Positions 1 to 64,000 are shown, counted from the stretch's first letter. The stretch is DNA of 64,000 nucleotides from Amphiscolops sp. MND2022 (GCA_964187785.1 OZ076418.1:23126001-23190000), one strand, 5' to 3'. Made by a program: numbers and translations. The notes: a model not told the origin generated them from the sequence alone.

Positions 1-761
1 TTCTGGGATGCCGAATTGATTTCCTGCATAATCTAATTTGAGTTTTGCTATTCAAATTGTTTTGGAAATTTACCATTATTTCCATCATTAATTATATTTA
101 AAAGTTAGGGAAATAATTTATTTTTTTGCGAAGTATTAGGAAAATTATTGATGGCTGTACGTCCATTAAATTCCATTATTTTTACGGAGTCCCTGTAGCG
201 GCAGGGAATTCTTCGAAGTTAAAATTGCGCTCCCAAAGAAATGTTCATAGAATTTCTCCAACATTGATAACAAACTTCCAGAAACATGTTGAGATAATAG
301 TTAAGAATTGTTGCGACTCTATTTCATCTCATCTCTGACATAGGGCATTTCGGTAGTCCATAATTATGTATGCATGTATATACACATGGTGGTGTGCCAC
401 TTGGCCGAATATCCGCTCGGCCGAAAAAACAAAAGGTTTCACTAAGACGAAAAAAAAATAGCACATTTGTTGCATGGCTCGGTGGCTTCGCTCCCTTCGC
501 CAAGTAGCGACATTGAGGCATGGCTATATGGCACGTCGCTCCGCTTAGCTTCGCTCCTGCATTTAGGGCACTAAAAGTATGCGAACATAGCTGACTAGGG
601 GAAATTGAAAAATTCATTTTTTCATCTTTGAACGGACTTCGTTCCGGTTCGACCCCGACAGCCAATCAGATTGCAGAGAATTATATAGTGCTAAGTATTT
701 TTCATCTAAGTGAAACCTTTTGGTTTTTTTTCGGCCAAATGGGAAGCCCCCATTCACATAC

Positions 762-965
762 CTGAGGCCCAGGGGCGGGTTCGCCGTGTCTGTCGACATA
801 GACTTCCACACACGTGGACAGGAAGCGGTCGGTGTAGCCGGACAGTGCCGGGTCCCTGGATCCGGAGAAACTGGACGCCAGGTAGAGGATGGAGCGGAAT
901 CTGTCTCCTGCCTGCAGTTCCCTGGCCACCATCACTCCCACTTCGTCCAAGTTGAGGTGCAAAAA
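762..965 (-). CDS. ZFYVE26: ZFYVE26 exon (last exon seen in window)
   Basis: FLHLNLDEVGVMVARELQAGDRFRSILYL...PGPQ; acceptor TTAAG, donor GTATGT. Confidence 0.75.
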
Positions 966-3900
966 CTTAAACAGAAACAAGATTTGATAAGAAGATGAAA
1001 CGTGATTAAACTGACCCACAAAACTAAGCTTGCATAGTCAAAATCACTGCACTGGTGCAACATGAAACGATGACATCAGTTTTGTTATTGCTAATTAGCC
1101 ATGTAGCGAAATAGCGGCAGCGCTGAAAGTTTCAGCGATTTCATTAGCGGCAATAGAGTTGGGCAACAATTCGTCCCATTTTGAATTGTCTAGCTTTTAA
1201 ATAATCCCATTTGTACAAAAAAACCCAAAGCGGTTTAGCGATCAGCGAAAAATGTAGCGTGGTCAAAACCCTGATTGACATTGTCTTCATTTGCACATAG
1301 TAATAATTGACCTATAAATAAGGGACCTATCGATTGAATTAAATGTCCTGTTTAATAACCAAATAACAACATTGAGAAGCATCACTCTAGACGGTATACT
1401 GACTGTAATCCTTTCTCTACATGCAATTGTAGACTCAGAAGCAGCTGATAGTTTCAGATAACCTTGATGGCATCAGTGGCCAAATTGAAGCCAGTTCCAC
1501 TCTGGTACTCAGCCAGAAGTGCAGCCACCACTCTCACACTCTGGTCTTCACGACCCAGCAAAGTAGGCATGCCTTTTTTGGACGCCTCTTGTCCAGTCAG
1601 GTGACCAGATGAAGATTGTGTCGTTTTCTTGGCCACTTCCGGGAAATGATCGACGTTGCTATTGGACAGAAACTCGGCCACTTGCCTTTGTAGATCAACT
1701 TTGCCTTTCAAGCTAAAAACAGAGATTGTTTTGTTGTCAAACTGAAGGCGTTACAAGCTTTAGTAGTTATGCAAAATTACCAATTTAGCTCCGTAGATGT
1801 TAGATACTTGTTGCCTTCTAGTTTGGAGCCAGGCCTGCAAACATGAAACAATGACAATTTAACAAAGATTTAAAAACATTACAGCGACACAACTGAAGAA
1901 CCAGTGATTTGGAAGGTTTATGATTAACACGTAAAGCGTTAGCAAGTTTTTACTAGCGGCAAAACGTTTTTGCACACGACCGAAGAAACTGGTTTCTCGA
2001 AAACGGATTGCTTGCTACAAGAATCAACATTAGACAAAATATTTGTTGGCTCAAAAGGAAGCATCTCAGAAATTTTTCTCATCAAAATGTTTAATTTTAG
2101 TTGAACACCAAAAGTTTTTTTTAGAAATTAAGGGGTTTACTTGAAAATAAACCAAAAATTTGAAGCATTGGTTGAGTCTTGAGCATAATTTAAAACTGCG
2201 CTTTTTGAAACTTTTTTGTAACGAATCGCCCTGAGAAAGTCAAAAAGTGCCGTTTTTAGCAACCTTTGATCAAGTATTTCTTAGAAATAAGTTAAAATCT
2301 CCAATATCGCCTCCACCTCAATCAGTCTGAAGGAAGTTAATTCTCGAATTAGACCAAAACCGAACAAATTTGAGAAATTAGAGATTAACAATTTTGTAAA
2401 CCTAACTGAAGATAGGTCAGGTCAAATGATGTTTTCGCCTTTCCGTGTTGAGATAAAAAAAGTGAGCAAAACTTAATAAATCTACATACAAAAGCTTTTG
2501 ATTAGGCTCTACTTGAAAGAAATTGAGCGAAATAATTTCGAGAACAGCAATTTGTGAAACCCCGTTTTTAGTCGGCGCATTTTAGTAGAAAATGTGCCCG
2601 ACTATTACAGTGGGTAGTTTTTTTTTTAGACACCAAAGTGCCACTTTTCTTTCTGTCTTTTCTTTTTGTTCTTTGTTCAGTTCATTTCTTCAACAACTTG
2701 GCGAACCTAAGAAGCGCGTTCAAAACGAAAAAGAAAACAAAACAAAAAAAACTCGACAACACACTAACGATCTCCCCTAAGCCTCCCCCCCCCTCCCTCA
2801 CTTTTTTCGGCACTATGCGACTTTTTTTGAAACTTTTTGGATTGCACCAAAGGGTCCCCCCTTTATTTGTTTCGATATTTTAAAACACAATGGATGTCAG
2901 AAAATTCCAAAGGGTCCCCCCTTTTACATTTTTCGGCACTGTGACACTGTTCAAAAATCACATTTTAAAATTTTTTTGAGCAATTTTTTTCAGTCCTTAA
3001 AGGGTCCCCCCTTCAATTTTTTTCATATTTTGCAACCAGCTGGAGTTTCACAAAGCCCAAAGGGTCCCCCTTTTACATTTTTCGACACTGTGACACTGTT
3101 CAATTCATTTTTTTTCATATTATGCCACCAGCTGGAGTTTCACAAAACCCAAAGAGTCCCCCTTTTTACAATTTTGAGCCTTAGATATAGCGCCGACTTT
3201 GGCCGTTCTCGGCTTGCTAATAATACCAAAGGTTGCGCAGAAATGTTATGTACCGATAAAATCATTCAAAAACGTTTGATTGATTTGCACGGGCGCAACG
3301 ATATTAGACATTGACCCTAGAAAAAACGCAACTTCAAACTGTTCTGAGAAAACGAAGGTCATCTCATGCTGCCCTGATGAATTAATCAGTTAAAAATTGA
3401 TCGTGTTTTTTTAGTCGGCGTATTTTGTGAACTATTTATGAAAAAATATATTTATTTACTTGTGAATAAAATATGCCAGACTATTACAAGTATTATTTTT
3501 CTCGTAACATCACAGAATTTATTTGAATGTTCCACTTTCCAACCGACTTCCGCGGAAAACTGCCACTGGGCCTAGTAATTAGGGTACGTGATTGCCAAGA
3601 AGGAAAATTGTGAGTTCGAATACCACGCAAGATATTTGGACGTTTTTTCCACCAGCAAAATTAGGCGAGACCGAAGTATCACTATTCAAGTTTTTGCCGC
3701 ACTCTGTGCAACGTTTTTGCAAACGGTTATTTGATCACTCCCCGTTTGCTTTTTTCCAATATTTGGATTAGAAAACAGCCTTACAGAAGCCCAAAGTATC
3801 TCCCTTGAAATTTTTTTTGGCACTGTCAAGTGACACCTTCCAGAATAGAATTGTCTTTGAGAGCTGCCCCTGATCATATATGAAAGACAGCAATTTTTGA

Positions 3901-6900
3901 GTCTTAAGCGGGGCACCGCCTTCAGATGTTCTGCCCGATTTGTTCTGTTCATATTGTAACACTAACTAACGATTGTAAATTTTGGCTGGCGTGATCAAAA
4001 CACTGGTCTGCTTCGGCCAACAGATGGGAGTGCTTCTCGTACAGCTGTTTGTAGCTCTCGACAATGACGCCATCGTAAATTCTGCACCAATCCTCCCCTG
4101 CTCTCACATAGTCCTGAAACCACAAAAATCTTCAAACGACCTAGAACGAATTCGCTATTCCAAAACGAACACTTCGAAACTTCACTGGTATAATATGAAC
4201 AACACGGGAACGTTTGAAGTCGGCGCTATACCCAAGGCTCAAAAAGCGCAAAGTTTTTAAAACATGCTTAGGACTTTTTTAAATGAATAACACATAAAAG
4301 TGTCAAAACACCCAAAAGGTGCCTTTCGTGCTCGGAAAACGCTTCAAAAGTTCGTATATAGCGTTCTGGGCCACATGGGAGCGCTTTTTTTCGAACCTTC
4401 TCTTAGGCGAAACGCAATATAGTTTGGATATAACGTCAAAATTTCAGATAAACCGCAATATTTTCGAACCTCCAAAATTCAGATAGTATTGAAAAAATAT
4501 TGGTGGATATATATTGAGAAAACCTAATATCAGACGATAAATGAGAATTTTGAAACTGTCACATAGTACCAAAAAATGTAAGGGGGACCCTTTGGGCTTT
4601 TTAACATCCATTGTGTTGCAAAACATCAAAAAAATTGAAGGGGACACTTAAGAGACATTGAAAAATTTTCTTTAAAAAAGCCTCATAAAGCCGAAAAAAT
4701 GAAAGAGAGGACTTTTTAGTCTTGTCCGGTTTTACATGCTATGTTAAAAAGAAAAAACTGAAAGGGGACCCTTTGCAGTAACTTAGATGTGCTTCCGAGG
4801 TATTCGTTTAGTTGAACAAACTGCACAAAAATTTCGTCGCATTCGAACATGTCTTAAAAGAAAAACGAAAAACGAGTGATTGTAATAGTCGCCCTTTCAT
4901 TCTAAAAGTGCCGACTAAAAACGAACACATTTAGACAACAAACCATCCAACCAAAATTCAAAATTCGAGTCCAAAAGCCGACACGAATTACCTGATTGGT
5001 TGAGTGTTTTCAAGTGGTTGTTTGTAATCACAGTAAAAAAAAACCTTAAAAACACTAGTAGAAATAGTTAGACTGGGCATTTTTACCTCCAATGCCAGAT
5101 GCAGATGAACCATGATCTCGGGTTTGTACGTGTCAGAGTTGGAAGCAATAGGCAACAGAAACTTCCTCCAGAAAGCCTTGTCTGTGTTGCTCTCTTGGAT
5201 CTGTCTCAGAAGTTCCTCTATGTGAGAACCGCCGCCGTCTTTCTCACCCAACTGAACAGCCACCTATTATATACACAAGAACTAAAGAAACTATCATGAC
5301 AATCAGCAGTATGAGAAAAAAAACATTATAATCAGGGTTCTAAAAATCACAGATGATCTAGACACGTTTCAAAACCATAACCACAATGTTTTGTTGGAAA
5401 CTTATTTTCAGAACGAAAACAAGGGTCGTTAAAATTTTCAAAAATCGAGAGCCTCTGCATAAAATCTATCAAGTGTAACACCCTAAGAATTGCCAACAAG
5501 GCCGGAACGGTCGCTCAAGACTGAAAAAAAAAGTATTTTAAATTTGGTAAAAACCTGATTTTGAAAAAAATGAAAAATCGTACAGTGACGAAAAAAGCTC
5601 ACACAAAAATGAAAAAAAAATTGAAGAGGATCCTTTGAATGTTCTTTGAATTCTGGGCGAGTAAAAAATGGACCCTTCAAAAGAGTTCGGTCTATGGCAA
5701 AAAACTAGGCACTATAAGAGTCGAACACTTCTATTGTTGAACCAATTGCCAACCAAACCCCTTTTTTAGATCTGTGACGTCACGAGAGGTATGTAAGAGC
5801 GTGGTTTTGCTAGTTGTTGGGGAGTTACCTTGAACAGGTTCTTGTTGAAGTCTTCGGCGGTGATCAAATTGGAAGAATCTGTGAAAACGTCCAGGGCTCT
5901 TTTCATTTCACCGCGATCCGCATAAAAGGAGACCAAGTTGCGGCATGGTAGATATGTCTCCACGTAGAAAGCACACTCTTCTAGTCTTTGCAAGTTGTTG
6001 GTCAACAGGGGAATCTGAAAGGAAAGAGAGAAAGAAAGAAATGATGCTTCAAAAAAGAAAAAAAATCAGCCCCACAGATTTCTGTGACTGCAAAAACTTC
6101 AAATAAAGTTGAGGCAGAATATTCATCTCATCCAGATTTTTTAACGAAACAGTTTCCTGAGAAATCTAACACAGGCCAAATCTATGGCATAACAAGTGCA
6201 AACATTAAACTTTTTTCAAAGCATTCAAGCTTTGAACAATAAGCTTTATTACTTCGATAAAGGAGACTACTTGTAAATGATAATGACTTTTTGCGTTCAC
6301 TCTTTTGAAAGCAATCAGAATTCTCTCAGCGAACTATTAAATAGTTGCCAACATCAACTCTATGCTACATAGCGCATCGGCAGTAAAGAGGTGAGGAAGG
6401 TTGCAAATAAAAAGTTTTAATTTTAATAATTTTAATAAAAATCCAGCTTACGCAAAAATACCAACAAACAGCCCAGTGGCACTTCAATTAGAAGAAAACT
6501 TGAATTTTAATTTGTTTGGAGATGAATTGTACAAAACACCCTACACGAAAATACACATTTTTGGATTAACAATTTATCGCAGAAGAAATGCAAGTATATC
6601 AGGTCTGAGAGGCAGCCGAGTTGTAGTAACAGCCAAATGTTTTTCCAAGTAGAACACCGTTCACATGTACAGCGCTCGTTGCTTCAATGAAGACGCTATC
6701 AGGTGGAACAGCAGTGACTTTGTTCCAATTCTCCATCAACAGTTATTAAAAGCGTTTTTTAGAGTACTTCCAACTTCATTTAGGTTTTTTAAAGTGTCTA
6801 TTGAAAGTTCACGTGCCATTATTTGAGTTTGCTCGTATCCTAATTGCAAGAAAGTGCAGTGTTTCTTACCTCTGATTTCAATTCGTCTTCCATCTTGACC

Positions 6901-9900
6901 CAGAAATCTTCAAACTAAAGAAAACAATTTATGTGAAGATCCATTGAGAGAGGGGTAAGTAATATGTTTTTAGCCGGCGCACTTTAACAAAATAAGCCCG
7001 ACTATTACAGTGGTAAGTTTTTTTCGTCAGATAAAAGAATGTATGCGTGTATGCGTAGTGGACACTTTTTAGAGAACTATTAAACTACTGGACCGGCAAA
7101 CGGAAACGCATCTAAGTTAGTGCAAAGGTTCCGCCCTTTCATTTACTCCTTTTTTAACGTAAGATACAAAACCGGACGAGACTAAAGGGTCACCCCTTTG
7201 AATTTTTTTGGGCACTGTGCGACTTTTTTTCGATTTTTTTTTGTCGCCAAAGGGTTCCCACTTCAAGTTTTTTGATGTTTTGCAGCAAACTGAAGTTTCA
7301 AAAAGCCCAAAAGGTCTCCCCTTTCAAGTTTTTCGGCACTATGAGACTGTTTCAAAATTCTCATTCTTCGTTTTTTTTCGAAAATTTTTTCAAAAAAAAT
7401 TTCGAATTTTTTAAAAGGTCCCCTTTTCATTTTTTTTCATATTTTACAATTTTAAAAATTTTGCGCTTTTTGACCCTTAGATATAGCGCCGGCTTTAGAC
7501 GTTCCCGTCTTGTTTTCAATAAATTCATGCATAAAAGGGAGCTACTAGTATCAGTTCAAAATGAGAAAACAAGTAAAAATTATGGTAAGAAATCTGGCAG
7601 TTGCGCTTTTCTGAGACGACTCAGGTTGGTCTATTACGACAGAATTTATGGAAGTATTCGACATATTTTCGGCACTTGTTAGATGAAATTGGTTAGTTTC
7701 ATCACTAGAAACGCCGAGGATGAAAGGGCAAACAACTGAAAAAGTGATAACTATGAAAACTACTTTATAAACTGTAATTAGCAACCGATTTAAAAGTAGA
7801 TGGAGTCGGGTTCATGACATTGGTCTCCATCGTTTCGATTATTTCCTTCACAAGGTCCTCGTTTTTCAGAGATCGGCTCTAAAACACAAAATAGCTATTA
7901 CCTACAACTTCGCGATCCTTCAGCCATCTCTTCATGTGAATCATAAATTGATAGAATACCCAATTTCGACCACTGTGGGTGTATTTGGCATCATTTTGAG
8001 TTGGACTATATCTCTTTCTACGGCAGTTGAAATCTTTGGAAATCGAATATAATTCAAAATGCGACTCGGATCATTTTCCACCAAAACGTGATATCAAGAC
8101 ATCCAGTTAGACATATACCCCTTCCTAGTGAAAGTCAACAAAAACTTTTGACGAAAAAAATCGGATTTGAAACTTTTTGTATTTAGAAGCGTGAAATAAA
8201 ACTGAACAAGACGAGCGCTGAGCAGCGGGATATTTTCCGCCCCGAAATAAACCAGCTACATGTTCTTGAGGCTCGAGCGCGAAAACTTGTACACCTTTCA
8301 TTTCATTTCACGCTTTGTTTTGAAAAACACTGAAAAAATCATTGTCCAAACAAAGTATATGTTTAGTAACCAAACCTTTTGTTATTGAACTCCATTATTA
8401 TTCATATTACATTCTTGCATTTTTGAATTTTCTGGATAATTTAACTCACCAAAATGTTGCGAAATTGTACAAAAAAAGCTTTAAAAAGTTTTAAAAAAAC
8501 ATTTTTGAAATTTCATGTTTTTGTGGTTGATTTGAGGCACTTCATCAACTAAACAGTTGGGATTTCTTTTCAAACAAGCGTCCTGGATAGTAGTCAAACG
8601 TCCGTGAATTTGAACTCACTAACTGATCGATGATTCTTTTAAATATTGAAATTTTGCCACGTCTGGAATAATAAACGTTTCTGGTTCCAACTATCATTTG
8701 TCACTGGGAAAGGCCAGTACCCAAAGAATCTTCAAAAAAAATCATATTTTTTTGTTGAAAAATACCATATGGCCGAAAAAGAAATTAAGAACAGAATCAG
8801 CGGCCAATAAAAGAGCTTCAGACGCTTTGTCAAAACAGGGTCAAATAAAGAAAGGACACGGGTAATCGGTGAATGGAATAAGAACAAACTTATTGCAAAA
8901 GTTATTGTAGCATCTCATTTAAAAGCTTCCACAAAATTTATCTTCTTACACTGTCAAGACACTTCTTGAAAAAGGCTCTTGCTTCATCCAAAGCTCCTGT
9001 TTTCAGAGCTGACAATCCCCATCTTTTGTACACTTGTTTCGCATCCAGATCGCACTTTTGACAGAACTCCAGAGCCTCCGTATATTTGCCCTGTTTCATC
9101 AACTGCATGATCACGTTCTCATTATGGGTCTTGGAATCCATGATAGTTGCCAAATTCGGGATGGAATCGTACTCGATTCGAAGCAGCAATTGCAGTGCTT
9201 CTATGCCCAAAGAAAGCTTGTCAAATTCTTTCTCAAGTTCGTTTATTTGGTCGACTGATGGCGAAATTTTGAAGTTGTAGAAATTGTAGGGTTCCGCAAT
9301 TGTCTCGATCTCAGCCGTAGCAGATTTAGTTGAGTTGCCGCGTTGAATTTTTGACTGCGCCATTCCCATCAGGTTTTGCATCAAGCTGTGAAAAAAATAT
9401 ATATTTCGCGTTTTGGGATTTGTAAACTAATTTCAATAGAACAGCCCGGGTCACTGCCCGGGACATTTATTAGTCCGGCATCAGATCTGTGCTTAGATTT
9501 AGAAAGCTCCGTCGCCCTAGATACTCGCTCTAACAGACCTCGAAATGTCTGCTTTACCTCTGGATTGTCATCTCGGATAATACATGAACTGTTAATCAAA
9601 TTTTTGGCACATAATTAAGGTCGCATTCAGTTTTTCCAGATTTTACTACTTCATTCGTAGTTTTTATGACTGCAATATGAATGAAATTCATCGATTTCTT
9701 AGTCTGATGATATTTTCTCGCTAGATTTATTTGACTAGATATAAGAGCCGCGGCTTTTGCTCAAGTTTACTCACAACATGACCCCCATGTTAGCCGTGTT
9801 GTTAGCACTGGCAGATTCGGAGGGGTCTCTCTTCTTCTGGATGTTGAAGTACTCGGAGATGGTCTTCACCTCGGAGAACAAGAAGTTCACAACCTCGTCA

Positions 9901-12900
9901 ACGTTGAAGTGCAAGGCCACGATGGACTCGAACAGACAGAACGAGGGGGCGTTGGTATAGAAAAACTCTCCTATCACTTCGTGTGCGTCTTCCTCGGCTG
10001 AAGGCAATTTCCAGAAAGCCGCTTTACCGTCCTTAACGACAGAGTTTGACGCTATTTGAAATATTGTTTAACAAGTCGGGAACGGCATAAGTCGGCGCCA
10101 TACGTAAGGCTCAAAAAAGCACAAGGACTTCAAAGTCAAATATTATTCTCTTCTACAGTACCCGAAAAACCAAAAAGTTGGATCGAACTGGAGCGCTAAA
10201 AGAGGGGACCCTTTCGGATTTTTTTATTATCCATTGTGTTACAAAATATCAAAAACTTTAAGACCCTTTGAGGACTTTAAAATTTTTCAAAAAAAGTCTC
10301 ACAATGCTGGAAAAAACTGAAAGGGGGGCCCTTCAGTCTCGCACGGTATTGAATGTTACGCTGAAAAGGAATATCTTTTATATTTCTCTATATCCAATTA
10401 GGTTAAAAGATTTTCTCTATAGAGGAAAAAACATACGTTTTGGTCGTCAAACATAGAAGAGTCGAGTTTAGCGATATTGGGAGGTAGCGAGTTCGAATCC
10501 CCGAAGTTCCCTCCTTTTCCAGCATTTGTGTCTGACCTTTCCCTGCCATGTGCAATACTGGCAGTCTGGGTTCCGATGGCTTCTTGGATAGCACGTGTCT
10601 TGAGACAGTTCAAGCACACTGAGATAGGGGTGCTGTTGATCTCGTGAAAATTGCGACATCTGGAAACAGAAAAAAATCACCGGCTGGGAAAAGTTTAGAA
10701 AGCACTACTCACTCCCCAAATGATTCCCAGTTAAATTGATTCTAGAATTTTTCCAATTTCATTCAGTGCTTTAAACCCTAAACGATTTTTCACTAAGTGA
10801 AAATGAATTTATTCTAAGATGAATCAGTCAATTATCAACAGATTCGAATACAGACAACATAGTTCCTACAAACAAGATCCTTTTAATTAATTTGGGCTAG
10901 AATATTTTAAAAATTGCATTATTTTAAAATTTATCTTAATTGTAAAAAGATCCTATTTCGGTCCAGATATACTACGCTTTCTTGCGACACCACATTCAGG
11001 TTTTATTGTTCCTATGGTATTGGGAGTTTTCTTTTTATACGTTTTTTGCAACTAACTTCATACCAAAATTTTTGGAAAGAAACTCCAGTTTTCGGGAAAC
11101 AAGAATAAACAAGGTATTATCAAAATAACCAAGAAAGAATATTTAAGAAAACTAAGAAAACATGGGATGTGTTTCGCGAACAGAGTTAACGCTGTCAGAA
11201 TGGCACCCGCGTCATAGTACTTACTTGCTACAGATAACTCGGCCGCAAGTTCTGCAGTGATGTCTCCGAGCTAGAACATATCCAAACTCAACTCCACAGA
11301 TGCAACAATGGGTGGCTTCGTTGTCTTTCACCCACTCCGGGTCCATTTCAGTGATGATCCGAATCTTAGGCCCCGAGGTTGAAGTCTGATAAAATCCAGG
11401 GATGTTTAGAAATGATCCATCGAACAATTATTTCACTTGATTGTTTCGAAGCAAAAACCAACGATGATAATTTCCTTGTGAAAGATAACTACGTATTCAA
11501 TAACTAATTGGCGCTCTTATTCAGGTTGTGGCACAAATAACAATGAACGCTTGCTTAAATTTAAAGGGCAAAGCCTGTTATTTAGACGGTCCCAACGATC
11601 AATTTTTGGCACTGTGGGACTTTTTCCAAAATATAATTATTTTTCAAAACTCGATTACTCCCAGCCTACTCACTCAAATTTTTTAACCATTGAAGTCTCG
11701 ATAGGAGCTACTTTAGTTCAACTAAATGAGGAACAATCACTTAAAATATCAGACTTTGCGAGAACCTTGGTTTAAGAAATCTTTTTTCCCGAATGAGTGA
11801 CCAAAATTGTTTCCCTCTACTATACGTAGTCGAGCTATTATGTAACATCCCTGTCCAATCACAACACTTAGAGACAACTCTTCTGGTTCTTTGTTGCTAG
11901 CCACGGACACGAGTGACGTCAGTGAATCCGATCTGCCAATTTTGGGCACGTAAGCACTGAGAAGCAAGGGTTCCAGTTTCATGGCAAGTCTGGCGTAGTG
12001 CAAAATTGGTTTTTGCAAAGCTTCAATTGAGTTATGAGTAATGAACTCTTCTCCCAAAAACTTTTTCTCTTCCAGATGTTGTGAAGCGTAGATTACAGAA
12101 ACTTTGAGAAAGATTTTCTTGAGAGATTCTATGTCGGAGTTCATAAACAGTTGGTCTATGATAAGATGGGGCGTTCGTATCAGGTGAAGGTACTTGCATT
12201 GTACGTCGTTTGGCACTTCTTTCAGCATCAGAAGGGAAAGGAACTGATGACGTAACACATCTATTTCCTGATCAGACGTGATCAAACAGTGTTGTAAAGG
12301 CGATATAAATAGAACTTGATGAACAAGTAGCCTCAATAGTACAAGAAAAAGTAAAAAACATTAGTTTCGGAAAGCTTTTTTGGTCAATGCAAATTCTCGG
12401 CAAATACAGAATTGCAGCTCTGAACGATTTTCAGATTTCATAAACGAATTTGATGGCCTTGAATCCAGATTAACAGAAGAAAAACTGGGATAAAGCATGG
12501 TCACATTGGTTTGTATTAGAGTTAGGAACAAGTATTATGAAGTTTGAAGTTTCTATTTTATTTCGAAGTTTACGGCATTTTTCAAGTTAGTAACTTGATT
12601 GGAATGAAATTCACATCACCACGACCACTGCATAATGTTTGCTGTCAAAGACCGGGAAAATGTCTTTCCTGAAGACTACTATTGTTAATGATTTCATATC
12701 TGAGTGTGCAAAAATTCTTCCTCAATTGGGGACCTTCAATATAAACTTTCCTTGATTCAAGAAACGTATTTGTACCAAGATCAACACGTGGACATGCAAA
12801 AGTTAACCATGATATTTTTTTGCAAGCAAAGCCAATCTTAATTGAAAAGGCCATATCATCAAACAAGACGCCCGCGGACCAGCGGGATATTTTCCGCCCC

Positions 12901-15900
12901 AAATCATTTGAGCAACAAAATCGTTTTAAGTCCAAAAATCTTTACAAATACATATCGCATGGAACTAAATTTATGTCAGTTGAATTCTGTGAATGTACTT
13001 CTTCATATTACGTGAACAATAATTCTTGGCAAATTTTGTAAAAAAAACCGTTTGATTTAAATATTTTCCTTTCCCATATGAAATATGGGCGGAAAATAAT
13101 AACAGCCGTAATTTTGATTCAGTTGTAAAAAATGCCCTCAAATGATCGCTGTACTTTTCTCCTTGAAAGAAATTACTCTAAAAAGATTTTAATGCAAGCA
13201 AAAATTCACCAAGAATGCCTGTTAGATGGCGCTTTTGCGCCAGTTCAATAAACATTTACCCTGATTCAAATTTGTGACACTTATTTTCTTATGTTCAGCT
13301 AATTGCAAAAAAAATAAACCTGCGGGACACAGTATTATTTCCTGCTTTTAGGCTTTCATGTTCTATAATAGAAGCAAATCTTAAACATTTATATAGCGCA
13401 CAATTAATCACTACCAGTTTACACCGCCTTTAATTCTTCCGCCAACGAATAATTAACACTCGTTCGGTTCATCTCAATGAGTTCGGCGTACGAATGCATA
13501 ATTACCACTCGCTCGTTCCATCGCACGAGAAACTAATTGTTGTCGGAAGCTTGAGAAATTTAAATCTCACGCTTATACTCACTGCCGAACAAAATATCCG
13601 TATTTTTCAGTATCACGACACGAATTGTACTGTAAAAAAAAGTAAGTTGAATTCTCAAAATTTCAATAATATTCCTGCTATCGCAGAAATAATAAAAACT
13701 AAAACAGCCGTTGCCTACAACCCAGATTTGAGGGGGGGGTACTAACACCGGAGTGGTATTTTTTGAATGAGACGCTCCATTGAGAATCGCGATATTTTCC
13801 GACCTCATTACGTTAGCGCCAACATAGTACTCGAATGTAGCAGATACACAACGGAACTTGCAGAAGCTCAAATCATTCTTTCAGAAGTATGTCAAGTAGC
13901 TGAACTTTGTCGTTGAATTCTTTGCATTATCATACCCATCTTGACATGCAAAAAATTGTACTAAATTGACATAAGACGATAAAAATTTCAAAAACATCGC
14001 ATTTTTCGGGCATTATTTTCTTAGCAAAACTTAGTACTTCTCAATTTGAAAATTATATTATGTTGGGTAGCTGCTTGTTTTGTCTTAGGTTTCTGTGAAA
14101 ATTCATATCAACGAAAACATTTTTCAAAATTAAAAATATAAGGAATATTGCATAAAACATCAAAAATTTGAACAGAAAGAAGCATTTTCGGGGCATTCTG
14201 CCACTTTTTTTGAAAAAAATCTAATATCTCTAGGACCACGTTCGCTACGGACTTAATTTAATTTTAGTTGAATTCAATAGAGCCATTTTCGGATATAAAA
14301 TGAGAAAATAGCAAAATTTGGAAAAAAACGCTTTCGAGTTTATAATTTCCCTTCCCATATGGAAATATGGGCAGAAAATTACAAAAAATGTGTGTGAACA
14401 AAACTTTACAACACTGGATCTGAGAAGAAATCGAAGACTGCTGAAGTAATTTTGTCGAGAAGGAAAGTGATCACAATGCAGCTACTCGTGACGTCACAAC
14501 ATTTCAGCACTTCCTGGCAAGTGTGGAATAGCTGGTTTCTGGGGAACTTGCTCTGATGCAGAGCCTCTATGAAGCGGATGATTCTGCCCTTCTTCGCAAA
14601 ATCTTTCATGGATAACAGCAGCACTTGTTCACGGATCTCCACATCCACGTTTGGGTTCAACTCACACCACATTTTGGCCATCTAAATCAGAAGCGACAAT
14701 TATTAGTCAGCAAAGGTCTATCTTTCACTTCTATATTGGTGTATGAATATACATCCATATACATGTAATTCTTCTAAATAAATATCATTACTTGACAATA
14801 GAATTGAAAACTTTTCAAAAAAAGAGGTATAGGTAACAAAACAACCCTTGGAAAAAAATTATCACAGACCATGGTTTTCAGCGGCTAATTTAATTGAAAC
14901 TGGGCCCTACTAAAAATTCTTCCACTCGCCAAAATATCTTTAAAAATGTTAATCTTCCCATGCAAAACATCATTTTGAACATGCTTATTTCATGTTAAAA
15001 CTAAGAGTTAGGACCAAAACCCATTGAACAAAATGATATTCCTATTTGAAAAAAAATCTGAAACTCACAGTGCCGAAAAAAAACATTGCCGAAAAAACGC
15101 AAGAAACATCAAAGCGAAAACTCTTTTGTGGAATAAAAATTTTCCACAAAAAGTCACAGTGCCGAAAAACCCAGAAGATTATAGAAACTGAAAGTATTTA
15201 TAGAAACAAATGGGACCCTTCTGGAAAATTAAAAATTTTCGAAAAAATTCACACAGTGCCAAAAATAACCCTCAAATCTTTTTCACTCAAACTTTCAATC
15301 TTTTTCAAAAAATGAAAGAATTTTAACATTGAGCATGAAATGGTCACTTCGACCGGATTGGAATAAAAACACAACGCGAAAAGGCACTATTATAGTCGCG
15401 TTTCATTCCATGAAGCACCGAATAAAACGGGTGCGAGACAGACAAGAGTTTCACTCGATTTTTTTGAGTAGCAGTGAAAGCATTCAAGATTTTGTGATCG
15501 GCGCTCTGTGTTTCAATAATTCCAGTGTACACAGAAATATTCATAAGAAAAAACACGATGCTTTAGAAATTCCACCTTGAATCTGGAGTACTGCGTGCAG
15601 ACTCGTTTGATGATGTCATCATACGTTGGTTTCTCGAACTTCTCCTTGACATGAACCCACTGCCCACTCCGGTCCAACTTCTCTTTTGTCGGGAACAGCT
15701 TCAGAATCTGCAGTGCAACAACAATCAAAGTTTACGCCTCGCTACGAATAATTCAAGAAAATGATGCCTAATCTGATCAATAGGGCAAAAAAAGTTCGGA
15801 GTTTTACAAAAGAAGCATTTCAGTGGACCGTTTTGAATGATTTTATTTGATCGAAATTAGGAACGTAGTCAAATTTGTGTGTCTTGCAAGAACATTTTGA

Positions 15901-18900
15901 GACAAGACGCCATCTGTGCACCGGGATATTTTTCGCCCTGATTATTATTAGCAACAGAAAAATTCTAATGCTCGAGCGTAGCGAATAAACTTAGGCAAAC
16001 TAAACGGCTCAAAACTAACCTCAATGTTTCTGAAGAAAATTGCTAGTTTCGATTTCACTTTTGAATTTTTGTTCAAAAACACTCAGATTCCTCTTCTTAA
16101 AAGGTATGCTAGAAGCGTTGATCTACAGATGAAATATCTCTAAATAGAAAGCTACTATTTCAGCAGCTTTGAGTTTCAGCCTATAATTTCAAGTATTTTT
16201 GTCAGGAAAAGGTCTTCGACTGATTCCGAATTAGTATTATTCAATATTCTCGAACTGGATTTTTACATTTTTTGATGCTTTAGAAATGCAAAGAGTTGCG
16301 ACTATTTTTAATAAAAAGTGAGAAACTAGAAAATATGGATTTGTACATCGAATAAGAGGGACAATAACTTTTAACAGAAGATTCACTGTTCTCCCGTGGA
16401 ATCACCTAATTGGTTCATGGCCATAAAAATGATTGAAACGAAATTGAATTTTAGTTGAACTGATTGAGGTGGTGGTTGTTTCTTCAAATTTACATTTACT
16501 TGACCAGTTTAGTTATTAGTTAAACTATAGTTTTATACTATAGTATAAAACAGCTCAGAGGCTAATTGTTTCGTCGTTAAACTCTAGATATTATTGCCAA
16601 CAAAAAAATCAAAAACTGTATAAAAGCCATGAAAAAGTCAACAAGGGAAGTTAATCACTCGTGTTACCATAAAATCACCTTTTAGAAACATTTTGACACT
16701 TTCAATTTTAGGTAACGTTTTTTTAAAGTTAAGATATCCTCATAACTATGTAGGCTAAAAGTTATTTTTTCGCCGTTGAATTCTGTACGAAAATCAATAA
16801 AACCTTCACAGTAAATGTTAGACTATGGCTGAATTAGAAAAAAATAGCCAGCCGAGAAATTATTTCTCTTCCCATAAAATCAGACAGTCCAAAAACTTCA
16901 TAGCTGAAACTATAACAGTCTATGGGTAGAGATGGAAGGGAAAAGAAGTGTCAAAACAAAAAAGAACGCACGATGAGTAAGTATCCGTTTCATTTTTAGG
17001 CCATTCATAACCAGGGAAACACTTTTCACTATAGAAAATTCAACAAGACGCCCGCTGAGCACCGGGATACTTTCCGCGACACGCTTATTGCAAAAAAAGT
17101 ATGGCGAAGGAGAGGTTCGAACCCACGACCGACTGGCTGAGAAACAAAAAAATTCAAGCACCAGCACGGGCTCGAACCCATGACCTCGTGTCTACCAGGC
17201 ACATTACAGTGCACAGGCAAGCTATTTTGCTGTAGGCAGACGCACTACACACTGGGCCACGGTGATTAAAATATGCAGTAATAAAGTGGAGTTTTGGCAG
17301 AATTTGTAAAAAAAAAACGCATCACAGATCATGATTTTCCTCTCCATTTATGTGGGCCGAAAATAAAAAGAAATCAATATAATAACACAGAGGCGAAGCG
17401 GTGCTTCGCAACACATGACGAAGACAACGATTATTATTAATATGCGTATGTATATTATTTTAATCGCATGCGTATATATATTCAACAGTTCAACTTTATT
17501 CAATAACGTCCTTATGGCACAGTGGTTAACATTTATGCCGCGCAATCGGCTGCAGGTTCGAATCTCTCTGGGGTTTTGGCTTTTCTCTAAAAGGCGCTTA
17601 TTATGAAGTTGGCTATTGTGGAAAAAAACTTTCTTAGCTGGACTGCAATGCACATTGACTTCGTCATGTGCAAAAATAGGCCCCTCCGGGCCACACTATT
17701 ATTTCTGCTTTTCTCTTTCATTAATAATAGAATCATATCTTGAATACCAATAGACTCTTGTTTATTCATTATTTAGCGCACAATTACATGTAATCACTGT
17801 ACAAGTTTACACCGCCTTTAATTCTTCTCGGACTAAAGAAAATATAACTACTAAGCGTAGACGAAGTTTCGCATTCGCATTTGAATGCAGGCGAAACTCT
17901 CGGCGAACGAAGAATTAACACTCGTTCGCTTCATCTCAATAACTCGGCGTACGAATGCATAATTACCACTCGCTCGTTCCATCGCAGGAGAATTGAATTG
18001 TTGTCGGCAGCTTGAGAAATTTAATTCTCTCGCTTATAGCCACTGCCGAACAAAATATCTGAATTATTCAGTATCGCGACGAGAATTTTACTGAAAAAAG
18101 TAGACATCTTGAGGTTTCAATAATATTCCTGCTTTCGCAGAAATAATAATATGCATACCTGTCTAAACAGATAAACTTCTCTGAACTTCAGGGATATGCA
18201 GCGCTTCAAGTGTGGGTTCTCTATTTCCTCCCGGTTAGCAGCGTTGAGGAAGTCCAGAGCAAACTCCAGAGAAAACCGTTCCAAGTTTTTGAGCATAAAC
18301 AAGTTCCGGATATGTACATTTTGGATTGCGAAAACTTTGTCTCCGTCTGCAAACGCCTGAACGCAGAGAAGCAAGTCAAATAGAGGCTGAAATCTTGCTT
18401 CATTCACACTTTCCTGCTTCAACAGATTCATCATCATTGCCAGTTTCAAACTGAGATCTTTGGAGTTTTCCTCGTTTCTTAGAATTGTCTGGAGATTCGC
18501 GAAACACCGTTTGACAACTTTGGGGCACTTGGAACCCGACAGAAGCCCATGCTCGGAGATGGCACATAGCAACTTCTGGAAACTTTCCGGGTTGGAGCTG
18601 GAGCGTCCAGACAAAGGTTCCAGAATCTTCTCGGCCCAGACTTTGTAAACTTTGAATGAGTCAGACACCTGGCAGCAGTGTTGTTCTTGAAAACATGAAC
18701 AACTGCGCTACAGAATGTTCATAAAAGTTGACAAAAAATTTGGTGGCATATACCTCGAGTCTTAAATACCCGATTTTCCATGGATCACATGAGAAAAAAG
18801 GAAATCCTCAATCTATAAAAATCATGTCCGAGCAGTTCAATTCCCGACATTTCAGTCCAAAAGATACCTTCAATATAAAATGTTAAATACTTTCAATATA

Positions 18901-21900
18901 AAATGTTAAAGCTGTTTTGCGAGTTCCATATACTCTGGGGTTTCGAATAAAAGGGACGTTCAAATTAGAGGGAAGTCTCAGTTAGAGGGGGGTCCGAATT
19001 CAAAGACTTGAGAAAAAACTTGAAAGACAACGCTTACAGCTTGAAAAAACTTGAAAAAAGCTTGAAAAAGTATATGATAAACAGGAATGTGTATAGGCGA
19101 TAAGCAAGAAAATTCATTTTAAGCTAAATTGCTTTCTCGTAGACAAAATAGTCATCGTTCTCGATTAATTCCGGAGGCTTTGTCCCAAAAAACCAGCTCA
19201 TATATAGTGAAACTTCAGTCGGATGTCGGAAGTAGAAACGGGTTATTGATTTTTGGTCCAAATCATTACAAGGTCCACTTATTTGGACACAGAGGCGAAG
19301 CCGTGCTTCACAAACACTTGCGAAGAAAGTTGCGAACTTTTGAAGAAACCCAAATAAGCAATATCATACGGAGAGCCAAGGGTAAAAGGACATTATTAAA
19401 ATTTCATCAATTTTAAAAGCCAAAAAATCCCGAAGGGATACCCATAAATCTCGAAAACAATTCTTCTGCAACTGGAAACAACAGAAAACCCATCTTTCTC
19501 AACCGTAAACCTTAAAAAAACAGAAAATTGAGGAAAAAAAATTCGAAATTTTTCGAATTTTTTTGATGAAGGTCTCCGGCAAGTCGCATAGTGCCGAAAA
19601 CCTTGAGCAGTGCTTTATGCTCGCAAAACGTTTCGTTTCTAGTAAAAATTGAGGGGGCTTCGATGAAAACAAATTAGAAAAAAAGTCGCATAGAAAAAAA
19701 ACAGCGGTCTTTAAAAAAAACAAAAATCGGATATAGCGTGCTGGGCCTGAGAAAACCTAATTTTAAGACAAAAATTATTTGATTTGAAAAATCTCACAAT
19801 GCCGAAAACTGTAAAAGGGGGGCACTTTGAGATTTTTTTAACATCCATTCTGTTGCAAAATTTCAAAAAATTGAACCGAGACTTGAGAAAAATTTTGCAA
19901 AAAAAAACAAAAAATGAGAATTTTCAACAGTCTCATAGTGCCAAAAAATCTGAAAGAAGGGACCCTTTGGGATTTTTTAACATTCGTTCTGTTGCAAAAT
20001 ACCAAAAAAGGAAGGGAGGAATCTTTGGTGACATGAAAAAAATTGCGAAAAAAAAGTCACACAGCCGAAATAACATGCACAAAAAATTTTGGTCAAAGGC
20101 GAGACTCGAACCCACGTCCTTCTGCTTGGCAGACCTCAAATAATCCTAATTAACCTCTATCCCAAGTGCCAGAAGTTGCGACAAGTGCTGGAAGTTGGCC
20201 AACTGCCAGAAGATGCCACGGCCACAAATTCAGACTATGCGACTTGCGGTCTGAAACGAGAGAGTTGTCGCGCGGAAAAAAAAGCACCCGCACTCTCCCA
20301 TAACACTTGCTTATCGCAAGTGTGATCACCAGAGTAGTGCTGATTGAAATAATCAGTTAATTAACAGCCGGACAGATCCAACGAATTTCTCATCAATTTG
20401 AGACTCTAAAGATTGAGTCTGAATTATCTAAGACTGAAATATCGAGTCAAAATGAAAAATTTCTATTGTTCAGGGATTAACTAACCACATAATTACAACA
20501 AAATGGACATCAATATTTTTGGATACGGAATGCTTTTAATGAAAACATAATGGAAGTTTGGTATATTTAACACAAAGCAAAGTACATAACAAAAAATATC
20601 TTTTTGAGTAAATATGGAGTATTTTTATTTATTGCTACCGCATGGAAAACACTACTGCCTTGGAGTTGATGATATCTTGTAGGATGGACATGTAATCTAC
20701 AGTTGTCTTCCCTTGGATGGAAGCCGAAGTGCTAGAGGTCAAGGTGAAAGAGAAGCCGCGGCTAGTAGAGGTTCTCACTTCTCTATCTGTGCTCCCCGCA
20801 TGCTCAATCTCATGACACACATCTGTTACTTCGTGTATCATCTCAATCAAACGGCCTGGTACAAAAACCAAAATAAGATAAATTTTAGTGCATTATACAA
20901 TCTTATATTAGTCGACTTTGTATACACCAAGTGATATGAACCTTACATCAATCCTTGAATGCTTCATACAAGTCGTCATTTGAGATTTGAAAAACAATTG
21001 TAAGGTTGACTATTTTCGGCTGAAAATTTGTTCAACTAGTAAGTAACTAATAACTCAAAAAAGTGTTCACCAGATAGGGTTAATTTTCCGGAACGTAGCT
21101 TCTCGTTTTTTTTTGAACATGCAAACGATGTCAGACATTAGAATGTTTTATTCGACGAAGGCTTGATACAAAAAAATAACTCAACTTCGATAACTGTCAC
21201 ATCTAGAATTCTTGTTTGCAAACCGCGAAACTTGCTGTTTGTACTCAAGACGAATTTATGACTAACCAGAGCCACATATGCGGTAAAAGAGTCGGCTTGG
21301 GCCTTTTTCGTTCTGACTCGCTCGAATCAAAGTCATTCGATTTTGATAGATTGCACAAATAGGACTCTAATATGGTGTAGAATGACTGTAGAAAATTTCG
21401 TTCGAATCGTAAGAACAGTTTTTCAGAAAAATGAAAAAAGTCCAAAAAATTTGGCTACGTTTCTCACATCCTAGTCATACAATTTTGATGCGATTGCACA
21501 CGCAGGAGCACCTTTGGGTGCAAAATTTTAGGGAAATCGTATGGACAGTTTTATAGAAATTTGAAATTTTCATTGAAAGGTCGGGAGAAAAACGTCACGA
21601 TTGCATAAGTAGTCGAAATTTTTTCCGACTCCTAAAAATTGAAAGGTGAATTGGATTTTTATGTCATTTACCTTGTAAAAAAACGACTGAAATAGCTCAA
21701 ATGTTTAAACCGTACAGTACCTTGAACTTGGTTTTTGGAGGCCAGGTACTTTTTGATGCTGTCTTGCAGGGGGTAGGTTTTACAGAGACGCCTGTCGGGT
21801 CTCTCGCAGAGGTGCAGGCCGTCGAAGAAGAGCGACTCAACCACTGGGTCGGCACCGGGAGTCGTGACTCTGACAGTAGTGCCGCTCATGATATCCGCAA

Positions 21901-24900
21901 AACCAGCGATCGTGTTGAAGTCGTACTGTACCTACAGTTACAAAGTTCGGTTTATTACATGTTCAGTTGAAGTTCAGGAATACTACTGCGACTATTGTCT
22001 AAATCTAGATTTAGAAATTGAAATTCATGAACTTTCTGAAAACAAACTTTTCTTTCTGAAAACAACGTTTCATGCATTAATTGCTCGCTCATGTCGTCAA
22101 AAGTTTCAATGATTTCAAAACTTGTGTTCGGTGAGACATGAAAATCCATAAAGACGAGCATGAACATATCTTGCTTTCTGATATATTGACATCACAAAAA
22201 GTTTCCTATAAAAATTTCTATGCTCCGATACTTTAAAGCAGGGTTGTAAAAAACATTTACATTTAAATATATTCATATTTTTAAAAATATATATTAATTT
22301 TTCAACTCAAACAAACAAAATACATTATTTTTAATGTTGAATAATTCTTCAGAGGAAATACTTTGCATAGCTAGCATTGAAATGTTTAATCGCACTTCTA
22401 ATATTGTAGAGCGTCTCTTCAGTCGTGCAAAGCTGACACTTGACGATTGGAGAAAACGAGTGTTGCTAATGCATTTCGAACAAGTCTTCCTATTTGCTAA
22501 CAAAAGTTCATGGAACATCAAAAATGTTGATAACGTTGTTGCTGAAATTGGATAAATATATTTTTTCAAGAAAAATACCTATTTTTTAAGGGAGTCATAT
22601 TTATAAAAGTATTTTTCTTCCAAAATAAATTTAAAAATATATATTTTTTACAACTCTGCTTTAAAGCTAACTAGTATTTGGTTGTTCCGCACTTTCTAAT
22701 ACAGTTGAATCCCCCTAACCCGCATTGTTAGGGACTGAATAAAATGGTACGAAAAATGAGAAATACCAATTAACCGGATGGTATTACTTTGGTCGTCATT
22801 AATGGGGTCTCTGATAAATACGAATTAAACGAAGACACGCATTATCCGGATATGAATTAAGCGGAGTTGAATGTACTTTACCTTCCAACTATGGAATGTT
22901 TCGAAGTCATTGCAAACATCCACTTGATAGATGCCTTTGGACGCCAAAGCCTTGAGAGAGTTCATCTCTTCCGGTTCCAGGTAGTGCTCCAGGAAGTTTT
23001 TGAACAGGTCGAAGTTAGCGCCGCCCGAGATCCAACTGTAGTAGTTGGGGGAGGCACTCAGTCTGAAGTCCGACTCATACTTGTCCCACAGGTACTCTTG
23101 CAACAGCTGCGGCACTTTCACTCCCGTTCGACTGAACTGAACAAACTTCTGCAGCCAATCATTCTTCGAGTTCTCCACTTGTTCTCTCATCTCTTCTGGT
23201 TTGACGATCTAAACAACATAAACAAGTTGACAACATCACAGATGATTTTTATAGAAAAGGTTTGCGGCTAAATATGAGTAGTTCAATTCCTCATCTTGAT
23301 TGAAAGCAGTGCTTTGGAGTCAAGGCAACAGGAACTTGGAACAGTTGACTCACAGCAAGACAGTTCGAAAGCGTGATACCTCGAAAACTCACCGAATTTG
23401 ATAAGGTTTGCCAAGGGCTTGGTTCAAGCTTTTCAGCTGACACGAGAGTGGCGTGGTAAATGTACCAGCTAACTTATAATAACCAGAAGTTCGTCAGCAA
23501 CTTCGTCGTCGAGAATTACGTTATTCAAAAAATTGTCTCAAGCCTGCCTACTACGAATCGTAATTGATTAATTTCATACTGAATCACTAAACTGAATTAA
23601 TTGATTATTGCATGAATTAAAGAAACAATTAATTGTGCTATCAATGAGAAGTACTATCACTGATTATCAGTAACCGGAAAAAAAGTAAAAAAATACTGCT
23701 TTTCTGACTGGGGAGAAAAAAAAGGGACCCTATTAGCAGTAATTTAAAAAAAGTTTCAAAAGTTTAATTCTAGCTGTCTTGGGAAATAGTCGATTATCAT
23801 AGCTTTTGTACACATTGCTTCCACGTATATTTGATTTTTTGCGCAATTTTTAAACAACGTTTCAAGTGTATGTTGCTAAAATAGTTCAATATCTCGTTGC
23901 CCCGTGAGAATGATCACATAATTGAACAATTAAATTAATATCTCATAGTAAACACTTTTAATTTTAACAAGTCGCCCGCTAAGCACCGGGATATTTTCCG
24001 CCCTCATCGCCTTCGCCAACTGAGCCACAGATGTTTTGGGAGGGGGAATAGGATCTTCTTCCCGTCTTGAAATTTTAGATCTTATTCCCTTTAGATCTTA
24101 TTCCCTTTAGATCTTATTCCCTTTTTTGACTTTAGATGTTATTCCCCCTCTAAGCTATTTTAGTTACTTGACTATTTTAGTTGACTAGTAACTAAAATAG
24201 TCAAGTAACTAAGTGAAGATTGTAGAGACGAGTGGAGTTATGGCAGAATTTGGAAGAAAAAACGCATCACAGATCATGATTTTCCTCCCCCAAATAAATT
24301 TGTAGGGTCGGAAAATAATAAAAACGACAACAATTTCCAACGATGAGATCTCTGACGGCAAAACTTTCGGAGTTACTGATACGACGAATTTGCTCCCGAC
24401 GATATTGGTGACGGAGAAACATCTGGCGACAAAAATTATGCCGACCTTACTTATAGCATAACAAGTAATCAATAAATTTGAAAATTTTTTTGTGCCATCA
24501 GTGTTTGTCATGAGGTTGGTCCGAGCGGTGGACTATGAATTTTATAAAGAACATTTTGTATCGCTTTTATACTTCAGATTTAGCCTGGGTTATTTTCCTT
24601 TACTCAGAGTGAATAAAGTTTTGTTGAAGAAATTAGTTTTAATGTTGAAGAAAAGTTGAAGAGAAGTTACAACTGAGTAATATAATTTACAACAGTTAGA
24701 GCGAGTGTTCTTTAGATTGAGAAAGTTATCTTCTGGTCTTGTGTTTGACCACTTCGTCGTATCGTCATCCATCTCAGTGTTGTCAGCCTCTGATTGGTCC
24801 ACAACTTTTATTGGCTAAATACATTCTGTCTTCGAATTTTTGTAAATGTATCATGATTGTACCATGACACTCCCCACTTTTAAGAAAAAGGGGAACTGCC

Positions 24901-27900
24901 GGGTTGTAGTCCATGTCAGGGCGGAGATGGTGAAGTGGCATGAAACAAAAGAACGCAATGAATCCGTGAAACCAAGAAGAGCCAACACATATGCCCGAAA
25001 GGAAAAAATTAAAGAATACATATGACATAAGGGGGGGTGCCTCGAAAAGAAGAAAGAAAAGAAAAGAAAAGAGCATGTGAAGCATGCAATACAGAAAAGT
25101 TATGCTAAAAGTTACAAGGAGTGACTGTATGAAAAGAAGGCAGCAAATCAGTAAACAGTGAATCAATGTTGACTGAGTGAAGCAGAGGAAGAGCAACGTT
25201 GTTTGTTAACAAAACTTATGCTCGAGAGGGCACGTGGCAACATGTGCCAAGTGTAAGCTATGGTATTTGCTGAGCAAGAAAACGGGCTGCGATAGTCGCA
25301 GATAAAGCAAAAGAGGGGCCTTGTCGATGATTAACAGTGCAAAGAAGAAATAACAAAGGACGGAAAATTTTATTATTACAGTGATCGGTTAATCTGTGTA
25401 TAACAAACACGAAGAGAAAGGTATAACATAACCAAAGCGGAAAGTGTACAATGTCTCAAGAAAATAAATACATTGATAGCGGATGTGGATTACAGAGTAA
25501 GCAGTAAGAGGGGGCCAGAGTCAAATATGAAGCAATGACTCAAGAGGAAAAGACAATGAAATATACAACGAAGATACAAGCGGACAAATGATCGTCCAAA
25601 GGTCAGTGAGAAGAATATCGCACTGTGATCAGAAATTATTAAAGAAGCGGGTATATATTAATGAAAAACAGAACTGCTGAGAAGACACCAAAAGGAAGGG
25701 GTTACAATATCAGAGTAACAGAGCACAGAATGTTTTGAAAAAAAAAGATTGATGTTAGAATCTGACTGTGAAGCAGTCAGAGACTGTTTGAGTGGAGCGG
25801 TAAAAGTGACGAACAGAGTAACATGAAAGTACAATAGACATGTACTGAAAAGAACACACAGCACTCGAAAGTCCAAAAGGACGGGCGAAATGGCGCTATC
25901 AGAGAACGCCTTGATACATCAGAGGGGGATGGTTGTGTAATGTTGATCATTAGTTACATTTTCGTGGAGGAGACAACGATTTTGCCAACGAAAGTTGGGG
26001 TCAGTGCGGAGGATGTCCATATGGTGTGTGGGGACAGATAGCACTGGTTTTAGTGGTATTGTACGTTTGACGTTGTCTTTATCTTTGTAAACATGTTTAA
26101 AAGGCATGAATTTATGTAATTTATTACAACGAAGAAAAATGTACATGAATAAGAGATGTAACAACATAGATATTATAAAACTTGCTATACCTATTATTAT
26201 AGTGGATGTAAAAGGAGTTACGTGGCTAAGTTCGCGTCAAAAAGGAGTCAGATTTGACGGAGACGGCGAACTGAGGGAAAGGAAGGAGAAATTCCACATT
26301 AATAAACTTTTCAGCGAGCAATATTTTTTTGTTCTCATGAAAGATGATGCCTTTTTTCAAAGGACCATCAGAATCGTCGAAAGCAGCAATCGGCGATTGA
26401 GTAATGCCCAAATATGGAAGGAAGAGAAACAAAAAGGATATGCAAATCCCAAACATTCTGCGAGATGGTTCAGGGCAAAACGCGATGGGACGATGATCTT
26501 TAGAATTATTGGTATGTGGAGAAATTTGATTTATAACAATGTGATATTTCAAATTGAAAGTGCAAGTTTGTGAAAAGAAAATATCAAAGTTGAAATTCTT
26601 TTGTTCGAGTAGGTGGTGTGATCACAAGAAAGATTCAGAAGTCGAATGATCGACCAAAAATGGAAATCGTACGATATTAGGATGGACAAATGCGTAGTTT
26701 GCTATTTAAACCGGATGTTTGAGAAGTTTTGTCGAATCTTCAAGAAGCGAGACCAAGTTTCGTATTTGAGTTTGTGAATTATTCATTTAATAAGTAGTCG
26801 TCTTGTTTGAGTCTCATTGTTGCAGTCTTGTTGAGTATCATCAAAAGTCGTTTATCTACTACTAACTTCAAACGTAAGTGTGTTTAACATGTGTATTCGA
26901 GTTCTTCAGAGTCTGTCAAAATGAATTGCCCAATGGCAAAGTTTAAAGATTTTTTGTTGTGGTGTTGTCCTAAGGGGACATACGTTGAACGAGGGGGCGC
27001 CTCCTCTCGTTTACGAAGAGTCCCCGACCCGAGTGCTCGCTGCCACCCGCGACAGTGACAGAAGAGACCGGGGCCAGTCACGTTGGGGTATGGGTGAGCC
27101 TGATTTTATCAGTGCTCATCACAGTAGTGCTGTGCCTATGTTGTCGAGACTGCCGAAAACAACAGGCAGAGTTTGAAAAAGAAGAGAAAAAGGAAGAAAA
27201 AGAAAAGAAAAAGGAGATACCAAAAAGGGAAAAGAAAAAGAAGTCAGTCGGACTAAAAGCTAAAAGGGCATATGAACGGAAACAGAAGGAAAGACGGCTG
27301 AAGAAGACGAAATACTGAAAAGGCGAGAATAAAGGAAAAAAAAGGACAGTCAAACAGTTGTGGGGAACTAGAAGATAGAGAAAAAAGAAAAAAGAGAGAA
27401 AAAAACAAGAGAAAACGGTGAAGTCTCCAAAAAAGTAGATTACTAAAACTGTGTAGTTTGTATGAATTGTAAACAGTACGACTAAAAACGAAAGAAGGAA
27501 AAAAACACAAAAAAGAAAAAGAGAAAAAAAACAATTAAAAGAGACGAAAAAGAAGAAAAAAATAGTTACAGTAAAACAGTGAGAAAAAGTAAAAAGTTTG
27601 GCTGCAAAGTCTTTTGTTTGAGTTAGCAAGTAGTGAGAAGAAAGTAGCAGTGAAAAAAACATATGTTGGTTGTGGTCTAACGAAGTCGGTGGTTTGTATT
27701 TCAGATCGTCATAATGGAGAGATTTTTGCACGAAGCTATCGTGAAGTACTTGAATGATGGAGTGCTCGATACATCAGTATTGAAGACGTCAGAGAAGAGG
27801 GAGAAATTTAAGAAGGTGTGTCGCAGTCTGAAGGTGGAAAAGGGTGTGCTTATGTATAAGGGGAGAAGAAACGAGTTCTTGCCAGTTCCAACGCCAGAAC

Positions 27901-30900
27901 AAGTGGACAATCTCCTATACAAAGTTCACGTGAAAAAGTGGAAAGAAGGAGAGAGCGATGTCGGAAAGAAGCACTACCGGGGGGTACAGCTTCACATCGA
28001 CGACTTGTCTGGAGCCGGGTGGGCGTATCCAGCATCACTGGGAGGCCTGAAGGCGCTAGTAAAAGAGTAAGTTACGTTGGACATTTTCTAATGTATATGT
28101 ACAATATGCGTTGTCTTTCTTGTGAAATATAGTGTGCAATATGCAAAAAGGAATAGGAATGCAAAGAAAACACAGAGTATACAAGTAGGAGTGTTGACAG
28201 GTTCTTGCATGATTGCCAAACTTGCTACTTCGACAGTGAAGAGGGGAAGCGGTCACACTTGTATAAGCCTGTACCGCTGAAACGGAGAGTCGAGCTTTGT
28301 GAAAAGTTCGGTTATACGTGTATTTGGGAACCCATCAGTGGGAAACAGACCAATAGCACGGCAGTGGTATTGGACTGTCCGAAGAGGAAGGAGCCATTGG
28401 GCGAGCTGGCAGAAGTCGGAGGCGAGTGTTTCTTCTCCAGTAAATACTATTTGATGGTTGGAAGGAAATCAGGTAAGAGGATTGTTTTTTTTGTAAAAAA
28501 AATTGTGAAGCATAAAAAAAAACTGTGAGCGAAAAGTTTATTATATATAGAACGGAAGAACAGTGCACCAAGTAGGAAGTGCAAGGGGCTGCGTGTGGCA
28601 GCTACAGAGGCGATGCAGACTGCCGAATTTGAGGAGTACTGCCGTTCATGTCTTGGGACCGCGCCCAACGATTTCTTGGCACAGGAGTGTGCAAAAGTGA
28701 CGGCCAGCATTTCCGAGGCGGCGGTAAGGGTCAGATGATGGCCTTAATATATGTATATTTCCCTTGTAAGGATGAGGGGCTATGTAAATTCAAAAAAATT
28801 GTTTCAGATCTTAGCAACTGCCTGGGTACTGCAAACAGACCTCATTGTGTACTGGCAGTATTGGAATATGGGCGGCTGGATCCGGTACAAATACGGACCA
28901 GAAAGCAATGGGCGAGGAGGCAGCTTCTTGTGCCAAGCCATCCAGGGCGGCGAGAGGTTCAGAACTCGCTTTCATTGCGAACCGTTGCCCGATTTTCCAG
29001 AGCCAGAGTAAGTAATAACAAAATTACAGAGAATCAGTAAACAATCCAAGGGTATTTTATGAAAATGAGCATATTATTATTAGGTTACGAACATCAGTGA
29101 GGGTACGAGGGCCTGTAGTGGATCCCTGGGAGGAGGAGGGAGAACAGGGAGCCTGTGGGAGTAGTTCTGCACAACCGTAGAGGTTAGAAAATACACATTT
29201 ATTGTGAAAAAACTAAAAAAGTCAAAAAAGAGCAAGTTTTTTACACGTTTTTCGGGTGAAAAACCTGGAAAGGTTCTAGGCAATGGGTATATTTATGCAG
29301 AGGAATATCGTATAGAGCTATTAGAGGGGTTTTGCAACCATTCCGGGCGCAAAAATGAGAGAAAAAGACATAAAATTGTCGAAAAATGCAATATGTGATA
29401 GGAAGGCCAAAAAGTCCCCCAGAGAAACTTTTTTTTTAAATTTTTTTCGATTTTTCCAACTTTTTTGCTTAGATCGAAAGTTTGGGGTAAAAAACTGGCT
29501 TCACCGATATTCCGGGATCAAAATTCCAAAAAATGGGATTTTTAGGGGTCTTTGAGGGTCAGATTTTTCAGGGGTCAAAAAATTGGCAATTTTTTCTGAA
29601 AAACAGCTAAGTAAAAGGGGTTGGTATTGGACCTAGGGGCCTGAAAACTATACCTAGAGGGTGTGGGGGGTCCCACAGTGAGAATGGGGTATCATTCAGG
29701 TCAATAGGGAAAAAGTATGATGCAATTTTTGGTCAAAAATGGTCGAAAAACAGCGATTTTCGAAAAAAAAATCGAAAATTTTATCCAAAAATGTCAAAGA
29801 AAAGGGGGTAATTCAGGGCTTTAGGTGGGTGAATTAGGAACTAGAGGGATAGCAGAGGGTAGTAGAAGGCGCAAAGGGTACATTAAGAAAGGTTAGGTAG
29901 GAAAAAATAGAAAATTTATCCAAAATCATGGAAAAAATGGTGTGAAAAATTACAGTAAAAGTAGTGTTATTTCCATGGTTTGGAACTAAAAAAAGATGTA
30001 CGGCTCGGTTTGGGTCGTAAACGAGTGTCACGACGGTTAGAGGAAGCTGAGGTGGTGATCGTAACAGTGGATGGAGTGGTAGGAGCAAGAGTGTTTCGAA
30101 TAAGAGTAGTGGGTACAGTGTGATCTCGAATGAAAGCATCAAGATCGGTGATACGTAACACAGGTGTAGTAGATGGGCGGTATGACGGGGTTCCTCGTGG
30201 GAAAGGAGAAGTATCAAAAGGGTTTGGTGCCGTAGGGGGTGAGGTTGGAGGTGTAGGGGTAGTAGGACGCGGAATGCGTGATGATGGTGGGCGAAGATAC
30301 ACCGGTTTCGAGTTAGGTTGGCTTGGATAAAAAGGGGTATTACAAAGGTCAAATAAAGGTGGTGGATTCGAATGAGGGTTATTACGAGGTGGTGACGCAA
30401 TAGCGCGTGCTCGATTAACGAGAGTTTCCGAAAATCCCGAAAACGAAGAGGGCGAACTCTCATGACCGGGGGTATATATCGGTATACGTTCCGAGTGATA
30501 AGGGGGCGAAGCTGATTGCTCCAAGTCCCGGGTTGGTATAGGTAAATTGGGTAATCCAGAAGGACTAGGAAAGTTAGAGGATGAAACATGACTTGAAATA
30601 GGGGTAGAGTGCATCAAAGGTTGGCGACGTGTCGAAGAGGTAATAGTCGTTGCTATACCAGAAGTCGGGTGAGCGACAGTAAAAACATCGTCAGAAGTAA
30701 ATGTTGTTTCTGGGGTGGAAAAAAATGAAGAATGGGGCATGTTTATGGATGAACAGGGTGTTCCTGAGGAGGAGGAAACGAAAAATGAATGATGATGTTG
30801 ATCGTGGAGTGGTACAGTCGAAGTATCAAGCCAAGCTTGATAAATAACGGGAGGAAGATCAACATGATTTTCTATGTGTGGGAAGTCGCGGTTAGGAGGG

Positions 30901-33900
30901 ACTTCAGGAGGAGGTAGGGCATGTAAAGGCTGCGGTAGGCCCGGAGGGGGTACCAGGAGAGCCGGTGGTGCCGGTGGTGCCGGGGGAGCCGGTGGTGGCG
31001 CCGGTGGCACGCGACGGGGAACATAGTGAAATACGACGGCTGGCGTGTCATCAACTTCGTCTGCCGTAGTAAACATACGATCGGTTAAAAGGTCTGGAAG
31101 AGCCTGATCAAAGAGGGCGGGCTCTGAGACGTGTCTCGTGGAGGGGTCAGGAACAAAATTAGACTGGTTGATATTAGAAATATCATCGACTGTGTATTGT
31201 GGTGTGATGGGACGAAGTCGAATTCGATGTACACACTGAGTGTAATTGGTGCCTACCTTTCGAACGATGTAATTTGAGTTCGTTAGTACAGATTCAACTC
31301 TATACAGAGGTAGCCATTTGATGAGCGATTTTCCCATATGGTCGTTGGTATTTGAAAGTTTTGGATTCAAGAGTAAACAAAACGAATGTTTTTTCAATGG
31401 GGCGGCTGACGCTTTTCGGTCATAGAAATGTCTGTATTTATTGTAAGCAGTGATGGTAGCATCACGTGCTAGAGAGAAAACTTCGTTCATTTTATCTTGA
31501 AGAGTACTCGTGAATGCATAGCGTGTTTCAAGGGTTTGCAAATGTTTATTATCGAACCGTAAATCAAGTTGTGAATGGGGTTGTCGGCCATGGAAGAAAA
31601 ATGTTGGAGTGCATCCAGTAGAAGCATGGTAAGCCGTATTATGTACAAACACGGCCAGATCTACGTATTGGTGCCAATCACGTTTAATTTTGTTCTCATA
31701 TATGCCCAGATACTGTTTCAGAGACGCATGAGAGCGCTCGACGGACCCAACAGTTTGTGGGTGTTTTACAGTGGCATATTCTAGTTTGATTTCAAGTAAG
31801 CGACTTAGTTCAGTCATGACACGGGAGGTAAACGCGGTTCCCATATCCGAAAGAACAACTTTTGGTATATAGGCGGATCTCATAAAAATGTGAAATTAAT
31901 GTTTCGCAACATTTGGTGCGCTGGCGTTGCGCAGAGGAGTCGCAAAAAGATATTTACTAAAAGTGTCTTTGGCTGTGAGGATATGTGTGTACCCAGCAGA
32001 ATCGGGTAGTTTACCTACAAGATCTACTTGAAGCATATCACCTGGATAGTATTTGTCAGTCGCAAGGGACAAAAGTGGTGTTTTCAACGTTTGATGTTTA
32101 ACGGGTTTGATTTGTGGACAAGAGCTACAATTTTTTACATAATTGGCTAGAAATTCAACAAAACCAGGGAAATAGAAATGTTTACGAAAGAGTTCTGCTG
32201 TTTTAGCAATGCCAGGGTGGCCTGCATACTTGCTATTATGGACTCGATAGAGAACTTCATTTCGCAAATGTTGGGGAACGACATATTGGCGAATAAAATT
32301 TCGGCCAGTGTCATCAAAAAATTTACGGTATAAAATACCTTGGTGATTTTCTAAACGGTCAAAGTGTTTGAGATACTTCCGAAGTTCCGTACTCATATAA
32401 GGAAAGTCAGAAGGCGGTCCTGTTTCTAACCATGATAACACTAATCTAATAGTGTTATCTTTTTGTTGTTCCTCACGCAAATTTAAGGGTGTTAATTTAT
32501 CAGAAAGGTCCAAATCATCCAAAGGGTTCGGACAATGGAGGGCGTTAATTTCGGGAAAAGATTCACGGAGACTTTTCGGAAGACTGAAGGTTTCACAGTC
32601 AAATTTAAAAGAATTTACAGAATTGTCAGGGACCTGCATGCCCATATGGAGGTGGACATCAGCTACAGGTATTTTAGAATTGAAGCGGAGTTCTAGCTTA
32701 GTGTGTGGTTGGATATGAATTCTAGACAGATAATCTGCCGCTGCATTGGCTTTTCCTGGTATGTGACCTAGGACAAAGTTAAAATTCAAAACGTGATCCA
32801 CACACGTCCAAAAGCTTGACGGAATTGTTTTAGCTTGAAAAAATCTAGTTAGACTTTTATTATCGGTTAGAACTAACACTGGTTTAGAACTTCCCCATAA
32901 GATATGTGCAAATGTGTCAAATGCAAAGTGCACAGCTAAAAATTCCTTAGCATAAATGGACAGCTTTAAATAGGTTGGGGTGAAGATCTTAGAACCAAAA
33001 GAGACTGGTACATAAGTCTTGTGAGTTTTGCCTGTTTGATCAATGGAATAGTCTTCAATTAAGAGGACATATCCAGCTGCGTAGAAACTAGCATCAGTTA
33101 AGATTACATATTGTGCATTTGGTTTAGGTAGGCGGAGCGACATTTGACATGCTTGTTCAAGATCTTTTCGTAAAGTAGTGATACTTTTATGGTGTTCTTC
33201 TGTTAAAACAATATCTGATTCTTTTCGTAACAATTGGTAGAATGGTAGCAGTTTTTCACCAAGTTTGGGAATGAATGAACGAAAATACTGGAAAAAACCA
33301 ATAAATCGTCGAATCTGCTTTATGGTTTTAGGAGGTTTCAGAGTGGCTAAAAAATCTGTTACTTTCGTTTTGTTGGGAGACATTCCTTCGCTTGTAATCG
33401 TATTTCCCAAAAATGTCATTTCTTTTAGACCAAATTCGCATTTACTAGGTGTGAGTCGTAGACCTGTCTTTTGTATACATTCAAAGATGGCTTCTAACTT
33501 GGCAATAAATTCTTCAAAGGTTTTAGCTGCAGTGCCTAGATCATCAACATATTGAAAGCACTGGTCGCCAACTATACAAGGGTATAAGTATTTTCGCATG
33601 AAGGAACTAAAGGCGCTAACTGAGCGGCTTAGTCCTTGAGCTAAGCGCAAATATGCGAATGTCCTTGAAAGAAAATTGAAAGCCAGCAGTTGCACTGACA
33701 ATGGGTCAGCCATTTGTAGGACATGATACGCTTGACTGCAATCCAATTTTGCAAAATACTTCTTGCCTGCCAGATGCGCATTTACATCTGCTAGTGTTGC
33801 TATTGGAAAATTGTGATTATCGTAATTGTGCCTGATTAAATGATTGATTCGTCTAAGGTCTACTAAAATTCGCAATTTACCCGAGGGTTTACGGACGGCA

Positions 33901-36900
33901 AAAATTGGGCTTGAGTACTTAGAGTACGTCAAGGTTGTTATTACTCCCCAATATTGCAAAAGTGCCAATTCCACTAGAACTTCATCGCGGTAGTGAATCG
34001 GGGTCGGTGGACCTTGGGTATACATCGGCTTATCATTTTCAGGAGTAAGTTTCACTTTAAATTCTTCATTTGCTCCAATGTCTAAGCGATGTCTTGCGAA
34101 AATTCGGTGGTATTTTAGGAGTAGCGTTTCAACTATGTTAATCTGTTCAGCGTTAAAAACAGAGTTTTCCCACGTAAATTGTGATAGAAATTTCTTTCGG
34201 TCTTCTAAATTTTTGTCTGGTTGTAGCTTTTCTCGTGCTTTTAGAGCAACGATCTCGTCATAAATTCTTTTGTGAATTGCTATGAGGTTTTCTGGGTCTT
34301 TGCAATTTTCCGGTGTAGGAAACCAAAACTCATCTGTTGATGGGTATACTTTGGTTTCAGAGTCTTCAATGAGACCATTAATGCTTTTAGTTAAATGGTC
34401 AAAAAGAAGTTCAGGATTGATAGGGTGCAAGTATTGAGCTTGCTTGGCTGTCAATATTGTTACTTTTGCAACAGGAACATTTTTTGTGACTGTTACTTTG
34501 TATGGCAAGATATTAAGTATCCCGAGGGAAACTTGTTTTTGGTCGTTCAGTTTTACAATTGCGCTGGTGACGCAAAGTCCTGTTTGTTTTTCAAAACGCG
34601 GATTCGGTTCTACAATAGCTACTGTTCCTTCAGGGAAGGATTCAGCTGAGAGAGAACAAGTGATTATTTCGGATGTATTCCGTTGTACCGAATAGTTTTG
34701 AATAGAGTGTAAGAAAAGGTTTTTCTTCGGAGTAAGAGAACTTACTTTTCCGTCTTTATGTATCCGTTCGGTCAATTGTAAAGTCATATTGGGTAGTTTA
34801 AGCGTTCTCGTTCTAGGGTGAATAGAAATATCATTTTTCTCGAAAAATGGTAGTCCCAAAATTGTCTGGTTCATGGTTTGCATTAAAATGAAAGTTTCAG
34901 TGAAAGATTCACCTGCAATTTTAAAAGAAGCTCGAAAAGTAACCATAGGTGGTTACAGAGTCACCATTTGCCACTTTCACAGAGCTAGTTGCTGGATTAT
35001 AGTTTGTTATAGCTTTTGGACAAAGACGTTGTAGTTTTTGGAAAATTGTTATGGGCATGGCGCTTGAGAAAGCACCTGTATCGATTAAAGCTTTAACTGG
35101 GAAACAAAAATTAAGTGGTACAGAGAAAAGTGAAGCGCGAGGCTTTGAGGAAAGGATGTTTATAAATGATGAAGAGTTAGTCATATTAGTAGATAAAGAA
35201 GGAGAAATATGGGCAATGTGTGGCTTACTTAGTTTTTTGGATTGGAGGCTTGTTGATTGACGTCATAGTGGGGTGACCAATATGGAGGCATTTGAGTGAT
35301 GGGTACCATCTGCTGAGGCTGCATCATAGGTTGTGGAGCTGTGAAGTTCGGCGCTGAGTATTGGGTATATGGTAGGGCTGGAGGTTGATGTTGTTGTGGA
35401 CGGAACCAGCATTGTGAGAGTATGTGTCCGAACTTGTTGCAATAGTTGCAGTATTTTTGACTAGATTGCGCAGTATTGTTGTTTCGTTGCTGATTCCAGT
35501 TGGGTTTCTGATTTTGCCAATTTGGGTTTGGCGGTCGTCAATTTTGCTGATTGTTGTTGTTGTTGTTTTTCCAGTTCTGCTGGTTGTTTCTCCATTGCTG
35601 AGGGTTGTTTCCACGGGGACCATTATTTTTGTTCCAATTTTGCTGCTTGTTTTTGTTGTAGTTGTTGTTTTTGTTGTTGTTATTGTTATTGTTTGTAGAC
35701 TGAGCCGTAGTTAGCTGATTGATAGTAGGTTGCAAGGTTTTAGTCAATTCCTGCAAATCGGTGGACAACTTTCCAGTTTCTTGCTTGAGAACATCTTGTG
35801 CTTTTGACAACTCATGGATTCCTGTGAGGAGATCTTTTGTGGAGAAATTCTGAAGCTCGTTGAAGGCGGTTTCGTCATCTTCCGGGTAAAGACGATCTAC
35901 AATCATTCTGCTAGAAGCTTTTGCGCATAACTCCTCAATTGGAGTTTCGTCTGGTTGTGTCATTAAGAAACGTTAGATAGGCATTCCATTATTGAATGCT
36001 TCTCTCACTCGTCGTGTTCTTTCTTGAGCACGATCTTCTGCTGCTACTGCAGGTCGTCCTCCTGCGGCGGCTCTTGCTACAACGTTGGGGTAGGCTTCCA
36101 AAGCCAATCGTTGCAATTCAGTAAGGAAATCCTGAGCGCTTTCCTCAGAGGGTTTCATTTTGCGGGAGTTGAAAAGCAACTTTTGAAGCTGAATTCTCTG
36201 GTCGTTTTGATATCTGTCACGTAGGGCTGCTACTGCTTGATCATAGTCATCTCGAACTGCTGCTTCTTGTTGGTCGAAAAATGTGAGTGCACCTCCTTTC
36301 AGATGAAGGTGTAGGTATCTATGTCTGTCACCATTAGGTACAGCAGCAACTTGAATACAGCTTTCAAGTTGTCGTAAAAATTCATTGAGGTTTTCCTTTT
36401 CTGTGCCTTTAAAAGGCTGTAGGTCAACGAAAGGTTGAATAGCGGCCATTTGAAAGTTTTGTGAAGAGAAACAATTATGAAGAATGTGTGTAGAATGAAA
36501 ATTTTATGGAGAATTTCAGGCAAAATTTTGTAGATTATCAACTGGAATCGATGAGCATAGCTATGTTTTAATCAGAAGTTGTTGTGTTTCAGTTGTTCAG
36601 AAAGAAGGCCGAGTGAACAGGAAAAGAGACTCCTGTCACCATGTCATGAGGTTGGTCCGAGCGGTGGACTATGAATTTTATAAAGAACATTTTGTATCGC
36701 TTTTATACTTCAGATTTAGCCTGGGTTATTTTCCTTTACTCAGAGTGAATAAAGTTTTGTTGAAGAAATTAGTTTTAATGTTGAAGAAAAGTTGAAGAGA
36801 AGTTACAACTGAGTAATATAATTTACAACAGTTAGAGCGAGTGTTCTTTAGATTGAGAAAGTTATCTTCTGGTCTTGTGTTTGACCACTTCGTCGTATCG

Positions 36901-39900
36901 TCATCCATCTCAGTGTTGTCAGCCTCTGATTGGTCCACAACTTTTATTGGCTAAATACATTCTGTCTTCGAATTTTTGTAAATGTAACATGATTGTATCA
37001 TGACAGTGTTGTCCGAGCGGTAACCTATTATTTTAAGAAGAATAGAAGAATTGTATTCAGACTACTTTACGAAGACTTTAGAATTGTTGTTGACTTCAGA
37101 TTTCTTGCTGGGTCATCTTTCCTTATCTCAGAAAATAAAAGTTTCATCATGTATGATTCTTTATTTGTTCCCCTGCTATTGGTCCAGAGTTCTGATTGCC
37201 TAGACTCTGCCTTTAACGAAATTTTGTAATATCATCAGATCTTTCATGATGAAGTCATGACAATTTCCAACTTTTGGAAGCATTTTCTGTGAGAAAAACA
37301 TCAGGTTTCCCTTCTTAAAAGCGTGTTGGATACCTTATTGTGTCATCATCTCTGGATATTTTAGCCCTTAGAAACTTTCCAAAACTGTACAAAATTGGAA
37401 GGAGTAAAAGATGTATTTGAAATTTTTGAAATTCATAACTGAATCTTCATTGAAAAAACTTCTGTGTGCGTTTTCAATGGTGACCTGCTATGTTTTTAGA
37501 GTGTGACAGTAACTTAGCAACCATATGCTCGGTTATTGAGAAATGGCTATTTCTCTGAAACGTAAAATTTTGCAAATTTCCATTTTTTTCCAGTGGGGGC
37601 TCGGAAAAAGCTATATTTACACAAATAACAACTCACCCTCGATACTCCAAAAGATTGTCGATAAGAAAAAGAAATTTTCGATTTCTTATATTCGTTTTGC
37701 GTTTCGTATTTTTTTATTGATTGCGAAAAGAATCGCTGTCATCATTTGAGGACAAAATCACTGTCGAGGTTATACAGAAGTAATAAAAAACATAGTAGGA
37801 ACCTCCAAACGTCCTATTTTTCAAAAAAAGTCTTATAGTACTGAAACCTGACCCAAAAAGCTTTACATTGGACGCAAATTATGTGAAATTTTTGGGGAAA
37901 ATCGATAACGTTATACGAGAAATGAAAACGTTATAACTGAATTTTGAAAACGTTTTATCCGAATTTATGTACCTGTTAGATGTTATTGATGTCCTAAGAA
38001 AGTTGTCTGCAAGTTGAACAAAATGAACAGAATTGATTGATAAAAATTGATAAAATTTGTCACTTCCTCGGTCTTAGAAAAGAAAAGCCACTACTATAGT
38101 CTGCACTTTCTAAGAAAGTGCCTACTTGAAAAACGAGGCCCAGATAGTAATTTTTCTTACCCATGTTTCCCATGTGGAAATATGGGCGGAAAACAATAAA
38201 CTTGTCTGTAAACGTCGTAGTCATTCCTCTTGGAGGCATTTTCACTTCTAGTAATCAAGAAAAACGTGATTTGAGTTATCGTTTAAGGTGATTATTGATT
38301 CTAAAAAGCTGGAATCAAACCTGCAAGACGGGTGAGAACACGGTGCAGTCAATGAGGAGAAATTGTTCCTCTAGATTGTTGAAATTTTTCACAGATTCGA
38401 CCTGAAAAGGGGAAAAGATTAAATACCTTGAAAATTCCAAGACGAATTTCGAGATACTTTAATTGCTCAGCCAATATAATCAAATTCTGCTCTTGACGAC
38501 CATCCAAGCACTAAGCGTAGAAAATGAAAACATTTATCGTAACTCATCAAAGATTTCATTATTTGATAAACATCGTAGATGTAATTCATAGCTTTCGTTT
38601 CCTGTTTAGTTTTTCATCGCTTCTTCTTACGATTTATAAAATGTGCTCTGATCAACTGAACTTCTTTATTGGACAACTGTTATCATAATAGTGATAATAA
38701 TCACACAAACAACAATTTTCGGAGGGTCAAAAAGTCAAAATTTGGTATTCAAATCAATTTACGTGTTCTAATTTATCCTTCTTGAATGAAAAACATTCAT
38801 CATTTCTTTCTAAGAACAACTTTAGTCTTAGGTTTTTTAAAGAAAAATTAAGTTCAACCTGGAGAGTAGAAAATGCTTCCAGGGCATCAAAGAAAGGTTT
38901 GACGAAGTTGGGCGCCTTCCAGGGTCGTCTGCCTTTCCTGAGGACACAGTTGCGTATCTGCCAGGCACTCAGGGTTCCAAACTCGCCCAGAGAGTACTCA
39001 AGTCGCAGCTCGAACGCCAGTCTTTCCAAAACTGATCCCCCGATAATACAGGATAGCCCCATGTGGTCTTTCTGGCTCTGAAACGTCTCAGCTCTGGAAA
39101 CTAAATTCAAGAGAGTTCACTGGAAAACTTTTTGGAAGTTCAAGTTCCATGTCTTGCACTGACGCCCCGATGAAAAGTTTTGCTGTAGTCAATGAAAAAA
39201 CTAATTTAACGACTGATTATAACATTTTTGAAGGTTAAAGTAAAAGTAACCAAGACTGATCTGAGTCGCTTGCTGTTACGCAGAGACGATGGCGATCGCT
39301 AAACTGAAAATTAGTGCGTCTTTGATGACACCGCGTATTTAACCGAGCAATCACAAACGATTCAATTCCACTCACAAGGTCGCTGAATCACTATTAAAGC
39401 GATTCAAAGTTTAAGTTCTGTATCTTCAGAACTAAAAAACAAGTCGTGAACGGCCCCAGTCGGCGCCCCGCTCAAGGCACAAAAAAGTACCCGGGGGTCG
39501 TAGATTTAGTATCTCTTGTTGAATAAAGATTTTTCAAAAAAAACTTACAGTACTGAAAACCTGACCCTAAAGCTTTAAATTGGACGCAAATTATGTAAAA
39601 ACTTGGGGAAAAAATTGATAACGTTATACGAGAAATGAAAACGTTATACCCGAACTTTGAAAAGGTTACATCTGAACATTGAAAACGTTTTATCCGAATT
39701 TATGTACGTGTTAGATGTTGTGTATACTCTAAGAAAGCGCCGAAAAATTTTCGGAGAAAAGACTCACAGTGCACAAAAAAATCAAAGTTAAAAACATCAA
39801 GGTAACCGAAGGGGACCCTTGGTTTGTTTGCGAGGTTATAGTACGTTTTGTAGGCCCGTAGTTCACTTGTCTGCAAGTTGAACAAAATGGACAAAATTTA

Positions 39901-42900
39901 TAGAAATCTGTCACTTCGTCGGTCTTAAGAAAAGAAGAAAATGAAAAGCCACTACTAAAGTCTGCTCTGTTACAAAAGCGCTGACTAAAACCAGAAAATT
40001 ACAAAAGTTGTTGATGAAATCCACAACCTAATGTTTTTTGGGAGAAAAGATATTCAATTCCGCGCGGTTGGAGCCGAATAAAAAAAATCGCCTTTTTACA
40101 GGGTGTCCCAGAAAGAGTATCAACCGCGTTCTTTTATCGAGAGTTAGACAATTGAATGAAATTTTCGAATGGAAAGTTTGTTCACGTTACTTGATAGCGG
40201 AAGGAAGTAAAACTTGTTTCGGTTGGTGTCGCAGGCCATCACTGCCACCTGCGATGGTATGCGGTATGAAGTAGCTCCGGAAAACACCAACACGGTACTG
40301 CTACCGGAAGTACTTACGCTGTGAATGAAATAAACCTAAGGTTTTTGCGGCCACAGCAGACATTTCTTCTGACAAAACTTTATTGTATTTAGTCGGCGCT
40401 TTTCTAGTGAAAAGTGTCCAACTCTTACAGTGGCTAGTTTTTTTTCGTCAGACTACAATCTCACTCTGATTGGACCACTTTTCTTACAATCGAAACTACT
40501 AAAACTACTACCATAAGGCCAAGTCCGGTCAGCGTAAATTAGTGCAAAAGGGTCCCCCCTTTCATTTTTCACTTTTTTAACGTAACCGACAAAACCGGAC
40601 GAGACTAAAGAGTCTCCCTTTCGATTTTTTCGGCATTGTGCGACTTTTTTCGAAATTTTTTAATGTCTCAAAAGAGTCCCCCTTTCGAGTTTTTTGATAT
40701 TTTGCAACAGAATATATGTTAATAAAGCCCAAAGGGTCCCTCCTTTTACATTTTTCGGCACTATGCGACATTTTCTGAAAGAAAAAAATTTCAAGTTTTT
40801 TTCAAAAAAAGGCTTTTGCGATTTTTGAGCCTTAGATATAGCGCCGACTTTAGACGTTCCCGTCTTGTTTTTTATAATGTACAATCTTTTTCTGTTTCTT
40901 TATATTTATTTAATCAGTCATGTAAAAGTATAAAATTCATGAGCATATGCACCAGTAGTTTATAAATAGTGAAATCAATGTAGAATCTGCTAGAATGTTT
41001 AATTGCGAAATTGTAAGCCAAATTGAAAAGAAGCTAGATGAGATCAAAGCAGATCTAAATTCCCAAATCTTACTACCTATAAACTCAGCAATAGCTGAGA
41101 AAGTCCTTCCAACCCTTCAAAATAGTCTTGGAACGCAGAAAAACGGATTAATGCAAAAATGACCTTCGGTCCAGTGCCAATTTCGCAATTATTCATTCTA
41201 GCAGATTCTACATTGATTTCACTATTTATAAACTACTGGTGCATATGCTCATGAATTTTATACTGTTACATGACTGATTAAATAAATATAAAGAAACAAA
41301 AAAAGATTGTACATTGTAAAAAACAAGACGGGAACGTCTAAAGTCGGCGCTATATCTAAGGCTCAAAAAGCGCAAAAGCCTTTTTTTGAAAAAAACTTTC
41401 AGAAAATGTCGCATTGGGCCACATAGGAGCCCCGAAGTAGAAAAGAGCCGTAAAAGACGGGAGAATTACCTCAGAATGAATTCAAATCATAGTAACTGAG
41501 ATCGGTATAGAAGGAAGAGCTCAGCAGACTCGCAGAACAGCGATAAAGGTTACGACAGTTGGGTTTTCGCCGTTCAATTTCAGTAAAACGTGTGTTTAAA
41601 TCGTGCTTTCCGAAGATCAAAAACTGTTCATTTTAAAGAAATTTTCTTTCTCTGAAAGCCCAAAAACTGTACAATCCGAAATTTCGTGTACAGTTTTTGG
41701 GCTTCCAGAGACAGAAAACTTCTTGAAAATGAACAATTTAACTGGTCCTACCTTTATAGCTTTGGCCTCCAGCACAGATCCATGTATCATCATCAGGTTG
41801 TACACATTGCAAAAGAATGCGAATCGCTGCTCGTCATTTTCCAAAGACTGGCACTTGATATTCTCCAAGGCAGAAGTTTCGTCCAAGATCGATTCCAGGT
41901 CGAAATTGTCGCATACAGCCATTAAGTCTTCACCTTTTATTACCCCACTGTTGTTGAAATTTTCTAAAAATAGATATGAGATGACGTCATTCAGTAAAAA
42001 GAGAAATGGACTCAAAAGATTTGGCAGAATAATGGAACAATTTGAAGAAATACGTTTGTTATGTTGTGTATGGCCGAATCTCACACAGTGTCAAAAATTA
42101 TAGAGTTCGGTTTTCGGTTGATTCTACATGACAGCAAAATATCAAATGACTCAAACAGGGCTTTAACTTGTGTCCTTTAGTAACTAGTCTGGTAACCGTC
42201 GATTTTGAAGAGGGTAAAACATTGAGGTAAGAGACACAAATCCAATGCAACAATGGGACCTTCCCTCTTAGTAAAAGCGCTAAAATTGCAATGAAAGAAA
42301 AAGGGCTAAAGGTTGAGATGTTTTGATTGACAGAGTAGACATTAAGAAAAAAACTATTCCTAACTTGAAGCTTTACTTACTTGCAAAGAAATCAACGACT
42401 CTGTCCAAAATGTCCTCCACTAGTTTATTGGGTGACTTCACTGGAAGCTGGATATCGCTGGAAGAAATGATAGAAATAGTATCTCCTAAATCAGGACTAG
42501 TTTGGGCCATGTCTTCTTCAACTGCAAATTTGACTTCCAGCAAATTCAGCGGCTTTTGCGAGCACCCCATTACAGAGTCAGCGTTGTACAGCAACGTGAG
42601 ACATCTCCATGGCAACGACACCTGCAACCTGTTGCATACCAACTCCGACAGGTCAATGAAAAGGTCTTCACACATTTTCTCCAGCGACGACAGAGCTTCG
42701 TTTTTGTTGAAAACCATGTCGCATACAATCTCAGTAGGGCTTTGAGTTAGTAGCAAGAAGGGACACTCGTACAGCTTCTTCACAGGCACAATTTTGTCAT
42801 CTGGGGTTCGAAGGTTCCATGGTTGACCGAGATTTTTCGTGAACTTCTTGTCGAACTCAATCAAATATGATGCAAACTTTTTGACGTATTCGTAGAACAC

Positions 42901-45900
42901 GTCCAAGAACAGAACCCGCGAAGGAGGCTCTGATTCGAAAGGCACATCGCGACGACTGCTGTGGAAGTACAGAGAACGAAGTACTGGGTCCGGTGCGCAG
43001 AAGGCCTTCAAGAAATCTTTAACAGCCTGAAATGATAACCTTCGTGGTATCGATAGCTTCCTAATAAATATGAAGAAACAGGCGATTAATTAACCTAATA
43101 CATTGATACAACAAGCCGGGAACGGCCCAAGTCGGCGCCATATCCAAGGCTCAAAAATAGCAAAAGGACTTCAAATTTCCAAGTATTGGTGAATTGGGAA
43201 CACTTTTACGAAAAATTTTTTTTCGAAAAAAGTCCCACAATGCCGAAAAAACTTAAAGGGAGGACCCTTTGGTCTCGTCCGGTATTGTATGTTACGCGGG
43301 AAATCTTTTTGGTTCAGTTCCTTGGGCCACCAGGTACATTTTGGCGTCTTCTGTAAATTTTGTAGAACTTTTGGTAGAACTATTTTGGTCAGTTCAGGTC
43401 TATTTTGGTCTTTAAAAAAAACACTGACGAAAAGCCATGACTATGGTCGACTCTTTTCTTAAAAAAAGCGCCGACTAAAAACACACTCGAAATGCGAATC
43501 AAAAGAAACTATACACCCAGTAACATCAAACTGCATGTAAACAAATACTACATTTAAACGGTTTTGGTTTTTATTAGTTGACTCATTTTATAAGAAAACG
43601 TGCCCAACTATCAAGGTGACTACCCAGTCGAGATAGCTTAAAATTTCTACATGATGTAGGCCTCCACGCAGGGTTACGTTTGATAAAACCTAAAAAGTCA
43701 GTAAGCTTCCGGTGGTAAATCCTGAAGGATTGCACTGCAGTTTAAACTACTACAATTTAAATGAAAAATTTTCCACTTCGTTGCCAACACGATCGAGTTG
43801 TATTCACACTTTGTTTCCTCAACAACTCATCTGATGTGACCGCCGCTTCCAAATAGCTACGCTGAAGACGATGGTAGCTGCAGTTTACAACGTGACCGAA
43901 GTCATTTTGCATAAAACGGCAGTAAAACTGGTAGCAATTTTGTTGCATTTAAAATTATAATTCTTTTTCAATGAAGCCTGTAAACTTCAAGTTTTAAAAT
44001 TGCCGTCTATTTAGTACGCTTCTTTCGAGAAACTTGATGAAAGTCGACCACAACAGGGAATAATTTTACATTCAAGTTTCGCTAAGAGTTTTAACAATTC
44101 ATAGTAAAAGTGGCTGGGAACTTTTCCGTGCATGCAAAAAGTTCAAACGATTCCTACGGGTCGTTTTTTATTCAAGACCTTAGATCTTACACTCAATGGT
44201 CCACTTTTTTAACAGACAGCGGCAAAGTCCTCCTGCTTCGGTGGTTCGGAGCACGCACAGGACTAAAAATCCATTGTTTTTAAATCTAGACGAGTCGAAG
44301 GTCCCCATTTTCCGGAAACTTTTCATATTTCAACAAAGGGTTCCCCTTTCGATTTTTTAAAATGTTTTCACTTACGGCAATTCGAATTTACAAAATTTTC
44401 AAAAACTTTGTTCGAAAGAAAAATTCACCGATTTGGAAATCTATGCTTTCAGAGCACAAAAAACTCACTATGGGTATCTTCCGGCACTCTTTATGAGGCT
44501 CTTCTTGAAAGCACCCTGAGAATATCCAAAATACTTTGCGCTTTTTGAGCCTTGAGCGGGGTGCCAACTTCAGACAATTTGGTCTTGTTTAATGTACAAA
44601 AAGAATATTATGTTTTTTCCAAGGCGTATCAAAATGTGATCAGAAGAGATGCACTGGAGTCTCACTTCATGAAGCTCATTTCGAGCAGCCTCGTCCGGGA
44701 CTTCCTCTACAGACGGAGAGGGAGCAGGTTGGACTTCGTGCGTGGGCACTTTGGTCAGTCTGGGAAATCTGGACTTGGCTATTGTGGCGGTAGACGTGGT
44801 CGTCACTCTGGTTGAAGATGTCAGAGGAGCGTGACCATGTTTGGACATCGTAGTCAGAGCAGAATCCAGAATTTTCAGAAGTTTCTTCCGCGAATTGACC
44901 TGATTTTTCTGACGGTCAGCAAAACTAAACAAACCACCGATTGGGAGATAGATTTAGCGACAACCTAAAGACTACAGTTTTACCTTCTTAATTTAATAAC
45001 AGTAAGTTCCATTTGAGCTATAGTAGAAAAAGCAGTCTGCATAACTGATAGAAAGTGAACTTGATTGTTAGTAAAAATGTTGTTAGAATAAAAACAAAGT
45101 TCAAATTGATGGCCATTTTAGACATGACGCCCAAGATCTAAAGCCTACACAGAGGCCAAAGGGTCCTTCCTTTGAGTTTTTCACAGCTTTTAACTGAGAC
45201 AAGAGTTTTTCTCCTTTCGATTTTTTTTCAAAATGTCCATAAAAACAGCCCTTCAGCACATTTGAAAGACTTCGTGCTCTTTGAACCTTCAGCGAAGCAC
45301 TGACATGAGTCGCTCTCGTCTTGCTCCCTTTTTTCTCCCGACCACAGAGCTCAAGCTAAATGGTCGCATTTTTACATACTTGTCGTCTGAGATCTGGAGT
45401 ACCGAAACATGCCAACGGGTCCACTTAGATTTTTTGAACATTTTTTCTTGAAACAAATAACTGAACAATAACACTTTCTCAAATACGGCCCCAGAGCATA
45501 TTTGAGACTTAGCGCTGTTTGAGCTTCCCCTGTTGTTCTCTTCTTTTTCCCCAAAAACACACACTAAATGGTCCAAACTTTGCAAGTACTTTCGTCATTG
45601 CATCAAAAATTCAGCGCCATCAATTCCAATTTAGATGATGTATAAACTTTTGTTTATGATTCAAAAACTTCTTCGCAAGAAAAGAAAATTTCCCTTCTAT
45701 TTGCTACAGCCACCGGTTACTAAAGAACAGCTGTGATATTTTTTCAGGCGCCTTAGAAGTTAGAAGTTGTACAAATTTTGAAGTACATTTCGTGACGTGG
45801 ACCAATAAGAGGAGGTTTCACTCACTATTTGTGCTTTTCGGCCTCGATTGGAACGGAGCTGTCGCTGAGCACCTCGACCAGACTGTTCTCCTGACAGGCG

Positions 45901-48900
45901 TCGCCCTCTAGCAAGTTCTTGAGGGTGACCACGGCGTAGTTGAAGCCTCCGATCTCGCCCGAGTTCCTCTTGGGTTCATACAGCTGAAGCTTCTCGCCCA
46001 CCTCGTCCCACACGTCTGAGAAGAGACAGAACATCAAGTCTGGTTTTTGTTCCTGTGGCATTTCGACTGCCTGGTGTTTGATGTAAGGTATTTTGTCTCC
46101 TGGTATTTGTCTTGTAACAGATTTTTTCAATCCAAAATTAATTATACGATACACAATAATTTGCAATTCATGAACACGCAGTTTTAATTTTTTGATGGTA
46201 CACGACAACACACTGGTATAGAGATCAACAAAGAAAAGTAGATGTCATAACATAAATGGTAGAAAAGAGAGACTGCTATTTTACAAGTCAACTGGTTTTT
46301 CGAGAAACAATACATTTCCACGACACTTTCCCAGATAAACAGCAAATTGGTCATGAAATATTATAACACTGTATCTGTGTAATCTAGAATTTAGACAAAA
46401 TACTTTCCCCAGTGACTTTATAACGGTCTTAATGGAATCCAAATCCACATTCACTCCAAAATATACTCACGTTCTATGCATATTCCCAGGTGAGAAAAAA
46501 ACCAGAAAATGTTGTAAAAATCATCTAACCTTGAGAAAGGTCAATAGTGAGGTCAACGGAGAGCGCACAGGTGCAGATGAGGTCAAAACGCACAGATATG
46601 TCAGTGTTGTCAATCATGTACTTCAAGTACTCGTCTTTAGTATTGCGGTCGAGGAATTTGGTGGCATTGTGTTCCTTGTCGCACCCCAACACAAAGTGCT
46701 CCACCATCTGAGGCACTGTCATCGACTCCAGGGTCATGCTCGCCCGATTCACTATCTTATCCAGAACCGACACATCAGCTGCACAAAAGTGTCAATGTTG
46801 CATAACTACATTTACTCAGGACTCCATAATTGCAAAGCTAGTTAAAACTTAGTTTAAAATATCTGCAAAAGTTCACATAAACAAATTTCTCACCAGCAAT
46901 TAAGTCTCAATCAGTAGAATTTAGCGACACCGCTGTTACTTTTTGGTATGAATTCATAAGTAGAAAGCAGAAACATTGTGAAATCGTCGGAAGAACTTGT
47001 ATCCAAAAATTTGAAAATTGTGAAATATTGATATTCTTTTGATTATTGTAACTAAGAAATACATCACAATATGGAAAATGACACGAGAATTGGAAATACG
47101 AGGGCCTTAGGATCCCTCATTCAAGCGGAATACCACAAATTATCTTTTTGGCGGGATTTGAGATTGGGATTGAAAAAACTCACCATCGTCGTCACTTTCT
47201 TCATCGAGGGTGAAGGCGCCTCGTCTCAAACTGCGCCCCCCTCCAGACCGAGCTTCCTTGAGGGCATACTCGGAAACATTCTTGAAAAGGGCCTCGTAGC
47301 TCTTCTCGATTCTCAGAATATCCTCCACGCTGCAGTCTTGAAGACCATATTGGTCCACGACCCTTCAAGGATGGTCACGTTTGATCACAAGAAAAAATCA
47401 AAAAAGCATGAAATGTGATACAAATTCCAGTAAAAAAACTGCTGAGTTGGCAAAACGCTGAAGAAAGTACAAAATCGACAAATGTTACGATAGTTTCAGA
47501 GCCCAATTAAAAGTTCAAAATAAAATGAGAATCCGAAAAAAGCTAAAGGCTGAAAAAACCTTAAAATCGTACCGAAATTAAGAAATCGAAAGCTTCGTCG
47601 TTGTTCCTATTGAAAACAAAAACTATAACAATTCACATTGTGAATGTGCAAATACGTAAAGAAAAACCTTGGTTGAAATCCAGAAAAAAATTAGAATATA
47701 CTTCTATATGCGTTTTCAATGGTGACCTACTGTGTTCGAGAGTGGGATAGTAACTTAGCAAACAGTTATTCAGTTATTGTGAAAAAGCAAATTTTTTTGT
47801 AAATTTTCGTTTTTTAGTCGGCGCTTCATGAAGTGAAACGCGACTATTATAGTGACTCTTTTTTTTCTATCCACACGAACTGACCAAAATAGTTCTTAAA
47901 AGTTCTACAAAATATTATGGTGTCAAATAGCACCATTTGGCCTAGCGAACTGGTCCAAAATGGTTTTACCTGTTTTTCCGCGTAACATATCATACCGGGC
48001 GAGACCAAAGAGTCCCCCCTTTCAATTTTTTTCGGCACTGCGAGACATTTTTTTTCGGATTTTTTTTCGAAATTTTTTTTCCTCAAAGGGTCCCCCCTGC
48101 ATTTTTTTGATGTTTTGCGACAGAATGGATGTTGGAAAACCCCAAAGGGTTCCTCCTTTCAGTTTTTTTCGGCATTGTGAGATTTTATCCCGAAAATAAA
48201 AAATTTTTTTCTTCAATTTTTTCATGTTTTGCGACAGAATGGATGTTGAAAAACCTCAAAGGGTCCCCCCTTTCAGTTTTTTGGCATTGTGAGACGTTAG
48301 CGCGCCACTCGGTCCATTTTTTTAGTATGTAATTTTTTCAAAAAAAAATTTCGAAAAATTTTCAATTTTCGACTACTGTAAACGAATACTTGACACTTGG
48401 AAGTCTTTTTGCTATTTTTGAGCCTTGGATATGGCGCCGACTTGGGCCGGTCCCGGCTTGTTTCAGTTACTTTTTTCCAGTGGCTCGGAAAAAACTATAT
48501 TGACACAAATAACAACTCAACCAAGTTAGTCCAATATATTTTCGATAAGGAAGAGAAATTTTGGTTTTCCTATATGATACAGTGGAAGCCGCTTATATGG
48601 GACGCCTCGGGACCGGGTATTCTTGTTTACTATATCCGTTGTCTCTTATATCAGTAGTACAATTGACCGGGCCATGTAGGCCAAGGGACCGAAATGTGCG
48701 TGCCAATTAAGTGTTGTCTCTTATACGCGTGTCCCATTTAAGCAGCTTCCACTGTATATGTTTCGTAATTTTTCATTGATTGCGAAAAAATCACAAAACT
48801 ATTTGGCATAAACTGTCCAAAATCGTTAAAAAAGTGGTTTTCATAACCATCGTAGAGAGACCCGATTCCAAAACTAAAAGCATCAATGACCTCGAGAATT

Positions 48901-51900
48901 GTTGATATTTCATGTTATGAGACATTTTGCTGAGTCTTTGATTTGATTGGTTTTTTTGACTACAAAATCACTGTCGAGGATAATGCGGTTTTAAAGTACA
49001 CCGCAAACATACTTATGGTCGGTAAGATTTCGGGCAATTATTTGGAAAACGTTCATGGTGCTATAATTTGTTGACGTCGTTAGCAACGTGGCCAGCCTAC
49101 CTTTCTGCCATGTCGAAATCTTTGCGCCAAATGCACTTGAAAACGAGAGAAATGGGGTCAGACAGCATCTGGTCAATGCATGAAAAGGCGTCGTGAGGAG
49201 TTTCAGATGTGCCTCTGCGGAGACACAAGCTACTCTTCTCTGAAACAACAACAACAGGAAACAGTCACAAGTTTCCACCCCGCTTAACCCTCCAAAAGAG
49301 CAAGAAGAAAACTGGAAAATCTCAATGTGGAAAAACATCCTTCTGGCTTCGAAACGCTTTTCTCATCTCAATATCAAAAAAATCAAAGGGAACACTTTGC
49401 TACTTTTTAGCCTCGTACTATGGCCCTAGACACATTTTAGAAGCAAAAAAGGAAGTAAAAAATGCTACACCGCTTTCGGTTTTAAGTGAACGTTTTGAGT
49501 GAACGTTATAGGTAATCTCCCGGAGATTACAACCAATAACAGAACAGTCCATCATTGAAAGCGCCCTGCCTGAGCAACTAGATTGACTACAAGGAAACAT
49601 AGATAACTATTGAAGTCACCATACGGAAGCTTCGCAGCGTATTGCGGAGTCTGAAATGTTCTGTACCCGCTCACCTCAAATCTCATGTGATCTATGATAT
49701 CGCTAGTCCTGGGTGTTCAGCCCAGTATGTGGGACAAACACAAAGACATCTGAAGACACGCTGCAAGGAGCACGCCAACGTGACAACTCCTGTCGGGTCG
49801 CACTTCAAGGATTGTGTTGGTCATACGGATTCTCTGATTGACAGTACTCGAACTATTGACACCGCCCGCAATTGCTGGAAACTCTCTGCACTTGAGGCTA
49901 TTTATATAGCTAAACAGTCCCCTACACTAAACTCCCGGGAGGAATTTAGGCAGCGACACTTGTCGCTGCGTTTTTAAACTCACATGTTGTATTATCTTTA
50001 AAGAACTCATGTGTCTTTCGAGTAACTTGGTTGCTTTTTGTTTTTTAGATATGGTTTTTAGACCTGATGATGATAGATAATCTACCGAAACATGTTGTCC
50101 TAATTTATTCTTGACTATTGAAGTCTCTGTTTGGATGTGATGAACTTCTGGTAGAGAAATATGAAACACTGGGCAACTTTAGCAAAGGAAATTCAAGTTA
50201 ACGAGAAAAACATTCACTTTTTGCTGTAATATGTTCAACGTGATAAACTAATACTCCGGAACATTTCTAAATATAACTCAACGTACCTGGGAACCCGCAC
50301 AAGTAATCAGCATCCGGACAAAACTTGCCGAAATTCTCTCCCACTTTCAGAGTAGTGACGAAAAGGAACCTGTTGACCGCTTCGTCCAGAACTGTCTCAA
50401 ACTTGGTCAGCCTGTCGGTGAAGGAGTTGTCATCGGTTTTGACCTCCGACAGTTTGGCCACGCCCTGTTTGAGAATGTGCAGCAAGTCTCGGATGAACGG
50501 AATGCTGGCTACGAAGCCGCTCTCTGAGAACTTGCCCACTGCGTTCGAAGAGTAGCCGTCCGATGATCTGGAACCTAACCAAAACCAACCATTCACACTA
50601 AATAGCATCATTCGACCCTTATATTCAAAAACGTTCTAACCAGACATTCAACTGATTAAAAATTGAAACGTTTAGGAACCCTAATGGTGAATCATTTACA
50701 CGCTTGAGCAGCTTTTTACCCATTGCAAACGAATTTCAACAAGATGTGGTAATAACAGAATACAAATGCCTGCCCTAATTATCAACTGTTTCGAATCTTC
50801 TCAGTTAGACAAAGTTTCTGTGTTCTCGCAAGCATTTCTCAATTTGACTTTTTTTCAGCGAAAACCAGTTGCTAAGAACTTGATGAGATTAGTCACAGTG
50901 TTTTAACCGAATTGTTATTTCTAAAAAGCGTTCAAACCAGGAACTTCTCAATTCATATGGGATACTTTATTCAATATTGTAAAGTTGATTAGTCTAATCG
51001 AAGCAACTGCGACCAGGTTCAATTCTAAAAAGTGATTCTCAACGAACAATAGCTTCAATGCGCGTTCGGATTTGAAAAATTGAAACGTTGACAAGATTTC
51101 GTTTCAGAATTTGAGCTACTAATTCAAAGATTCTGAATTACTAGAGTGGCTTCTATTCGAGAGCGGCTTGTAGTTCACATCTGCAAAACTTTCATTCATT
51201 CATATTTGAGAAGGATCCTTCTCGAGACATCACAATAAAGATGTTATGAATAACCTGTGGTTTCTAGCTCAGTGACAGTTCTCAAATCAGGGCTCTTCTC
51301 TTTCACTGGGGTAACAGAGATAGAAAATGAGCGGGGACTGAGTTCTTGGACGGAAAGAGACTTGGGTCTGTACATCTGGCTATCCTGTAAAACCATTGGA
51401 TCCAGAGCCGGCACTGATTCCTTCGCAATACTACCCGTCATACTTGGCGATGTCTTCTCCGTTAACTGAGCAGCCAACATGCTCGAAGAAGCCGCAATCT
51501 CAAACCGACTCATTATCTCCGGTTCTAGCTGACTGTACTTCACGAAAAGCAAGGAGAATAAGTTTTCCAGAGTTTCTACTTGTAACTGTGGCTGTAAAAT
51601 CAGAGACAACACTTTGGTGAGTTCCCTGAGAAGCTTGTTTGTGACTCCCTCATACATTTCGGAGGAGTCTGGCTCATGTCGACAGCTCTGTAGCAAAGCC
51701 TTGCATGCTATTTGGATGGCATCAAATGCATGGTACGTCTCGATGTCTCTTTGTGAATCAGTTTCCGCGGCTAAAACCAGAAACAGTCGCAAATTATTCA
51801 CTTCATTTGCCATTGGTATTTTCATTAGACGTCATTTGAGGGTTGTGAAACAAAGTATTAGAATTTTTGGTGGCATGCTACTATGCTATTTCAGCAGTTG

Positions 51901-52855
51901 ACACTTTCAACCAGTTATACTGTGGACCTACTGTTGTTTTGACTCGATTAACTAATTATCAACTTCAAATACTTGAAAAATCCAAAATGACGGAGCTTCA
52001 TGGCAAAAGGCGGTTGTTCAAAGAGTTGTTCATAGGACACTGAGATATACCTTCATCTCATTGGCGACTTTTTATTCGAGACAAAAAAGTAAGTAGAGCA
52101 AAGTTAGGACTTACAATTAGTAAGTAGTAAAGAGTGTTATTAAGTTATCATATTCCTTCTATGTTTTCCTCTATTACAAAATTTATAACAAACTCCTCTT
52201 TTGTACACAATGTAAGGCAAATCTTTTGTCTCTCAATTCGCCAATCGTGAATTGTTCAGAAACTGTGATCAATTATTGAAAGCATTTGAGTGATAGCCAG
52301 AGTTTTGACATCGCTAATTTTTTTCTCTAATCGCTAAACGGATAATTTCAAAATCGCTATTTCTCTGCAAATTTTTTTTTCTTCAAACTATTAAATGTTG
52401 AAATTCACTTTGAATTGTTTCAAATATAAACAATAACTTTATTCAACTATTACACGAAAAAAACTAGAATTTTTTATACTGTTTGCGTTTTACAGATGAA
52501 AACTCATTTTCAGACTCCTTCAAGTTGTATTTTCTGAGGAAATTTGGAATTTGAAGAATCTATTAGTTGCCGCTAATCTGAATCGCTGAAAAATTCTCTG
52601 CGGCCGCTAAATCGCCGATTAGCTGTGTCAAGCAAAACTGTGGTGGTAGTTAAATAAGATAGTGGTGTTGGTGGAGTGTCAGTATACTGACAGGAAGAGT
52701 TGTAGAGGAGCTTGTTGCTGAGCTGGGTGATGACCGCACTCTTGGGGAGGACCCCGATGTTGGTGGAGCTGTTCAGCACGTACAGAGGCGTGTAGTGGTC
52801 CAGGCCATTGAACACGACCGAGGGGTGCTGCTTCAACACCGTGCACTCCGGCGAA
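762..52855 (-). CDS. ZFYVE26: ZFYVE26/spastizin orthologue, multi-exon gene (partial: 5' and 3' ends outside window)
   Basis: About 33 minus-strand exons with GT-AG boundaries, mostly phase-compatible. FYVE domain (WVKDNEATHCCICGVEFGYVLARRHHCRTCGRVICSK/CRNF..VCLNC) is followed by C-terminal segments recognisably similar to spastizin as recalled (EFFYTNAPSFCLFESIVALH; WGLSALKTGALDEARAFFKKCL; EECAFYVETY; DYVRAGEDWCRIY; QRQVAEFL..MPTLLG). Exon order is collinear with spastizin. Confidence 0.88.
1463..1712 (-). CDS. ZFYVE26: ZFYVE26 exon
   Basis: LKGKVDLQRQVAEFL...MPTLLG...GFNLATDAIK; TTTTTAG acceptor, GTTATC donor. Confidence 0.8.
1781..1834 (-). CDS. ZFYVE26: ZFYVE26 small exon (54 nt, not in ORF track)
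   Basis: TTTGCAG acceptor, PGSKLEGNKYLTSTELNC, GTAATT donor; phases fit both neighbours; 68-nt downstream intron. Confidence 0.7.
2566..3217 (+). mobile_element. Helentron/DINE-like non-autonomous element, family A
   Basis: Subterminal inverted AGTCGGCGC/GCGCCGACT, internal tandem ~70-bp AAGGGTCCCCC units, 3' hairpin GCCG-TTCT-CGGC then TTG. Confidence 0.6.
3971..4113 (-). CDS. ZFYVE26: ZFYVE26 exon (not in ORF track)
   Basis: GTTTCAG acceptor; DYVRAGEDWCRIYDGVIVESYKQLYEKHSHLLAEADQCF; GTTAGT donor; phases fit. Confidence 0.8.
4199..4920 (-). mobile_element. family A element
   Basis: Same termini in reverse orientation. Confidence 0.55.
5087..5263 (-). CDS. ZFYVE26: ZFYVE26 exon
   Basis: VAVQLGEK...ELLRQIQESNTDKAFWRKFLL...LALE; phase 0/0, GTAAAA donor. 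Confidence 0.75.
5829..6014 (-). CDS. ZFYVE26: ZFYVE26 exon
   Basis: IPLLTNNLQRLEECAFYVETYLPCRNLVSFY...NLFK; CCTTTCAG acceptor, GTAACT donor. Confidence 0.8.
6870..6914 (-). CDS. ZFYVE26: ZFYVE26 micro-exon (45 nt)
   Basis: TTTCTTTAG acceptor, FEDFWVKMEDELKSE, GTAAGA donor, phase 0/0. Confidence 0.6.
6967..7514 (+). mobile_element. family A element
   Basis: TTTTAGCCGGCGC ... GCGCCGGCT-TTAGACGTTCCCGTCTTGTT. Confidence 0.6.
7786..7878 (-). CDS. ZFYVE26: ZFYVE26 exon (93 nt)
   Basis: GTTTTAG acceptor; SRSLKNEDLVKEIIETMETNV...; phase 0/0. Confidence 0.65.
8950..9385 (-). CDS. ZFYVE26: ZFYVE26 exon
   Basis: LMQNLMGMAQSK...ALQLLLRIEYDSIPNL...WGLSALKTGALDEARAFFKKCLDS; CACAG acceptor, GTAAGA donor. 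Confidence 0.85.
9775..10051 (-). CDS. ZFYVE26: ZFYVE26 exon
   Basis: FWKLPSAEEDAHEVIGEFFYTNAPSFCLFESIVALH...; GTGAGT donor, phase fits next exon. Confidence 0.8.
10559..10659 (-). CDS. ZFYVE26: ZFYVE26 exon, C-terminal half of FYVE (donor uncertain: 10559 or 10537)
   Basis: TTTCCAG acceptor; (K)CRNFHEINSTPISVCLNCLK completes the FYVE cysteine set. Confidence 0.7.
11225..11385 (-). CDS. ZFYVE26: ZFYVE26 exon, FYVE domain
   Basis: WxxD (WVKD), CxxC, RRHHCRxCG, VICSK; GTAAGT donor. Confidence 0.9.
11860..12331 (-). CDS. ZFYVE26: ZFYVE26 exon (donor position approximate)
   Basis: KYLHLIRTPHLIIDQLFMNSDIESLKKIF...ILHYARLAM, resembling the spastizin pre-FYVE segment. Confidence 0.7.
12860..13100 (-). 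mobile_element. Helentron-like family B element (other copies start near 8205, 15901, 17040, 23966)
   Basis: End AACAAGACGCCCGC..(C)GGGATATTTTCCGCCC; 11-bp subterminal inverted repeat ATTTTCCGCCC / GGGCGGAAAAT; terminal CCCG-loop-CGGG hairpin. Confidence 0.55.
13420..13700 (+). repeat. interspersed repeat, second copy at about 17805-18150
   Basis: Shared GTTTACACCGCCTTTAATTCTTC...GGCGTACGAATGCATAATTACCACTCGCTCGTTCCATCGCA... Confidence 0.75.
14410..14681 (-). CDS. ZFYVE26: ZFYVE26 exon
   Basis: MAKMWCELNPNVDVEIREQVLLL...ITFLLDKI; GATTTAG acceptor, GTAAAG donor. Confidence 0.75.
15576..15707 (-). CDS. ZFYVE26: ZFYVE26 exon
   Basis: ILKLFPTKEKLDRSGQWVHVKEKFEKPTYDDIIKRVCTQYSRFK; phase 0/0. Confidence 0.7.
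17507..17575 (+). promoter_or_regulatory. tRNA-like Pol III internal promoter (A box and B box), probably a SINE head
   Basis: TGGCACAGTGGTTAA (A box) and GGTTCGAATCT (B box); no complete cloverleaf. Confidence 0.45.
18159..18668 (-). CDS. ZFYVE26: ZFYVE26 exon (510 nt)
   Basis: Open helical-looking ORF VSDSFKVYKVWAEKIL...VYLFRQ; GCCAG acceptor, GTATGC donor. Confidence 0.75.
20639..20855 (-). CDS. ZFYVE26: ZFYVE26 exon (donor approximate)
   Basis: TTTGTACCAG acceptor; GRLIEMIHEVTDVCHEIEH...SILQDIINSK; the exact donor and phase to the next exon are unresolved. Confidence 0.6.
21721..21931 (-). CDS. ZFYVE26: ZFYVE26 exon
   Basis: VQYDFNTIAGFADIMSG...LCKTYPLQDSIKKYL; phases fit neighbours. 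Confidence 0.7.
22239..22658 (+). mobile_element. hAT deletion derivative (420 bp)
   Basis: TIRs CAGGGTTGTAAAAA / CAGAGTTGTAAAAA; 8-bp duplication CTTTAAAG; remnant hAT dimerisation motif TSNIVERLFSRAKLTL. Confidence 0.88.
22702..22873. mobile_element. degenerate pogo-type MITE
   Basis: TA-CAGTTGAATCCCCCTAA ... TTAAGCGGAGTTGAATG-TA imperfect TIRs. Confidence 0.45.
22882..23208 (-). CDS. ZFYVE26: ZFYVE26 exon
   Basis: IVKPEEMREQ...DWLQKFVQFSR...FHSWK; TTGTTTAG acceptor, GTAAAG donor, 109 codons. Confidence 0.75.
23393..23468 (-). CDS. ZFYVE26: ZFYVE26 small exon (not in ORF track)
   Basis: WYIYHATLVSAEKLEPSPWQTLSNS; GTGAGT donor; phases fit. Confidence 0.6.
24074..24212. repeat. 16-bp tandem repeat (3 copies plus 1 degenerate) followed by a perfect 23-bp-arm hairpin
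   Basis: (TTTAGATCTTATTCCC)x3 at 24074-24121; TTAGTTACTTGACTATTTTAGTT-gactagt-AACTAAAATAGTCAAGTAACTAA at 24160-24212. Confidence 0.85.
24506..24869 (-). repeat. 3' LTR of Gypsy element 1
   Basis: Direct repeat of 36642-37005, preceded (minus sense) by the PPT. Confidence 0.95.
25000..26552 (-). pseudogene. degenerate env-like ORF between pol and the 3' LTR
   Basis: Sense-strand position typical of env; hydrophobic leader MFGICISFLFLFLPYLGIT then GIIFHENKKILLAEKFINVEFLLPFP; fragmented frames; possible C-terminal TM (LLVTFSITFLYCML). Confidence 0.4.
27055..27318 (+). CDS. antisense ORF: single-pass membrane protein with Cys cluster and K/E-rich tail
   Basis: VGVWVSLILSVLITVVLCLCC (about 21-aa hydrophobic stretch), then RDCRKQQAEFEKEEKK...; start not defined; may join ORF 26985-27176 through a 1-nt indel. 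Confidence 0.4.
   Translation: MTEETGASHVGVWVSLILSVLITVVLCLCCRDCRKQQAEFEKEEKKEEKEKKKEIPKREKKKKSVGLKAKRAYERKQKERRLKKTKY
27714..29011 (+). CDS. antisense 4-exon gene within the Gypsy element: integrase-type H2C2 zinc-binding-like domain plus OTU-like cysteine protease (333 aa)
   Basis: Exons 27714-28066, 28201-28472, 28551-28723, 28808-29011; introns GTAAGT..AG (134 nt), GTAAGA..AG (78 nt), GTAAGG..AG (84 nt). Splicing gives 1002 nt with no internal stop. Motifs: H..H..VKEFLHDCQTC; VGGECFFSS; ISEAAILATAWVLQTDLIVY; RFHCEP. Confidence 0.8.
29967..35238 (-). pseudogene. pol: pol of Gypsy element 1 (PR-RT-RNaseH-IN) with one frameshift and one nonsense codon
   Basis: Protease LIDTGA; 1-nt frameshift in a T-run near 34935; RT YVDD; RNase H ILTDAS..LTDNKSL; H2C2 (HNSKYAGH...CSSC); integrase core interrupted by in-frame TAA at 31896-98; long P/S/T-rich tail. 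Confidence 0.92.
35229..36449 (-). pseudogene. gag: gag of Gypsy element 1 (two in-frame stops)
   Basis: Capsid-like MAAIQPFVDLQPFKG..HLHLKGGALTFF; in-frame TAA 35973-75 and TGA 35538-40; N/Q-rich tract; CCHC knuckle CNYCNKFGHILSQC; ends at slippery A AAA AAC followed by TAA. Confidence 0.85.
36642..37005 (-). repeat. 5' LTR of Gypsy element 1
   Basis: Direct repeat of 24506-24869, followed (minus sense) by the PBS-like TGG motif. Confidence 0.95.
37071..37210 (-). CDS. ZFYVE26: probable ZFYVE26 exon
   Basis: AESRQSELWTNSRGTNKESYMMKLLFSEIRK...; phases fit flanking exons, but the acceptor (AAG) is weak. Confidence 0.45.
37820..38120 (+). repeat. interspersed repeat, second copy at about 39535-39970
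   Basis: Shared GTACTGAAA(A)CCTGACC..TTGGACGCAAATTATGT..GATAACGTTATACGAGAAATGAAAACGTTATA. Confidence 0.7.
38859..39077 (-). CDS. ZFYVE26: ZFYVE26 exon, second half of DUF547-like segment
   Basis: SQKDHMGLSCIIGGSVLERLAFELRLEYSLGEFGTLSAWQIRNCVLRKGRRPW; phase 0/0. Confidence 0.65.
40388..40868 (+). mobile_element. family A element
   Basis: TTTAGTCGGCGC ... GCGCCGACT-TTAGACGTTCCCGTCTTGTT. Confidence 0.65.
40764..41413. repeat. fold-back inverted duplication (arms about 240 bp, spacer 164 bp)
   Basis: 40764-41013 is the near-exact reverse complement of 41178-41413 (a few substitutions and one ~14-nt gap). Confidence 0.9.
41621..41739. repeat. hairpin/mini-MITE, ~50-bp arms and 13-nt loop
   Basis: ...GAAAGCCCAAAAACTGTACA-atccgaaatttcg-TGTACAGTTTTTGGGCTTCC... 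Confidence 0.8.
41752..41963 (-). CDS. ZFYVE26: ZFYVE26 exon, first half of DUF547-like segment
   Basis: LENDEQRFAFFCNVYNLMMIHGSVLEAKAIK; TTTTTAG acceptor, GTAGGA donor. Confidence 0.7.
42381..43026 (-). CDS. ZFYVE26: ZFYVE26 exon (646 nt)
   Basis: VFYEYVKKFASYL...LLTQSPTEIVCDMVFNKN...; CATTTCAG acceptor, GTAAGT donor. Confidence 0.8.
43110..43480 (-). mobile_element. family A element
   Basis: AACAAGCCGGGAACGGCCCAAGTCGGCGCC ... GCGCCGACTAAAA. Confidence 0.65.
44666..44924 (-). CDS. ZFYVE26: ZFYVE26 exon
   Basis: S/T/P-rich linker ...RKKLLKILDSALTTMSK...ARNELHE; GTGAGA donor. Confidence 0.6.
45305..45355 (-). CDS. ZFYVE26: possible ZFYVE26 micro-exon
   Basis: CATTTAG acceptor and GTCAGT donor reconcile the phases between the 45826 and 44924 exons (YLSSVVGRKKGARRERL). 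Confidence 0.4.
45826..46015 (-). CDS. ZFYVE26: ZFYVE26 exon
   Basis: DVWDEVGEKLQLYEP...; strong polypyrimidine acceptor, GTGAGT donor. Confidence 0.7.
46530..46778 (-). CDS. ZFYVE26: ZFYVE26 exon
   Basis: DVSVLDKIVNRASM...VRFDLICTCALSVDLTIDL; phases fit. Confidence 0.7.
47184..47362 (-). CDS. ZFYVE26: ZFYVE26 exon
   Basis: VVDQYGLQDCSVEDILRIEKSYEALF...ESDDD; GTGAGT donor. Confidence 0.7.
47812..48462 (+). mobile_element. family A element
   Basis: TTTTAGTCGGCGC ... GCGCCGACTTGGGCCGGTCCCGGCTTGTT with tandem AAGGGTCCCCC units. Confidence 0.65.
48580..48754. mobile_element. pogo/Tigger-type MITE (175 bp)
   Basis: 24-bp TIRs CAGTGGAAGC(C/T)GCTTA(T/A)ATGGGAC, TA duplications on both sides. Confidence 0.88.
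49013..49214 (-). CDS. ZFYVE26: ZFYVE26 exon
   Basis: AHLKLLTTPFHALTRCCL...VFQIIARNLTDHK; TCTCCGCAG acceptor, GTATGT donor. Confidence 0.65.
49618..50113 (+). mobile_element. 5'-truncated Penelope-like element (GIY-YIG endonuclease C-terminus plus pLTR-like tail)
   Basis: SHVIYDIASPGCSAQYVGQTQRHLKTRCKEH...ALEAIYI...LN; flanked by a 12-bp direct repeat ACTATTGAAGTC (49606-17, 50114-25). Confidence 0.85.
50058..50104 (+). ncRNA. putative minimal hammerhead ribozyme in the PLE tail
   Basis: CTGATGA - stem II (TAG/ATAAT/CTA with flanking G-C) - GAAAC - palindromic ACATGT loop - GTC cleavage triplet; stem I imperfect. Confidence 0.5.
50287..50574 (-). CDS. ZFYVE26: ZFYVE26 exon
   Basis: GFVASIPFIRDLLHILKQGV...FTDRLTKFETVLDEAVNRFLFV; GTACGT donor. 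Confidence 0.8.
51255..51770 (-). CDS. ZFYVE26: ZFYVE26 exon
   Basis: YHAFDAIQIACKALL...LQVETLENLFSLLFVKYSQL; phases fit. Confidence 0.8.
52692..52855 (-). CDS. ZFYVE26: ZFYVE26 exon (first exon seen in window)
   Basis: KQHPSVVFNGLDHYTPLYVLNS...; GTTCTAG acceptor, GTCAGT donor. Confidence 0.65.
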
Positions 52856-53217
52856 CTAGAACAAGACAAAACATTTAACCAACCATAAACCAGAACAAGC
52901 CGGGAACGGCCCAAGTCGGCGCCATATCTGTGTCATTCAGATGACTCATAATTTGATTGAATCAACTCATACATCAAAAAGTCATGAACAACCAATGAAA
53001 CTATTTATTTGATTGCCATTTTGGAAGGATTTTTACTTGTTGCAGTGTGGTTAGTTAACTTTTCAATGATTCATTAATCGCGGTAAAGAGAAAATCAGAA
53101 TTGTGCAACAACCCAAATATTGTTCAGATTTGAAAACAAAAAAGACTTTTGACAAATACCTGCAGCTTCTTCCCCAAGACGTTTTCCCCATAGGCGGAAC
53201 ATTCAAATCACAACATC

Positions 53218-56200
53218 ATGGAAAAAAGAGCAAGGGCGTTATCCCTCAGAAATTTCAATAAAGCATGTACAAGGTATGAGAACTTCTTGTTAACTTTTGA
53301 TCCCGATTTTGAAGAGCACCAAGAGATGTTCCAAGATGTGTCAAAAACATGGTTCAATGTCCAAAGTGCACATGAACGTTACATGTTAACAGTTAGTGAA
53401 GATACATATGAAGCTGAAATTTTGTGGATAGACGAACCTGAATCCAAATTCCATGAATTAAGATCGAAAAAATGCCAATTCGAAAAGACTTTAAAGGAAA
53501 AGACTTTGTCTCTAGAAAAAACGAACTTTGAAGAAAATGCTAAAAGAGTTGCCGAAAAGGAGGAAGATTTGAAAACGAATGAGCTTAGAGAAAGATGTCG
53601 CAAATTGAACGACAGATACAATATTGAACTGAATAGACTCAGTAACATTTGCCAATCTTTCGAAAACATCTCAGCGCCGAACGATAAAACATTGAAAGCA
53701 GTAAAAGGCGATTTTCAAAAACAACTTAAAGAAGTTACGGAGCTATTTGAGGCTCTTTCGGAAATGAAAGATTCGGGTGAACTAGAAGAATTGGACTCAA
53801 ATGTTTTTACAAAAATCTCTAACAAATTTGATGTTATCTTCTACCAAGCGTCGAAGTCTCTTCCGTGCCAAAGTGAGTGCGGTGGGGGGGATGCAGTAGA
53901 TGCAACACGAGTGCTAACGCACATGGAAAAAATGAAATTTCCCAAGTTTAGCGGTAACTGTAGAGATTGGCCACAGTTCAAAAAAGACTTCGAAAAACAA
54001 GTTTCTTCTGTCATCGTGGATGAGTCAACTGTCTCATATGCCTTACGAAACGCGTTGCCTGATAATGCGAAAAGTTTGGTCCGTAATATGAGCGACAATA
54101 TCAAAGAAATGTGGACACGATTAGAGGAGAGGTATGGCGATGAAGGCAAGATTGTAGAAATTGTTCTCAATGATATTAAACATTTCCGACCGATAAAAGA
54201 AAACGAAGAAAGACGTCTCCTGGCTTTTATTGACATCATAGAGAAAGCAAGTATGGAATTGAAATATCTAGGGCGGGAGCCTGAAATAAAAAACAGTACA
54301 ATTATTTCAATAATTGAAGAAAAATTGCCCGACGACTTGAGAAAAAAATGGATCGAAAGAATTTACGAGAAAGATAGTGCAATTGACAAAGGCGATAAGT
54401 TTCCCGGTTTTCTAAAATTTTTGTTGGAGAGGAAAATGGTAGTTGAATATGACTTGAATTTGTTGAAACGAAATAAAGAAGAAGTAAAGGCTAATGTTCG
54501 ACTGAACCTGGTAGGAGATAGTGGACAAAAGCCAGCTATTCCGAAATGTTTTTTGCATCCTGGATCAGAACATCGAACAGATGAATGCAGATTATTCCTG
54601 GACAAATCTGTTCGCGAGCGATCGGATCTAGTAAAAGAAAGAAGAGCGTGTTTTAATTGTCTCAATATAGGGCACACATCGCGAACATGTAAAAGCAGGA
54701 AGCAATGCCAGCAAAAGGAATGCGGGAGGAACCATCACACTCTCTTGCATGATAGTCATTTTCAAAAAGCAACCCAACAGACTAACAGTTTCTCTGCGAA
54801 GTGTAATATAGCAGGGGAAACTAGTTTGTTGCAAATCATGCCTATAGAGATTATCACTCCTACCCAGTCTAAGAATATCCTTTCTCTTTGGGACTCAGCT
54901 TCTACAGTGTCTTTAATTTTGAACTCAGTCAAAAACACCTTGAAAATTCCAGGCAAAGCTGTTTCTATTGTGATAAAAACACTTGGCCAAACAAAAAGAA
55001 AGCAAACCAAACTGTTCATGTTCAATATAAGAGATCAAGACGACAATCTCGTTCCCGTTGAAGCGTATGGTGTTGATCAAATATCGACTGAGGAATACAG
55101 TACAGAACCTCATCGAACAATTTTTCCGACGGAGTTTCAGAATCAGCAGGACAAAAGGGGATTTATTTCACTACTTTTGGGTTTGAACGTTGTACAGTAT
55201 CACCCTGTACCAGTAAAATGTTGTGGAAATTTTGCCTTGTTTGAAAATGCATTCGGAAAGTGTGTAAGTGGAACAGATCCAACAGCAAACTCAATCCAGT
55301 CTACTACAGTCAATTTTAATCAATCCAAAATTACGGTTGATGACTTCTACAAGATTGAAAACCTTGGAATTTCATGTAGTCCGAAATGTGGTAATTGCAA
55401 ATGCGGTCAGTGCGGACTAGGAGCTTCTGAATTTTCCATCAAAGATAAAAGAGAATTGGAACTAATTCATAACGGATTATCTTTAGAAAATAAAGTATGG
55501 ACTGCGAGATATCCTTGGATTAAGAATCCGTCCATTTTACCTAATAACAAATTAATTGCTGCAAAAATGTTACAAAACACTGAGAAGAGACTTTTGAAAG
55601 ACGAGAAACAAGCTGAAACTTATCAAAGTCAAATACAAGATATGTTGGATCGCGGTGTTGCTAAAAAATTGGATGCGGAAGACTTGAACTACGATGGTCC
55701 GGTGCATTACATTAGTCACCATGAGGTACTGAAGCAGGATTCTGCTTCCACGCCTTGCAGAATTGTTTTTAATGCATCTGCTAATTACAAAAACCACGTC
55801 CTCAACGACTATTGGGCGAAAGGTCCAGACCTTCTCGGAAACTTATCGGGTATCTTAGTAAAGTTCCGTGAAGACCATGTGGCTTACATTGGTGATATTC
55901 GAAAGATGTATCACACTATTCGAATGGCATTGGAAGACCAACACACCCACAGATTCCTATGGCGTGATTATCGTCTAAAGGACGAACCGGACGAATACAT
56001 GATGCAAGTGGTTTCTTTTGGAGACCGACCTGCAGCAACAATTGCTCAGCTAGTTTTGAGGAGAAAAGCGGAACTTGCTTCTGATGACTATAAAGAAGAA
56101 AAATTAGTTATTCGGAAGTCTACATATATGGATGACATAATTGATAGCGGCGAAACTTTGAACATTGCTAAAACTCGCACTACTAATCTGGAGACGATAC

Positions 56201-56814
56201 TTGGTGCTGGTTCTTTCAAAATTGAGAAATGGATTTTTTCAGGAGGGAAAGGAACCGAAGTTTGCCTTGCTAATACAGAAGAAAGTGAAAAAGTACTCGG
56301 ATTGACTTGGAGTTTGGAGAAAGATGTTTTTGAGTTTAAGTCTAAAGTAGTTATAAAAACAAAAGTTTCTAATAAGCAGTATACAAATTTGAATGATTTG
56401 AGAGCTGATCCCCCAGCGAGTCTAACAAGACGTCAAGCTCTTAGCCAACTCAATTCGATTTTCGACCCTTTGGGGCTAGCAACTCCCTTCACGGTTAAAG
56501 CAAAAGTTCTTATGAGAAGAACTTGGGAGGCCAACAGGGCGGATGATTGGGACGAAAGCCTTCCTCCGTCGCTGCTTGCCGAATGGATTACAATTTTTGA
56601 AGAGCTTTTTGAAATGAGAGATGTCTCTTTCCCTCGTTGTATCAAACCAAAAAATGCGGTGGGAAATCCTCAGTTAGTCGTCTTCAGCGATGCATCAAAA
56701 GAAGCTTTTGGTGCGTGTGCTTATGCTGTGTGGGAATTGGAGGACGGATCTCATGTATCGAATTTAATTTTAGCTAAAAGTAGATTAGCTCCTGTAGAGG
56801 TGAAAGTTATATAG
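53218..56814 (+). CDS. BEL/Pao gag-pol polyprotein, truncated by the Gypsy insertion (1198 aa)
   Basis: Uninterrupted ORF; the last residues (VEVKVI) are read from the inserted LTR. Confidence 0.9.
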   Translation: MEKRARALSLRNFNKACTRYENFLLTFDPDFEEHQEMFQDVSKTWFNVQSAHERYMLTVSEDTYEAEILWIDEPESKFHELRSKKCQFEKTLKEKTLSLEKTNFEENAKRVAEKEEDLKTNELRERCRKLNDRYNIELNRLSNICQSFENISAPNDKTLKAVKGDFQKQLKEVTELFEALSEMKDSGELEELDSNVFTKISNKFDVIFYQASKSLPCQSECGGGDAVDATRVLTHMEKMKFPKFSGNCRDWPQFKKDFEKQVSSVIVDESTVSYALRNALPDNAKSLVRNMSDNIKEMWTRLEERYGDEGKIVEIVLNDIKHFRPIKENEERRLLAFIDIIEKASMELKYLGREPEIKNSTIISIIEEKLPDDLRKKWIERIYEKDSAIDKGDKFPGFLKFLLERKMVVEYDLNLLKRNKEEVKANVRLNLVGDSGQKPAIPKCFLHPGSEHRTDECRLFLDKSVRERSDLVKERRACFNCLNIGHTSRTCKSRKQCQQKECGRNHHTLLHDSHFQKATQQTNSFSAKCNIAGETSLLQIMPIEIITPTQSKNILSLWDSASTVSLILNSVKNTLKIPGKAVSIVIKTLGQTKRKQTKLFMFNIRDQDDNLVPVEAYGVDQISTEEYSTEPHRTIFPTEFQNQQDKRGFISLLLGLNVVQYHPVPVKCCGNFALFENAFGKCVSGTDPTANSIQSTTVNFNQSKITVDDFYKIENLGISCSPKCGNCKCGQCGLGASEFSIKDKRELELIHNGLSLENKVWTARYPWIKNPSILPNNKLIAAKMLQNTEKRLLKDEKQAETYQSQIQDMLDRGVAKKLDAEDLNYDGPVHYISHHEVLKQDSASTPCRIVFNASANYKNHVLNDYWAKGPDLLGNLSGILVKFREDHVAYIGDIRKMYHTIRMALEDQHTHRFLWRDYRLKDEPDEYMMQVVSFGDRPAATIAQLVLRRKAELASDDYKEEKLVIRKSTYMDDIIDSGETLNIAKTRTTNLETILGAGSFKIEKWIFSGGKGTEVCLANTEESEKVLGLTWSLEKDVFEFKSKVVIKTKVSNKQYTNLNDLRADPPASLTRRQALSQLNSIFDPLGLATPFTVKAKVLMRRTWEANRADDWDESLPPSLLAEWITIFEELFEMRDVSFPRCIKPKNAVGNPQLVVFSDASKEAFGACAYAVWELEDGSHVSNLILAKSRLAPVEVKVI

Positions 56815-59800
56815 TCTAGACAGACTTAATTGAACATTCAAGTACCTGCCTATGAACTATAAAGTACATCCCCACCATTTAGTTATTGCCTTCGATGCTA
56901 TACGGATAGATACTGATACTCTAGTACTCTACACTATTGAAACGCTATCTTCTTAATTTGAACTTCTTAATACTATCTTTTCCACGAGTCTACAACATGG
57001 CGCAGTCAGCAATTTGAACATGCTGGAAATCAACAACACCGAAATCAACAACACCGACCCCAACCCAATGGAAGGTGAACCGATGACATCGGAACAGTCA
57101 ACAAGAACAATAAACAACCAAACAATGGCCGAGAGAACTGAAAAAGTAAGTACAAGATCCCAATCTTATCAGACAGAGACACCGATCTCACCAAGATTAA
57201 TCCCAAGATGTGGTGGGAGCAAATATCGGAATATATCCATCTGATTTACGACCGAAATCTAGACGAGATTACCGAAGAGGGGATCGAGTACATGGACCAA
57301 CATACAGCTTACCACATAAAAGGTGACGTTATCTGGGCACTGGGCCCAAAGGCTAAGCATGAAATTATGAGAGGTCAGTGGGGCCGAGAGTTAAAAGATG
57401 TCAAATTACCAGAACTACTGACATTATTCAAAAAAACCTTCCTCCCAGCGAGAAATGTATTCCACAGCAGGGCACAATTTTTCAACATGAAACAGGAGGA
57501 AAACGAGACCCTGGACGAATATTGGAAAAGGCTGGTGGACATCGAAAGAAAGTGTGATTTCAACAACGTCACACCGGAAGAAATCATCACATACAAGTTC
57601 GCAGCCACCATAAAGGACAAAAGTGCCCGTGATAAATTCATAAAAGGCCCACTAAAAATACAATTGGTATTGGAAACCATAGAACTAGACAACTACAACA
57701 GAAAATACGGAGACAAAAAACCCAAAATCAAAAAAGCCAAAAGAGAATCCACAAGCAGTTCAAGATCGTCTGAACAAGTCGGCCATACTAACCAACTACG
57801 GAAGCGAAAAACACGACGCGAGAAACGAAAAATTTCAAACAAAAATTGCCGCTTCTGCGGGAAACCAAACTGGTCTATGGAACACGTTTGCCCGGCACGG
57901 AGATCACAATGCAACAACTGCAAAAAGATGGGGCACTTTGCCAAAGTTTGCAAATCTAAGACCGTCAGCCGGATAACCGAAGCAGTATCCTCGGGCAGCA
58001 ACACCGAACCATGGCCAGAAATTGACCACATCCAGTCCGTCAACGGTATTAATCGAGTAGATTTCTACAAAACAATCCTATTGGTCCACGGACAACCAAT
58101 AGAATTCATTATTGACACAGGCTCTCCAGTGACGATAATCCCGCCAATTATCAACCCAAAAGAAATCAAAGCGACCTCAAAATGTTTCGTTGATGTAAAC
58201 AAAAATCCAATCAAATTCCAAGGGGAAGCGATGGTAGAAGTCAAAACGGAAAAAACAAAAACAGTACTACCCATCCTAATTACGGAAAACAAAAACACAC
58301 AACCCCTTCTGGGATTGGACTGGCTAGACAAGCTGGAAATCGGATTACAAGGAAATCTGGAAACAAATATCATCCGAAACATAACTGCAAGCGAAAAAGG
58401 TGAGAAAATTTTCAAAGATTTTGAAAACCTTTTTAAAAACAACCACACAATAAAAGACCTGACAATAGACATTCAGTTGAAAAAAAGACACAAAACCTAT
58501 TCAACAAAAAGGGAGACCGGTACCCATACACTTCCAAAACATCGTAAAAAACGAGTTAAAAAAATTAATTGAAAAAGGACACCTGGAAAAAGCCGATAAA
58601 ACGACCGAAAATTGCTTCGTCTCACCCGCGGTTATAACGATCAAAAAAGATAAATCAGTAAAAATCGCACTAGATTCAAGGAAACTAAACGAATCCTGCA
58701 TAAAAAGAAAGGCAACAATGCCAAACATGGAAGAACTAATCAGCAAAATATCCGCAAAAATCACAAAAAACAAGGGCGAGATATGGATGTCGAAAATCGA
58801 CCTAGATTATGCATATGGACAGGCAAAACTATCCCCAGAAGCGTCACGTCACTGCGTGTTTTCAATTATCGGCGGCGATTTTACCGGACTCTACCGATTT
58901 AAAAAGGGATTTTACGGACTATCGGACATTCCCACCGTGTTTCAAGAACACATCGATAAAGTCCTAGAATTCAAAACACCAGTCTGGCTAGATGACATCA
59001 TTTGTGTCACCAACGGAACAATAGAGGAACACGAAGAAGAGTTACGCGAAATACTGTCGAAACTACAAGAAAACGGTTACCGAGCGAGCGAGAAAAAAAC
59101 AGAATTGTTTAAAAAAGAACTAACCTGGTTGGGATACGAAATAAACCAAAACGGGGTAAAACCAATTAAAGATAAAACAGAAGCGATAACGAAATTGAAA
59201 GCACCCACAAACACCAAGGAATTGAAATCATTTCTGGGCTCGATACAACACTTATCAAAATTTTTGAATAATCTATCCAAAAAAACAGACAGAATGAGAA
59301 GATTGCTGAAAAAAGATACAAAATGGGAATGGACAAAAGAAATAAATGACGATTTCGAACAATTAAAAAAGGAAATAACGGAAACACCATGCTTAGCACA
59401 CTTTGATCCAAAAAAAGAGAATTTCATAACAACTGATGCTTGTAATACCGGACTAGGGGCTACCCTATGGCAGAAAGAGGATGAAAACTTCAGGCCAATA
59501 GCCTTTGCCAGCAGATTTCTCACCGATTGTGAAAGAAAATACGCCATAAACGAACTCGAATTATTAGGCGTCCTATGGGGCCTCGAATACTTCAGGTATT
59601 ACGTATACGGAAAAAAATAAACCTTCTGACCGATCACCAAGCGTTACAACCATTATTAAAGCGCAATCGAGCCCATAAACAATACAGTGCAAGACTCACA
59701 CGGTGGTTAGACCGTCTGAACCATTTTGATGTTAATGTGCAATACACCACAGGCAAGAACATTCCACTAACGGACTATCTAAGCCGACATCCGATACTCA

Positions 59801-62712
59801 CTGAACACCAAGCGGAAACATCATGCGAGAACGAAGAAAAAGAAGCCGAAGAGGAATTCGTAATAAATCAGATATACCGCTTATTCGAGTTTAATCGCAC
59901 GAACGGTAGTATTACGCAACACATCCAACGACAGCTATCGGCAACAAAATCCGACCAATCACATCGCACAAAACAAACACGTGAACAAACCAACAACAGA
60001 GACTCGATCCAAACTTTCTCACCGCGAAACAACATTGAACCGTCAAATAACACAAAGCTTGAGAATAAAATACCGCGAATGTCAAAAATGGATAAAGTCA
60101 ATGGAATTGACATCGAATTTATTTTCAAAAAACGGGGACATTCTCCGGAAACAAACAAACTTCGCTCCGAAAGAAATAAAATCCTACAACCGAACCGTAC
60201 CAGAATCGTAGGAAAAGGCAGCGAAAATGAACGCATACAACAATATCGTCCTTCGCAACAAGACAGAAAAGAAATCGAACGAATCAATATAATGATCTAC
60301 AATCGATTCTTCAATTACTGCGAGAGCCTGGGGACTACACCCCTGAGAGAATTCAACGAAAACATTCATGAATCTTGGATCAATGTGTCCTCCGATAACG
60401 AAAGCCAAATTAGCCATCTAAAAACGGAGAAATGTCCAACAAACATTCTGAAAAAGTTCAAAAAACACGAAAGCGTCAATCTTATACGACTAAAACAGAC
60501 CGCCAAACGTAATACGCTGCCAGAAGAAAGAAACGAAAAACGGCAGAGATGATCAAAAAGGCCGAAAGGGAATTTGCAATGGATCTGCCAATGCTGGTCG
60601 AGGAAACGGCACAAGATACCAAGATACTAGACGCTATCATCGCCCTGGAAACTGGGAACCGCGACGGCATCTTTTATCCATATCGCCCACACCGCGAACA
60701 TCTTGAAACTCGCTTCGGATTACTTTTTTATAATGACCGCATAGTTATCCCAGAAGCGATGAGACCGACAATTATTACCATGCTACACAACGGCCATGTA
60801 TCAACAAACAAGATGGACAAGTCCGCGGAGGCGTTCTGGTGGCCGGGTATCCATCGTGAGGTTAGAGACAAAGCTGAGAATTGCCCCAGCTGCCGAACCG
60901 CAGGTAAGAACTTAAAAACACAAATACCGCAATCGGAAATAAATAGACTCGAAATTCTAACTGAACCCGGACAAGAAATCCAGGTAGACTTTGCCGGCCC
61001 GATAAGATCAAAATCACGCGGAAACGTCTATATGTTAGTTGCAATCGACCGTTTTAGCAAATGGCCAACGGCCCAAATTTGTAAAAACACGGACTCTCAA
61101 ACCGTAATAAAATTTTTAATGAAATATTGTGCCGATAACGGAACGCCACAAACAAAACGTACCGACAACGGTAGCTGCTTCAAAAGCAAAGAATTCAAAG
61201 AATACTGTAACGGCGAAAACATTACAAGAATACGGTGTACACCGAATTTACATACGGGAACCGGATTGGTCGAAAGAACAATTCGCACAATTAAGTCGCT
61301 AACTAGAGCTAATTTAGAAGACGATTTAACTTTTGAAGAAAGTGTCAACAAGGCAATTAAAACCATTAGACAAACACAACACAGTACTCTGAAAATGACA
61401 CCTTTCCAATTACACTACGGGAGAAAACCACGCACGCCGATAACCAATCTGATTGGCCAACCAAACTGCCTATTAACGAATTGGAAGAAAACACTAACAA
61501 ATTACATTTTAGCCCAGCCTGCCGAATTACAAGTCTTTACGATACACGACTCAGATGGAGAACTGGCCGATTATTTGATACTCAATGAGTCAAGAAAGAG
61601 AGGACGATCGGTAAGCGACAGTTTTAAAAGTTACCAATTCTTTGAAAAAAAACAAACCCAATGCACTAAAATGCGGATTTAAAACCGATAAAATTTTAAC
61701 TGCAGCCAGAGAGACTAAACATACTATAACAACTACGGACGGTAAAACCATTCATAAGAAACTGGCATCTAACCCTTTAAAATTTCAGCCACTGAAGAAA
61801 AACGAGGAGATCAGAAAACCGACCAAACGGTGCGCAAGATGTGGACGATACAGTAATGAAGAACTATGCGACACACACAAAAGAATAAAATCAGAGCTAC
61901 AAAAACAATCGACCAGCTCGGAAACGTTCCCAATGATGCCCGTCAAACAGACCGAAAAGAGCCCGGACGTCACCATAATCTCCGATAGTCAGTCATCCCA
62001 AGCGGAGGAACCACCGCTCACGGACAATACCGACACTGAAATCACCGTCACGGCAGACATAAAGTACAATACGGACGAGACAGTAGCCAAATCAGAGAAA
62101 AGCCAAACACCCGAAATTCTACCACCCGTCAGTTGCAGTACAGAACTGGCAAAACACCGAACCAACAAGGACCCTGACCAAACCCCAACTGGATCACCAC
62201 AAAAAAGCCCAAATTCAGTAAATAAAGGTGTAGTAGAATTTAATATAGAGGTCGAAGAGAACAAGCCAAAAATCGTAGAGGGGGGAAAAGGGATCCGTAG
62301 ATCCAATAGAATCAAAAACGCAAAAAGGGTAAATAAAATGGGCGGCATAGAATATTTTTGACAACTTTCGAATATTCCAGATCCAAAGCCAAAAAGCCAG
62401 AAGAAGATCGTACACTTCATGCAGAACACAGCCAACAAACAGAAGGCCGGAAACAAGAACGCCTGAGACATTAAAGAATGGCTCCCACAATCCCGAAGAG
62501 GGGGGAATGTAGAGGTGAAAGTTATATAGTCTAGACAGACTTAATTGAACTTTCAAGTACCTGCCTATGAACTATAAAGTACATCCCCACCATTTAGTTA
62601 TTGCCTTCGATGCTATACGGATAGATACTGATACTCTAGTACTCTACACTATTGAAACGCTATCTTCTTAATTTGAACTTCTTAATTCTATCTTTTCCAC
62701 GAGTCTACAACA
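56793..62712 (+). mobile_element. Gypsy LTR retrotransposon (Mag-like gag), 5.9 kb, nested in BEL pol
   Basis: 205-bp LTRs 56793-56997 and 62508-62712 (2 mismatches, TG..CA); duplication GCTCC (56788-92, 62713-17); PBS TGGCGCAGTCAGC; PPT GAAGAGGGGGGAA; gag CCHC knuckles, PR IIDTGS, RT WLDD, RH TTDAC, IN H2C2 plus VDFAGP..TDNG. Confidence 0.97.
57019..62361 (+). pseudogene. gag-pol of nested Gypsy, split into six ORF pieces by five apparent indels at A-runs
   Basis: ORFs 57014-57244, 57208-58572, 58718-59620, 59575-60552, 60549-61682, 61642-62361 join at A-homopolymers (about 57143, 58480, 59612, 60538, 61645). Confidence 0.85.
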
Positions 62713-62717
62713 GCTCC

Positions 62718-64000
62718 CAAACGTCAAATTTCCATAGTCCGATTGGAACTTTGCGGGCTGTTATTGGCAGTCAAGATCAAATGTTTTCTCTTCGAACAAT
62801 CACGACTGAACTTCGACAGTGTAAAGTTTATAGTAGATTCAGAAATTGTACGAGCAATGACCCAAAAGGAATCTTACGGTTTCAATATTTTTACAGGACT
62901 TTGTTTGGGTGAAATACAAGAAACAGAGAACCCGAAAGACTTCTTCTGGGTACCTGGTGACTTGAACATAGCTGATCTTATTTCAAGAGGGTCTTCACCA
63001 GCTGAACTTAAATTGGGGTCGAAATGGCAATCCGGTCCATCGTTTTAACAGCTAGAAAAACAGCATTGGCCACTAAAACAAAAGCAATACTCTATGAGCG
63101 ATTTACTTGATGTGTTAAAAAGCAAAACATTTTCAATTCAAGAAAAACACAGCGAAACAATCGACTACAAAATTGATAGATTTAGGTCCTCAGCCTCTTT
63201 GATCAGAACCATTGCAAGGATTTTATTGCTGAAAACGCGAAGATCATTGAAAGTCTTAGCTCAAATGCTGACACTAAAAGAAATTGAAGAAGCATGGAAT
63301 TTTAAGTCAAACACGAGCAGAAAGAACTTCAACAAAGTTTTGAAAGCGGACAATTTGAACGTTTAGGTGCTTTTAAAATTGAGAAAGGGCTGATTATGGC
63401 TGGCCGGAGGATCAATGAAGTTGTGCCATTATTACCAAAATCATCGAAATTGGTGAAGCTGGCAATAAAAGAAGCACACCAACCTGGTCACCTAGGAGTT
63501 TTAGCAACTGCAAGCAAAGTTCGTACGAAACTTTGGTCACCGAACCTGCTAAGAATAATAAAATCTGTTTTAAAGTTTTGCACTGGATGTAGACTTTACA
63601 ACAAAGAAAGAGCTTCGCAACTTATGGTTCTGCAACTGAGGAGCGACTAAATCCATCGTTGCCGTTTACTAACCTGTGTATTGATTTGTTCGGACCATAC
63701 AACGTGAGGAGCAATTTGAAAAAGACTTCGCATTATAAAATTTATGCGGTCATTTTCACTTGCCTTTTTTCTCGAGCAGTACATTTGGATATAGTAATGG
63801 ATTACTCGACAAAGGAATTTCTGCAAACCTTCAGGAGATTTGTTTCACTTCGCGGATTTCCTGAAGTCATTCATTCTGACTCAGGCACTCAACTAGTTGG
63901 GGCCAACAAAGCACTTCAAGGCAGCTTCAAGATTTTGAATGATGATTTCCACATTAAAGAATTCAACTTTAAAGGATTGCGGTGGGAATTTGCACCCGGC
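62718..64000 (+). pseudogene. BEL/Pao RNase H end and integrase, disrupted
   Basis: In-frame TAA 63046-48, frameshifts near 63300 and 63630; HQPGH..CTGC; integrase core to window end. Confidence 0.85.

Follow-up and report, generated by a model that had tools for sequence, protein, structure and literature searches.

The window analysed here, a stretch of 64,000 nucleotides from Amphiscolops sp. MND2022 (GCA_964187785.1 OZ076418.1:23126001-23190000), contains a 12.5-kb LTR element whose gag-pol runs on the minus strand. The element is bounded by two LTRs of 364 nt with TG..CA ends, the 5' LTR at 36642-37005 (-) and the 3' LTR at 24506-24869 (-), which are identical except for 2 positions and are flanked by a 5-bp target-site duplication, GTGTT, with the left copy at 24501-24505 and the right copy at 37006-37010. 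In addition, contigs from DNA sequencing runs diverge exactly at 24506. A polypurine tract lies next to the 3' LTR at 24870-24883 and reads ..AAAAGTGGGGAG on the minus strand, whereas the primer-binding site lies next to the 5' LTR at 36625-36641 and reads TGGTGACAGGAG... on the same strand. The gag gene occupies 35232-36449 (-) and has two copy-specific premature stops, at 35975-35973 and 35540-35538, its natural stop being conserved in sibling copies. The pol gene, at 29967-35262 (-), encodes protease, RT, RNase H and integrase, with Pfam matches to RVT_1, RT_RNaseH, Integrase_H2C2 and rve; it carries a third copy-specific premature stop at 31898-31896 and its protease segment is out of frame with the rest. 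Remnants of an env-like gene, N- and C-terminal pieces, are found at 25919-26552 (-) on either side of a 1.68-kb deletion at about 26246. A sibling element, L032, has 1677 extra bases at this place, carrying sense-strand ORFs of 238 and 461 aa with a fusion-peptide-like stretch and a C-terminal membrane anchor, although no Pfam match was obtained for them, and the DNA runs show loose ends at 26237 and 26247. A second plus-strand ORF, at 26921-27318 (+), corresponds to a small Cys-rich single-pass membrane protein with a K/E-rich tail. It is frameshifted near 26990 in this copy, but it is open for 135-160 aa in the siblings L032 and L037, is conserved between subfamilies, and is also present in L060, a contig from another assembly.

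Between the two LTRs, and opposite to gag-pol, lies the intron-containing gene that is the subject of this work. Joining 27714-28066, 28201-28472, 28551-28723 and 28808-29011 (+) gives 1002 nt and 333 codons without an internal stop, with donors GTAAGT, GTAAGA and GTAAGG and AG at all acceptors. The observation made in the preliminary description, namely an open, intron-containing gene antisense to gag-pol within a Gypsy LTR element, is confirmed. Exon 1 (27714-28066, aa 1-117 plus 2 nt) encodes a part resembling the N-terminal extension of integrases, with both His of the HHCC motif, and is followed by intron 1 (28067-28200, 134 nt). Exon 2 (28201-28472) contains the CxxC of the zinc motif, a variable linker and the invariant Cys box AEVGGECFFSS.YY. 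Intron 2 (28473-28550) has 78 nt here, but its length varies from 61 to 79 nt among copies while the exon length is fixed, and its position is conserved in fragments from other assemblies. Exon 3 (28551-28723) corresponds to the helical middle of the OTU-like domain and is followed by intron 3 (28724-28807, 84 nt). Exon 4 (28808-29007) contains the ILATAWVLQTDLIVY helix-strand and the F-H-C-E-P box (His322, Glu324), and it is the most conserved exon, with 86-88% amino-acid identity in distant subfamilies.

The preliminary gene model, ending at 29011, is probably one exon short. The TAA at 29009 overlaps a donor, GA|GTAAGT, that is conserved in all subfamilies, and a probable intron 4 of 76 nt (29008-29083) separates it from a probable fifth exon at 29084-29180, which would add a 31-aa acidic, Cys-containing tail plus the stop and give a protein of 364 aa. 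The GTRAGT donor and the (Y)nAG acceptor are conserved in almost all copies compared, with intron lengths from 74 to 87 nt. The exon is fixed at 96 nt after the split-codon base in nine of the ten copies compared (the remaining one, L002, has a 2-nt deletion), the stop position is conserved as TAG or TAA, and dN/dS is 0.08-0.25. No canonical poly(A) signal follows exon 5. On the other side of the gene, a TTTCAG acceptor-like site at 27697-27702 (+), 6-12 nt upstream of the ATG, is present in all three subfamilies compared and might mark a 5'-UTR intron, a suggestion based on sequence alone. No RNA run was found to contain the sequence, and the four runs that do contain it behave as DNA, cover the introns and show no intron-skipping joints.

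The gene is real and under selection, far beyond what chance would give. At least 44 copies exist in the genome. Of 20 full-length sibling copies that were aligned, 9 are fully open with the same exon lengths and splice sites, and two copies of a distant subfamily also have the intact gene with identical exon lengths. Intron lengths vary and are not multiples of three, while exons never vary. Third codon positions are 75% identical against 96-97% at second positions, the introns being 76-80% identical between subfamilies. The value of dN/dS between subfamilies, for which neutrality had been set beforehand as a refuting outcome, is 0.06-0.11 at dS 0.45-0.6. The OTU half is the most constrained, with a dN of 0.12 against 0.54 in the linker when dS is saturated. 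The preliminary description also stressed that the gene is intact whereas gag and pol carry three nonsense codons and a frameshift. These lesions are indeed present, but the contrast is not informative, since four lesions in about 6.5 kb predict about 0.7 in 1.1 kb.

The position of the gene is equally constant. It sits at the same place in all 12 loci fetched with pol flanks, antisense after pol, including subfamilies with only 55-65% identity in the N-terminal half, and the same order is seen in L060. It might be argued that this is a host gene, or a host-domesticated one, that merely hitch-hikes in the element family, so that its conservation would reflect host function. In this sense, one relative (L059) has no LTR-type pol within 10 kb, and the gene is not strictly tied to LTR elements. 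However, we consider this possibility very unlikely, as there are dozens of copies, always at the same internal position and orientation, their divergence roughly tracks that of pol between the close and the distant subfamilies, many copies are decayed, and related genes occupy the same place in BEL/Pao elements.

The relationship of the C-terminal half to OTU-like cysteine proteases (Pfam PF02338) is supported indirectly. The Pfam OTU model does not hit the four exons when scanned separately, nor two read-through pieces (P0015 and L002:1502-1981), and a six-frame search of the genome with PF02338 does not list any of the copies. The link is provided by an intron-less gene family (L051-L053 in this genome, and P0035 in contig L058 from another assembly), which is Pfam OTU-positive (E 5e-6) with a weak Integrase_H2C2 hit (E 0.1), and whose best PDB sequence hits are OTUD3, OTUD1 and OTUD5 at the Cys box. 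This gene lies tail-to-tail with BEL/Pao integrase or pol and has the same two-module architecture, a similar length (323-347 aa) and the same position after pol, although in a different retroelement superfamily, at about 20% identity, and with a canonical GDGNCLFRA Cys box and an H-x-D box. Comparison of the profile of the spliced family with that of the L051 family is collinear over the whole length, with P 2e-6 global and 3e-5 local, 9-13 sd above column shuffles. The OTU halves alone give P 1.3e-4, cross-domain controls are not significant, and raw exon-fragment alignments give P 1.3e-3 and 4.9e-4 at the expected places. The Cys box is invariant in 11 fragments, a 30%-identical relative having GYGQCLFSS, and (F/Y)-H-x-E-P is kept in 12 of 16 exon-4 fragments. 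The acidic residue three places before the catalytic Cys, typical of many OTUs (DGNC), is Gly here (GGEC); a conserved Glu two places after the His could take its place, as the Asp does in the H-x-D of the L051 family.

The N-terminal half resembles the integrase N-terminal extension plus the HHCC zinc domain (Integrase_H2C2, PF17921). Exon 1 alone gives no match to the Pfam profile, because the domain is split by intron 1. Nevertheless, profile comparison of residues 9-128 with residues 836-945 of the element's own pol gives P 1.5e-4, with a score of 30.9 against 12.7 +/- 2.8 for shuffles (z about 6.5); for scale, Gypsy against BEL integrase N-termini reach only P 1.1e-3 with the same shallow alignments. 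His72 is invariant, the second His is present in most relatives, with H-x6-7-H spacing in those lacking a 10-aa insert, and the CxxC is kept in those exon-2 fragments that reach the N-terminal part. When a predicted model of the window's exon 1 was compared with 48,161 chains, PFV integrase residues 8-90 ranked first and Ty3 integrase third. No DDE core follows the zinc domain, as only about 50 poorly conserved residues separate the CxxC from the OTU-like domain and there is no rve match.

We think, with moderate confidence, that this is an element-encoded accessory gene of an env-bearing Ty3/Gypsy-type LTR retroelement, placed between pol and env on the opposite strand. In this view, because it is antisense, its introns are not removed from the genomic RNA and are copied at every retrotransposition, and the gene must be expressed from its own antisense transcript. 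The integrase-like module would bring the protein to the element's own integrase, its pre-integration complex or the LTR DNA ends, and the OTU-like module, with Cys193, His322 and Glu324, would then remove ubiquitin or a ubiquitin-like modifier there, either from integrase or Gag, protecting them from degradation, or from host chromatin or repair factors at the integration site. This would raise the transposition success of the element. Our analysis establishes the structure of the gene, its position, conservation and purifying selection, the two homologies and the occurrence of the same architecture in BEL/Pao elements, whereas transcription and splicing, the OTU fold, catalysis, the substrate, docking and the benefit to the element are inferred. 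The interpretation given in the preliminary description is partly supported: the selected antisense gene and the integrase-type zinc domain hold, the OTU relationship holds indirectly, and the proposed deubiquitinase activity and counter-defence role are inference only. No paper describing such a gene was found, and this looks like an undescribed class of retroelement accessory gene.

Two other functions could be envisaged for the same architecture. The protein might be a regulator rather than an enzyme, in which a free integrase N-terminal domain acts as a dominant-negative or copy-number-control factor interfering with integrase assembly, and the OTU-like half serves only as a ubiquitin-binding or structural module. 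The absence of both the DDE core and the canonical Asp before the Cys is in favour of this idea, and fragment-type self-inhibitors of retroelements exist, such as Ty1 p22. However, it seems unlikely to us, since the strongest conservation is exactly at the putative catalytic Cys box and the H-x-E-P box, which is the pattern that an active site predicts. Less likely still, the OTU-like domain could work as a conventional protease and not as a deubiquitinase, for example processing the env-like protein or cleaving a host restriction factor. Some viral OTU or papain-like proteases, such as arterivirus PLP2 and tymovirus PRO, do both jobs, and the complete element has the env-like gene and the small membrane-protein ORF next to this gene. 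Against it, the element has its own aspartic protease, there is no cleavage-site evidence, and the nearest Pfam-positive relatives match cellular OTUD deubiquitinases at the Cys box.

The closest precedent for the domain combination is the Ginger1 DNA transposon (Bao, Kapitonov and Jurka 2010, PMC2836005), found in marine and aquatic invertebrates, whose transposases combine a Gypsy-type integrase N-terminus (YPYY region, H2C2) with an OTU or Ulp1 cysteine-protease domain and are often interrupted by short introns. Ginger1 keeps the DDE core and the GPY/F motif in one polypeptide and is a TIR-bounded cut-and-paste element, while here the DDE core is missing and the gene is a separate antisense cistron inside LTR retroelements. 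The preliminary suggestion of capture from a Ginger-like element has no positive evidence, as no terminal inverted repeats flank the gene. A one-off nested insertion of a Ginger1-derived or other DNA transposon, or a chance open frame, is already contradicted by the presence of the gene in every sibling and in distant subfamilies and by a dN/dS of about 0.1. An ancient derivation from a Ginger-like gene is not excluded, but that is a statement about origin, not about what the gene is now.

Other systems share part of this organisation. Viral OTU proteases (nairovirus L, arterivirus PLP2, tymovirus PRO) and cellular OTUD1/3/5 are among the closest known systems, although this family has GGEC instead of DGNC and no Pfam hit on its own. 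The antisense additional ORFs of the plant LTR retrotransposons Grande, RIRE2 and Retand (PMC7264820, PMC11963269) also lie between pol and the 3' LTR on the opposite strand, with their own promoter and a function thought to be regulatory, but they show no homology to this gene, have no recognised enzymatic domain and are mostly intron-less. Among complex retroviruses, HTLV-1 HBZ is a bZIP transcription factor transcribed from the 3' LTR, without sequence or domain relationship to this protein, yet it is likewise encoded by a spliced antisense-strand gene within an env-bearing LTR element.

Reading positions 27400-29300 of the window and joining the four plus-strand segments named in the preliminary description gives 1002 nt and 333 codons with no internal stop, with the donors GTAAGT, GTAAGA and GTAAGG, AG at all acceptors, and introns of 134, 78 and 84 nt. 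The ORF list does split the gene into pieces, as had been stated. The observation made in that description is well supported. The gene lies between two direct repeats of 364 nt, at 24506-24869 and 36642-37005, which begin with TG, end with CA, differ at two positions and are flanked by the same five bases, GTGTT. A tRNA-type primer-binding site (TGG...) abuts the right repeat on the minus strand, whereas a purine tract abuts the left one. Gag and pol lie on the minus strand. Gag has a weak match to DUF1759, while pol matches RVT_1, RT_RNaseH, Integrase_H2C2 and the start of rve, so this is a Ty3/Gypsy-type element.

This copy of the element is defective. Three premature stops, at 35975-35973, 35540-35538 and 31898-31896, are specific to it, and the protease segment is out of frame with the rest of pol, whereas the gag terminator is shared by all siblings and is natural. 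The intact state of the antisense gene in this broken copy was considered as a sign of domestication, but this reading was rejected, since the expected number of lesions in 1.1 kb is below one. The copy also lacks 1.68 kb at about 26246, within the env-like region at 25919-26552 (-). In the sibling locus L032 that stretch carries sense-strand ORFs of 238 and 461 aa with a fusion-peptide-like stretch, a heptad-like region and a C-terminal anchor, so the complete element has an env-like gene. The env-like ORFs of complete siblings amount to about 700 aa in two frames in L032 (1062-3173, minus strand), and 756 aa are found in L060, a 13.5-kb contig from another assembly (5958-8228, minus strand), with a basic site followed by a hydrophobic Gly/Ala-rich stretch and a C-terminal anchor; a Pfam search gave no match for them. 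The complete order is therefore LTR, gag, pol, the antisense gene, the env-like gene and LTR.

The window belongs to a 1.07-Gb genome, in which a DNA search finds at least 44 matches at 69-98% identity. In an alignment of 20 full-length copies, 9 are fully open. The exon lengths are 353, 272, 173 and 204 in 10 of the 20 copies, including all but one of the open ones, and the splice sites are kept, whereas intron lengths drift (61-79 and 83-86 nt) and are not multiples of three. Between the two main subfamilies, second codon positions are 96-97% identical, third positions about 75% and introns 76-80%, and dN/dS is 0.06-0.11 at dS 0.45-0.6. A distant subfamily (L036 and L037) has 64% amino-acid identity in the N-terminal domain and 82% in the OTU-like part, with the same four exon lengths, canonical sites and an open frame. 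With dS saturated, dN is 0.12 in the OTU-like part, 0.28 in the N-domain and 0.54 in the linker. This is the signature of a protein kept by selection while the element lineages diverged, and a chance ORF was rejected as an explanation.

The model of the preliminary description probably misses a fifth exon. Its stop codon is the TAA of GA/GTAAGT, in which the GTRAGT is conserved in almost all copies; one copy has GTATGT, which removes the stop. A pyrimidine-rich AG follows 74-87 nt later, and after that comes a block that is 96 nt long (after the split-codon base) in nine of the ten copies compared, L002 having a 2-nt deletion. The block ends with a stop (TAG or TAA) at the same place, changes mostly synonymously and has dN/dS of 0.08-0.25, although a Pfam search with this exon gave nothing. 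The coding region therefore probably ends at 29180, and the protein probably has 364 aa. A conserved TTTCAG just upstream of the ATG suggests a 5'-UTR intron, while no canonical poly(A) signal follows on the plus strand.

The position of the gene is constant. In all twelve 10-kb stretches examined around siblings it lies tail-to-tail with pol, also where pol is only 80-85% identical, and contig L060, with pol at 77% identity, shows the same order of pol, antisense gene, small plus-strand membrane-protein ORF and env-like gene. No inverted repeats flank the gene, and a one-off nested DNA transposon is therefore excluded. The small plus-strand ORF, at 26921-27318 (+) in the window, at 3753-4154 (+) in L032 and at about 3470-3880 (+) in L037, is conserved between the env-like gene and the OTU-like gene and encodes a small protein with a Cys-containing N-terminal part (MNCP..LWCC.EGTY), one membrane span, CCR and a K/E-rich tail. 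It is frameshifted in the window copy and open in siblings, and it could be a separate antisense cistron or an upstream part of the same transcript. A long purine-rich, A-rich low-complexity tract lies upstream of the ATG at 27078-27640 (+); it is poorly alignable between copies (67-78% identity) and was skipped as a repeat when sequencing reads were placed. On the other side, identity is mosaic when window positions 29012-30400 are compared with 27714-29011 in locus L001 against loci L010-L013. The 3' flank (pol end) is 95.6% identical between two subfamilies whose antisense gene is only 89% identical, which suggests recombination between element lineages.

Direct searches did not identify the C-terminal half of the protein. 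Pfam gave nothing on each exon separately or on two natural read-through pieces, and a six-frame OTU search of the genome does not list these copies. An exhaustive HMMER search of 1.84 billion representatives with the read-through of exon 3, intron 3 and exon 4 found only 31 short ORF fragments, none of them a named family or a full-length protein. A search of the ESM Atlas by features gave no usable hit, and word-index protein searches with exon 1 and exon 2 returned only unnamed ENA fragments. A copy in which introns 2 and 3 are both in frame and stop-free, which would give a contiguous reference for the OTU half, was not found among 20 siblings or in the loci L059, L060 and L043.

The six-frame search did find a repeated intron-less ORF of 325-347 aa (loci L051-L053). 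It is Pfam OTU-positive (E 5e-6), with a canonical GDGNCLFRA box and a weak Integrase_H2C2 hit, and it lies tail-to-tail with an integrase carrying rve and DUF5641, the BEL/Pao type. A 40%-identical relative in another assembly (contig L058) follows a complete 1723-aa BEL/Pao gag-pol by 20 bp, again on the opposite strand. Such an intron-less H2C2-like plus OTU ORF, on the opposite strand right after pol, is carried by BEL/Pao elements in this genome (loci L051-L054 and L057, at contig positions C1:86.42 Mb, C3:92.75 Mb, C6:50.34 Mb, C5:12.73 Mb and C2:62.10 Mb) and in ENA assembly ERZ25074608 (L058:10001-16298). A profile of this family hits OTUD3, OTUD1 and OTUD5 first in the PDB, at the Cys box. 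The AF2 model of the intron-less relative has a confident N-domain but a poor OTU half, and Foldseek E-values were all above 0.1.

For comparison with this family, we built the spliced proteins of eleven open copies and added two partial relatives from other assemblies. The resulting profile gave a collinear alignment with the BEL/Pao-borne family over nearly the whole length (1-321 against 31-343), with P 2e-6 global and 3e-5 local. Column-shuffled controls scored 3.3 ± 2.3 against 34.1, and 15.9 ± 2.9 against 43.0, whereas a reversed control scored nothing. The OTU halves alone give P 1.3e-4, and cross-domain controls are not significant. Alignments made only of raw ORF fragments, free of our splicing decisions, agree, in that exon 2 aligns its CxxC and GGECFFSS with CxxC and GDGNCLFRA (P 1.3e-3), and exon 4 aligns ILATAWVLQTDLIVYWQ with IHAAASLLGIDVLVHWK (P 4.9e-4); an alignment mixing exon 2 and exon 3 fragments was misaligned and was left out. 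A plain BLAST gives the same register (E 0.009). Across relatives down to about 30% identity, including a Tara Oceans contig, the Cys box is the most conserved stretch of the protein; AEVGGECFFSS is invariant in most fragments, and one relative has GYGQCLFSS. The (F/Y)-H-x-E-P motif is kept in 12 of 16 exon-4 fragments. The Asp usually found three places before the Cys is absent, although the Glu two places after the His may replace it, and the BEL/Pao family has H-x-D there.

Concerning the N-terminal half, residues 9-128 align with the element's own integrase N-terminus, pol residues 836-945, which include the Pfam H2C2 match, with P 1.5e-4, or a score of 30.9 against 12.7 ± 2.8 for shuffles. 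For scale, Gypsy and BEL integrase N-termini reach only P 1.1e-3 with equally shallow alignments. His72 is invariant and the second His is nearly so, relatives lacking a 10-residue insert have the usual H-x6-7-H spacing, and the CxxC is kept wherever the fragments reach it. No DDE core is present.

A search for RNA evidence found the sequence only in four runs of one study, and these behave as DNA. Placing them on the window showed unspliced contigs across introns 2 and 3 and no intron-skipping joints at the predicted splice sites, which says nothing about expression. The mechanism that we propose is the following. An antisense transcript, whose introns survive retrotransposition because they are in the wrong orientation in the genomic RNA, would yield a two-module protein. 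The integrase-derived extension plus HHCC domain would target it to the integrase, the intasome or the LTR ends, and the OTU-like domain would remove ubiquitin or a ubiquitin-like modifier there. The main outside support is the parallel with Ginger1 transposases, which fuse a Gypsy-type integrase to OTU or Ulp1 in one chain, while the main rival is a non-catalytic regulatory role for a free integrase N-domain. The interpretation put forward in the preliminary description, an accessory deubiquitinase of the retrotransposon, is only partly supported: the gene, its constant place, its selection and its two homologies come from the analysis itself, whereas transcription, docking, enzymatic activity, substrate and benefit to the element are inferred, and we consider the function plausible.

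LTR retroelements of animals are usually described as gag-pol, with or without env, and antisense accessory genes are known mainly from plants and complex retroviruses, none with a recognised enzyme domain. Our searches of the literature available to us for OTU domains in LTR retrotransposons found them only in Ginger1 and Helitron/Helentron elements, and antisense extra ORFs were found mainly in plant LTR retrotransposons, with no enzymatic domain. Retroelement accessory ORFs and transposon-borne OTU domains are both known already, and what differs here is that a conserved, strongly selected antisense gene encodes what looks like a deubiquitinase tethered by an integrase-derived domain, with the same architecture in two LTR superfamilies and an echo of the integrase-OTU fusion of Ginger1 transposons. 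If the activity is real, it would give a direct handle on how retroelements deal with host ubiquitin pathways during integration, and the gene would also be a natural example of intron retention through antisense placement. It shows, too, that exon-by-exon ORF tracks hide such genes.

A broader possibility, which we regard as doubtful though not excluded, is that proteins joining an integrase N-terminal domain to an OTU domain are a mobile "adaptor deubiquitinase" module shared and exchanged among integrase-using mobile elements. It would act in trans and antisense in env-bearing Gypsy-type and BEL/Pao retroelements, in cis in Ginger1 transposases, and possibly also beside polymerase-B-bearing elements, docking on the intasome through its integrase-like domain and stripping ubiquitin from integrase, Gag or target-site chromatin. 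If so, control of ubiquitin would be a general, previously unrecognised requirement of integrase-mediated insertion in invertebrates. An AS-like gene (44-50% identity) lies in contig L059 at 9647-10839 (+), with no LTR-type pol within 10 kb, and it is 3 kb from ORFs at 13740-17630 (-) that match protein-primed DNA polymerase B (DNA_pol_B_2). This may be a Maverick/Polinton-like neighbour or only nested repeats. In addition, giant open frames of 2,200-2,800 aa in the genome under study, at C13:25.89 Mb (locus L049), C2:103.6-103.7 Mb (L055 and L056) and C1:3.61 Mb, contain an OTU domain and are probably Helitron/Helentron-type proteins; the OTU region of L049 gives a weak BLAST match to residues 177-287 of the antisense protein (E 0.035).

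Outside the element, other short dispersed or tandem repeat families lie at 37598-39737 and 48482-48575 of the window, and they are unrelated to the finding. In the genome as a whole, a first search with Integrase_H2C2 found 27,379 candidate integrase zinc-domain matches, many of them in identical 1610-aa open frames, so this genome holds a very large and partly young LTR-retroelement load.
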